Assembly (NCBI RefSeq): GCF_003918875.1
Contig: NW_025766081.1
Location: forward strand, 1,178,001-1,242,000
From: Haliotis rubra
Taxonomy: Eukaryota
DNA length: 64,000 nt
Direction of reading: 5' to 3'
The notes beneath the pieces are model-generated. The model had not been told where the DNA came from. It saw only the letters and a program-made list of their open reading frames with translations, and searched no databases. The stretch's first letter is position 1, and every line of letters starts with the position of its first letter. The translations under genes were made by a program, and so were the position numbers. This document shows, one piece after another, positions 1-64,000 of this stretch.

Positions 1-436
1 GTCAAGGTTACAGACCGCCATATAGCTAGAAAATATTGTTGAGTGCGGCGTACAACTAAACTCACTCACTCACTCCTATTTGCATTGATCAGCGGTCAAG
101 GTTACAGAGCATGCTTCCGTTAGCGGCGAGAAGGAAAACATTTCCTTGACAGCCATACCACACGAAATTTGTTAAGGATACTGTTGATGGCATAGCTACA
201 TTTGCAAATTACAGTGGGTCTGAGTTGACAAAGTCCTTGCTAACTGTTCAGCCCGGGCACAGTATAACTGAATGATTAATTTTATGACCAGTATCTGTAT
301 TTTATTGACGCACTACTGAGTAATAACCATCATTCTGCAGTCTAATATGCAGTCCTTAACCAAAGTTGAGTAGCATAAATTTAACAATTTTGTGTACACG
401 TTGTGTCTAGGCTTATGTTCACTCTGTGTTAAAGGA

Positions 437-602
437 GTGAGTGAGTGAATATAGTTTTACGCCGCTTTTAGCAATATTCCAGCAACATCAGGGCAGGGGA
501 CCCCAGAAATGGGCTTCACACATTGTACCCATGTGGGGAATCGAACCCGGGCCTTCGGCGTGACGAGCGAACGCTTACCCACTAGGCCACCCAAACCGCC
601 TG
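437..602 (-). mobile_element. tRNA-derived SINE, family A (full length)
   Basis: Reverse complement has an A-box-like GGCCTAGTGG, B box GGTTCGATTCC, tail GCTGGAATATTGCTAAAAGCGGCGTAAAAC and (ACTC)n; TSD GTGTTAAAGGA at 426-436 and 603-613. Confidence 0.9.
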
Positions 603-1851
603 GTGTTAAAGGAACAGAGATCCTTATAATTACCCATTGAATGTACTTAAACTACCGTCTCTACCGAAGTAATCGATAGAACAAATTATGCAGAATTAAT
701 ATTGTTACATTAATATTGGTCGGGTATCAACCATGTAGTGTTATTATTACGCTTATATACTATTCATATAAAGTGAAGGATATTCCATTTTGAGGATTAT
801 TATTTGGAAACCAAGCTGTATGATTGTACATAGATTTAGAAAATCATAATTCTATTCACAACGTGTTATGAATATGTTCCGAAAAATGTCCAGGTTCCAG
901 ACACTGAAATTATGAATGAAGAATTCTTGGAATTTGGTGATGACCGTATCGACCATGATTTGCAAACAACAAAACATTTGGATCAAATTCAGTGAAAACA
1001 CGCTCAAATGACGATCAACAATTCGTCTCGTGGTGCAGAGTTTAGCCTGTCTCAAAGTCCCTGGACCGCATTACATTCCCTTCCGCCCAATACTTTCCGC
1101 AATGCTAAAACTCCAAACAATGCAAGTCCAGATTGCCCAGGTTATCTCGCTTCTCACATGGGCTCATTTTCAATTTAACGGAAATTATTTCACATTTTGA
1201 AACAGCATTGGAGGAGCCGAACACTGACTCCTCCTTTGCCGAGTCTCAAAATACAACGCCCCCGCCAAGAGTGGCTTCCTGGGTATAGTCTGCGCTTGCG
1301 CTGTACTGCTGTCGATAAGAAGGCCCCAGGACCGGGCAACTTGCACACACAGCAGATAACGGTTCAGTTGGAATAAGCATAGTCTGTCATACAGACCCTG
1401 AAACAAATATATTCCGAAAAGCCCATGCAAGTCAAGAATATGTGGCAAGTCATGAGGTTAGGCAGTTTACCAGTCGAAAATGGTCACGACAGGTGAATTG
1501 AACGTCAATGTGTATGATTCAACCGAACGTCTTATTGCACAAATTCTAGCTTCGGGCGTAGCCTGTTTTATCATCGAGTAGACTTGCACAAGTCCCTAGG
1601 GTAAGGATTAATAGTTTAAAGGATAAGTTCTAAAATAAATATTAATAAAAAGAACACACTGTCCCTCTAACAGACAAGCATCCTTACTGTCCCCTTATCT
1701 AGACTTGCCTCTTTGAAAGATAGAATTACTATACATCCATGGGCTAAACCTTCAGTACAACCTTGGAGCAAGTCAGGCGCCATCTTCGTCGACCAAGTCA
1801 GCGAGCATTACCACCATCCTTCAATTGCCTCTTGCGACAATCACAAGTTAC

Positions 1852-2620
1852 TTCTTTTTTTTTTTTTTTATGTAAAACTATTAGTTCAATGCAAACATGT
1901 AGGGTCTCAGTAAATAATCAATAATACTTTAGTATAATTATACAGTGTCAACATTGTTACACATACATCGAAATAATTTACCTATTCAACGGTTCTAATA
2001 GCATGTGGAGGGTGGACCATAGTTTTAGAAAGTAGGCTTTCTGGTCACGATTAATATATACATATTTTGTCCTATTATATTATTGTATGATTTGTCTCTT
2101 GATGTATGAAATATTTGGAATGAAACTTTTCTTACTACAGTTGTATATGGTATTCTTGACTAAAATAATTATCTCATTTAGTGCATAGTTATGTTTTCCT
2201 TTAATCCTTTAATTACCTGGGTATTTGTAAAACTCAATTCTACGTCTTCAGTTCTGAGCCATAATTTTATTTCACGCCTTATGTTTTTTACCTTGTCACA
2301 CTCCCAGAAGATATGATAAATTGTTTCGTCATAATCGTTGCAGAAGGTACATTTAGGGCTATCCACATAGTTTATTTTGTAGAGGAAATGTCTCATTGGC
2401 AATATTCTGTGAATGGTTCTGTACTGCAACCATCTTAATTCGGTACTTGGAGTACATTTATTTGCGATCGAGTTGAAACATTTCCAGTCAAAGTCCGAGT
2501 AGTGTGAACCAGTGACGTGTTCCCACTTATCATAACAAGGGAGTTTAACAAACCGTGAATCAGCTAGCATATCGTATACTTTCTGATGTCCAAGGAGATT
2601 GTTTGTACATTTCATTATAA
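1852..2620 (-). mobile_element. L1/Tx1-type LINE 3' fragment
   Basis: ORF 2178-2615 has the zf-RVT-like motif LRWLQYRTIHRILP...CTFCNDYDETIYHIFWEC; poly(T) run near 1855-1869 is the poly(A) tail on the minus strand. Confidence 0.8.
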
Positions 2621-3279
2621 ACGGATATCACAGGTTACTGACCAGTATCATTCCAACCCGGATCTCCACTGGTCAGTAGGGTCAGTCACTGAGATTAACC
2701 TCGCTTTCAGCAATATTCAAGTTATGTTACACACTTACAGCGAGTCATCGTGATGTGGAATGAGAGCTCGAAGAGATGCAGTACTTAGGCGTTTGATAAC
2801 ACTCTCTTATAACAGCCACAAGGACGGATATCTATGGCACATGAGATGGCCGCGCCAACCTCACTTCCTCTTTGACCTATTCACAGAGTTGTCGAAACCC
2901 TTGAGGATCCTTGTCAATAATGGAGCCGGGGCCAGACAACCCAGTGATGGACATAATGAGCATCGATGTTCGAGTTGGGACCAGTGACTCACATAAACCT
3001 GACCACCCGATCCTTTTGCATCTTATGAGTGAGTCAGTTTATTTTTACGCCGCACTCGACAATATTCCAGCAATTTTGCGGCTGCATCTTATGGTATATA
3101 TGTATTGCTGAAGACCAATTCGATCCGGGACGTGCACTTGCGGACAGAAGACACGAGTGGTCCTGTCGTCAAAGTCGCCGCAATTCGCCACGAAGAGTGA
3201 GTGAGTGAGTTTAGTTTTACACCGCTTTTAGCAATATTCCAGCAATATCACTGCGGCGGTCACCAGAAGAAGAACGCGT

Positions 3280-3470
3280 GACAGTGGATTCGAACCCAAT
3301 TAGCCCCGTTCATCAGTTTTCAGGAGCACACCGCGCCTAGGTTACACCAAACTGGCAAACATGTGAGACTTCGGGCGTTTCTCCCACATTAAACAGACAC
3401 AGATTCACATAATTGGTCAACTGTTAAAAGTGGCGTTAAATCCAAATTACTCACTCACACACTCTCTCAC
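3280..3470 (+). mobile_element. Degenerate SINE-like element, distinct from families A and B
   Basis: B-box-like GGATTCGAACCC, internal GGGCGTTTCTCCCACA, tail AAAAGTGGCGTTAAA followed by (ACTC)n. Confidence 0.45.
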
Positions 3471-4260
3471 CCATGTACCTATCCACCCACTCACTCACAT
3501 GAAACATCAATATAAATGTATTTATAAGAGCAACATGAACCCACTGAACTATGACGAAGAGTTTATCGCCAACTCTATGAAGACACGAGCATATGTGATT
3601 AGACACCTCAATTGAAATCGTGTATGTCAGGTTGAAAATAACTACCTGCTTGTGAGAATTAAGATGGGGTTCAAGTGTGGCACCGAGGTTTATAATTATC
3701 TCAAGAAGATGGTTTTCGTGCGGGGCGCAGCAGTTGTGTGTGTTATGGGATGGTTCCTTCAGATGACTGGTTTAACGAGTTCAGTCAACAGCTGCCAAAG
3801 TCAAGCCCCATGTATTCTTGGGACTATACATTTTTCGAAAACTGAAGAACCTGCAAGTAAGTGTTTGTTTTCGTGCGCCAAAGAGAAACGGATTTATCTG
3901 AACAGTTCCATGGCCATCCTTACATCATTATTTTCCGCACCATCTAGAAAAAAGCTTCAACAACAAATTGTTTATGTTTATTTTGCTTTTTAAACGGAGA
4001 CACCCACATACGAGGCAAGTCGAATCAGTGTCTTAAGTGCCGGGAGCTTCTCGCAGCATTCGGTTTATTGCTCTTACGTGATTGTGTGCGTGTGTTTATG
4101 CGTGTATTTATGCGTGTGCCTACGTGGACCTGTATAGCTTGTTTCTCTTCAAAAGATTTAAAAGGAAAACTTAGACCATCAGCATATTTATATGCAAGGT
4201 TGGATGAATATAATACTTTTGAATCGAACGAATTTCAAATGTTAAAGTTATCTGATTGCA

Positions 4261-4422
4261 GGGGCGATAGCGTAGCCTAGTGGTTAAAGCGTTGGCTCGT
4301 CACGCCGAAGCCCCAAGTTCGATTCCCCACATGGGTACATAGTGTGAAACCCATTTCTGGGGTCCCCTGCCCTGACATTGCTGGAATATTGCTAAAAGCG
4401 GCATAAAACCAAATTCACTCAC
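4261..4422 (+). mobile_element. tRNA-derived SINE, family A
   Basis: GTAGCCTAGTGGTTAAAGCG...GTCACGCCGAAG...GTTCGATTCC head and the family tail. Confidence 0.88.
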
Positions 4423-5104
4423 TAGTCAGTCTCGTGGTTGCAAAGCTTACTGTGTACAGGTATAGAAGATTATAACCTGTAACAAACATCCGCAGATGAA
4501 ACAGGACGGATGGATGTAGCCAGGACGGACGAAAGTACTCGACATACGCCATCTATCGGATGACGATAACTGATTATCAATGCTCGCCCAGAGAAGATCC
4601 GGGTTAGAATTGGTCTTCAGCAATCCATGCTGGTCGGGAGGGGATCGGTGGTCAGTCTCACTGACCTGATTGACACATGTCATCGTATGCCATTGCGTAG
4701 ATCGATGCTCATGATGCGATTCTTGAGAGGCATTTAGAAGTTGGTGAATATATAAGTCGAGTATATGGATGGCAGCTTCTTGTTTATTGTATATCAAAAC
4801 GTTTCTGGGCTACTTCTTGCCCCTTCTTCAGGTGATTAAAGACAGATGTAGAAAGCAAACTAGATATACCAGATTTACAGGTAGACAGATATGTACATGT
4901 ATATATATACAATCAATCACAGAGGACCGATCAAAAGCAGTGATAATTGGGATAAGGTAAAGTCAGTTGACACAAATAATGGGGATAAAGAGATGTGGAT
5001 ACAGCAGAGTAATATACAGCTAATTAAGTGACAATTAGATTTACAGGACGCCAGAGATGTACACATACATACATCGCTGGCGTCCACATCCAAGTCCACA
5101 TCCA

Positions 5105-5657
5105 CATATGCTACCTTTAAGGATGAATATCATCCTGAATTTTATTTATTTTGCCACATGCCTCGCTCTTATAGACGTGCTTTAGCACTTTTTAGATGTG
5201 GTATTGCTCCTCTAAGAGTTGAAACTGGACGTTATAATTGTACTCCTCTAAAGGAAAGAACATGTTTTTACTGTAATGATTTTATTGAAGATGAATGTCA
5301 TGTTTTACTGCACTGTCCACTTTATTCTTTTGAAAGAGGTGTCCTTTTTAGTAAATGTGAGCAGCTTATTGTGAGTTTTTTTTGTCTTTTAGTGACTTTG
5401 ATGAGATCCGATTTTTACTGTCCAATCCACAGGTGTCTTTTAATACAGCCAAAACCTGCTTTCTTATCATTCGGCGTCGACATGCCCTTTTATACTCTTA
5501 ACTTCGTATTGTAAATATATATTCTTTTAGTTTTGTAGTTTATATGATATAGTCTCTCATAAGTCTGTAAAGATTGGCTTCACGTTTTATTATTCCCTTC
5601 TATGTACATATGTATGATGTTGAGGTGAGACTCAAATAAATGATCTGTCTGTCTGTC
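5105..5657 (+). mobile_element. RTE-X-like LINE 3' end
   Basis: ORF 5158-5514 FRCGIAPLRVETGRY...ERTCFYC...EDECHVLLHCPLY is a LINE ORF2 C-terminal zinc-finger region; ends with AATAAA and (TCTG)n. Confidence 0.75.
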
Positions 5658-5764
5658 TCTTTATCCCCATTATTTGTATCAAACTGGCGTTACTTTATCC
5701 CATTTATCATTGTTTTTATAACTGCTTTTGATCCGTCCTCTGTGACTGATTGTATATACATGTA

Positions 5765-5911
5765 CAGTGGAAGCCCTCTAAACCGGCATTCATTGGGCCA
5801 GGCACATAATGCCAGTATAGAGGGCGTGCCGTTATAGAGGGCGTCAAATTCTAGTGCAGATATTGAGAGCATGCCGGATTGGAGGGCTGCCGGTTTAGAG
5901 GGATTCCACTG
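5765..5911. mobile_element. Tc1/mariner(pogo)-type MITE
   Basis: TIRs CAGTGGAAGCCCTCTAAACCGGCA / GCCGGTTTAGAGGGATTCCACTG with TA flanks; absent from the paralogous left arm near 4891. Confidence 0.85.
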
Positions 5912-6157
5912 TACATATCTGGCTTCCTGTAAATCTGTTATATATAGTTTGCTTTCTACATCTGTCTTTAATAATCTGAAGAAGGGGCAAGAAGTAGCCC
6001 AGAAACGTTGTGATATGCAATAAACAAGAAGTTGCCATCCATATACTCGACTTATAGATGCTCATAATGTTGATCACTGGATCGTCTGGTCCAGGCTCGG
6101 TTATTTACAAACCGCCGCCATCTGGAATATTACTGATTGCGGTGTTAAAGAAAGAAC

Positions 6158-6180
6158 GCACACACACACACACACACACA

Positions 6181-6211
<31 letters not shown>
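6158..6211. repeat. Compound microsatellite (CA)n(CGCA)n
   Basis: Directly visible. Confidence 0.95.
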
Positions 6212-6213
<2 letters not shown>

Positions 6214-7571
6214 ACATTACGAACAAACCATTGGATTCTTCACGGATGTCGAACTGTATGCCGCAAATGAACATTTGCTAAAACACAGACAGTTGTGAGT
6301 GAATGCGTTGGTGTGAGTTTGATTGAGTGATGTTTTACGCCGCACTCATAACAGCTTAAATCATACAAAACAAATTGCTTTTATCTTTTTCACAATTTAA
6401 ATTAGGTTTACCTCGACAATCTAGACAGCACATGCATCGACCTGAACCGACCTGAATGATCTGACACAATATAGCAATTGTCATTTTTGTAAAGCGGACA
6501 CCTAACATAAATTTAAATAATGCGCCACGGCCCAGTTATGTAGACATCTACTGGCAGTGTTCTCATACAAATTTAATGTTTACGTTTTTTTAAAAAATGT
6601 ACGAATTGCGTAATCACTCTGTACCAGGATACAAATGCCGTTGTCGGGTTTCACAAGGGTGTTTTGTTGGTAGAGTGATAAGCCTACTAACTGGAGTCCA
6701 TATTATCATAATCATAAATGACATTAATATGAAATAGAATTTCAATTCTCCATGGCTAATTGATCACAATCACGCTTCACAATCACGTCCCAACATTGCA
6801 TTGGCCGTATGTGAACATTCTACCGAACGATATGTGTTTGTACAGATAACACAAGTGTGGGTATCTATGTTACGCACACTCTGAGGTGGGATTACCGTTA
6901 ACGCCAGCTTGTAAAGCGATGGGTGATCAGACCTGCTCACAAACGTTCGGCGCAAAATATTTGGACAGATGGAAAGTACATAGCCCTTTTAGTTCAAATC
7001 AAAGTTCTTCGAGAGGCAGGGAAATACCCCGTTATAACATCTACAGCGCCTCGTAAACTAAACAACGTTCATCGGAAGATTCGCAAATTAGTCATATATA
7101 TAGGATCATTGTAGTGTTATTTGGTTTGTTGTTAAACGCTAAAATCAGCAATATTCCAGCTATATGGCGGCAGTCTGTAAATAATCGAGTCTGGACCAGA
7201 CAATCCAGTGATCGACAGCATGAGCATCGATCTACGCAATTGGGATACGATGACATGTGTCAACAGACCAACGTAATGTGGCTGGAGTATTGTAGATTGT
7301 GACGTCATCAAACAAACACCAAACACTGTTTTTATCCCCGATCTTATGTGCGCGGATAATTCCAGCTACAAAGCGGTTCTTGGACAGTCAAACTGATGAG
7401 CACCCATCCACGACGGATCTTACAACCTGGTACAATGACTCTATTCCACACAGAATAATGGGGATTGGAAAAACCAATATGCCAAAATGTACTAGAAACA
7501 ACAGTTAGGCACTCTGAAAATAATGCCTAGTTCGCATGGAATCAGTCTATCTCGGAGTCCCCCAGAGTGCC

Positions 7572-7992
7572 ATCCGTGAAGATCCGGGTTAGAATGAGCC
7601 TTTAGTAACCCATGCTTGTTATAGAGGCGGGGCGGTGGGGTAGCCTAGTGGTTAAATCGTTGGCTCGTCACGCCGAAGACCCGGGTTCGATTCCCCACAT
7701 GGGCACAATGTGTTAAGCCCATTTCTGGTGTCCCCCGCCGTGATATTGCTGGAATATTGCTAAAAGCGGCGTAAAACTAAACTCAGTCAGTCAGTGTTAT
7801 AGAGGCGACTAACGGGATCGGGTGGTCAGGCTCGCTGGCTTGGATGACACATATCATCGGTTCCCAATTGCGCAGATCGATGCATATGCTGTTGATCACT
7901 GGATTGTCTGGTCCAGACTCGATTAGTTACAGTCCGCCGCCATATAGCTGGAATATTTCTGAGTGCGGCGGCGTAAAACTAAACTCACTCAC
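7572..7992 (+). mobile_element. Family B short retroposon interrupted by a family A SINE (7630-7794)
   Basis: 13-bp TSD TGTTATAGAGGCG at 7617-7629 and 7795-7807; removing the insert restores the family B consensus. Confidence 0.92.
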
Positions 7993-8573
7993 TCCCCAGA
8001 GCGCCATATATCTGCAATATTTCTGAATGCGGCGTTACCCAACCAACCAACAAAACAAACAAACAGACGGAGTTGACAGGTATCTATAACACCTGCTGTT
8101 ACAAGATCCATAAAATAAACTCTGTACGACTGGAGATACGGGTGGCACACCTGCGGCGCAGCAATTCGCCTGTATGGAGTTGCACCCCTCAGACACACCA
8201 AATTCTATGATCGCCGGTTCGATTCGCGGTGTCTAAGCTGTCAGTCACATAAGGGTACGCCTGGGTTTCACCAAAAAGATAATCGACGATAACCCGCATT
8301 ATATCTGGTTTTCATCCCCGTATCACGTCCATGTAAGGACGTGATACGGGATGAAAACCTTCCTTGTTTGAAAATTGTTGACCACCACGCTGAATTAATA
8401 GTGCAACGTTAAAATGGTAAAAACATTGACTTTTTAAGATTTCCAAAGGTTTGGAAAATTAAAGTTTCTTCATTCGAACCGACTAAGGAATTTTCAAGGT
8501 ATTTTTCTTTCAATGTGTAATTGAGGCACGCCAGATGAAACAATCTAAACAATTCTTACAATGTCAACAATGA

Positions 8574-8738
8574 TGAGTGAGTGAGTTTAGTTTTGCCCAG
8601 CTTTTAGCAATCTTCCAGCAATATCACGACCGGGGACACCAGAAATGGGCTTCACACATTGTACTCAATGTATGGAATCGAACCCGGCCTTCGGCGTGAC
8701 GAGCGAACGCTTTAACCACTAGGCTACCCCACGGCCCC
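8574..8738 (-). mobile_element. tRNA-derived SINE, family A
   Basis: Reverse complement of the family consensus including A and B boxes. Confidence 0.88.
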
Positions 8739-9685
8739 TCTACAATGGTGCTTGTGTGGAGGGAACTATTGTGTACGCTTTAGTCATCAACATTACAACA
8801 TTATCCCGGCGACATATGTAACCTACAGCATGCCGACAGGATATACTCTATTGTCGGGTTATGCCGAGACGACCGCAGTGACCGCCATCATCGCAGTAAT
8901 TAGATACGCGGTGTACTGTAACTGTCAACGGCGTCAGGCTACGGAAAAAGATTCTTTTGTTTCTCGTATATTTACATTTGTTTAGCATAGGATAGATGGC
9001 AATTCTCGACTCAGTTAAATGCTCTTGTCAAGGAAAACAAATGACCATGTCACCGAATATTTTTAAGAGTATATCTTATATTTGAAGGTTAAACAAAATG
9101 AATCTGAATTCGTTTCTGCAGATTATAATTTCAGTATTAACACACATAAAGCTGTCTAAAAAATAATATATTTCTATTGCAGTACAAAATTGTGATAACT
9201 GTTAGTCAACAGAACTAATTTACATAAAGTTCAATGAGTCAAGACCCTACTTGACTTAGTCACGAATGTTCCAGTTCAGGGTCCCGATCCACAAATCTGT
9301 TCGTACCACTACCTCATTCGCAATTCTATGATAAACTATATAGTTACGATAGCTCGTAAAGATACGAACGCTTTGTTGATCAGGACCCCGTTATTTCAAT
9401 AATTACAATGGTACAATACCATATTTACATACAGATGTTGATAATTCATGTCTATTTTGGAGGCTAACAGATATACAGTTCTGTATCCAAAGATGCATCA
9501 GTTAAACGTAAAGAGTAAAACTCAAATGAAACCAAAAGACGCGCTTAATTTCAGATCTGAGGCAATCTAGACTCTAGGATTTTGTTAGATTCGTCTGATC
9601 TTATGTCTGGAACCAGGGGACGGACTTATAATCGGTATGCTCCCTAGGTCCATTAGAAATGCGATTCTCATCGATTAGGTTCCTG

Positions 9686-9901
9686 GGGGCCCCGTTCCTC
9701 GAAGCGATCGTAGCGCTACGACTGTCGTAAGTCTATGTTAAAGTATGGGAGTTACGATCATCTTAGCGCTACGACTGTCGTAAGTCTATGTTAAAGTATG
9801 GGAGTTACGATCATCTTAGCGCTACGACTGTCGTAAGTCTATGTTAAAGTATGGGAGTTACAATCGTCTGAGGGGTATGATCGCTTTGAGGAAAAGGGGC
9901 A
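9686..9901. mobile_element. PIF/Harbinger-like MITE with three internal 53-bp tandem units
   Basis: TIR GGGGCCCCGTTCCTCGAAGCGATC / GATCGCTTTGAGGAAAAGGGGC, CTG flanks; units start at 9711, 9764 and 9817. Confidence 0.75.
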
Positions 9902-11355
9902 CTGGTTTTTTCCGCCAGTGAGGTAAATTAGCACAATTATGCACATTGTTTGTAAGTTGTAAATCAAAACTCTTGCAAAATATTCACCTAGTTATTAACT
10001 AATCCCCCAAAGCAGATGTGTACTTTCTTTTGTACGTCAGTTTACCTGAAACTTGCATTAGTTCAGGCTTTCCTCCAAAAGTAAACTGTCACGCCCCGAT
10101 ATAACCTAATATTAAAACTGTCCACGGCGTCGCTGAGTTCCCCACTCTTCCGAGTTCACGGAAACCAACATGTTCCGTTCATAGCACCAATAGGTTGTAC
10201 AAACAGATAGATGCTCAAGAATTGAACCTCCGATTCATAGTTCTGTATGTGGCAACAAAACCTGCCGGCTATGAAACCCCTCAACTTCAACTACGCAGGC
10301 ATCAGCGTTATAGCGAGGACATGTTGTGCATGAGGCCTGGGGACTATACAAGACCGTTAAGTAACGTGTGCATGATAATAAGTACATTTATGAAATGAGT
10401 TGATTTGATAACGCGCTGCGTTATTTCGAGGATCAGCTGTACTCAGATATGCAGTGAGCGCAGTGTGGACGTTTTATGACGGTTTTTCTGAGAACTGACT
10501 GAACTTCGTTCAAAAAGCGGAAAAGCTGTCTTCTTGTACCTAGACTTGGCTCTACTGCAACATGTCTGATACAGTCATGGATAACTAGTCCCGTAGAGTC
10601 TCACGAGATGAACTCACGAACGTGATTTGATGCTCGAAAGGTGATGAACTGAAGCTATAACTGGGGCCACTATCAACACAGCTCCCAACAACTATGGACT
10701 GACTGTTATTATGCAAGCATGCGTCAGAGGAAATACTATTGTCATCGATTTCGGATTAGGATTTAGATCTAATGTGAAGGTAGGTCTTGATAATACACGT
10801 TAACTTATGTGTGAATTTGTGCTGTGTTTATATTGTATCACCGTTATGTAGATGTGATAGTTATGATAAATCAGCGTTGTCGATTGTCATGTTAATGCAT
10901 CTGAATAAACTGTAATTTCATGTTATAAACATATAGTAGATGTGATATTGATATCTTCATCATGAGATCAGTTCCAATATTAGGACAAGATGATAAATTG
11001 TGCATTCATGAAGCCAACATGATCATGTGAGAGAATCACGGCATTCTCAAAAATATAGTTAAATGGTTACACGGGTAGTTGTCACGAAATGATGTTAGTT
11101 CTAAAGCAAGTCTTTTTCAGAATATCTAAGTAGAATCCCAGGTTAGTAATGATCCTCCTATATGCTTGTCGGATGTTGGTTCATTTCTCGGCTACAGTCG
11201 CAAAACTACTTATTTCGTTTTATCAAAACATCCTTGGAACACTATAGTTTTTTTGTGACAGAAAACACTCTCTGTGTTAGCAGTCGATGGATAATGGTTT
11301 CATTTTCGCAAGACTTTTCGGGGACAATTTTTTTTTCGATAACAATTGGTGGTTA

Positions 11356-11600
11356 GACGCCGTGCATATCCGGGTTAGAATTGGTCTTCGGCAACTGATG
11401 CTTGTCGTAAGAGGCGACTAACGGGATCGGGTGGTCGGGCTCGCTAGCTTGGTTGATACATGTCATGGTGTCCTACATGCGTAGCTCGATGCTCATGATG
11501 TCAATCACTTGATTGTCTTTTCCAGACTCGATTTTTTACTGACCACCGCCATATATCTGGTATATTGCTGCGTGCGGCGTTAAGCAACAATCAAAACCAT
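11356..11600 (+). mobile_element. Family B short retroposon
   Basis: ATCCGGGTTAGAATTGGTCTTC...TGTCGTAAGAGGCGACTAACGGG head through the GCGGCGTTAA tail. Confidence 0.88.
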
Positions 11601-12084
11601 CAGCTACGGAACAATGATATCCGATGCATTTCCTTATTTTAAATTGTACAGTACTTTCTCGATATTCTGACTAGCCTTTGCATGTATTTATGACAGGTGG
11701 CACCGGTTGTGCAGGATACCAGGTCACCTGGTATTATCAATATTGTTAAAGTGATTCATAAACACATGATCATGATTTGTACAATCGACTGTGTTTCAGT
11801 AAATATTTATTTTTAGATGTGGAAAAGGTTTTTCGCTTTTATTTACACATTTCACAACTGAGCTATTTCTCATCGAAAGTTCATTTTGTCACACCTATAG
11901 CTGTTAACTTGTGACCACTGAGTGTATTTAACCTCCATTTGCGGCTCAGAGCAGCAAATATTTTACCTCCAATGACTTTGATGAATCTATATTTCGTGAT
12001 ATATAATAACTGTTTCGGGTTTCACTGAACAAATATATCTTTCCCATTCCAGACATAATAAAGGTATCATCTTTGAAAATCACC

Positions 12085-13170
12085 ATGGCAACATTCAACG
12101 TCAACCAATCAAATGATTCAGCATCAACGAGGAACCTCTTGTGGGAGGAAAATGAAAACATGGCCAAGACTCTCATTCCTGCCATGGCGTTTGTAGGAGC
12201 CATAATGGTGATCGGATTCTTTGGAAACATTTTAGTATGTTTCATATTCACAAGAAGGATTCCTTTGTCTGTCAACACTTTTCTTCTGGTCTTCCTCGCG
12301 GCTTTGGACCTGGTGAACTGCACATTGGCAATGCCGTTCGAAATAATGGACATGCGCTATCATTACCTTTTTGAAAGTGACATAACATGTAAGATATTTC
12401 GTTTTATTGTAGCATTTCCCAATATCGACTCGGCATTTGTTTTGTTGATCATTACAGTCGACAGATACAAGCGGGTATGTAACCCCATGTCAGATCAAAT
12501 GACATTTAAGGATTCCAGGAGGAATATTACCATAGCAACTGCTGCTGCCATCCTTGTTTCTTTGCCAGCTTTGGTAATATATGGAAAACGAACAGTGAAA
12601 ACAAACACATATGAACTTAGAGGGCACGATTGTACAACGAGTGAAAACATGAAGGGTTCAATTGTCCCCTTTATTTACCAGATATTTGGAGGAAGTGTAA
12701 TGCTAGTCATATCTATGGCGATATGCTATATGTATATCAACGTTTGGAGAGAAATACGGAAACACAAAAAGAACATTTGTAACAACACACAATTTGTTCT
12801 TCGTGAAAATTCAAGGAGAGGAAATATTGTAAGCACCAATTCAGATTTTCAAGATGAAGAAATACCACATGACACAAATCCAAAGCACAAATTAATCAGG
12901 GGAAAACGCATAACCGTCATTGCTTTTACAGTGACATTTGCCTTCATACTGAGTTTCCTCCCTTTTGCAGTGATCATGACGGTGCGCAGTGTTCAAACTT
13001 TGACATTTCATCCTGATGGAGTCTGGTTTGTGACGTACAACATTCTAATTCGGTCGTACTTCATCAGTTCAATGACAAACCCATTAGTGTACGGATTCAT
13101 GAGTCTGAGGTTTAGACAGGAATGTTTTAATGTGGGTTTTTCAAAATGCATTTGTGAAAGACGACAATAA
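12085..13170 (+). CDS. Class A (rhodopsin-like) orphan GPCR, subtype A, copy 1 (361 aa from ATG 12085)
   Basis: Seven hydrophobic segments; GN (TM1), LAALD (TM2), Cys at the top of TM3 and in ECL2, VDRY, SFLP (TM6), NPLVY, FRQEC helix 8; N-glycosylation sequons; Kozak ACCATGG; acceptor TTCCCATTCCAG ending at 12052. Confidence 0.93.
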   Translation: MATFNVNQSNDSASTRNLLWEENENMAKTLIPAMAFVGAIMVIGFFGNILVCFIFTRRIPLSVNTFLLVFLAALDLVNCTLAMPFEIMDMRYHYLFESDITCKIFRFIVAFPNIDSAFVLLIITVDRYKRVCNPMSDQMTFKDSRRNITIATAAAILVSLPALVIYGKRTVKTNTYELRGHDCTTSENMKGSIVPFIYQIFGGSVMLVISMAICYMYINVWREIRKHKKNICNNTQFVLRENSRRGNIVSTNSDFQDEEIPHDTNPKHKLIRGKRITVIAFTVTFAFILSFLPFAVIMTVRSVQTLTFHPDGVWFVTYNILIRSYFISSMTNPLVYGFMSLRFRQECFNVGFSKCICERRQ

Positions 13171-13288
13171 ATATATTCCTGAACATATTTGCATTTCGTA
13201 ATCCAGTGTTGTTGATGAAAGTTATGAGTTTATAAAACCAGCAAATGAAAAAATATTAAAATATTCTGCAAAGACGTTAATTAGTTAT

Positions 13289-13748
13289 CGACCCTGAGAA
13301 GATCGGAGTTCCAATTGGTCTTCAACAACCCATGTTTGTCGTAAGAGGCGACTAACAGGATCGGATGGTCAAGCTTCCGGACTTAGTTGTCACATGTCGT
13401 TGTATCCCAGTTGCGTAGATCCATGCTCATGCTGTTGATCACTGGATGCTACAGACATCGGGGTAGCAGAGCAAAACGATATAAATGTATTACACTTGAC
13501 TGCATTCTAAGATCCAGGTTACGATTGATCTTCAATAACCCATGCTTGTCGTAAGAGGCGACTAACGGGATCGGGTGGTCAGGCTCGCTGATTTGGTTGA
13601 CACATGTCAACGTATCCCAATTGCACAGATCGATGCTCATGCTGTTGATCACTGGATTGTCTTTACTAGACTCGATTATTTACAGACCTCCGCCAAATAG
13701 TTGGAATATTGCTGAGTGCGGCTTTAAACTAAACTCACTCACTCACTC
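13289..13748 (+). mobile_element. Two adjacent family B retroposon copies (13289-13448 partial; 13508-13748)
   Basis: Match to the family consensus; duplicated at 21457-21918 as part of the segmental duplication. Confidence 0.85.
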
Positions 13749-14675
13749 GAGGACGAGTATGGTTTTAAGAAACCAAGAAATATAATCACGACGAGTCTGG
13801 ATTAATCCAGTCAGGTCTATCCTAAAACATCATGCTGACCCTGCATAATCTAAAGTCCCCGTCATGATGACTCCAGCCTTCTCTTTACAATTTACGAAGA
13901 TTCAAATTTCCTCATGATAAAGAATGATGAAGTATAATGGGGACATTTGAATATTTGTAGACCTCGCCATCATCGTTGTGGTGACAGTTCTATCAGAGTT
14001 TCTTCATGTCCTTTAAAGATATATCTTGTCAAGTCTTTCCCTGTATGTTCTGTGCATCCACATGACCTTTGTACGCGGATGTCAAACTCTCTTCCATTTC
14101 GGATAATATGACTTCCTGTAAACATACAAGTGGGTTATAAATATATGAATAGGAAGAAAGTCATCTCAAGCCCTTTTCAACTTTGTGTAGAATTTGTGTT
14201 ACCCTTACAAAGAATTCACACCAGACAACAAACTGAGTCGTGAGGATGTAAAATGGCTCCCTTAAAAGTAAGTATGGCAGCAACTAACTTTCCAGGGTCC
14301 AGGGACCCGATCCACAAAACGTTAATGTTCGTAGTACTACGGAATTCTTAAGCCTGTGATAAAGTGTAGAGTTACGATGAGTCGTAAGGATCGGGGTCTA
14401 GGACTGTGGATCGGAGCCTAGGACTTGATAAGCAAACGTTACATACTTGTTCTGTTACATGTATTATATTTTGGTTATTGTCGTAAGTGAGCAGGTTTGG
14501 CTTAATGAGTTGTGAACAGCATTTCGGTCTTATGGAGGCACGTTAACATGGATGGAGCCCAGATAAATGGAGGAATTCTCTCTGACAAACCATGATCCCA
14601 GCGAATCTTGGTTCGAACCAACGATCCAGGTTTTCTGGTACACCTCAGGGTTCTGTTGAGTAGTACTATACTACT

Positions 14676-14844
14676 GGGTCGGTGGGGTAGCCTTGTGGTT
14701 AAGGCGTTCAATCGTCACACCGAAGACCCGGGTTCGATTCCCCGCTTGGGTAAAATGTGTCAAGCCCATTTCTGGTGTTCCCTGTCGTGACATTGCTGGA
14801 ATATTGCTTAAAAGCGGCGTAAGACTAAACTCACTCACTCACTC
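14676..14844 (+). mobile_element. tRNA-derived SINE, family A (paralogue at 22466-22635)
   Basis: A and B boxes and family tail; lies about 55 nt upstream of the GPCR acceptor. Confidence 0.88.
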
Positions 14845-14904
14845 CTATACAACAATTTCTTCACAATATACCTGTTACACCTTGATGTGTTTTAGATTCC
14901 AGAC

Positions 14905-16041
14905 ATGTTCAAGGTGTCGCCTATGAAAATCACCATGACAACTTTCAACGTCAACCAATCAAATTATTCCGTGTCAAATGAGAACCTCTTGTGGAAGGAA
15001 AATGAAAACATGGCCAAGACTCTCATCCCCGCCATGGCGTTTGTAGGAGTCATAATGGTGATCGGATTCTTTGGAAACGTTTTAGTATGTTACATATTCA
15101 CAAGAAGGATTCCTTTGTCTGTCAACACTTTTCTTCTGGTTATTCTCGCAGCCTTGGATCTGGTGAATTGTACATTGAACATGCCGTTTGAAATAATAGA
15201 CCTGCGATATTTCTACGTTTTTGAAAGTGATATTGCGTGTAAAATCTTTCGCTTTCTTGTAGCATTTCCCAATATCGACTCGACATTTGTTTTGTTGATC
15301 ATAACAGTCGACAGATACAAACGGGTGTGTAGGCCAATGTCAATTCAAATGACGTTTAAAGATGCTAGGAAGTATGTTGCCATAGCAACTGCTGCTGCAA
15401 TCCTCCTGTCCTTGCCGGCTGTGTTGATATATGGAACAGAAACAGTGAAAACAAGCATGAAGGAACTGTATGGTCAAGACTGTAAATCTACTGACAAAAT
15501 TACGGGCACAGCATTCCGGTTTTTTTACCAGGTAGCTATCGGACTAGGTGCAATGCTTATCTCCGCGGTATTATGTTATATTTATGTCCACATCTGGAGA
15601 GAAATACGGACACATGAAATAAACATTCGGAAGAAAACCCAATTCGTCCTAATGGATACGAGTAATTCAACCAAACATAGCACCACAGGTCCAAGCCCAG
15701 GCCATCAAAGTGAAGATATACCAAACGAGATTAAGGGGAGACCAACCAGCAGAAAACGAATAACCTTCATTGCTTTTACCGTGACATTCGTCTTCATGTT
15801 GAGTTATCTGCCCCTTGCTGTCATCATGGCGGTCCGAAGTGTCCCCGAGCCCAAATGGCCTCTTGATGGACTGCTGAGTAGAATCCTGATCCGGTTCTGT
15901 TACCTTAATTCTATGACAAATCCCTTTGTCTACGGGTTTATGAGCAAGAGGTTCCGACGTGAGTGTTTTAAAGTATTTGTCCCAAAATGTCTTGTCTGTT
16001 ACGATCACACACTAGAGAACACTAGAGCCCATGGTTTCTAA
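14905..16041 (+). CDS. Class A orphan GPCR, subtype B, copy 2 (378 aa; alternative ATGs 14923 and 14935)
   Basis: Intact 7TM ORF with GN, LAALD, VDRY, SYLP and NPFVY; preceded by the acceptor TTTAGATTCCAG. Confidence 0.93.
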   Translation: MFKVSPMKITMTTFNVNQSNYSVSNENLLWKENENMAKTLIPAMAFVGVIMVIGFFGNVLVCYIFTRRIPLSVNTFLLVILAALDLVNCTLNMPFEIIDLRYFYVFESDIACKIFRFLVAFPNIDSTFVLLIITVDRYKRVCRPMSIQMTFKDARKYVAIATAAAILLSLPAVLIYGTETVKTSMKELYGQDCKSTDKITGTAFRFFYQVAIGLGAMLISAVLCYIYVHIWREIRTHEINIRKKTQFVLMDTSNSTKHSTTGPSPGHQSEDIPNEIKGRPTSRKRITFIAFTVTFVFMLSYLPLAVIMAVRSVPEPKWPLDGLLSRILIRFCYLNSMTNPFVYGFMSKRFRRECFKVFVPKCLVCYDHTLENTRAHGF

Positions 16042-16224
16042 AACAGCTGATATGATGGGTCCACTTTTGGGAGGGCAAAGGTCAGTCGTCACATGTGTTT
16101 TCAACAATTTGTGAGACTCAATATTTAACACATTTAACCAACCATTATAACTGCAACACTCTCAGTATCTAACACATTTAATCAACCATTATAACTGCAA
16201 CACTCAAAAGCTGCGTTAACCCAA

Positions 16225-16337
16225 GTCACTCATTCATTCCTATATGTTCTTATGACTCATTCATTCCTATATGTTCTTATGACTCATTCATTCCTATATG
16301 TTCTTATGACTCATTCATTCCTATATGTTTTTATGAC
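16225..16337. repeat. 27-bp minisatellite, about 4 copies (TCATTCATTCCTATATGTTCTTATGAC)
   Basis: Directly visible; single copy in the paralogous unit near 23978. Confidence 0.9.
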
Positions 16338-18584
16338 CCTTACGAACTGTGTCTTGCGTAACAAGCAGGGCTGTATCGATACATCGAACTATCGATGGAT
16401 TGCAATTGTTGAGTCTCCGATAGCAATTATGGTAGAAGAGATGGTAGGAACGTAAAATTATCTTTGCATGGTGCATCGATAGTATGTGTGACTATCGATA
16501 GTGTAGTTTAATTGACTTTCGTTGATAAATGGGCAGCGCAATTTTTTTATTAAATATTTATGTTGTATTGTATTATTTTATCGTTTGGGTGCAGACTTGC
16601 AGCTTCATTGGGTTTTAACTGTTTACTTGATCTCGGTTTCAGGGTTGTTGTCAGTTATTAAAAGAGAAACTATTTCAACTTGTTTCTATTATATATAAAC
16701 TATTCATTCATTTGTGAAGTGACTTTAAATGGGAAAATTCAAGGAGAAAAACTATCTCAATAGTATTTCAATACTTCGTCGCAATAGACTATCGCTATGG
16801 CAATAGTTGTTTAATTCCCCCTCAATAATCACCCCAAGTAGCAAGGAAATAGGAAAAGGCCGTCGCCAAATCGCAGGACATCTGAAAACGAGAGTTTGTT
16901 GACCGCAAGAAGAACTGAAGTGCAAATGTGACACTGATAGTAGCAGGGTGTCAGAGTAGATTATATTTATACCTTCCTTGTAAAGTCACAACCCTTGACT
17001 GTGATTTAAGAAGTGTAGCAAGTTTGCGAGTGGCTAATCGTAGAATTAGGCTTACCACAGACATGATTTGGTATGCACAACTGTATGTGTGCATGTTTGT
17101 GGCATGTGTGCGTGTTTGTGGAACCTTACTGTGCTTCCGTGCTTCCGTGCGTGCGTTCGTGTCTGTCTGTACGAACCCACGGAGATTCCGTGCTACAGTT
17201 GATCAATCGCTGTCGTTTATCGAGCACAACAAAACCCAGTTGTAAGAATGTGCATAAATAAAAGTCAGGCTTCGTCTGCTTGGAAACAAATCTAAACAAA
17301 AGAATATGTTAAAGTACTGTTCTCCTGCTCATAACAGAGTATCAAGTCAAAACATTGATTACACAATAGTCTCGTTTCCTGCTGACTGGGTTCCGTCCTA
17401 TTACGCAACTTAGTACAATAGCCAGTCCAGAAGTTTGAAACCAGCTCATTCAACTGGATATATAAATATTAATCAGTACTATTTGATACATCTAATCACT
17501 TGTCTATTGCCACTCAACGATCCTCTAATCCTTGCAATCACGTCGTGCAGCGTGCTCTGTCGTACAGCGTACTCTGACAAACGGAAATCTGGAAATCATG
17601 AAAATCTCAAAACGAGGGTCGGCCGGGAGAAACGTTTGGCGGTCTGGTACGGATTTGATGTATATGAATCACACTGTACGTTACAAAAATACACTGAATA
17701 AGCGCAAAGAACACATAACAGGTGTAACCAGAGTGCCAGATGAATTATGAATCATTGTACGACCTCTTCAAACAGGGGCCGTCTGTGACGTCTTAGTTAA
17801 CGACATGCTGCCTAAACCTCGACATAAAATATAGAAATACGATTTTTTAAAACTTTAAAATTAATTTGTAAATACCAATTTCGTATGAAACAAGGAATTG
17901 GAATTCAGTGTAACCATAGTTGTTTGTAGTGTCTCTTTTCACTTTCACACGAACAAAATCGGATCGGCTGAAAAGTAGGTCATTGAGACTCCTGTTTCGG
18001 TTTGTCTTAAACATTGATAAGAGACTTAGTGTCCCATTACCTATATCATTAGTACGCTCTATCATGCACATCATGTATTTGTTTCTTTGGACAAGGTTAT
18101 TCATGATATGTCGATATTGCTGAAACAGTTGTTGTCTGATTTTCAATACCCATTCAACAATGAATACACTTTGAGCATAAAATGAAACTACATCTTTTGT
18201 CCTCATAACCTAAATAAAGCTTTCAAAACGTTTAATGTTAGACACGTATAGGAGGACATTTCCAAATTTGGCGCATCGATGACAGAAGCGGGATCCTATA
18301 CCATAGGTTGTACCATATGTTCCAGGGTGTTTTTTCGTTTAATTTTCAGGTGAATAATTGACTAGCTTTTGCATGTGTTTGTGACGCATGTCATCTGAAA
18401 GGCTCCTCTTCCCTGATAAGATCGCTCATCTTGTATGATAGCTAGCTGGATCACTAGTCCGGCGCCTTAGACAGCTCGCCCACCGCTCCCCCACTCCGTT
18501 TTATGTAAATATCTTAGATAATTTATTGTTATTCATCATCAATAATAAAGGATTTGAAGTTGACATTTCGTTGTTTGTGTTATA

Positions 18585-18743
18585 GTGAGTGACTGAGTGA
18601 GTGAGTAAGTTTAGTTTTACGCCCCTTATAGCAATATTGCAGCAATATCATGGCGGGGGGCACCAGAACTCGGCTTCACACATTGTGCTCGGGTGTTCGG
18701 CGTGACGTGAGAACGCTTTAACCACGGTGCTACCCCACCGCCC
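18585..18743 (-). mobile_element. tRNA-derived SINE, family A, internally deleted (paralogue at 26494-26644)
   Basis: Reverse complement of the family consensus lacking the B-box segment. Confidence 0.82.
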
Positions 18744-19035
18744 ATGTTTGTGTTACATGAGTTCATTCGGCCGCTGATTGATCTGCTGTGAAGTCATTCG
18801 AGCAGATGTGATTTCAAGTGACGTCACCATATACCGATCTCGTCTGACGTCACTGGTATTCGGCCACTTCATGTTCAGTTCAAATCCTGCTGTAATTATT
18901 TGAGAACGAACAACGTTAATCAAATGATTCGGTCTCAAACTTTCTGTCAATGCTTTTTGAAATCCTACAAAAATGATATTCTAAACACGATAGGCCTATG
19001 GGGGACCATGTCGTGTGGTTCCCCTCTATGCAGGT

Positions 19036-19284
19036 ACCCGTGAAGGTCCGGGTTAGAATCGGTCTTCAGCAACGTGCTTGTCGTAAGAGGCGACTAACGG
19101 GATAGGGTTGTCAGGGTCGCCGACTCAATTTAAAACATGTCATCGTATCCCAATTGCATAGATCGATGCTCATACTGTTGATCACTGGGTTGTCTGGTTC
19201 AGGTTCGATTGTTTACATACCTCTACCACGCAGGTGGAATATTACTGAGTACGGCGTTAAACAACAAACTAGCCAACCAACAAA
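19036..19284 (+). mobile_element. Family B short retroposon, full length (deleted paralogue at 26950-27157)
   Basis: Starts ACCCGTGAAGGTCCGGGTTAG; degenerate TSD CTCTATGCAGGT / CTCAATGCATGGT. Confidence 0.9.
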
Positions 19285-20269
19285 CTCAATGCATGGTTTA
19301 ACTGCAGTGTCTGCTGAGATCAGATTCTAAAGTACAATGGTGTGACGACAGGATAAATATATCCTTCTCTTGCCAATCCTGACTTTCTCTGAGAAATTCA
19401 GTAGTTGGTGATGCATGCATTCAGTCTAAGATAAACGCAAATAAATTGACATCGACTCTTGAGAAAAACATCGTGAATATTTTAGGAACGTCCGGATGGT
19501 TAGATCTTTAAATTTGAATATCCGACATCATGTCTATTGTCACCAGGATGAAACCGGAACCTGCCCATTCTGTTAATATGTTGAACACTGACGCTTTCAC
19601 ATAAGTAGCAGTTGGCATAGATTTACAAGCGACATTTTGAAGTATTCTCCATCGACGTACGTGGACAACTAAAGGAACACACAAACGAATACATAAGTAA
19701 GTCTGTCATAATGAATATTTACATTTACATTATGTGCAGGATGAGCAGACATATTAAATGTCCGAAATCTATGGCAATGACAACATAGCTTATACCATTT
19801 TTATAGCTCTATGTGCGTGCTTGTGTTGTCGTCTATTGCCGGTTATATTGTGGAAACCGATTAAGATACCCTGCTCCTGATGGTCGCGTACCGATCCGTC
19901 GAATTTATGATTTCAGAGTAGTAAAATGCATTCGACGGATGAGCACTGTGATCTTAGCTATTAAATAGTTATCAAAACATTGGATCATACCACAAAAAAG
20001 ACGCCACAAGGGATGTTGGATGGTTTGACTTTATTTTTGTACTTTTGTACTTATCTTTGCCTACTCATACGATACAATGAGAAATTGATGCATTAAATAT
20101 ATGTTTTGACTCTATATTTTTGCAATTGATGCATTAAATAAAATGCATTCATACGAAGAAATATATACAAGGATATTATATCTATATCTGCATTCAATAA
20201 AACGAAACATTATTTCCTTGACACATTTTCAGTTTGTAGGAATGTTACACACAATCACCATACTCCGAA

Positions 20270-21340
20270 AATCAACCACTCAAATTATACCGTGTCAAAT
20301 GAGAACCTCTTGTTGGAGGAAGATGAAAACATGGCCAAGACTCATCCCTGCCATGACGTTTGTAGGAGTCATAATGGTGATCGGATTTTTTGGGAACGTT
20401 TTAGTATGTTTCATATTCACAAGAAGGATTCCTTTGTCTGTCAACACTTTTCTTCTGGTCTTCCTCGCAGCTTTGGACCTGGTGAACTGCACATTGGTAA
20501 TGCCCTTCGAAATCATGGACATTCGCTATCATTACCTTTTTGAAAGTGACATAACATGTAAGATATTTCGCTTTTTTATGTCATTTCCCAATATCGACTC
20601 GATAATTGTTTTGCTGATCATAACAGTCGACAGATACAAACGGGTATGTAAGCCCATGTCAATTCAAATGACCACGAAGGTGGCCAAGAGGCATGTTGCC
20701 ATAGCAATCACTGCAGCCCTTTTCTTCTCCCTGCCAGCTTTGGTAATATATGGAAAACGAACAGTGAAAACAAAACACATATGGACTGTGTGGACACGAG
20801 TGTACAACAAGTGAAAACATGAAAGGTTCAGTGTCCCCCTTTATTTACCAAATATTTTAAGGAAGTGTAGTGTTGGTTATATCTGTTGCAATATGCTATA
20901 TGTATATCAACGTTTGGAGAGAAATACGGAAACATTAGGAAAACATTTGTAACAACACACAATTTGTTCTTCATGAAAATTCAAGGAGAGGAAATATCTC
21001 AAGCACCAATTCAGATTTTCAGGATGAAGAAATGCCACATGCAACAAATCCAAAGCACAAATTAATCAGGGGAAAATGCATAACCGTCATTGCTTTTACA
21101 GTGACATTTGCCTTCATACTGAGTTACCTCCCTTATGTTGTAATCATGACGGTGCGCAGTGTTCAAACTTTGACATTTCATTCTGATGGAGTCTGGTTTG
21201 TGACGTACAATATTCTAATTCGGTCGTACTTCATCAGTTCAATGATAAACCCATTAGTGTTTGGATTCATGAGTCTGAGGTTTAGACAGGAATGTTTTAA
21301 TGTGGGTTTTTCAAAATGCAGTTGGGAAAGACGACAATAA
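20270..21340 (+). pseudogene. GPCR subtype A pseudogene, copy 3
   Basis: Start codon and acceptor removed by an about 820-bp deletion relative to 28069-28891; 2-bp deletion near 20340, 1-bp insertion near 20772, in-frame TAA near 20858 and a further lesion near 20935. Confidence 0.92.
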
Positions 21341-22696
21341 ATATATTCCAGAACATATTTGCATTTCGTAATCCAGTGTTGTTGATGAAAGTTATGAGTT
21401 TATAAACCAGCAAATGAAAAATATTAAAATATTCTGCAAAGACGTTAATTAGTTATCGACCCTGAGAAGATCGGAGTTCCAATTGGTCTTCAACAACCCA
21501 TGTTTGTCGTAAGAGGCGACTAACAGGATCGGATGGTCAAGCTTCCGGACTTAGTTGTCACATGTCGTTGTATCCCAGTTGCGTAGATCGATGCTCATGC
21601 TGTTGATCACTGGATGGTACAGACATTGGGGTAGCAGGGCACCACGATATAAATGTATTACACTTGACTGCATTCTAAGATCCAGGTTACGATTGATCTT
21701 CAATAACCCATGCTTGTCGTAAGAGGTGACTAACGGATCCGGAGGCCAGGCTCGCTGATTTGGTTGACACATGTCATCGTACCCCAATTGCACAGATCGA
21801 TACTCATGCTGTTGATCACTGGATTGTCTTTACTAGACTCGATTATTTACAGACCGCCGCCAAATAGTTGGAATATTGCTGAGTGCGGCCTTAAACTAAA
21901 CTCACTCACTCACTCACTCGAGCCCTTTCAACTTCGTGTAGAATTTGTGTTACCCTTACAAAGAAATCACACCAGACAACAAACTGTGTCGTGAGGATGT
22001 AAAATGGCTCCCTTAAAAGTAAGTATGGCAGGGACTAACTTTCCAGGGTCCAGGGACCCGATCCATAAAACGTTAATGTTCGTAGCACTACGGAATTCCT
22101 AAGCCTGTGCTAAAGTGTAGAGTTACGATGAGTCGTAAGGATCGGGGCCTAGGACTGTGGATCGGGGCCTAGGACTGTGGATTGGGGTCTAGGACTGTGG
22201 ATCGGAGCCTGGGACTTGATAAGCATACGTTACATACTTGTTCTGTTACATGTATTTTATTTTGTATATTGTCGTAAGTGAGCAGGTTTGGCTTAATGAG
22301 TTGTGAACAGCATTTCGGTCTTATGGAGGCACGTTAACTTGGATGGAGCCCAGATAGATGGAGGAATTCTCTCTAACAAACCATGATCCCGGCGAATCTT
22401 GGTTCGAACCAACGATCCAGGTTTCTGGTACACCTCAGGGTTCTGTTGAGTAGTACTATACTACTGGGTCGGTGGGGTAGCCTTGTGGTTAAGGCGTTCA
22501 ATCGTCACACCGAAGACCCGGGTTCGATTCCCCGCTTGGGTAAAATGTGTCAAGCCCATTTCTGGTGTTCCCTGTCGTGACATTGCTGGAATATTGCTTA
22601 AAAGCGGCGTAAGACTAAACTCACTCACTCACTCCTATACAACTATATTTCTTCACAATATACCTGTTACACCTTGATGTGTTTTAGATTCCAGAC

Positions 22697-23832
22697 ATGT
22701 TCAAGGTGTCGCCTATGAAAATCACCATGGCAACATTCAACGTCAACCAATCAAATTATTCCGTGTCAAATGAGAACCTCTTGTGGAAGGAAAATGAAAA
22801 CATGGCCAAGACTCTCATCCCCGCCATGGCGTTTGTAGGAGTCATAATGGTGATCGGATTCTTTGGAAACTTTTTAGTATGCTACATATTCACAAGAAGG
22901 ATTCCTTTGTCTGTCAACACTTTTCTTCTGGTTATTCTCGCAGCCTTGGATCTGGTGAATTGTACATTGAACATGCCGTTTGAAATAATAGACCTGCGAT
23001 ATTTCTACGTTTTTGAAAGTGATATTGCGTGTAAAATTTTTCGCTTTCTTGTAGCATTTCCCAATATCGACTCGACATTTGTTTTGTTGATCATAACAGT
23101 CGACAGATACAAACGGGTGTGTAGGCCAATGTCAATTCAAATGACGTTTAAAGATGCTAGGAAGTATGTTGCCATAGCAACTGCTGCTGCAATCCTCCTG
23201 TCCTTGCCGGCTGTGTTGATATATGGAACAGAAACAGTGAAAACAAGCATGAAGGAACTGTATGGTCAAGACTGTAAATCTACTGACAAAATTACGGGCA
23301 CAGCATTCCGGTTTTTTTACCAGGTAGCTATCGGACTAGGTGCAATGCTTATCTCCGCGGTATTATGTTATATTTATGTCCACATCTGGAGAGAAATACG
23401 GACACATGAAATAAACATTCGGAAGAAAACCCAATTCGTCCTAATGGATACGAGTAATTCAACCAAACATAGCACCACAGGTCCAAGCCCAGGCCATCAA
23501 AGTGAAGATATACCAAACGAGATTAAGGGGAGACCAACCAGCAGAAAACGAATAACCTTCATTGCTTTTACCGTGACATCCGTCTTCATGTTGAGTTATC
23601 TTCCCCTTGCTGTCATCATAGCAGTCGAAGTGTCCCCGAGCCCAAATGGCCTCTTGATGGACTGCTGAGTAGAATCCTGATCCGGTTCTATTACCTTAAT
23701 TCTATGACAAACCCCTTTGTCTACGGGTTTATGAGCAAGAGGTTCCGACGTGAGTGTTTTAAAGTATTTGTTCCAAAATGTCTCGTCTGTTACGATCCTA
23801 CACTAGAAAATACTAGAGCACGTGGTTTCTAA
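22697..23832 (+). pseudogene. GPCR subtype B, copy 4, frameshifted after TM6 (ORF 22697-23668 lacks TM7)
   Basis: Near-identical to copy 2; ATAGCAGTCGAAGT versus ATGGCGGTCCGAAGT shows a 1-bp loss near 23625; the NPFVY segment persists out of frame to the TAA at 23830-23832. Confidence 0.8.
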
Positions 23833-24548
23833 AACAGCGTATATGATGGGTCCACTTTTGTGAGGGCAAAGGTCAGTCATCACATGTGATTTCAACAATT
23901 TGTGAGACTCAATATTTAACACATTTAATCAACCATTATAACTGCAACACTCTCATAAGCTGCGTTAACCCAAGTCACTCATTCATTCCTATATGTTCTT
24001 AATATGACCCTTATGAACTGTGTCTTGAGTAACAAGCAGGACTGTAACGATACATCGAACTATCGATGGATTGCAATTGTTGAGTCTCCGATAGCAATTA
24101 TGGTAGAAGAGATGGTAGGAACGTAAAATTATATTTGCATGGTGAATCGATAGTATGTGTGACTATCGATAGTTTAGTTAAACTGACTTTCGTTGATAAA
24201 TTATTATATATTTTTATTAAATTATTTATGTTGTATTGTATTTTCTAATCGTTTGGGTGATGATTTGCAGCTTCAATTGGGTTTTAACTGTTTACTTGAT
24301 CTCGGTTTCAGGGTTCTTGTCAGTTATTAAATATATTTCATATAAACTATACATTCATTTGGGAAGTGACTTTAAATGGGAAATAAGTATCTCAATAGTA
24401 TTTCAATAGTTCGTCGCAATAGACTATCACTATGGCAATAGCTGTTTAATTCCCCCTCAATAATCACCCCGAGTAGCAAGGAAATAGGAAAAGGCCGTCG
24501 CCAAATCGCAGGACATCTGAAAACGAGCGTTTGTTGACCGCAAGAGCA

Positions 24549-24713
24549 CTGACTGACTGAGTTTGGTTTTACGCCGCTTTTAGCAATATTCCAGCAATAT
24601 CACGGCGGAGGACACCAGAAATGGGCTTCACTCATTGTACCCATGTGGGGATTCGAACCCGTGTCTTCGGCGTGACGAGCAACGCTTTAACCACTAGACT
24701 ACCCAAACGCCCC
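24549..24713 (-). mobile_element. tRNA-derived SINE, family A, inserted after the duplication
   Basis: TSD GACC(G/A)CAAGAG; empty site in unit 1 near 16901. Confidence 0.9.
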
Positions 24714-27700
24714 GACCACAAGAGGAAATGAAAGTAACAAGTGCAAGACACTGATAGTAGCAGGATGTCAGATTAGATTTTATTTATACCTTCCTTCTTA
24801 AGTCACAACCCTGACTGTGAAGTGTAGCAAGTTGGCGAGTAGCTAATCGCAGAATTAGGCTTACCACTGAAAGTATTCGGTATGCACAATTTGCACGTGT
24901 GCGTGTTTGTGGCATGTGTGCGTGTTTGTGGAACCTTACTGTGCTTCCGTGCGTGCGTGCGTGCGTGCGTGCGTGCGTTCGTGTCTGTCTGTACGAACCC
25001 ACGGAGATTCCGGTGCTACAGTTGATCAATCGCTGTCATTTATCGAGCACAACAAAACCCAGTTGTAAGAATGTGCATAAATAAAAGTCAGGCTTCGTCT
25101 GCTTGGAAACAAATCTAAACAAAAGAATATGTTAAAGTACTGTTCTCCTGCTCATAACAGAGTATCAAGTGAAAACATTGATTACACAATAGTTTCGTTT
25201 CCTGCTGACTGGGTTCCGTCCTATTACGCAACTTAGTACAATAGCCAGTCCAGAAGTTTGAAACCAGCTCATTCAACTGGATATATAAATATTAATCAGT
25301 ACTATTTGATACATCTAATCACTTGTATATTGCCACACAACGATCCTTCTAATCCTTGCAATCACATCGTGCAGCGTGCTCTGTCGTACAGCATGATCTG
25401 AGAAACGGAAATTTGGAAATCGTGAAAATCTCAAAACGAGGGTCGGCCGGGAGAAACGTTTGGCGGTCTGGTACGGATTTGATGTATATGAATCACACTG
25501 TACGTTACAAAAATACACTGAATAAGCGCAAAGAACACATAACAGGTGTAACCAGTGAGCCAGATGAATTGTGAATCAGTGTACGACCATTTTAAACATG
25601 CTGCCTAAACCTCGACATAAAATATAGAAATACGATTTTTTAAAACTTTAAAATTAATTTGTAAATACCATTTTCTTATGAAACAAGGAATTGGAATTCA
25701 GTGTAACCATAGTTGTTTGTAGTGTCTCTTTTCATTTTCACACGAAAAAAATCGGATCGGCTGAAAAGTAGGTCATTGAGACCATAGGTTGTATCATATG
25801 TCCCAAGGTGTTTTTCGTTTAATTTTCAGGTGAATAATATTGACTAGCTTTTGCATGTGTTTGTGACGCATGTCATCTGAAAGGCTACTCTTCCCTGATA
25901 AGATCGCTCATCTTGTATGATAGCTGGCTATTTGATACAGATTCGAAACACATGCTTACAATATAGTCGTAATCTCCTATAAATATGAAATGTTTTTTGT
26001 CGCTTTTTTTGCGCACTTATTATGTGGGGAATCAAACACCTACTATTATTTCTATGCTAATATTTGTATAGCACCAATATCCTGCTCAGCTGCTCAAAGG
26101 CGCTTTGTTTTTCCCACGATGATTGGATGTCAATCGCAACTCCCTTGGGATCACACAACTCTTGCACCCACTAGGCGTTAAAGTGACTTTCCCTTTCTTA
26201 CGAGGTACCCATTCACAGCTGGGTGGGCAAGTAGTCACAGTACTTTGTCCAAGTTTACTACACGTTGCAGTACCCGCAACTAGGTGTTTGCACGTATTCA
26301 TGTAGCCACCATCTGGTCATTTACCAACGGATTCGTGGGTTCTATTAAGCCCGCTGGATCACTAGTCCGGCGCCTTAGACAGCTCGCCCACGGCTCCCCC
26401 ACTCGGTTTTATGTAAATATCTTAGATAATTTATTGTTATTATCATCATCAATAATAAAGGATTTGAAGCTGACATTTCGTTGTTTGTGTTATAGTGAGT
26501 GAGTGAGTAAGTTTAGTTTTACGCCCCTTATAGCAATATTCCAGCAATATCATGGCGGGGGGCACCAGAAATGGGCTTCACACATTGTGCCCGGGTGTTC
26601 GGCGTGACGTGCGAACGCTTTAACCACGGTGCTACCCCACCGCCAATGTTTGTGTTACACTTGTAATAATGAACATGTGTTCATTCGGCCGCTGATTGAT
26701 CTGCTGTGAAGTCATTCGAGCAGATGTGATTTCAAGTGACGTCACCATATACCGATCTCGTCTGACGTCACTGGTATTCGGCCACTTCATGTTCAGTTCA
26801 AATCCTGCTGTTATTATTTGAGAACGAACAACGTTAATCAAATGATTCGGTCTCAAACTTTCTGTCAATGCTTTTGAAATCCTACAAAAAAAAGATATTC
26901 TAAACACGATATGGGTGACTATGTCGTGTGGTTCCCTATCTATGCAGGTACCCGTGAAGATCCGGGTTAGAGGCGACTAACTGTCAGGCTCGCCGACTCA
27001 ATTAAAAACATGTCATCGTATCCCAATTGCATAGATCGATGCTCATACTGTTGATCACTGGATTGTCTGGTTCAGGTTCGATTACTTACAGATCTCTACA
27101 ATGTAGGTGGAATATTGCTGAGTGCGGCGTTAAACAACAAACTAGCCAACCAACAAACTCAATGCATGGTTTAACTGCAGTGTCTGCTGAGATCAGATTC
27201 TAAAGTACAATGGCGTGACGACAGGATAAACATATCCTTCTCTTGCCAATCCTGACATCGACTCTTGAGAAAAACATCCTGAACATTTTAGGAACGTTCG
27301 GATGGTTAGATCTTTACATTTGAATATCCGAGATTATATCTATTGTCAACAGGATGAAACTGGAACCTGCCGATTCCGTTAATATGTTGAACACTGACGC
27401 TTTCACATACGTAGCAGTTGGCATAGATTTGCAAGCGACATTTTGAAGTATTCTCCATCGACGTGGACAACTAAAGGAACACACAAACGAATACATAAGT
27501 AAGTCTGTCATAGTGGATAGTTACATTTACATTATGTGCAGGATGAGCAGACATATTAAATGTCCGAAATCTATGGTAATGACAACATAGCTTATACCAC
27601 TTTCATAGCTCTGTGTGCGTGCTTGTGTTGTCGTCTATTGCCGGTTATATTGTGGAAACCGATTAAGATACCCTGCTCCTGATGGTCGCGTACCGATCCG

Positions 27701-28554
27701 TCGAATTTCTGATTTCAGAGTAGTCAAATGCATTCGACGGATGAGCACTGTGATCTTAGCTATTAAATAGTTATCAAAACATTGGATCATACCACAAAAA
27801 GACGCCGCAAAGGGATGTGGGATGGTTTGACTCTATTTTTGTACTTTTGTACTTATCTTTGCCTACTCATACGATACAATGAGAAATTGATGCATTAAAT
27901 ATATGTTTTGACTCTTTATTTTTGCAATTGATGCATTAAATAAAATGCATTCATACGAAGAAATATATACAAGGATATTATATCTATATCTGCATTCAAT
28001 AAAACGAAACATTATTTCCTTGACACATTTTCAGTTTGTAGGAATGTTACACACAATCACCATACTCCGAGGAAGAGTCCAACACAATCAATGTAGCCCA
28101 TTAATCCGATGGACTCTGTAGGTTTAAATCCTTTTGGCATGAGTTGATCAAATTATGAATGTGGGGTGTCCATGTCATCTGGTGGTCGAAAGTTAGTCCT
28201 GAGAATTTAGCTTCCTCTTTGAATTCAATTTATTGCTTAGTTAGGTGCAGTTTGGGGGTATAATTCTGCATTCGCTGTGTTTTGAATAGAATGCCCACGG
28301 GTTTTCTTTACGTTAATATGGAAACCCCATTTTATACTCTCCGAGTATAATGGTGTTGGGACCTATGAATTTTGATAGTATATCTAAATCATGGATAGTG
28401 ATTTTAATGGATGATTAACACTCATGCCCCATTCAGGCACGTTAAACCTGAACAAAACGTATAGGTTCGTTCCAAATGGTAAGACAGCCGATATTCAAAG
28501 TGTTTGTTGCTGGGCACGGTTTTGGTTACTACTGAATCTATTATTCTCTCTTGA

Positions 28555-28755
28555 TTGGTTAGTTGGTTTGTTGTTTAACGCCCCACTCAGCAATATTCCT
28601 GGTAAGTATATTGCGGCGGTCTGTAAATAATCGGGATACGATGACATGTGTTAACCAAGTCTGCGAGTCTGCCCCACCTGATCCCATAAGTGGCCTTTTA
28701 AGACAAGCATGGGATACTGATGATCAATGATTGTAACCCGGATCTTCACGGGTCT
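28555..28755 (-). mobile_element. Family B retroposon, degenerate (paralogue at 42209-42445)
   Basis: AACCCGGATCTTCACGGGTC is the reverse complement of the head. Confidence 0.8.
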
Positions 28756-28877
28756 ACTCTTGAGATATATTTTACATTTCGCAAACATGTCATAGGGATA
28801 TATATATTTAGCATGATATAGCTGGAATACTGTGATGTTAAATTTTAACTCCCTATCTTTGTCACGTACAGCACAAC

Positions 28878-29987
28878 ATGACGTCATGCAACATCAACCA
28901 CTCAAATTATACCGTGTCAAACGAGAACCTCTTGTTGGAGGAAAATGAAAACATGGCCAAGACTCTCATCCCTGCCATGGCGTTTGTAGGAGTCATAATG
29001 GTGATCGGATTCTTTGGGAACGCTTTAGTATGTTTCATATTCACAAGAAGGATTCCTTTGTCTGTCAACACTTTTCTTCTGGTCTTCCTCGCAGCTTTGG
29101 ACCTGGTGAACTGCACATTGGTAATGCCCTTCGAAATCATGGATATTCGCTATCATTACCTTTTTGAAAGTGACATAACATGTAAGATATTTCGCTTTTT
29201 TATGTCATTTCCCAATATCGACTCGATAATTGTTTTGTTGATCATAACAGTCGACAGATACAAACGGGTATGTAAGCCCATGTCAATTCAAATAACCATG
29301 AATGAGGCCAAGAGGCATGTTGCCATAGCAATCACTGCAGCCCTTTTCTTCTCCCTGCCAGCTTTGGTAATATATGGAAAGCGAACAGTGAAAACAAACA
29401 CATATGGACTGTGTGGACACGAGTGTACAACAAGTGACAATATGAAGGGTTCAGTGTTCCCCTTTATTTACCAGGTAGTTGGAGGAAGTGTAGTGTTGGT
29501 TATATCTGTGGCGATATGCTATATGTATATCAACGTTTGGAGAGAAATACGGAAACATAAGAAAAACATTTGTAACAACACACAATTTGTTCTTCATGAA
29601 AATTCAAGGAGAAGAAATATCTCAAGCACCAATTCAGATTTTCAGGATGAAGAAATGCCACATGAAACAAATCCAAAGCACAAATTAATCAGGGGAAAAC
29701 GCATAACCGTCATTGCTTTTACAGTGACATTTGCCTTCATACTGAGTTACCTCCCTGTTGCAGTAATCATGACGGTGCGCAGTGTTCAAACTTTGACATT
29801 TCATCCTTATGGTGTGTGGTTTGTGACGTACAACATTCTAATTCGGTCGTACTTCATCAGTTCAATGATAAACCCATTAGTGTACGGATTCATGAGCCTG
29901 AGATTTAGACAGGAATGTCTTAACCTGGTTACTTCAAAATGTTCTTTGGTAAGGAGGACACTGTCACCTGTAATGCTTTACAATTAA
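28878..29987 (+). CDS. Class A orphan GPCR, subtype A, copy 5 (369 aa)
   Basis: Intact 7TM ORF with VDRY, SYLP and NPLVY; acceptor CTTTGTCACGTACAG just upstream. Confidence 0.93.
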   Translation: MTSCNINHSNYTVSNENLLLEENENMAKTLIPAMAFVGVIMVIGFFGNALVCFIFTRRIPLSVNTFLLVFLAALDLVNCTLVMPFEIMDIRYHYLFESDITCKIFRFFMSFPNIDSIIVLLIITVDRYKRVCKPMSIQITMNEAKRHVAIAITAALFFSLPALVIYGKRTVKTNTYGLCGHECTTSDNMKGSVFPFIYQVVGGSVVLVISVAICYMYINVWREIRKHKKNICNNTQFVLHENSRRRNISSTNSDFQDEEMPHETNPKHKLIRGKRITVIAFTVTFAFILSYLPVAVIMTVRSVQTLTFHPYGVWFVTYNILIRSYFISSMINPLVYGFMSLRFRQECLNLVTSKCSLVRRTLSPVMLYN

Positions 29988-30255
29988 ATTCCTGAACACC
30001 ACATTTTGATGTAACTGTTTTGCATTTCGTAGTGCTGCTAATGATAGCTGTACAGTTATGAAAAGATGAAATGAAAAATATTAAAAGATATGTCGTAAGA
30101 CAATATGTTTCTACGAATACTTTAATTACGTATCGGTATTAACCATCTTTAAAGGTGAGTTCACAAAAGTTATAACGCTTGATAGAAGGAGAACGTAACC
30201 TCCAAACTATATCATCCACACAAAACGTAGTCTTATTGTGCTGACGTGTCAATAA

Positions 30256-33200
30256 TAATATGAAATATGGTAATAAGGTACAAAATATGTTTAGTTAAAC
30301 ACTGGTGTAAGGAAGATAACTCCGTTTTTCTTTAGCGGTATGCAAGGAGGCATGACGCCGGATAAGGGGAATAACTCTCGAGGGTTTTTGTGAAGGACGT
30401 TTGAAGGTTGTAATGGTTTCTGGAATAAAAGGCTCAACTGCACACAACTACACAATAATATTGGTAGCTCAAGATGTAAAACACTGTTCAAAAATAATAT
30501 GCACACAAATGCACACGTGGTGGAGATGCCAAAACGATCCAAATATGAGCCAAATTAAACTTGAGCATTACCACGGATTGCCAAACGAATATGGTGCTAC
30601 CTGGCTTCAGAAATTTGAAGCATGGGCGGCAATTCAGAGGTATCGTGATGATCAATACGGATCAGTTATGTTGTTGTGTCTGGAGGACGCTGCTTTCCAA
30701 TGGTTTCTGGATTTGCCTGATCATGTAAAACAAAGTAAAGACAGACATTTTTACCACTTTAATGAACACTTTGTCCGAGGTCGGAGTACATGGCTGTTGG
30801 AACAACAGTTGTGGGATCGCACGATGCTTAATGGAGAACCGCTTGAGTCTTACATAGCAGAAGTTCAACAAAAATGTTCACGTTTAAATAAGACCGAACA
30901 TAATAAACTCTCTAACTTTATCAGAGGGTTGAAACCTATCCTGCGTGGTCTTGGTTATGCAACGCAGACCTGCAACGCTCACAGATGCAGTCCAACATGC
31001 TCGATTGGTACATGAGAGTCAGGTATTGACACAGCCCAGTCATACCCAAGCATTCCAAGAGACATTTGTCATAGACGTATTGACATCAGAGGTGTCAGCT
31101 TTGAAAGATCAATTGGAGTCTCTGCCCCTTGATAAACCACCCTCCATGGCCGCCGTATCAACAACAGTATGCCAGTTATGCAGCAAAAGTGGTCATGAGG
31201 CCAGACAGTGTTACCGATACACAAGAAAGTCAAGACTGGACAAGCCACAAGGTTTCAAATGTTACCAATGTGGTGGATTCAATCATTTGGCCAAACACTG
31301 CTTGTCAGAGAGACAATCCTGTGGCAGTTCGGGTAATCATCCAAACTAGTATGCTCTAGTGACACTTCCCCGCTCGCTGGAGATTTGAAAGGAGGGGAGA
31401 GGAGGTTAAAAGGTAATTTGCGCATAGAATGTAGCATGTTGACTGTGACTGTAAATAGGTTGAAATTATTTGCATTACTGGGCAGTGGTGCAGATTTCTG
31501 TGTGATAAATGATGAGACATTTTGCTAGATTAGGAGGTTCCTTAAATAAAAGGTTTGAAAACAAGTTTATTGTGACAGCCAGCAATGAAAAGCTAAGTGT
31601 GATCGGCACAGGTTATCTTCCTCTCATAAAAGCTGGTACTGAGATCAACATTTTGTGGGATGTTGTGGTTGGTCTTAAACCTGAAATTATTCTTGGCTTT
31701 GATTTCTTGAGAGAAAATAATGTGAAAGTTGAAATTAGAAATGGCACCATGTGTATGGATCCAAGGCGGTACCTTGTTACCGACGGTAACGTTTCTGTAC
31801 CCCCATGTTCGGTAATTGTCATGGCAACACGTATCAAAGGGACATTGATGTGTTGATGGACTTGTTACCAGTTCAGATATGTTAGCTTCCACAGGTTTGC
31901 TAACAGCAAAATCACTCTCTCAAGTACATGATTCTAAAGTGTATCAAGCAGTGTGTAATTTCTCCAATGACACCATTACTATTCCAAAGGGTTCAGTGGT
32001 TGGTAAGTTTGTATGTTTGTCTCTGAAAGACATTATTTCAACAGTGGTAGGGGAAAGCGAAAATGAAATGAAATGACTTGCATACACAGGGATTGGGAAA
32101 GGCAGGGGCCATGGGCCATTGTGCACATTAGAATAAAAAATGTCCCGTTAAAATTTTGAAGTTTACTATTGATACAAGGGCAGTGGCCCATTCTGAATTC
32201 AGAAAATGGCTAATAATCCTTAAAACGGCCCATTGTCAAAGTTCTTTATCCCATTCCCTGCATACAATCAGCCATGGCTCTCAACATCCACAGACTGAAA
32301 ATTCTCAGATTGACACTAATATTTCCTCTGACCACAGAAACCAACTGTTAAACTTGAGCGATTGCTCTCAGAATATGAATCCTTTTGTTGGAGCAGACAA
32401 CAAACTTGGGTGTTGTGATCTCTTACAACACCGTATCGAGATATCACCCGATCAACCTCCCATAAGACAGCGTGCATACAAACTAAGCGCTAAATGGAAA
32501 GCAGTCATGGAACGTATGGTGGAAGATATGCTTGACCAAGGCATCATAGAGGAGTCTACTAGTCCCTGGGCAGCACCATGTCTGCTTGTAAGTAAACCAA
32601 ACAATCAATGATTTCGTTTTGCCACAGACTTTCACCTGCTGAATGATTGCACACTTTCGGATGCCCACCCGATACCCGACACTTCTGATGCTTTGGAAAG
32701 TATTGGTTTAGATAATCCCAGTTACTTCACCTCATTGGATCTTAAAAGTGGCTTCTACCAAGCTGAGATTCATCCAGACTCTCGACCATATACGGCGTGG
32801 AGGTGTCATCTTGGCTTATATCAATTTCGGCGCTTACCTATGGGACTTAAGACTAGTCCAGCTACATTTCAGAGATTAATGGAGGCTGTTTTGAGAGGAT
32901 TATCTTGGAAACATTGTCTGGTGTATTTGGACGATGTTATTATATTTCGTCACACCTTTGACGATCATCTACAACACATCAGAGTAGTGCTTGATCGCCT
33001 CCAAGCTGCTAACTTAAAACTTCATCCAGGAAAGTGCTATTTTGGTCAGTCTGAGATAAGATACCTTGGACATATTGTAAGTTCAACAGGTATATCGCAA
33101 GACCCACGCAAAGCTGTTTGAACATATCCCACACCAAAATGTTTGAAGGATTTGAGAGCATTTCTAGTTTTGTCTGGTTGTTACCGCAAATTTATTCCTG

Positions 33201-34420
33201 GATATGCAGAGACTGCAACACCGTCATATGAACTTACCAAAAAAGCTGTTGATTTCCACTGGACTTCAGATTGTAAAGCTGCTGTGGACAAACTTAAGCA
33301 ATAACTCATCACTGCACCGGTACTTGTTTACCCCATGCCATCAGTTCCATATACTGTGTATAAAGACGCAAGTTCATTCTCTATAGGTGGTGACTCAAAA
33401 TGGAGAGGAACGTGTGATTTCATATGTAGGACGTTCTTTGTCACACTCTGAGAAAAATTGTGGAATCACAGAGAAAGAATGCTTGGCATTGGTGTATTTT
33501 GTGATAGAGTTTATGTTTCAATATTGAAGTTGCAACATTTATAAGTAGGAAGTTGCCTGTTACTTTGGTACCATGTTGGAAAGATGAATGGGTTCAGTGT
33601 TTCCTATGATTATTTGAAGACCTATTGAAGCATATGGATATTACAATCCAAAGGCTATAATTACATTGTGTAGATTGTACTCACATAGAGTGAGTTTGGT
33701 ACTGGCAATCCTAACAGTCACGGATAATGGTATTTTGAATTAATGCTATTTCTAATGTCTCATCTAAAGTTCACCGAGTTAGCTATTTCTCTTACACTGT
33801 ATATGTATTGAGATTTGAATTTAATGTTTAAATAGTTTCATGTTGAAAAATTTCCAGTTTGACAATGTTTTCTGGCTTTTTAAGTCAACAACACAAATGC
33901 TGGGTATTACTGTAACTTCATGTTCACTTATTATCCCATAGTTCACTATTACTCCCTAGCTTTTAACTTGCAAGATGTCTTGATACCTATTCTGTTGTGA
34001 TACTGATCACATAACCACGGGGTGGTTATTGAAAATTATGCCATAATAATGTATATGTTCTTTAGGATACAATGTGGCCGCTTATCCTCAGGTGTTTCTA
34101 CATTATCTACTTGTTTTGAATTCATTCCAGTGGTACTCATCTTGGTGAGGAGGGGGGAGTGATATGAAATATGGTAATAAGGTACAAAATATGTTTAGTT
34201 AAACATTTGTGTGAGGGAGATAACTCCGTTGTCTTTAGCGGTATGCAAGGAGAGCATTCCGCCAGAAAAGGGGAATAACTCTCGAGGGGCTTTGTGAAGG
34301 ACGTTTGAAGGTTGTATTGTTTTCTGAAATAAAAGGCTCAACTGCACACAACTGCACAATAATATTGGTAGCTCAAGATGTAAAACACTGTTCAAAAACA
34401 ATATGCATATAGATGTTACC
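30256..34420 (+). mobile_element. Degenerate Ty3/Gypsy LTR retrotransposon, no recognisable integrase
   Basis: LTRs about 30256-30515 and 34160-34420; PBS TGGTGGAGATGCC at 30518-30530 complementary to the tRNA-Ala 3' end; PPT GAGGAGGGGGGAG before 34160; gag with two CCHC knuckles, protease relic, RT (LDLKSGFYQ, MGLKTSPATFQR, YLDD), partial RNase H; many stops and frameshifts. Confidence 0.93.
32087..32260. mobile_element. hAT-like MITE with a 6-bp TSD, nested in the Gypsy element
   Basis: TIR CAGGGATTGGGA / TCCCATTCCCTG; TSD CATACA at 32081-32086 and 32261-32266. Confidence 0.85.
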
Positions 34421-34629
34421 AAGTTTATCCATAATGATTGGACTTGAACATTCTGTTGTAAATGAGACGTGTAAGATTTTGACTTCAAACCCTTAATAAA
34501 AACAACACATATACTCTCACACCCAAAAAGACACGCATAAGCGTATTTTCACGAAATTAATCTGCTAACTTTAAAGTGAGATAACTCATGTAATTCTGGA
34601 TCAATCGCAGATGTAGCTTATAAAATGTT

Positions 34630-35050
34630 CAGTAAGTGAAAGCGTCCGTTCCCAGTTGCGCGTTTTGTTGGGGTCCCCATTAGCCCCCCAAATCTGCTCT
34701 GCATCGTCTCGACATGGACTGAATACGCCTTTGTATTCGACATTGTGGAATTCTTGTCCATTCCTCTTGCAATGTTTGCGACATTGGCCGCTGATCTAAC
34801 GTCTAGGGCGCCGGTTGACGTTCACGTACGAGTTGGCCGAGGTCATCCACAATGGCTTGAAGTGGGGTGATTTGGAAGGCAATGGAAGCACTGTAATGTT
34901 CTCATTCTGAAGTCAATGAATAGGGGGCATGTACTGTGTGAGGTCTCGTATCCTCTTGCTGGAACATACGTCTCTGTACATCATAGTAGTTAAATTGCCC
35001 TGCTGGCGCACAAAGTTACATTTCTGCGTGTGGGATTGTATTGGAATCAG
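34630..35050 (-). mobile_element. Tc1 transposase C-terminal relic
   Basis: Minus-strand translation resembles VLPLPSKSP...LQEEWTRIP...IQSMSRRC; fragmented. Confidence 0.55.
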
Positions 35051-35845
35051 TTGTTCAGAGACATTAAGTTTTATCAAGTTGAGTGCAACTCGCTGCTCAC
35101 AGTAATGTTGGTATCAAGGGGAATAACTCTAACTGGGGACGTTATGAGCGGAAGTTAACGGTTGAGAGAAAGCCGCGCGGTTTGCGTCATAAGTGATAAT
35201 TCTGAAGGTTTGTTTTACAGAAAAAGGCAGGTTAAAGTCTGTATTCGCCAGGAAAGTTTCACCTCACGTTTCAAATCACTTTAATCTAGGACTATGCTAG
35301 GTTATGCTTGAATTTCAACGCCGTTACATCTGTTTCTCATGAATGTTTCATCAAGTCGGAAGTGACTTTCGTCTATGTGTTGGAACCGTGTTGTAACAGT
35401 GGAGTTCTGGATTAAACAATTGAGACTTCGAGTTGATATTCCATGAATACGAAGAGGCTCAGCCATACACCCACATCGCAAAACAATACAGTGAAACTTT
35501 CTAAAGGAATGTGTAACATCGCGAAGTCTGTGAAATTAAGTCAAGTCAAGTAATGAGGTCAGCTCAGTGTACTATGTTGTAAAACATTCAAAGAGCTGTT
35601 CTCAAAGAAACAAAAGGCATCTATTTATACACAGTGAATTTGAACTATCATCAACATGAACATTGACACAATTAAACAAAGACTTAGCAAGACCAAGCTT
35701 GCAGTATTAATCTGTTCAAAGAGATTAATAAGCACTGCCTAGAAAAATCATGACAAAGAAATTCTTCACACTTAAATGATGGAACTGGAGAAAGCCAACA
35801 ATGATTTTCTTGACATTTATAGTGAATATAACCAGGCCATAGAAG

Positions 35846-36189
35846 GGTGAGGTGAGGTGAAATTGGGTTTAACGTCGTGCTTGAGAATATTTCGCTCATA
35901 TGACGACGTGCATGCGTGTTTATGTGTATGTGCGGCTTCTTGTACTAGCCTAGACTTAAGCTGTTTTTTTATAGTGCTAGCCCACTGAGATACCATGCCG
36001 CAGTGAAGCATGAATACACCACTCAGACACATCATACTGACTCCGAGCCGACCAGTCCTTGTTGGGCCCATTAATGCCAAGCCAGGCAGGGACCAACAAG
36101 TACCATATTTTAACGTCTTTTGGTATGACGCAGTCGGGGATCGAACCCGCGACCTTCCGCTCTCCGGGCGGACGCTCTATCCACTAGTC
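35846..36189 (-). mobile_element. V-SINE-like tRNA-derived SINE
   Basis: Minus strand: TAGTGGATAGAGCG...GGTTCGATCCC head, V-domain-like GTCATACCAAAAGACGTTAAAATATGGTAC, tail GACGTTAAACCC and (TCACC)n. Confidence 0.75.
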
Positions 36190-36329
36190 ATGGAGGATAT
36201 GACTGAACATGACTGGTGGACAGGGGTGTGGACAGAAAACTTTCCACAGAAGAGTCAGAAAGTTGGACTGGACCCAAGTTTCATATCAATCACTTAGCAG
36301 TAGTGAACCCAAAGTCACAATCAACTCCG

Positions 36330-37780
36330 GTGCGGATTGTGTTTAATTCAAGCCAGGTCGTATAAGGCATCTCTCTCAACAGCTGTCTTGCCAAAGACCC
36401 AGACTGCTACCTTAACAACCTCGTTGGACGTTTGTTAAGGTGGCGAGAAGAAGCCGTTGCCGTAGTAGGAGACATCAGGAAGATGTTCAACTCCATCTGC
36501 ATGGAATCACTTGAACAGCATTGTCATCGTTTCTCAATCGTTTCTTCTTCTCAAGTCAAGCTATGTTGATGATCTCATTGATTCATTCAGAGATATTGTA
36601 GAAGCAAAACAGATATCAGTGGAAGCGGAAAGTTTCTGGGTTCTTAAGCCCATTTACACTTTTTGCAAAGATGTACTTCAGAGAAACATTGATATTGCAA
36701 CTGGGATGGGATGAGGCACTCCCTCAAAGTCTCCAGGTGAAGTGGGTCAAGTTCTTTAAATCTATGTTCGAATCGAGGATGTGAAGTATGACAGGTGTCT
36801 ACGCCCAGATGATGCAATTGGAAGGCCAAGTCTTGTCATACTCAGCGACGGAAGGGACATTGCCTATGGATGTGCTGCTTACATTTTGTGGACTCTCAAC
36901 AATGGAAGTCACTGGTTGAGATTGATCATGTCACCTATCAACAGGATCTCAACACCACAGATTGAACTCAGTGGAGTCCTGTCCAAAAGAGCATGTGCTG
37001 TGATCAAAAAGGAAATGAGATATGACTTTCAAAGGACACTTCACTTAGTGGATTCAGAGACTGTCTTGAACATGATAAACAAAACCAGTACAAGGTTCAA
37101 AGTGTACGAAGGTGTGAGAATTGGGGAAATTCAAACTGCTTCGAATGGTGACATTTCAAATTGGGCATGGATCAGTGGTGAAGACAACATTGCTGATTGG
37201 CTTACAAGGGGTCGGTTGCCAAATCAACTCGCATCAGATTCAGAATGGTGGAACGGACCACTCATTCAATACAGACCAATTACGAACTTGGGGTTGAAGT
37301 TTGGTCTGCAACATGAAGTCGCAGTGCCAGGTGAGAAGAGAGTCTGTTCAACGACAACAGCTTTAGCACATGTGTCTTTGAGTGACTACAACCAGTTCAT
37401 TTCCATCGATAGAGTTACTTGGACTAAGCTAGGGTGAAGAATGTACTCAGGTCGAAGTCATTCAAAGGTCGCCATCACATGAATGTTACCCCAAAAGACC
37501 TCCGTGAAGCAGAAAAGGTCATCGTGAAAGATGTTCAAGCAACAATCCTTGAAGATCTACAAATAGGCAAGTCTGGTCGTTACTCAAGGCTGAATCCAGT
37601 GAAAGGAGCGGGTGACATATGGACTGTCGGCGAACGCATGAGAAGGTTCAATGGCATGACATCAGACTCGAGCATACAGACACTCCTACCTGCAAGTCAC
37701 TATGGCTCTACATGAAGAAGGTTCATGAAGCAGGACACAGGGGAAGAAACGCTACTCTTGCCAGATTCAGACCCGACACT
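36330..37780 (+). mobile_element. BEL/Pao LTR retrotransposon pol relic
   Basis: LLRWREEAVAVVGDIRKMF, YVDD, SDG...AYGCAAY, STPQIEL, VDSETVL, NIADWLTRG and WWNGP motifs with frameshifts; 35150-35840 may be its LTR/gag region (uncertain). Confidence 0.88.
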
Positions 37781-38536
37781 TTCGAACGTAAACATGCACT
37801 AAAGTTTCCGAAAATGAATGTGCATACATTCTATGTACACATACCAGCATCATAATGGCGAAATTATGGCAATCTCACACTAATTTTGAAAAATATTTGA
37901 AATTTCATACATCAATATCACATATGCGTTTCATTTCGGGGAGAGTATACATTTCTCTGAAAAACGATACAAATAATCAACACATGTACATTAACAACTG
38001 TATATAAAGGAGATAACCAGGTCATCCTCTGAATTTTTGACCCATATGGTGAAACATAACCAGTGTCATATCTAATATCACATGTGCACATATCACTTTT
38101 GCCTAGCAACCATGATTGTTTCTGTATTTCGTCGTCTGTGACGTCAAAAAACAATTGAACGTGACGTCAATGAAGAGGGCCTTCACACTTGCTTACAGTG
38201 TTTTACTGCACAAATGTACATTAATAATATGGATAATAAGAAATTATTACACTCTCAGGTGTGCCATACGACAAAATTATGCAATACAAAATTTCACACT
38301 CCTTTTCGTATAAGTCGTATGGCACACTTGCCAGTGTAATAATCTCTATCTATTAGCTATAACATGGGAACTATATCTTTTTGCATTTGCATCGTGTAAT
38401 CATATATCTTTTTAGTGCTACAATCGATCTTTTCATGTAGAGTATTTTATATGATAATGTGCGTTTGTGCTCTTTGCTCATCAAAGTGGTATTAGTAGAG
38501 CTTCGCCTTGTTCTGAAAAGCTTTAAACTACCAATA

Positions 38537-38697
38537 TACTGAGGGAAACAAATAAGGGAACACCACTTCATCGCAGTGTGCCTCTATGTATTCTCAGATT
38601 TTCACTCACAGTGCAATACAAAGCTTGTGAAGAAACCTGGAAAAGAATAAAGGAACACTTGTACTTTTATGTGTTCCCTTATTTGTTTCACTCAGTA
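38537..38697. mobile_element. Tc1/mariner-type MITE
   Basis: TIR TACTGAGGGAAACAAATAAGGGAACAC / GTGTTCCCTTATTTGTTTCACTCAGTA with TA flanks. Confidence 0.85.
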
Positions 38698-38989
38698 TAT
38701 TATATTGAAACACTGTGTGCGTATCATATATATATACTTCTCACAGACATACTGGTCCGTCATACAATCCCTGAAACAAATATATGCAAGAAAGCCCATG
38801 CAAGTCAAGCAAGAGTGAAGTACTACAGCACAGAACAGACTTATATACATCAACTGGGATTCAGTAAAAACAATATGTAGGTATGCATCAAAGGAACTAA
38901 CAGCAATGGATAGTGCTAATAATGTAGTGACAATAGGAGGAAGCCAATTGCCGCAGACGCAGAACAAAATATACATGGCTAAGATTAAT

Positions 38990-39210
38990 TAGTATTGATG
39001 ACTGGACTGCTCTGCTCCGTTGTTTTCATCAGTTCGTTGCAGGCGGATTGAATGAGGTATCCTTGATCTCTGTGGATTGAGTGCTTGTGTCTGAGGATTT
39101 GAACTGCTTCTTCCAGTTTTCCTTTAGTGAAGTCCTGGAGGTTTTTCGATAATATCTCTACATTGTCCCAAGTTATGTTGTGATAAGGACTGTTGATGAT
39201 GTGGTCTGAA
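38990..39210 (-). mobile_element. Penelope-like element fragment (GIY-YIG C-terminus)
   Basis: Minus-strand frame ITWDNVEILSK...KLEEAVQILRHKHSIHRDQGY fits the Penelope DWDNxxIL...KIKEAI.I...NRDxG pattern. Confidence 0.65.
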
Positions 39211-39429
39211 ATTGCTGTTTGAACTAGTGCTCAAAAGAAAGTATACAGTGGCTTTGACCAAACGTGAAAAGGAAACAATTGCTATATACATGAACATCTG
39301 TTTAATTTCGACAGAGCGTTCAATTCTACAGCAAATGTACACAATTTCAAACAAAGTTGAAAGTACACGTGACACTGAAAGACACGTGGTATCATAGTCT
39401 GAACTTTTACACAAATCAGCATGGCGGGT

Positions 39430-40300
39430 TTTTTTCCGTTGTCATTCCTGAAGGAGACATTGTTCCAGTTGTTGAGTGGTGACAGGTGGCGCTGGTAGTC
39501 TTCTGATTTGTCGATCCAGGTAGTCCCATAAGTGTTCTATCGGATTCATGTCGGGGGAACATGCTAGCTACGGCAAAACAACGATATTAGCGTTATGCAG
39601 AAAGTCGTTTGTCAACCTTGCTCTGTGAGGCCTTGCGTTAAATCGTGTTGGTTGTCCATCATTTTGAACGTGTTTGTTGCTGGATAAATGGCTACACTGG
39701 TCGCGAAACTCCATCCCTATATCTTCGAGCATGCTCGTTTTGAATTCGCCGCAGATCATTCCCCACACCATCACGCTACCGGCTCAAAACGGTCGGACTT
39801 GCTGAAGGCAAATCGGCGCTAAACGTTCATCTACTCGTCTGTACACACGAGCCCGGTCGTCCATACTGTACAGGCAAAACCTACTCTCGTCGGTGAACAT
39901 CACACGTTACCATTCACGCATCTGCCAACGTCGAACTCGCCCGGCCCATGTCAATCGACGACGTCTGTTTTGAAGAGTCAGAAGCACTCCTCGGTAGGGT
40001 CGACGCGCTCCAATACCATGTTCTCTTAGTTGCCGGTACACTGTATGTCGACTGATACGGTGTCCTAGTGCCGTCGCTGCCGTTGACGTCGCCCTTGCAA
40101 AATAATTTCTCAGATGAATTCTCTGGATGTGGCGATCATCACCAGGCGTTGTCACTCGTGGTCGACCACTCCAAGGCCTGTCTGACGTAGTGCCTGTTTG
40201 TCTTAGTCGTTGCATCAGTCTGATGACAGTTGCTCCGGTGCAGCCGAAGATTCTTCAATGACGGTGTGATTAACTCCTCCATTCCGACATCTCTCTTTCG
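39430..40300 (-). mobile_element. Tc1 DDE transposase relic
   Basis: TGTTSDRPWSGRPRVTT HTH region, VMFTDESRF, VMVWG, NARPHRA and SPDMNPIEHLWD motifs with stops. Confidence 0.88.
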
Positions 40301-42208
40301 ATTTACCTCATATGTGGCATATTTCTTGTGTTCTTTTTACTACTGTGTTGCTCAAGTGATGCAAAGTCTGTTTTATACCGTTAGTATGCACGTGCATTTC
40401 GTGTTACATCAGAAAAAAATTGTTTGGGATTTTTTGCGACGCTTAGGCGATTCGTCAGCTTGTTTCGCCGTCTGTTCCCGGAAAAGAACATGGCTCAGTC
40501 TGGTTTTATCACTTCATTTTCATTCTTGTGAATGGCTAACCTTCCCACATTTCGTATTTGTAAAGATGATACTGTGACTAAAAAAGTCAAAGTGTCGATT
40601 TTCCGTGCTTTTGCAAATTGTGACGCTTTGTTTGATGTGTGTTGGGTAACTTTTCGTTAGTCGTTTCAGTGGTCCGTCAAAGTTTACTATTTAAAGTCCA
40701 CTCTAACGTTACCCGTCATAAGCTCTTCTCAATGCTTGGTTTAACGGCAGTGTCAACTGCTCAAGATCTAATTCTAAAGTAGAGTGGCGTGACAACAGGG
40801 TAAACATATCCTTCTCTTGCCAGTCCTGACTTTCCCTGAGAAATTCAGCATTCGGTGATGTGTACATTCAGTCTAAAATATGCTGCAATGATTTACAATG
40901 ACAAACATCGTGAATACTTCAGGAACTTCCGGGTCATAATTTTGTGTGCACAATAGATTTAAATATAACATAATATTAGTTATAACCAGGATGAAAACGA
41001 AACAGGAACTGCAACATTCGCATCCCGGTAATATTTTGAACGTTCGACATTGACGCCTACACAAACGTATCTGTAGCCGTTTTGCACACGACATTATGAA
41101 GTAATCCACATCGACGTGGCCTTGACAACCAAAGGTACAGACAAACGCCTACATTAAGTAAGTCTCTCTAAATGGATATTTACATTATGTGCAGGATGAA
41201 CAGATATATTAAATGTCCGAAATCTATGGTAATGACAACATAGCTTATACCATTTTTATAGCTCTATGTGCGTGCTTGTGTTGTCGTCTATTGCCGGTTA
41301 TATTGTGGAAACCGATTAAGATACCCTGCTCCTGATGGTCGCGTACCGATCCGTCGAATTTCTGATTTCAGAGTAGTCAAATGCATTCGACGGATGAGCA
41401 CTGTGATCTTAGCTATTAAATAGTTATCAAAACATTGGATCATACCACAAAAAAGACGTCGCAAGGGATGTTGGGTGGTTTGACTCTATTTTTGTACTTT
41501 TGTACTTATCTTTGCCTACTCATACGATACAATGAGAAATTGATGCATTAAATATATGTTTTGACTCTTTATTTTTGCAATTGATGCATTAAATAAAATG
41601 CATTCATACGGAGAAATATATACAAGGATATTATATCTATATCTGCATTCAATAAAACGAAACATTATTTCCTTGACACATTTTCAGTTTGTAGGAATGT
41701 TACACACGATCACCATACTCCGAGGAAGTGTCCAACACAATCAATGTAGCCCATTAATCCGATGGACTCTGTAGGTTTAAATCCTTTTGGCATGAGTTGA
41801 TCAAATTATGAATGTGGCGTGTCCATGTCATCTGGTGGTCGAAAGTTAGTCCTAAGAATTAAGCTTCCTCTTTGAATTTAATTTCTTGCTTAGTTAGGTG
41901 CAGTTTGGGGGTATAATTCTGCATTCGCTGTGTTTTGAATAGAATGCCCACGGGTTTTCTTTACGTTAATATGGAAACCCCATTTTATACTCTCCGGGTA
42001 TAATGGTGTTGGGACCTATGAATTTTGATAGTATATCTAAATCATTGATAGTGATTTTAATGGATGATTAACACTCATGCCCCATTCAGGCACGTTAAAC
42101 CTGAACAAAAACGTATAGGTTCGTTCCAAATGGTAAGACAGCCGATATTCAAAGTGTTTGTTGCTGGGGGCGTGATTCTTACTACTCAATCTATGATTCT
42201 CTCTTGAG

Positions 42209-42445
42209 TGGTTGGTTTGTTTGTTGTTTAACGCTCCACTCCGCAATATCCCAGCTATATGGCGGCGGTCTGTAAATAATCGAAGCCGGACCAGACAATC
42301 CAGTGATCAAAAGCATGAGCATCGATCTACACAATTGGGATACGATGACATGTGTCAACCAAGTCAGCGAGTCTGACCACCCGATCCCATTAGTCGACAA
42401 GTATGGGCTACTGAAGATCAGTTGTAACCCGGATCTTCACGGGTC
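42209..42445 (-). mobile_element. Family B retroposon, near full length
   Basis: Reverse complement GACCCGTGAAGATCCGGGTTAC...; TSD core CTCTTGAG at 42201 and 42448. Confidence 0.88.
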
Positions 42446-42648
42446 TACTCTTGAGATACATTTTACATTGTGCCAACATGTCATATGGAACTCTGGGCGG
42501 TTTCCAGTAATTTTAAAAGGGTTTCAAAACAGTAAATGTACATGAGTTTCTCGTTCTAATGTTCGCCATTATATAGCCGGTTTACTAACAATGTGACGTT
42601 ATATTTTAACTCTCTTTCTTCTTACCATGTCAGGCACAGTACCACGAC

Positions 42649-43716
42649 ATGACGTCATGCAACAACATCAGCCAATCAAATTATTCCGTGTCAAAGGAGA
42701 CCCTCTTGTGGAAGGAAAATGAAAACATGGCCAAGACTCTCATTCCTGCCATGGCGTTTGTAGGAGTCATATTGGTGACCGGATTCTTTGGGAACGCTTT
42801 AGTATGCCATATATTCACAAGAAGGATTCCTTTATCTGTCAACACTTTTCTTCTGGTCTTCCTCGCAGCCTTGGACCTGGTGAACTGCACATTGGCAATG
42901 CCGTTCGAAATAATGGATATGCGCTATTTCTATCTTTTTGACAGTGACATAACATGTAAGATATTTCGTTTTATTGTAGCATTTCCCAATATCGACTCGG
43001 CATTTGTTCTGTTGATCACAACAATCAACAGGTACAGGATGGTATGTAAACCCATGTCAGTTCAAATGACTATGAAAGAGGCCAAGAGGCATGTTGCCAT
43101 AGCAACCACTGCAGCCTTTTTGCTCTCCCTGCCAGCTTTGGTAATATATGGAAAACGAACAGTGAAAACAAACACATATGGACTGTGTGGACACGATTGT
43201 ACAACAAGTGAACACATGAAAGGTTTAATGTTCCCCTTGATTTACCAAATATTTGGAGGAAGTGTAGTGTTGGTTATATCTGTGGCGATATGCTATATGT
43301 ATATCAACGTTTGGAGAGAAATACGGAAACATAAGAAAAACATTTGTAACAACACACAGTTTGTTCTTCATGAAAATTCAAGGAGAGGAAATATTTCAAG
43401 CACCAATTCAGATTTTCAGAATGAAGAGGTCCCAGAAAAAAAGACAACAAAGCATAAATTATTTCGGGGAAAACGCATAACCGTCATTGCTTTTACAGTG
43501 ACATTTGCTTTCATACTGAGTTACCTCCCTTATGCTGCAATCATAACCGTGCGCGGTATTCAAACTTTGACATTTCATCCTGATGGAGTGTGGTTTGTAA
43601 CGTACAACATTCTAATTCGGTCGTACTTCATCAGTTCAATGATAAACCCATTAGTGTACGGATTCATGAGTCAGACGTTTCGACAGGAGTGTTTGAAACT
43701 GATTTTTTTCAAATGA
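42649..43716 (+). CDS. Class A orphan GPCR, subtype A, copy 6 (355 aa; DRY replaced by NRY)
   Basis: Intact 7TM ORF paralogous to copies 1 and 5; NPLVY present; AATAAA near 43742. Confidence 0.92.
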   Translation: MTSCNNISQSNYSVSKETLLWKENENMAKTLIPAMAFVGVILVTGFFGNALVCHIFTRRIPLSVNTFLLVFLAALDLVNCTLAMPFEIMDMRYFYLFDSDITCKIFRFIVAFPNIDSAFVLLITTINRYRMVCKPMSVQMTMKEAKRHVAIATTAAFLLSLPALVIYGKRTVKTNTYGLCGHDCTTSEHMKGLMFPLIYQIFGGSVVLVISVAICYMYINVWREIRKHKKNICNNTQFVLHENSRRGNISSTNSDFQNEEVPEKKTTKHKLFRGKRITVIAFTVTFAFILSYLPYAAIITVRGIQTLTFHPDGVWFVTYNILIRSYFISSMINPLVYGFMSQTFRQECLKLIFFK

Positions 43717-44648
43717 TAGCTAATTAAGATCATTGTTTTGCAATAAAACATCGAAACGGGCAAACATATTGTTGTATTTCTTTTTCCAGTGAGTAGGTTA
43801 AAAGAAAGCCTGAACTGTCACTTATACATGCCTAGTTTAAGAGCGACTTCAGCCCGGGGCCCCGTTTTATCAGGGATAATCTACAACGTTATATAGTCTC
43901 TCTGGTTTCATAAAGCGATCGTAGCGCTGCGCGTGACTTTCTAAACTCAAATCCTTTGACCAAGACAATCTCGGCGTGAAGAAAGATTGTCGTCATATAG
44001 CTGAAAAGTGTAGAGTAACGCTTAGTCTCTGAAAACATATAATTTTGATAGGATAGATAATTCCATTTTATATCGAAAACGAAGTCGAGGAAATGCCCAG
44101 CCCAATCAAGAAGGTGCTTAATCGATGCCCAGCGTACGTTTTATTGAGACTTGCTGTTCATGTTCTATTAAGGGTGTGTCCCAGTGTCAAATGAACAATT
44201 ATTTATGCGCCCAGTAGTTGCAAAGAATATCAATATTGCTCAACTGAATGTATATTAGAGACAAAACCGTACTGACAAATGTGAAGGAATACATACCGTC
44301 ATTTGTTGAATGTTCTCTGGACCGTTTTGGTTGGTCGTCTGTTATAACGGTCAATGTCTTCAGGTGTTTTTTGACATTTCATTTATCATTTATTTGAAGT
44401 ATCTCTGTAATATATAAAAAAGTAAATTATCTGGTCAGAGAATACATGACAATAAGCAGCCTAGCTGATCGAGTGTGTGGGTGATATAGATTTGACAGTA
44501 TTCCTCTTATGCTGAAGATGGTTTGGGAAATAACTGTAAAATGTCTAAATAAGGGGCCGGTTGTTTATTACAGGGGTGGCTGGGTCGGAGGTTTTGGAAA
44601 CTCAATTACCCCTGAACAAATGCAAGTCACAACCCTCCCCGAAAAGAG

Positions 44649-44738
44649 TGAGTGAGTATGGTTTTACGCCGCTTTTAGCAATATTCCAACAATATCACAG
44701 AGGGGGACACCAGAAATGGGTTTCAGACATTGTACCAT
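44649..44738 (-). mobile_element. 5'-truncated family A SINE
   Basis: Tail half only; perfect 13-bp TSD TCCCCGAAAAGAG at 44636 and 44739. Confidence 0.88.
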
Positions 44739-45974
44739 TCCCCGAAAAGAGGAAATGGACAGGCACATAATATTTCATTACACAATGTCCAAATGTTCGT
44801 GACCCTCCACAAACAAGTGGAATTGTTTTATTGCATTGTAGTAATTTATAATTTATGTCACAATAGTTACTTCTTCCGTCATTTAAAATAGCCACTTATC
44901 TGAGTTTTTAATTAGTGAAAGAGGGTATGGACAAGGAGGTATTTCATCTCAATATCTCAGTATCTATTTCTCTTGGTAGCTGAATCACTAGATACGTGGT
45001 AAGGAATGGTGATAATACTATAAGGTATTATAAAAAAATATAAAATATAAATTAGGTCAGTATGTTGATGATAGAGAGTTTGTACTTTCTACAGAATGTC
45101 AGGTCTCACGATATATACTGACAAGACAAAAATATCGGGACAAAAGCAGAAAGCACAGAAACGTTATGTGGAGATATATAATTTGATCTCACACATGCGA
45201 TATCTCCTGTGGAACACAGTTTTGGATGATAAATTGAGTTTGAAGCATTAAGTTTACTCCAAATTCAATGATTAAGAATGCAAGAGAAAGGCTAGTCGAA
45301 ATAAACAGATCAAATCCCTGGCATTGTGGAGGAAAAGATAGTAACAATGGTAGGTACAATTACTGTAATAAAAAATTAAACAATTTCTAAACTTGTTTAT
45401 GTTTTTAGCACATTACCCAATCCACCTGTAGATTTTGTGAAAAATTAAAATTTTAACATTAATATTCGATGATTATTTTTTTGTCTGGCATGAAGTCGTT
45501 AATACAGACGTGGTTTAAAGGATGCTAAACTCCTTGATTTTCTGTGAAAGTTTTTTCATGGGCTTGTTTATGCAAAAATGGAACTTATGAAAATGAAATG
45601 GGTAGCTATAGTGATATATGCAGCTTATGTAATGTAAAGAATAATTGTATTTATCATGTTTATGGGAATGTCACGAAAACAACACATATCTTGAGATTTG
45701 GATTAATCACTTTAAGAAATTGAAATAGATTTGGATTAATCACTTTAAGAAATAGAATTAACATTACATTACAGACAATAAATTACTAAACCCAAGATCG
45801 AATTATCTCTTCAACAGACTTATTATTTGTGTAATATTAAAAAGCCAATTCGAAATTAATCAGTTATCAGAGCATTGGAAAAAGAGATATTTATGTTTGA
45901 AGGATTAATCTCAAGGAGAAATAGCTTCGATCACTCCCAATATTCAATCTTTGAGTGAGTGAGTATGGTTTTAC

Positions 45975-46168
45975 CACAGGCCCTCGTGTCTTTGAGAGGA
46001 TTAAAGATTTAAGAAAATAAAATTGAGATGACCCATGAATCGACATGCTTCCCAGTACAATAAGTCATGATTTATTTATTGTGCTGGGAAGCATTTCGAG
46101 TCGGGGGTCATCTCAATTTCTAAAATATATTTTTAATCTTAATCCTTGCAAAGACACGAGGGCCTGTG
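45975..46168. mobile_element. Foldback MITE inserted in a family A SINE
   Basis: CACAGGCCCTCGTGTCTTTG / CAAAGACACGAGGGCCTGTG ends, palindromic throughout; 8-bp TSD GGTTTTAC / GATTTTAC. Confidence 0.85.
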
Positions 46169-46614
46169 GATTTTACCCCGCTTTTATCAGTATTCAAGCA
46201 TCATTACTGCGGGTGACGCCAGAAATGTACCAATGTAAGGAATGGAAACCGGGCCTTCGGAGTGACGGGCGGACGCAAATTAGCGCCTTCTTCTTGCGAA
46301 ACATATGACGAGAGGAGGCGGCACCCAGTTTATGGTTAAATGTTGTGCAGCGCAACGAGAGCTTGGAAACAGGTCTTACTGCTAGTACTTACCTGTTAAC
46401 TCATCATATATGGTAGCATGTTCAAATATGTATGTGTAACATATTTTACAAATTTTCTTAGATAATATTTCATATCACACAAACATCAATATTAGACGTA
46501 TATAACTACTATAAAATTATTATGGTAATTGAACCATTATTTTTTTGGACAATCAAATAGCGTTCTGTATAAATAGGTTTTCAGGATAGTACTGTAGCAC
46601 GATTCAGATTCATC

Positions 46615-49600
46615 ATGGCGAGCACAAGCAAAGCACTGACGGTAGGAGGAGAAAGAACTACTGGACAGTCAGTAAGAACTCAAAATGGTGAGAAACGTTA
46701 CATTTTTGATATTACTATTTGTATTTGTTACGTGTACAGTCGTTAAAAGAGCCTTTGTAAACTGTTTTAGGGTATGTCGCCAGATTTCCCTAGACCGGCA
46801 ACCCACGTGTTTAGTCATGTTGAGAGCACGTTATTCTGGAATCTTCTTTAGCAACAAGCCTGCTATGCCTTAATAGCTTTCAATAAAGACCGAATATGCT
46901 TATGATGGATTTGGTCGGTGAATGGGGATGGAAACCTGTTGTCTCCACATACATACACTATTTAGTGGATTACCCGACTGTAATAAATGTGTACGAATTG
47001 TTTAGGCAGTTGTCAATACAAACATGGCATATAAATCCTGTCGTTTATTTTTGCTATGTCGTCCTAAAAAACTGTTCTCGTAATGTCTGGTAATGTTTTC
47101 CAATACGTCGAATATTTTGTAGTGAGTACAGAACATTATAACATTGCTATACTAACGCTGAAGGTGTCGTTCTCGCCACAGGTACCACAGATATGTACCC
47201 TAAACAAAGTCAAAATACAGAAACGTACCCCAGCCCATATTCTGCACCCCCCAAACCGAAACCGTATGTAGTTCAACATTACTTGTACATGGTACTGGCT
47301 AGCGAACGGTTATCGCCAATACATCAGTATCACACGTGCACAGTTCGGTCAATTACCATTACAGTATTTTTTCCCCATGGTATTTGACAACAATAAAGTA
47401 CAGCAAAAGAAAATTCTTCACGGCAAGTAACATAAGAGAAAAATTAAAGAAAATGTTATGAACCCTATATAAAAATTAACTTAGTTGGGAGCATGTCCCA
47501 CGACCTGTATAATAGCAAGTTCATGTTCACACGTCATTAGTTGTTTCATGCCCTATCAACCTACAGTAAAATAAGCACTCAAATAGTCATACAATCAACT
47601 GTTAGGGGTTACTGTATGGTATGAATGTATATTATTTAGTTGTGAGAAAACATCTATTTATACTGCCATGATTCCCTTCCGCCACGTTATATAAAAAAAC
47701 CCATGATCGGCGGCAGTGAACATGCTGGACACATCGGTGAATAGCAAATTAAGTATCATAATTAATTCCGTTTCATTAATTTAACGAACGACGGAGTAAG
47801 TTTGCAAATACCTCCAAAATACGGCGATAACTGTTCACTAGCGATTACCTGACATTGAAAATCATGAAGGAAGTTTGATTGAAAGGGTTATCAAAGGGCA
47901 GAGGATTTAGTTAAGGGTAACATACCGTAACACAATTAAGATGAACTACCCTAAGGATCAACGAGGCATTCCAAATAAATGAGATGGGCGCCACAGGCAG
48001 TCACAGGCACTATAATTAAATGATCTAATTTCTAAATTGCATCTGTCAAACTACAGTGGTGCCCACACTCCTGCCACACTGACCCTGCTAACGTAAATTC
48101 CATTCCTGAAACTATTTCAAGCACTTGGTTTAGGCTCAGTAATATTTCACCAGGTATCAGTGTATATTTACAATTTGCAGCACGGTCATTGTCAGTTGAT
48201 TTTAACACCTAGCGATATAGGTTCTCAGGGATTGGGATGGAGACCTTTGACAATGGGCCATTTTCAGGATTATTAGCAATTTTCTGAATTCAGAATGGGT
48301 CACTGCCCTTGTATCAATAGTAAACTTCAAAATTTTAATGGGCCATTTTTTATTCTAATGTGCAATATGGCCCTTGCCTTTCCCAATGCCTGGGTTCTTG
48401 TTCCCACTGTATCATGCATGGTGAAATGTTATTGTCAATATCATTAATTTTGATTGCTATATGTATTGATCTCTACTGTTTAGCATTAATGATACTTATA
48501 TAAAGAAAGTGCCTTGCAAATGTGTGACCAGCCCAAGACTAAAAGTGGGTAGCATACTAGTATGATAATGCATGACTACAATTTAGATCATTCTAAGGTT
48601 TCTCTGAATCTGGTGTTCTCTAACTACTTAAGTGTAGTATTTTTCCCCGTTTCCAACAGTACTTTGTCAGTTGTATACTGTACTATTAGTTATTATCCCT
48701 CGCCACGAAGTAGAAAGGGGATATTGGTTTGAGAATCTGTTATAGGTAGGGTAGCCAAATTTGGTATGTGTTTTCAGGACATGCCTTGAACGAGTTCGAA
48801 AACAGAAACCATGTTACGATTCTTTAAAGAGTTGTTGAAACTGTGGGTGAATAAAGTTGGTTTTATCATTTCAGTTCTCGCAGCCAGCTCCATTGCCAAC
48901 ATTGTCAAGAGCAGCTTGGGCCCAGTGGGTCTTGACAAGATGTTAGTAGATGACATTGGGGTAAGCACAGCACCAAATTTTTCTTTGTTAAACATGTCTG
49001 TGCAGTGACCTTTGTTTTAAATCCCAGATTCATCCTAATATTATAACAGCTGATAAAATGACAAGTGTTATTTATCAGTTTGGAATTGAGGCAAATCAGG
49101 CATTTAAGCCATCAGTCAGATCAATTCACAACTAAGGGAGGCTATTATATATGGGGGTGGGGTAGCATAATGGTTAAAGCACCCTGTTGTCACGTTGAAG
49201 ACCCAGGTTCGATTCCCCCACATGGGTTACAATGTGTGGTGCCCATTTCTGGTGCCCCCTGCTGGAATATTGCTAAAGGCATAAACCATACTCACTCACT
49301 ATTAGTATTATATATGGCCTAATGATTGTTTCTGGCATGTTGATCATTGTGAAGTAGACCTGACTTAGACCAATAATAACTGAACAAAATTTAGGTGAAC
49401 AGGGACCACATATATTTTTGCATCCGTTTCTAGCTTGCAATACAGTCATCCCTCGCCATAACGCTGGTCTTGGGGTCCATGGATGACCCCCCGCGTTATT
49501 AGACACCTGCGTTATAGTAACGATTACATAACACTGAACAAAGGCCAAGTAAAATCGTATTTTCCATGGACATAACAAAACTACTATTTCGTGTATTGTG

Positions 49601-52600
49601 CCCAGTCAAAACTATATCGTATTGTTGGAGGTGAAAAAAAAACCAAAACTTTGTAAATGAAAATCAAACATCACAAGGCATGATAATTCAATTGTTGTTC
49701 CTGTCATTCTACCTGTTATTCAACTAAGCCAGAAATAGCAATCAGCTGTGCACAGATCAATGTTTTGGTCCAATGTACCGGTGATTCAGTTAAAAACGAT
49801 CCCAAAATATAACATCAAAGAATTTCTATTCCATTATCAGAATAATTTATATATCAAGCAGTTATTCTAACAGAGATCTTATATATTGCTATCGTATAAG
49901 TATAATGCATGTTTTCTACGAACATATTTAACATAATTATGAGCATTGCTAAGCACTTTGGGTTACCTGGCTGGATACATTTTACGTAGGAGACAGTTTG
50001 ACAAGTCACCGCTGACTTCCCGCGGTACGTGCCACTTTGATTGTAAAAACAAAATGTTGGCAATTAATTGTCAAATATGACTTCAGTGAGTCAATAATGC
50101 GGGGTCTTGTGATCAATGGATGACATGGCTGTAATCTGTTCGAGATTGCTGAGAAAAATGTGAAATTGGTGCTATCGCGGTAGGCACGAAAAACGGACCA
50201 TCACGAATGTGGTAAGCGGGCGTTGTATGGAATGAGGTAATGCCATTTCACTCGCGGTTTCTCCGTTGTTATTGTAAACAGTTTTAATGAATGAAAATGG
50301 GATTGAATTTAATCAAATAAAATGTGTTTTCTGACATCATACATTCTCGGATGGCGGTGTTTACCCGCGTTATTACACGGTGTGTTGCATCACAGCAAAC
50401 GTAAGTACTCGGCTGATGGCATGTCTTTATGATAAAGTTATTACAATGTTTCCCTGCTCATCTATTATTATTGAGAAAAAAACCTGCATGTTTTAAGCAT
50501 CTGAAAAAACATGGATGTGTACGATAAACACTGTTAATTGCAATCCGCACTGAATTTCAATAGTTTACAACATGATTAACCAGAGCTCAACAGCGGATTT
50601 GTTGATGTGCCATTTTCGATGACGTGAAGATGTGTCATCACTGGGCAACCTTTTTTATGGGAGCCACGGATTACGGTTTAACCGAATCTGCGGTATCGCG
50701 AAGAGCGTTATTGCGAAGGATGACTGTACTTCAGTGAGTTATATTTATAGAGGTAGTGGGGTAGCTTAGTGGTTAAACTGTTAGCTCATCATCCCGAAGA
50801 CCCGGGTTCAATTCCACACATGGATACAATGTGTGAAGCACATTACTGGTGTAGCCCACCTTGATATTGCTGGAATATTGTTAAAAGCTTAAATCTATAC
50901 TATCTCACTCATTCATGAATGGTGTCATGTTGACATTTCACTTACATTTCAGGATGTGACCATCACAAATGACGGTGCCACTATTCTGAAGCTGTTAGAG
51001 GTTGAACATCCAGCAGCCAAAGTCTTGGTGGAGTTGGCAGACCTTCAAGACCAGGAAGTTGGTGATGGAACCACTTCTGTGGTGAGTTACTTCCCTTTGG
51101 TTGCACAGCACTCGCCTTCTGCATTGTTGGCAGCAATAGTGTATAGAGCTTGGCGAGCAGGTTGTTGCTGTCTGGAGGCTTTTCACAGTGTAGGGCTTGC
51201 CATTATGACACTTAGTGTAGAAGATACGCTACCTTCACAGTGTAATGATGAAATGTGTTAACTGATGTGGTCTTTTCCTCGGACATGATACAATCCAGTT
51301 CTTAGACTTCAGAGCAGGTTATGCCTCCAGTACTTCAAATATTCAAACTATTGAGCATCTAATGGAGAAAAGGTGAAAGGTTGTTTAAGCATGTTGAGTC
51401 GGACACTGATCCTATGGTTGGCATGTGTTGTCCCTCAAGCTATTCACTCTCTGGTTTGTGGCCTGGGCCCCGTTTCATAGTAGCGTTAAGGTGGTCGAGC
51501 TCCCATACTTTAACATAGACTTACGACAGTCTTAGCGCTACGATAGCTTTGTGAATCGGGGCCCTGGACTCCAGAAATGACAGAAGTGTGATGCTGCTGG
51601 CATTAGTATGGCGTCAAACAGGTGACAAGGCAATTTCCGTCTAGGACAAGCAACATTAGTGATGCTCTGCTTTGTTTGGGATAAGCAAATATCATTGAGG
51701 ACCCTGAAGTTTGATGATGTTCCATGATTATGTTCATGTCCTGGTCCAGAAAACAATCTGGTATGATGTGTTGTTTATTGTGTCTCTTGTTTGTGTTGTA
51801 GGTGATTATTGCTGCTGAGCTCCTGAAGAATGCAGATGAGCTTGTCAAGTGTAAAATTCACCCCACCTCCATCATCAGTGGCTACAGGCTGGCCTGCAAG
51901 TGAGTGCATGTGACACCATGTTCTGTTGAAGATATAGTGCTTGACATTCCTAACTAAAGGGTAGGCAAGCATAAGTTACTGAATGTGAGGCTGAACTGCT
52001 TGATGAATCAGTTACTGTGAGGCTGAACACCTTGATGAATCAGTTACTGTGAGGCTGAACTGCTTGATGAATCAGTTACTGTAAGGCTGAACAGCTTGAT
52101 GAATCAGTTGCTGTGAGGCTGAACACCTTGATGAATCAGTTACTGTGAGGCTGAACAGCTTGATGAATCAGTTACTGTGAGGCTGAACAGCTTGATGAAT
52201 CAGTTACTGTAAGGCTGAACACCTTGATGAATCAGTTGCTGTGAGGCTGAACACCTTGATGAATCAGTTACTGTGAGGCTGAACAGCTTGATGAATCAGT
52301 TACTGTGAGGCTGAACAGCTTGATGAATCAGTTACTGTGAGGCTGAACAGCTTGATAAATCAGTTACTGTGAGGCTGAACACCTTGATGAATCAGTTACT
52401 GTGAGGCTGAACAGCTTGATGAATCAGTTACTGTGAGGCTGAACAGCTTGATGAATCAGTTACTGTGAGGCTGAACAGCTTGATGAATCAGTTACTGTGA
52501 GGCTGACCAGCTTGATGAATCAGTTACTGTGAGGCTGAACAGCTTGATGAATCAGTTACTGTGAGGCTGAACAGCTTGATGAATCAGTTACTGTGAGGCT

Positions 52601-55600
52601 GAACTGCTTGATGAATCAGTTACTGTGAGACTGAACTGCTTGATGAATCAGTTACTGTGAGACTGAACTGCTTGATGAATCAGTTACTGTGAGGCTGAAC
52701 ACCTTGATGAATCAGTTACTGTGAGGCTGAACAGCTTGATGAATCAGTTACTGTGAGGCTGAACAGCTTGATGAATCAGTTACTGTTAAAGCTTGTTTCT
52801 AGATGCTTTATTACTGTTTGTAATGCAGAACAGCTTTATGGTAGTTACTCAGTTGATGCTTATTAGATTTAACAGCTTGATGGTATGGACAGTTTCTGAG
52901 GCTGGACAATACAGATTGGTTGCAGGGCTGCAACGATTTGGTTCGATTCACCGAAATCGACCTGCCGTGATATTGCTTGAATATTGCTAAAAGCGGCGTA
53001 AAACCATACTCACTGAAAATCGAATCTGTCACCTTAGTTTTGATTTTCGATAACCATTATCACTATTTCGATTCAATATTTGAGTACCTATTCAAATTAT
53101 TTCCACACAGCCAGAATGTAATTTTGACTCGAACTCGAGCAGTTTCGAGCAATGAAATAAGACGAAAGGTGATTGGTTGACGTTGGGCAAATTATCCAAT
53201 GAGAATTATTGTTAGTAGACAGCGCCAAGTTGACGATGGAGTTCACACTTAAAAAAGCCGAGTCTGAGAGTTAAATTAGATCTGATGTTTTTACATGTAT
53301 AAAGAATCGAATCGAATCGAAAATGATCGAATCGAGGGTCCAATATCGAAAATCGAATCGAGGTCTGGTTGAATCGTTGCAGCCCTAGTTGGTTGTAGTT
53401 TGGAACAGCTTAATGATACTGACTGTCTGTTTTCAGAGAGGCTGTCAAGTACATCCAGGAGAATCTGACCATCAATGTTGATGAACTTGGACGGGACTGC
53501 ATCGTGAACGCTGCCAAGACAAGCATGTCCAGCAAGATCATTGGAGCGTATCCTTCCATATTGTAGTCATTATTCAGAGACTTTACTCATCTGTAAAAGT
53601 TCACGTTATTTGTTCGCATGACATGTCTTGATGTGTGTGGGTAGTCATCATTAATGCTGTATGGCTGCTGAACATGCTACATAACCCTTAGAGGTTTCAT
53701 GTATTTATATGGCATTTGGTAAAACCTAACAGTCCTCTTTAACATGGTTACTGTAAGACAGTAGAATAATTTTGGACCCTTGTAAATGCCAAAGTTATGC
53801 TTTAGTTTGAAAATGGTTGCATAAATGTGATTGACATGGTTAACTTGCTTGAACATAGATCTGAAAAGGTCTGTTTTCACAGTATCAGTCATAGAAGACA
53901 GGGTGCCATTGTACAAAGCAACCACAGCACTATGACTGTTGTAAGTCTATGCTTAGGTGTGGGAGTTATGGTCACCTACAGGTCACTCTTCGCACCATGA
54001 TTGTAAGTCTATGCTTAGGTGTGGGAGTTACGGTCACCTTCGCACAGATTGCTCTCTTCAACGGCACCATGATCCTACTACCCCTAGTACCTCGTGACAA
54101 TCCTGAAACATTCGTCTTTGAAAATCTTGCCGGAATCTCATTTGACCACTTGCCTCGGTGAGAAACAATAAAAATGGATACTTGCAGCAGTTCAATATTT
54201 TTGTTGAATGAGTTCAGTTCCTTAACCCGCCTAGTGAATCTGATTTTTTTGCCAACATGTGTGTGGATGCAGGTTACCTGATCAAGACCCCTGATGGCAA
54301 GGGAGGCTATAGATATCCAATAAAGGCTATCAATGTTCTCAAGGCTCACGGCAAAAGTAGCAAGGAGTCACTCCTCATCAATGGATATGCCCTAAACTGC
54401 TCCGTGGCATCACAAGGTGGGTTATCAGGGTGCACAGCTCGATCTGTTATTTGTTGCGAGTTCTAAATATGGATGAAATTGATAAATTCTTTGTTGCAAT
54501 ATTGATTGTGCTTTGAGGGACAGGTCTCACCAAGTGGTCAACATCAGCATGTAGTGACCTGTCTATTTTGTCTTCTCTCACATGGGCAGGTGGGGACAGC
54601 CTAGTGGTTAACATCAGCATGTAGTGACCTGTCTATTTTGTCTTCTCTCACATGGGGAGGTGGGGACAGCCTAGTGGTTAACATCAGCATGTAGTGACCT
54701 GTCTATTTTCTATTTTGTCTTCTTCTCACATGGGCAGGTGGGGACAGCCTAGTGGTTAACATCAGCATGTAGTGACCTGTCTATTTTGTCTCACATTCTC
54801 ACATGGGACAGGTAGTGGTTAACATCAGCATGTAGTGACCTGTCTATTTTGTCTTCTCTCACATGGGCAGGTGGGGACAGCCTAGTGGTTAACATCACAG
54901 TGACCTAGTGGTTAACATCAGCATGTAGTGACCTGTCTATTTTGTCTTCTCTCACATGGGGAGGTGGGGACAGCCTAGTGGTTAACATCAGCATGTAGTG
55001 ACCTGTCTATTTTGTCTTCTCTCACATGGGCAGGTGGGGACAGCCTAGTGGTTAACATCAGCATGTAGTGACCTGTCTATTTTGTCTTCTCTCACATGGG
55101 GAGGTGGGGACAGCCTAGTGGTTAACATCAGCATGTAGTGACCTGTCTATTTTGTCTTCTCTCACATGGGAGGTGGGGGGACAGCCTAGTGGTTAACATC
55201 AGCATGTAGTGACCTGTCTATTTTGTCTTCTCTCACATCACATGGGGATGTGGGGACAGCCTAGTGGTTAACATCAGCATGTAGTGACCTGTCTATTTTG
55301 TCTTCTCTCACATGGGGAGGTGGGGACAGCATAGTGGTTAACATCAGCATGTAGTGACCTGTCTATTTTGTCTTCTCTCACATGGGGAGGTGGGGACAGC
55401 CTAGTGGTTAACATCAGCATGTAGTGACCTGTCTATTTTGTCTTCTCTCACATGGGGAGGTGGGGACAGCATAGTGGTTAACATCAGCATGTAGTGACCT
55501 GTCTATTTTGTCTTCTCTCACTTGGGGAGGTGGGGACAGCCTAGTGGTTAACATCAGCATGTAGTGACCTGTCTATTTTGTCTTCTCTCACATTGGCAGG

Positions 55601-58600
55601 TGGGGACAGCATAGTGGTTAACATCAGCATGTAGTGACCTGTCTATTTTGTCTTCTCTCACATGGGGAGGTGGGGACAGCCTAGTGGTTAACATCAGCAT
55701 GTAGTGACCTGTCTATTTTGTCTTCTCTCACTTGGGGAGGTGGGGACAGCATAGTGGTTAACATCAGCATGTAGTGACCTGTCTATTTTGTCTTCTCTCA
55801 CATGGGCAGGTGGGGACAGCCTAGTGGTTAACATCAGCATGTAGTGACCTGTCTATTTTGTCTTCTCTCACATGGGGAGGTGGGGACAGCCTAGTGGTTA
55901 ACAGTGTGCGAAATGTTCGCTGATCCTGTGGTCCCTGGCTAGTAAAAATTGATCAAGACCACTTAATGATAAGTTTGCACTGTTGGCCAGTTAATTTTGT
56001 ATTGGTAGTTAAGTAAATCAACAATTGTTATTTGGGACCAGTGAAGTACAGACAGGACCACTAATTATTTTCCATTCACTGATCATATGGTCTAGTGGGA
56101 AATTAAGAAAGATTTGTTTTCCTGGGTTATAGCATTCGCTCGTCACGCCGAAGGCCCAGGTATGATTCCCCGCATGGGTACAATGTGTGAAGCCGATTTC
56201 TGAGGTCCTACGTCGTGATGTTGCTGGAATATTGCTAAAGACGGCATATACCTTACTCCCTCACTCTTCTCTCAGTTGAAAACGTTTCTAAACAGCTGTT
56301 GTCATTGATTTTATAATAAATACATGGGCGATCTCGTGCCAAAATACATAAGCTGCATTTGCGAGATTGACAGGTTATGTTAGCTCTTTTCATGAGCAAT
56401 CAATACGAACGATAGCAATCCATGTCTTCTGCATTACGCACATGATTTTTAGAAATATATTCCGTACCCATATGTTTAAACCTTTTGTGTATCAAGCATT
56501 TTTCAGTGTGTAATTGATACGCTACAATGATTTTTCAATGTGTACTTGGACATTTTCGATGGATATTTTACCCGGATACGCAGCTTATCTGGGCCTCTGA
56601 ACACTGTCAAAGCAACCTGTGAAGGTCTGGGTTAGAATTGATCTTCAGTAAGTCATGCTTGTCATAAGAGGCAACTAACGGGATCGGGTGGTCAGGCTCG
56701 CTGACTTGGTTGCCACATGTCATTGTATCCCACTAGCGTAGATCAATACTCATGGTGTTGATCACTGGATTTTCTGGTCCAGACTCGATTATTTACAGAC
56801 CGGCACCATATAGTTGGAATATCACTGAGTGTGGTGTAAAGCTAAACTCACTGAATCACTCGTTTGACTAGTCCAGGGTTGATTATGTACAGGATGCCAT
56901 CCTCAATCTAAATACAGCTTGAAATTAATCTACGAGTGTTACGTTTGCAAGAAGGTTGTTTTGAGGGAATCAGTATACCTTTTATGACATGAGTTTCATG
57001 TTTCTTTCAGCAATGAAGAAGAGGATAGTTGGTGCCAAGATTGCCTGTCTTGACTTCAGTCTTCAGAAAACTAAGATGCATCTAGGTGTACAGGTCCTTG
57101 TAGAAGATCCTTCCAAACTAGATGGTATCCGACAAAGGTGAGAGTGCAGTCTCACCCATCACTGTGATCATATAATTACAAATAACAAAAGATTTCATAA
57201 TGTATCTGTCACTTACGAGGGATGTTTTACTCCTATATATCTGCAGACATGAAGTAATTACTTACTTACTTAGGCCTGACACCCCTCGTGGGGCATAGGC
57301 CGTCCACTACAGATATCCAGATCCCCCTGTCTTGGACTTTCCTCTCCTTGTGGTTCCAAGTGAATACACTGTTCTTTATATCATCATCGAGGTTGCATTG
57401 CCAGGTGTTTTGGGCCTGCCTTTCCTTTTCTCCCAGGGGCGACGGGGTAGCCTAGTGGTTAGAGCGTTTCCTTGTCACGCCAAAGACCTGGGTTCGATTC
57501 CCCAAATGTGTACAATGTGTGAAGCCCATTTCTGGTGTCCCTCGCCGTGATATTGCTGGAATATTGCTAAAAGCGGCGTAAAACTAAACTCACTCACTCT
57601 TTTCCCCTATTTGTCCCCTGAGGATAAAGTAATTGTCGTCAATGTTTACCATGTTTACATTTTTAAAGGAAAAGGAAACCTTTTTGTGTGTTGCACTGAA
57701 ATACGTTTCTGCATTTGGAGCTAGTGTGCTTCTGCTTACTGAATTAAACATTTCAAGAAACACGATAAATGTTCCCGGTGTTACCATTTACAGTGTTCAG
57801 AACATTACAGAGCTAATTGTTTACCTGTTATTAAATGTAATATATTCTTTTTTGTGTTGTGTTGGTTTAAGAAGTTTGATTAAACTGATAGTTTATGTAG
57901 AATATTAGGATTACACCATCAGACAAAGAATGTACAGTTATGTGCAGTGTGCATAGTAGTTTCCCTGAAAGTTATTAGCCCACAAAATAATTCACTAGCC
58001 TGAAATTTTAATGTAGAAACTAACCAAACGATTACGAAAATAGATGAGAATAAGATATTGTCGGCATGATCGGATTTCCTCATTAAGCTGCTTAATATGA
58101 TGAAGATTTTTATCAGGCCATAATTTTGGATGATTTAAAAGTGTATTATAAATTAACAAGTCGGAGAAAGTGGTATATTTACAAAATGACCCCATGAAGA
58201 TTCACTAGCCAGTCAGGCCAGTGACTGTGGAGATTTACTGGCCCGACTGGATTTTTACTAGCCAAAGGCTAGCGAGCAGTCGCTTTTTCGCACAGTGGTT
58301 GTGTGTACATTCATTGCTGATAATCACTGTATATTTTTTCTTCCCTTGTGAACAGAGAATCTGACATCACCAAGGAGAAGATCCAAAAGATCATCAGCGC
58401 TGGTGCCAATGTAATTCTGACAACAGGTGGCATTGATGACTTGTGTCTGAAGTACTTCGTAGAGGCTGGCGCCATGGCGGTCAGGCGGTGTAAGAAGGCT
58501 GACCTCAAGAGGATAGCCAGAGCTACTGGAGGTGGGTCAAGGGGGGGGTTACTGTTAATATATGGCCATGTCACCGTCAGTGGGCTTTCTTGTGGGTTCT

Positions 58601-61600
58601 CTACAAAGGTTATTATCCCCTCTGTGAAGTGGCATACATATAGGACCTGGGGCGGTGGTGTAGCCAAGTGTTATAGCGATCGCTCGTCATGCCGAAGACC
58701 CAGGTTCGATTCCCTACATGGGTACTATGTGTGAAGTCCATTTCTGGTGTCCCCCGTTCTGATATTGCTGGAATATTGCTAAAAGTGGCGTAAAACCATA
58801 CTTTCTCTTCACACATATAGAAATTGTTGCTTTCAGTCTATCAAGTTCTTTTTCTGAAGCATTACTCAAAGATTGTTCAGGATTTCTTGATCAAACTTCG
58901 CACATACATTCTTCTGGTCATTAGGCTTTAGGGATATAGTCAACTTTTCTTGGCAATAAACTTGACATAGCTCATATACCTTTAATATTTCTTGTTTAAA
59001 CATCGCCAAGATTTAATTGTAAGGAAACTTTTGTTTCTTCATCTTATCAGTTTTCCATGAGTATATTTATTTCATACAAACACTGAAAAGCCAATGTATG
59101 ATACCCACTTCTACATGAAACACTTCTTGTTTCAGTCTTAGTAAAATCAGATCTATTCTAGATCTAAATAAGATTATAGCCAAATCAGGTAACTTCATTT
59201 GGACGTAAGGGGAACTTTGACCCACAATCAATGTGAAAGATACATGCTGATGCTGGCTTTCTAAAACAATTTGGCTGAAAGTCCTTTACAGCCAGTGATA
59301 GGGAAAGTCGAGCTCTGCCAAGTCACCCCACAATACAAATGTACTAGGTTACATTCATTCATCATTGGCTGATTGACACACCACTTCAAGCCACCTCCGT
59401 ACATAGTGGTACTGTAGTCTCAGTAATGAATAATGTACATTGTAGCCACATTCCTGATGACACTGGCCAACCTGGACGGAGAGGAGTCGTTCGAGACGTC
59501 TATGCTGGGACAAGCTGAGGAGGTGGTCACAGAGAGAATCTGTGATGATGAGCTTATTGTCATCAAAGGGTGAGCTTCTATACTTCCCATAGTGTGATCT
59601 TTGTCCCAGTTACTGTTACAATGGTAACCAGTAAAGTTACAATAACATGGAGGATGACTTATTATTGATTTACTGAGCAGATGATGAAGATAGTAATGTG
59701 CTAGAATCATTCTCCACTCCCTGTCTGGTTGTATCATGGTTTTTCAGCACCATACCCATACTGTTTCAAAGCGACCCATGAAGATCCGGTTTAGAACTGA
59801 TCTTCAGTAACCTATTTTTGTCGTAAAAGGCGACCAATGTGATCGGGTGGTCAGGCTTACTGACTTGGTTGACACATGTCATCGCATCCGAATTGCGTAG
59901 ATCAATGCTCATACTGTTGATCACTGGAATCTCTGGTCCAGACTCAATTATTTACCGACTGCCGCCATATAGCTGGAATGTTGCTGAGTGTGGCCTACAC
60001 CTAAACTCTCTCACTGTTTCAAAGGCTTAAAGGCTTTTCACCTGCATCACATGAGGATTTCATCACACATCAAAGTAACACAAACTGAAAATTCTAAATC
60101 CTACTCAGAAATAAATATAACTCAACTACTTATCCTGTCTTCACTGTTGGAAGCCGCATGTAACATGCTGGCCTTAAAAAAAGTATTGTAAAAAGGTAAA
60201 ACAATAACTGTTTTGCTTGAAGGACTAAGGCTCGAACTGCCGCGTCAATCATCCTACGAGGAGCCAACGACTTCATGTGTGATGAGATGGAGCGATCTGT
60301 TCATGATGCCCTGTGTGTGGTCCGGCGAGTGTTGGAATCCAAGACCGTCGTTGTTGGAGGTGGTGCTGTTGAAGCAGCTCTGTCCATATATTTGGAGAAT
60401 TTTGCAACATCCCTGGTAAATATGATTCTTTATCCATGTGTTAGGGCTCGGGTGGTACAACCTGCTATGATACAGTATGTGCCACATTTGGGAGGCTATG
60501 TCATAAATGTCATGTTACAGAAATAACAACACTAGCTAAACTCCTTATTAAGAGCTGGGTTGCAAGTGGTCTTCGGCAAGCTGCCAACCCATGTTTGTAA
60601 GAGGCAACATAGAGGATTGGGTCGTCACACTCACTATGACTTTTTACTGCTACCCCACCACCCCTTTTCTGATAGCAAAATAGAGTAAACCCATGTATCG
60701 ATTTCAAGTGTCTGACTGCTGTAAAACAGGACCTATCTCTATCACTGCATCATCTGACCCTGGCTGCAGGGAACAACAATGGATGTGGTGATGCATGGTA
60801 TGGAAAAATTGGTCACACAGCATATATAGGTTGTGCTATGAAAATGGTTCTTGACAATTGTTTTGGATTGAAGATTGTTAGTATATAGTCTTTGGCACCT
60901 GTTTACACTGATTTAGTTCTATGTGTCCAAATGCTGATGATTGGATGTTCATTGTATGTTTTTTGGATGAAAGACTGCCTATAAGTGGTCTTTGGATCCT
61001 ACATACACTGATTTAATGTGTTCAAATACTTATGATCACTGGGGTGGTAGGGTAGCGTAGTGGTTAAAGCGTTCGCTCATCATGCCGAAGACCCGGGTTC
61101 GATTCCCCACATGGTTACAATGTGTGAAGCCCATTTCTGGTGTCCCCGCCGTGGTATTGTTGGAATATTGCTAAAAGCGGCGCGTAAAAGTCACTCACTC
61201 ACTCACTCACTCATGATCACTGCCTGTTTTCCAGTCATCAAGAGAGCAGCTGGCTATAGCTGAGTTTGCCAAATCCCTACTCGTCATCCCGAAACAGTTG
61301 TCAGTGAATGCAGCCCAAGACTCTACTGATCTGGTGGCCAAATTAAGGGCATACCACAACACCTCCCAGACCAAGGCAGAACACAGCGATCTCAAGTGGT
61401 GAGTGGAAGTTTTATTGGCTATCATAGTCAGATACTGTTGTTTTAAACTTTGTGTTGAACATACTGTTGTTTAAATTTTGTGTCGAACATATACTGTGTC
61501 TCGAAGTAAATTCTTCAACCCTTTATTCATTGTTTTGTCAGTTGCATCGAACCTAGGATAACTCAAACAATGTACTTTGTTCCTTTCAACCTTGACACAA

Positions 61601-62122
61601 CAGTCTTTGACTGTATTAGGGTTTGACATGTTTAAAGGATGATTGAATGTCTATAGAGGTATTTCATCACTTCATCACAAAGATGATTTTGCTGTTACTA
61701 CTGGTACCGGACCTGGTACCGAACCCTCTGTTCAGTAGGCCCTGTAATGATCCCTGTTGTAATTCTGGGGAAATTGCCTCTCATATGAGTCCAGCTCGAG
61801 GACTTGATCAAGTGTGTATAATTTACCTGTATCAATCAGAGGATTTTGTGGTCCAGACACTTGGTTCTTGGCAATTTTTGTTGCCGATAATAACACTGAT
61901 GACTTCTTTTCTTGCAGGATTGGCCTGGACCTGGTAGAGGGCATCGTTCGGGACAACAAGAAAGCTGGAGTTCTTGAGCCGGCAATGTCAAAGGTCAAGT
62001 CACTGAAGTTTGCCACAGAGGCTGCCATCACAATTCTGCGTATTGATGATATGATCAAAATGACCCCTGAACAAAAACAAGGAAGTTCGTACCAGGACGC
62101 TATCCGGAGGGGAGACTTGTGA
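46615..62122 (+). CDS. TCP1: T-complex protein 1 subunit alpha (CCT-alpha), 12 exons, 555 aa
   Basis: Exons 46615-46687, 48875-48960, 50953-51081, 51802-51899, 53437-53547, 54235-54416, 57011-57137, 58356-58531, 59446-59569, 60223-60415, 61235-61398, 61918-62122 (1668 nt, phases consistent, GT-AG). Motifs [64 protein letters not shown]. Confidence 0.97.
48226..48392. mobile_element. hAT-like MITE with a 6-bp TSD (same family as 32087-32260, opposite orientation)
   Basis: TIR CAGGGATTGGGA / TCCCAATGCCTG; TSD GGTTCT at 48220-48225 and 48393-48398. Confidence 0.85.
49443..50726. mobile_element. Non-autonomous Tc1/mariner(pogo)-type DNA transposon in TCP1 intron 2
   Basis: TIR CAGTCATCCCTCGCCATAACGCT / AGCGTTATTGCGAAGGATGACTG with TA TSD. 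Confidence 0.85.
51466..51563. mobile_element. PIF/Harbinger-like MITE (single-unit form of the 9686 family)
   Basis: GGCCCCGTTTCA / TGAATCGGGGCC TIR, CTG TSD on both sides; the interior is the reverse complement of the 53-bp unit. Confidence 0.8.
51985..52786. repeat. 32-bp minisatellite, about 25 copies, in TCP1 intron 4
   Basis: Unit GTGAGGCTGAACAGCTTGATGAATCAGTTACT. Confidence 0.97.
52923..53387. mobile_element. hAT-type MITE containing a SINE tail fragment
   Basis: TIR CAGGGCTGCAACGATT / AATCGTTGCAGCCCTA; 8-bp TSD ATTGGTTG / GTTGGTTG; subterminal (AATCG)n. Confidence 0.85.
53548..54234 (+). other. U12-type (minor spliceosome) GT-AG intron, TCP1 intron 5
   Basis: 5' splice site GTATCCTTCC; branch TTCCTTAAC at 54218-54226; TAG 8 nt later with no polypyrimidine tract; splicing restores [14 protein letters not shown]. 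Confidence 0.93.
54532..55901. repeat. 70-bp minisatellite, about 19-20 copies, in TCP1 intron 6
   Basis: Unit ACATCAGCATGTAGTGACCTGTCTATTTTGTCTTCTCTCACATGGGGAGGTGGGGACAGCCTAGTGGTTA. Confidence 0.97.
56614..56861 (+). mobile_element. Family B retroposon
   Basis: Match to the consensus from ACCTGTGAAGGTCTGGGTTAG to the tail. Confidence 0.88.
57258..57435 (-). mobile_element. RTE-type LINE 3' end
   Basis: Minus strand reads KRKGRPKT...[11 protein letters not shown] followed by a (TAAG)n tail. Confidence 0.65.
57436..57599 (+). mobile_element. tRNA-derived SINE, family A (further copies near 49152-49300, 50750-50913, 58649-58800)
   Basis: A and B boxes and family tail. Confidence 0.88.
57945..58297. 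mobile_element. hAT-type MITE
   Basis: CAGTGTGC / GCACAGTG ends, 8-bp TSD GTTATGTG / GTTGTGTG, repeated ACTAGCC motifs. Confidence 0.65.
59772..60012 (+). mobile_element. Family B retroposon, full length with TSD
   Basis: 12-bp TSD ACTGTTTCAAAG at 59760-59771 and 60013-60024 defines both ends. Confidence 0.92.
61042..61212 (+). mobile_element. tRNA-derived SINE, family A, ending 22 nt upstream of TCP1 exon 11
   Basis: TSD ATGATCACTG at 61032-61041 and 61213-61222. Confidence 0.92.
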
Positions 62123-62388
62123 TGACCTGTCAGGGAGTTTAGAAGGACTGTTTACATTATCAGCTTCTAGGGGTGACTCTGTTACCATCCTTTGTATCAT
62201 GTTTTGCCACACTCATTGTCTCTGACAAGCGTCAGTTTGTGTTGGCACACATTGTCTCTATCTGATGAGCGTCAGGTTGTTGGCAACTCAGAATTTTGGG
62301 ACAAGTGTCACGAATTTGCATCTAAGTGCTTCATTATTTAATTTATCACCACCAACTGTGTGAAGAATTCCTGTACTCACGATTTCGA

Positions 62389-62394
62389 AATAAA
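62389..62394 (+). terminator. Putative TCP1 polyadenylation signal
   Basis: AATAAA about 270 nt after the stop codon, followed by T/GT-rich sequence. Confidence 0.65.
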
Positions 62395-62529
62395 AGTGCT
62401 ATCTCTGATGATGTTTATCATTGTTTATTCCTGGTTTCAGAAGAACTCTGGTAGTTTTAGATTTTGATAGGAGTGAACTGAGCTGAACTTTTTAAGGTGT
62501 GGAAGGATAACAATATATGGATGGACAGT

Positions 62530-63179
62530 TTTTTATCCCCCCGGCATGTAATGCGGGGGGATATAGTCGACACCTCGTCCGTCCGTCCGTAATCATTTTG
62601 TTTCCGGAGCATAACTAAAAAAACGTTCAATATTTTTCAACAACACTTGGTAGATATATCTAACAGAACCTAAAGTGGTGCCTTTTGCTATTTACAGATT
62701 TTTGGCATTTCTATTTTCTTGGTTTCCATGGAAACGATTTGAACGTAGTCTCAAAAGGGAGAGGTGGGCTTTGTTTCCGGAGCACAACTCGAAAACCATT
62801 CAATATCTTTCAACAGAACTTGGCAGATATATGAGACAGATCTTTAAGTGGTGCCTCTTGCTATTTGCAGATTTTTGTCATATTTATTTTTCCCGGTTTC
62901 CATGGAAATGATCTGGACATAGTCTCAACTGAGAGGGGTGAGCTTCGTTTCCGGAGCACAACTCGGAAACAGTTCAATATCTTTCTGCAAGACTTGGTAG
63001 ATATAGTGGTGCCTTTTGCTATTTGCAGATTTTTGGCATTTTTATTTTTCATGATTTCCATGGACAAATTGGACCTAGTCCAAAAAAATCAAGTTGGACT
63101 TTAAGTAATTGTCAGTTGATTTGTTCTTTCAAATTTATGGGGGCCAGGGGGATTTGTCATCTTCTGATGACTCTTGTTT
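62530..63179 (+). mobile_element. Helentron-associated non-autonomous element (HINE/DINE-1/pearl-like) with about 174-bp core repeats
   Basis: T-run start, subterminal inverted repeat TATCCCCCCG / CGGGGGGATA, (GTCC)n, three cores starting GTTTCCGGAGCAYAACT near 62601, 62774 and 62948, 3' hairpin GTCATC-TTCT-GATGAC. Confidence 0.78.
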
Positions 63180-63780
63180 ATTACAGTGGTGGTGACGTTT
63201 TGGTGCAGATGCTACCACCCTTATCAAGCATCATTCTTAGTGCTCCAACTTCTAAAAGTCTCTCAAGTTATGATGGTGTGTTTATATGCACGTTTAGATA
63301 TGACAGTAAACTCCATGTCTGTCAGTTCATTGTAAGCATGTTCGTTTAAATACATATTAAGGGGAGCCCCAGACACTTCGTGAAGTTTGTGTATGTTACA
63401 GTTGAAATGCAACTTCTGGTTACAAACTTCCTTGAGAGGCATTTTAGAAGTTGTAAGTATGGAAAACCAATTTCTGTGGATATTCACACCCTGGATATAA
63501 CAACCCAGAATTGGTGATCCGTTTAGTTTATTATAGCTGTAGTTAAACATATAGTATTTTCACCAGTCTGCAAAAGGGATCATTTCTATTCAAGAAGGAA
63601 GTCAACTCTTTTCAACATCACAGTCGGTGGTGTAGCATAGTACCAATGTATATGTGTAGTACCGGTACACTTGATTGCATTCTAGACCTGTCAAGCGTTG
63701 GTGGGGTAGTCTAGTGGTTAGCCTAGTCCTCCTGTCGTGATGTTGCTGGAATATTGCTTAAAACCATACCCGATCTCATT

Positions 63781-64000
63781 AGACCTGTGAAGATCCAGGT
63801 TAGAATTGGTCTTCACCAACCCATGCTTGTCGTAAAAGGCGACTAACGGGATCAGGTGTTCAGGCTCGCTGACTTAGTCAACATATATCATCGTATCCCA
63901 ATTGCATACATCGAGGGGCAGTGGGGTAGCCTAATGGTTTAAGTGCTGTTGATCACCGGAATTTACATGGGTACAACTGAAGCCCATTTTTACAGTCCCC
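63781..64000 (+). mobile_element. Family B retroposon interrupted near 63914 by a degenerate family A SINE (runs off the window)
   Basis: GACCTGTGAAGATCCAGGTTAG head, then GGGGCAGTGGGGTAGCCTAATGG. Confidence 0.8.

What the first reader, a model, noticed from the sequence alone, without database searches (positions are those of the whole stretch)
19036..19101. SINE-like family B has no Pol III head and starts with a pseudoknotted 4-way-junction RNA: candidate new self-cleaving ribozyme
Seen: about a dozen heads (4587, 7572, 11356, 13289, 13508, 19036, 21457, 28755 minus, 42445 minus, 56614, 59772, 63781) give the consensus GA-CCCGT-GAAGATC-C-GGGTT-AGAATT-GRTCTTC-AGC-AACCC-AT-GCT-T-GTCG-TAAGAGG-CGAC-TA-ACGGG. 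It folds as P1 CCCGT/ACGGG closing three hairpins (GAAGATC/GRTCTTC, AGC/GCT, GTCG/CGAC), with a loop-loop pseudoknot GGGTT/AACCC. The AGC/GCT helix appears as AAC/GTT at 13289 and as AGT/ACT in the 42445 copy, both double compensatory changes. No single copy here is perfect; the fold is from the consensus. TSD-bounded copies (59772, 19036, 42445) start within 1-3 nt of the base of P1. I see no A/B box and no tRNA, 5S or 7SL similarity. Established: non-LTR elements such as R2 and RTE use 5' HDV-like ribozymes, and Penelope elements and retrozymes use hammerheads, to cut themselves out of read-through transcripts. Inference: this head may do the same job, but its strand order does not fit HDV, hammerhead, twister, pistol or hairpin topologies, so it may be an undescribed ribozyme class driving a promoterless SINE.
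Basis: partly seen in the sequence, partly recalled or inferred. Interest (0 to 1): 0.88.

Follow-up and report, generated by a model that had tools for sequence, protein, structure and literature searches.

The report
Known LINE-headed abalone SINE (LP-SINE)
This is a copy of a very abundant abalone short jumping gene whose tRNA-free, roughly 70-base folded head was already described in 2016 as borrowed from the start of a LINE; nothing I could run shows that the head cuts itself.

Summary
Family B is a real ~235-bp SINE: about 65 copies in 264 kb of unselected genome, which scales to roughly 10^5 copies. It has a sharp 5' end at the A of ACCCGTG, target-site duplications and a 3' tail shared with a tRNA-SINE. 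No tRNA, 5S, 7SL or ribozyme model matches the head.

Compensatory changes among copies are no commoner than in shuffles. The HDV-like, twister, hammerhead, hatchet and pistol tests fail. No 5'-end RNA data could be obtained.

The element fits the "LP-SINE" that Matetovici et al. 2016 (PMC4758252) described in Haliotis. Its ~70-bp head is homologous to the first ~68 bp of Nimb and RTE LINE 5' UTRs and was proposed to be a Pol II promoter. I could not align my head to those LINEs here, so this identity is a strong inference and was not tested.

The same head was flagged in several other windows of this genome earlier in the scan. Other agents there called it a known LP-SINE, and they reported a LINE carrying an HDV-like ribozyme followed by this module.

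What the head does remains unknown. The fold and a cleavage or promoter assay are still worth testing.

The parts
19028..19032 (+). 5' copy of a short target-site duplication (ATGCA) of the focal copy
   Evidence: Read from the sequence. The same ATGCA lies at 19289-19293. It is weak because it is short.
19035..19035 (+). Variable nucleotide just before the templated 5' end (T in this copy)
   Evidence: Across 46 full copies position -1 is G 23, T 11, A 10, C 2, with 0.24 bit of information against 1.26 bit at the next base.
19036..19101 (+). Head module (66 nt here; this copy has lost 2 nt in the loop of hairpin 2). P1 is 19037-19041 with 19097-19101. Hairpin 1 is 19042-19048 with 19061-19067. 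Hairpin 2 is 19068-19070 with 19076-19078. Hairpin 3 is 19080-19083 with 19091-19094. The proposed loop-loop pairing starts at GGGTT, 19050-19054.
   Evidence: Covariance model R1 scores 92.8 bits here. The consensus minimum-energy fold equals this four-way junction. No Rfam match.
19102..19225 (+). Body of the SINE (family-specific, origin unknown)
   Evidence: The nhmmer model of family B covers positions 2-229 in this copy.
19226..19288 (+). 3' tail: a ~45-nt block shared with the tRNA-derived SINE family A, then AAC/CAAAC-type simple repeats
   Evidence: 30 hits in all held abalone DNA (about 21 of them in the unselected 264 kb) match only model positions ~187-229. Nearly all of the 30 lie behind a family A tRNA-like head.
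19289..19293 (+). 3' copy of the short target-site duplication
   Evidence: Read from the sequence.
11357..11590 (+). Full-length family B copy
   Evidence: 87.7 bits.
42209..42445 (-). Full-length family B copy with an 8-nt duplication (CTCAAGAG). 28555-28754 (-) is its segmental duplicate.
56614..56830 (+). Full-length family B copy
59773..59989 (+). Full-length family B copy with a 12-nt duplication. It lies in sense orientation in an intron of an expressed, spliced gene.
   Evidence: Exons come from RNA contigs and the gene strand from GT splice starts.
13291..13729 (+). Two adjacent partial copies (13291-13445 and 13501-13729), duplicated at 21459-21896
26949..27193 (+). Segmental duplicate of the focal copy (flanks included) with an internal deletion in the head
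   Evidence: the match covers query 1-320, flanks included. Also.
7571..7970 (+). Family B copy split by an inserted family A tRNA-SINE (head 7571-7630, remainder 7801-7970)
63782..63914 (+). Family B copy (model 2-157) interrupted by a family A insertion
4586..4712 (+). Partial family B copy with internal deletions
60542..60626 (+). Old, diverged head fragment, sense-oriented in an intron of the same gene
   Evidence: (31.6 bits).

Best explanation
Family B is the abalone LP-SINE, a non-autonomous retroposon moved by a LINE's enzymes. Its tRNA head has been replaced by the first ~68-70 nt of a LINE 5' UTR.

The head supplies what a tRNA head supplies in ordinary SINEs: a way for each new copy to produce an RNA that starts at the element's own first base. 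Most likely it acts as an internal, LINE-type RNA polymerase II start region, giving a capped RNA that begins at the A of ACCCGTG. The four-way-junction fold would then be a leader structure of that RNA and not a catalyst. The shared 3' tail is what the LINE reverse transcriptase recognises.

Shown: the family, its exact 5' end, the duplications, the shared tail, and the absence of Pol III or ribozyme matches.
Inferred: identity with the published Hdi/Hmi_LP family, the LINE origin of the head, and the promoter function.
For: - SINE anatomy and abundance.
- A sharp step in conservation at A1.
- Tail shared with the tRNA-SINE family A.
- No tRNA, 5S, 7SL or snRNA match.
- PMC4758252 describes duplication-flanked Haliotis elements with a ~70-bp head homologous to the first ~68 bp of Nimb-17_LMi, I-3_DR and RTE-9_CPB. 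In Saccostrea this head replaces a tRNA head on the same body and tail. An ACTAAA hexamer precedes the tandem repeats, and I see that hexamer in the ACTC-repeat tail variant.
- G is enriched at position -1 (23 of 46 copies; 48% of 60 copies; the genome's G fraction is not measured here). This fits reverse transcription of a cap. That reading rests on my own knowledge of L1 5' junctions.
- Sense-oriented copies sit in introns of an expressed, correctly spliced gene, so the head is not a strongly disruptive cis element, at least in old copies.
Against: - I could not align the head to any LINE.
- No Inr/DPE-like motif is evident at the right spacing (by eye).
- The G at -1 could instead be a templated first base that is often lost.
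- Unchecked notes from this scan say that a LINE in this genome carries an HDV-like ribozyme upstream of a similar module. In that LINE, then, the module does not itself set the RNA start.
- Promoter activity has never been tested, as PMC4758252 itself says.
Confidence: 0.45

Rival explanations
1. The head is a self-cleaving ribozyme of an undescribed class. It cuts just 5' of the A of ACCCGTG and frees the SINE RNA from read-through transcripts.
For: - The module sits at the exact 5' end.
- It folds into a compact four-way junction with a possible loop-loop pairing.
- 5'-terminal ribozymes are established in LINEs: HDV-like ribozymes in R2, RTE and L1Tc, and twister variants at the 5' end of Perere-3 with duplications abutting the cut (PMC8501958; PMC5786205).
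- The helix order equals that of a twister with P3 and P5 (my reading).
- The module is reported at the 5' ends of unrelated LINE clades in several phyla.
Against: - No Rfam ribozyme family matches at E <= 10 on intact copies.
- There is no hammerhead core.
- The twister invariants are absent: the GC/GC pseudoknot, the L4 sequence and the GAGGG. The published homology ends near nt 68-70, before the GGG that a twister T1 pairing would need.
- An HDV mapping lacks P3/L3 or P2 and the catalytic C.
- Covariation is not above chance, and stability is ordinary (z -1.0 to -1.4).
- G enrichment at -1 is not expected for a 5'-OH cleavage product.
Confidence: 0.09
2. The head is a non-catalytic structured leader RNA. 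It could be a knot that stalls 5'-3' exonuclease and so trims read-through transcripts to within 0-3 nt of P1, or a binding site for LINE proteins. Transcription would then come from host genes.
For: - There are 0-3 extra nucleotides between the duplication and A1. These are often nested strings (G, AG, TAG; G, CG), as expected from variable trimming of a few source loci.
- The fold closes on the 5' end.
- SINE B sequence is present in RNA contigs as part of longer transcripts.
- Unchecked scan notes place the module behind, not in place of, the LINE's ribozyme.
Against: - There is no similarity to known exonuclease-resistant RNAs. The only Rfam hit is a non-significant match on the opposite strand.
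- Extra nucleotides at 5' junctions are also typical of ordinary LINE-mediated integration.
- A SINE with on the order of 10^5 copies that depends wholly on read-through transcription is less parsimonious than one with its own promoter.
Confidence: 0.2
3. The head is an inactive remnant of an HDV-like ribozyme of the partner LINE. Hairpin 1 would correspond to P1 and GGGTT/AACCC to P2, with the P3/L3 catalytic core missing. It would be kept only as the element's historical 5' end.
For: - A 7-bp hairpin 1 whose loop pairs with the segment just 3' of it is the P1/P2 nesting of HDV-like ribozymes (my mapping on the consensus).
- An unchecked note from this scan reads an abalone SINE head in the same way (s1-339689).
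- HDV-like ribozymes are said to head Nimb/I-type LINEs in this genome.
Against: - In this mapping the cut site would lie 7 nt inside the element, not at its end.
- P1 (2-6 with 64-68) and hairpins 2 and 3 have no HDV counterpart.
- I could not compare the head with the LINE ribozyme.
- A functionless remnant does not explain how new copies get a precise 5' end.
Confidence: 0.12
4. The head is a strongly diverged tRNA-derived Pol III head, so family B is an ordinary SINE2.
For: - Head nt 7-24 match the T-arm/B-box stretch of family A at 16 of 18 positions (1 of 5000 shuffles).
- The four-way junction is a cloverleaf topology.
- The consensus has no TTTT run.
Against: - There is no A box. The B-like box lies at +15, too close to the start, and carries A in place of the invariant C56.
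- The tRNA covariance model and ARAGORN find nothing.
- The same module heads 3-6 kb LINEs that Pol III could not transcribe.
Confidence: 0.05

Closest known systems
LP-SINEs of molluscs (Hdi_LP / Hmi_LP of Haliotis, Lsa_2 of Littorina, Sgl_LP, Oco/Oed_LP; Matetovici et al. 2016, PMC4758252)
   Same: - Same genus.
- SINE size, variable duplications and 3' tandem repeats preceded by ACTAAA.
- No small-RNA head, and a ~70-nt non-tRNA 5' module.
- Tail shared with tRNA-derived SINEs.
   Different: Nothing was found that differs. However, the published sequences are in figures that I could not read, so sequence identity was not checked. The paper did not analyse the fold of the head.
Pr77 / L1TcRz of trypanosomatid L1Tc, ingi and NARTc
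   Same: A ~77-nt module at the extreme 5' end, shared by autonomous LINEs and their short non-autonomous derivatives. [quoted passage not shown]
   Different: Pr77 has been shown to be both an internal promoter and an HDV-like ribozyme. Here neither activity is shown, and the HDV fold does not fit.
Twister variants at the 5' end of Perere-3 (RTE clade) LINEs of Schistosoma mansoni (PMC8501958)
   Same: - A closing helix followed by three hairpins, in the same order as twister P2, P3, P4 and P5.
- A middle hairpin loop containing CCCA.
- UAA before the 3' strand of the closing helix.
- The element starts with an A next to the duplication.
   Different: - The twister invariants are missing (the L2 GC, the L4 GUCCCAAGC, the GAGGG).
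- The Rfam twister models do not match.
- The module appears to end before the segment that a T1 pseudoknot would need.
HDV-like ribozymes at 5' ends of R2, RTE, Baggins and L1Tc elements
   Same: Position at the 5' end of a retroposon, and a nested hairpin/pseudoknot (hairpin 1 with GGGTT/AACCC).
   Different: - There is no P3/L3, P1.1, catalytic C or P2 in the required order.
- The cut site implied by that mapping is 7 nt inside the element.
- No Rfam HDV-type model matches.
Bipartite non-autonomous LINEs and SINEU/5S-headed SINEs (Kojima 2015, 2018; PMC5786205)
   Same: Short retroposons whose 5' part is taken from something other than a tRNA, including LINE 5' UTRs.
   Different: In most such SINEs the LINE 5' piece lies behind a small-RNA head. 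Here it is the head itself.

Membership tests
LP-SINE (Matetovici et al. 2016) | Short (<600 bp) non-coding retroposon with variable target-site duplications and 3' tandem repeats | tested here: met
   The model is ~229 positions long. Fifteen copies have duplications of 8-14 nt. Tails are CAAAC-type or ACTC-type repeats.
LP-SINE (Matetovici et al. 2016) | Head not derived from tRNA, 5S or 7SL RNA | tested here: met
   Rfam at gathering threshold and at E <= 10 gives no such match on the head. ARAGORN finds no tRNA in the window.
LP-SINE (Matetovici et al. 2016) | First ~70 bp homologous to the first ~68 bp of a LINE 5' UTR (Nimb-17_LMi, I-3_DR, RTE-9_CPB) | not testable with these tools
   Repbase sequences and the paper's figures are not available. 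This genome's letters were exhausted. No head-bearing LINE turned up in 361 kb of held abalone DNA, nor in loci fetched through LINE proteins.
LP-SINE (Matetovici et al. 2016) | Body and/or tail shared with tRNA-derived SINEs of the same genome | tested here: met
   Model positions ~187-229 recur behind family A tRNA-like heads.
HDV-like ribozyme | Nested double pseudoknot in the order P1-P2-P3-L3-P3'-P1'-P1.1-P4-J4/2(C)-P2', cut directly 5' of P1 | tested here: not met
   In hand mapping on the consensus, either P2 and the catalytic C are missing, or P3/L3 are missing and the cut site falls 7 nt inside. No Rfam HDV, CPEB3 or drz model matches at E <= 10.
Twister ribozyme | Conserved L1/L2/L4 nucleotides and pseudoknots T1 and T2 | tested here: not met
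   The helix order is compatible. The invariants listed in PMC8501958 Table 1 are absent from the consensus, and no Rfam twister model matches.
Hammerhead ribozyme | CUGANGA ... GAAA core around a three-way junction | tested here: not met
   The core pattern is absent from a locus carrying an intact copy. No Rfam match.
tRNA-derived SINE (SINE2) | A box near +8 to +20 and B box 30-60 nt downstream within a tRNA-like cloverleaf | tested here: not met
   There is only a B-box-like GGTTAGAAT at about +15 (16 of 18 to the family A T arm). There is no A box, and neither the tRNA model nor ARAGORN matches.
Structured RNA under selection (any class) | Base pairs kept by compensatory change more often than chance | tested here: inconclusive
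   Within the family, 7 double-changed cells against 3.3 +/- 1.7 (15 of 500 shuffles reach it), and 91.8% paired against 91.4%. Copies decay neutrally, so this test has little power. Hints at subfamily level (A-U to G-C in hairpin 1 of three copies; P1 as TCTAT/ATAGA in one old copy) are anecdotal, because the old copy has no relatives.

The most novel reading that the evidence does not exclude
The ~68-nt LP module is an RNA device that sets the 5' end of a retroposon RNA on its own. It could be a self-cleaving ribozyme of a new class with a twister-like helix order but different core nucleotides. Alternatively it could be a knot that stops 5'-3' exonucleases. Either would explain why unrelated LINE clades and SINEs in several phyla carry it at their first base.
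Probability: 0.12. Interest if true: 0.85.

Novelty: already known. Interest (0 to 1): 0.3.

Why it matters
LP-SINEs are the one reported case of SINEs headed by LINE sequence instead of a small Pol III RNA. The function of that head has been open since 2016. Here the family makes up several per cent of a 1.38-Gb genome, by rough scaling from 264 kb, so whatever the head does works very well.

The useful output of this check is practical:
- It shows that the predicted fold is a self-contained four-way junction.
- It lists the cheap experiments (cleavage, cap status, promoter reporter, XRN1 resistance) that would decide between promoter, ribozyme and protective knot.

As it stands this is an ordinary copy of a known element.

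Tried and rejected
1. **B's 3' half as a LINE 3' UTR.** I tested whether it is the 3' UTR of the L2-like LINE in L036. It is not. Forty other genomic copies of that LINE match only as far as its (ATT)n end (query 1-251 of 376), so the B piece behind it is a separate truncated insertion.
2. **The old head in L033 (P1 as TCTAT/ATAGA) as a subfamily.** It has no relatives in the genome, so it is a single copy.
3. **Cross-species or viral copies of the head.** Two pattern scans of viral contigs gave 85 loci and no model hit. One metagenome scan gave only abalone-like family B copies on PEAW01 contigs.
4. **A LINE carrying the head.**
   - There is none in the 361 kb of held abalone DNA.
   - The LINE fragment in L043 has no head.
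   - Relatives found through two protein searches and a representative search were at most ~49% identical.
   - Five fetched loci, including 43 kb of Littorina saxatilis, had no hit.
5. **RNA 5' ends.** The only runs offered were contigs. They show exons and that SINE sequence is present in RNA, but not starts.
6. **The weak motif hit at window 2649-2667 (-).** It is a decayed family B head fragment next to a LINE zf-RVT remnant, not a different family.
7. **Inr/DPE motifs at promoter spacing.** None is convincing (by eye).

Full report
**What is there.**
- The 19-nt motif at the start of the finding occurs 11 times in the window, against 0.00 expected.
- A blastn of the focal copy against the window and a multiple alignment show a ~235-bp repeat.
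- The genome is a 1.38-Gb assembly; notes from this scan call it an abalone. A first look there found more than 8000 candidates.
- I fetched 200 kb from places chosen without regard to the repeat and built an nhmmer model from 14 full copies. The model finds 87 hits in 264 kb of unselected DNA.
  - About 21 of these hits are only the last ~45 model positions. That block also ends the tRNA-derived SINE family A.
  - The remaining ~65 are family B, which scales to the order of 10^5 copies.
- About 30 of the 65 start at model positions 2-5.
- Over 60 full copies, information content is at most 0.24 bit at every position from -31 to -1, and 1.26 bit at the A of ACCCGTG. The templated 5' end is therefore that A.
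- Position -1 is G in about half of the copies.
- Fifteen of 46 full copies have exact target-site duplications of 8-14 nt. They carry 0-3 extra nucleotides between the duplication and the A.

**The head.**
- Rfam gives nothing at gathering thresholds in the window. On the head it gives nothing relevant at E <= 10, whether on the focal copy, on six loci with intact copies or on a 161-nt stretch scanned alone. In the same searches the neighbouring family A heads do match the tRNA model.
- ARAGORN calls no tRNA in the window.
- There is no hammerhead core.
There is no A box. The B-like box is too close to the start and has A at the invariant C56. I treat this as a possible trace of ancestry, not as a working Pol III promoter.

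**The fold.**
The energy is -21.0 kcal/mol. Pair probabilities are 0.95 for P1, 0.9 for hairpin 3, 0.7 for hairpin 1 and 0.5-0.6 for hairpin 2. The stability is ordinary, with z = -1.4.
- With 10 more nucleotides, the 5' strand prefers a different partner, and z = -1.0.
- RNAalifold on 45 genomic copies recovers only a 4-bp hairpin.
There are 7 double-changed cells against 3.3 +/- 1.7, which 15 of 500 shuffles reach.
- This test has little power, because dispersed copies are not under selection.
- At the level of source genes there are hints:
  - The two commonest polymorphisms in the head are both wobble-to-Watson-Crick changes.
  - Three copies carry G-C where the rest have A-U in hairpin 1, with G-U intermediates in seven.
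  - One old copy has P1 as TCTAT/ATAGA, but it has no relatives in the genome.
- These hints are anecdotal.

**What it is.**
- A literature search led to Matetovici et al. 2016 (PMC4758252). They describe 'LP-SINEs', duplication-flanked short retroposons of Littorina, Haliotis diversicolor, H. midae, Ostrea and Saccostrea.
- The first ~70 bp of these elements are homologous to the first ~68 bp of the 5' UTRs of LINEs from different clades and phyla: Nimb-17_LMi of locust, I-3_DR of zebrafish and RTE-9_CPB of turtle.
- In Saccostrea this head replaces a tRNA head on the same body and tail.
- The Haliotis elements have ACTAAA in front of their terminal repeats. One tail variant here does too.
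- The authors propose that the head is a LINE promoter. They note the parallel with Pr77, which is both promoter and ribozyme, and they state that no experiment has been done.
- I found no later paper that tests this.
- Family B fits every feature I could test. The defining homology to LINE 5' UTRs could not be tested, because the sequences are only in figures and Repbase is not available. I put identity with Hdi/Hmi_LP at about 0.85.

**Ribozyme tests.**
- *HDV-like.* If P1 is the 5'-terminal helix, then hairpin 3 and the following GTCAG/CTGAC hairpin fall where P3 and P4 should be. But there is then no P2, no P1.1 and no catalytic C. If hairpin 1 is P1 and GGGTT/AACCC is P2, then P3/L3 are missing and the cut would lie 7 nt inside the element.
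- *Twister.* The paper on twister variants at the 5' end of Perere-3 LINEs (PMC8501958) made me compare helix orders.
  - A closing helix followed by three hairpins is the order of twister P2, P3, P4 and P5.
- The middle loop contains CCCA, and UAA precedes the 3' strand.
  - However, the invariant nucleotides and the T2 pairing are absent, and the Rfam twister models do not match.
  - The published homology also ends before the GGG that a T1 pairing would need.
- Membership of every known class fails. A new class is neither supported nor excluded.

**RNA evidence.**
- Only contig-level runs were offered.
- Three small runs are evidently transcriptomes. A 1.9-kb contig lies on the window as six exons between 57009 and 62000, with GT intron starts on the + strand.
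- The family B copies at 59773 and 60542 are sense-oriented in introns of this expressed gene.
- SINE B sequence is present in the RNA contigs. Contigs cannot show starts, so neither a transcription start nor a cut can be seen.

**Search for the LINE.**
- None of the ~95 model hits in the 361 kb of held abalone DNA is followed by anything but the family B body or unrelated sequence.
- An L2-like LINE in L036 is directly followed by the 3' half of family B. Forty other copies of that LINE end at its (ATT)n, so the two are merely adjacent.
- Protein-based routes to LINEs in other assemblies gave only distant relatives and no head.
- Pattern scans of viral and metagenome contigs gave only chance matches and abalone-like family B copies.

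**Earlier notes of this scan (unchecked leads).**
- The same kind of head was flagged in several other windows of this genome.
- One follow-up calls it a known LP-SINE and says the partner LINE and compensating changes are visible elsewhere in the genome (s1-344844).
- Others report a Nimb/I-type LINE that begins with a 59-nt P4-less HDV-like ribozyme followed by a ~70-nt folded module that also heads a SINE (s1-344836 and others).
- One reads a SINE head as a ribozyme with its core deleted (s1-339689).
- I could not test these notes. If the tandem arrangement is right, the module does not set the RNA start in that LINE. This weakens both the simple promoter reading and the ribozyme reading, and keeps a leader-RNA role open.

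**Verdict.**
- My weights are:
  - about 0.45 for a LINE-derived head that provides a Pol II-type start, with the fold as a leader structure;
  - 0.2 for a non-catalytic 5'-end-defining or protein-binding RNA;
  - 0.12 for an inactive ribozyme remnant;
  - 0.09 for a new self-cleaving ribozyme;
  - 0.05 for a degenerate tRNA head.

Noticed in passing
window 7631-7800, 57400-57600, 61000-61200 and many loci (e.g. L009:1300-1480): Family A is a tRNA-derived SINE. The Rfam tRNA model scores 33 bits in L009, yet ARAGORN does not call it. It ends in the same ~45-nt tail as family B and often inserts into or next to family B copies. In the RNA contigs its summed depth relative to a DNA run is about three times that of family B.
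   Followed up: partly
consensus head nt 7-24, e.g. window 19042-19059, against L009:1352-1369: There are 16 of 18 identities between the family B head and the variable-loop/T-arm (B-box) stretch of family A (1 of 5000 shuffles). This may be a trace of a tRNA-derived origin of the LINE leader module, or of exchange between the two SINE families.
   Followed up: partly
window 12010-13167, 14896-16038, 22688-23665, 28842-29984, 42610-43713 (+): A tandem cluster of intronless ~380-aa ORFs. The one tested (12010-13167) matches Pfam 7tm_1, rhodopsin-type GPCR, at E = 6e-29. The segmental duplications that made the cluster also copied family B elements with their flanks (13291/21459, 13501/21669, 19035/26949, 28754/42445).
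   Followed up: partly
window 57009-62000 (+): A spliced, expressed gene. One 1.9-kb transcript contig in three runs covers exons 57009-57135, 58354-58529, 59444-59568, 60222-60414, 61234-61397 and 61917-62000. The product was not identified.
   Followed up: no
window 2178-2615 (-): The 3' end of a 5'-truncated LINE ORF2 (Pfam zf-RVT). A decayed family B head fragment (about 2630-2680) and an older SINE tail lie just upstream.
   Followed up: partly
L036:4510-6213 (-): An L2/CR1-like LINE (RVT_1, E = 2e-25) ending in (ATT)n. It has at least 40 copies of 87-96% identity at its 3' end in the genome. A 5'-truncated family B copy abuts its tail.
   Followed up: yes
L044:6417-9998 (-): A 1194-aa open frame with an organellar/viral type B DNA polymerase domain (DNA_pol_B_2, E = 8e-44). 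It is probably a Polinton/Maverick-type element.
   Followed up: no
L144, L154, L163, L164 (contigs PEAW01...): A public metagenome assembly holds several contigs that carry family B copies (up to 94.6 bits with the head model). It evidently contains abalone or closely related gastropod DNA.
   Followed up: no
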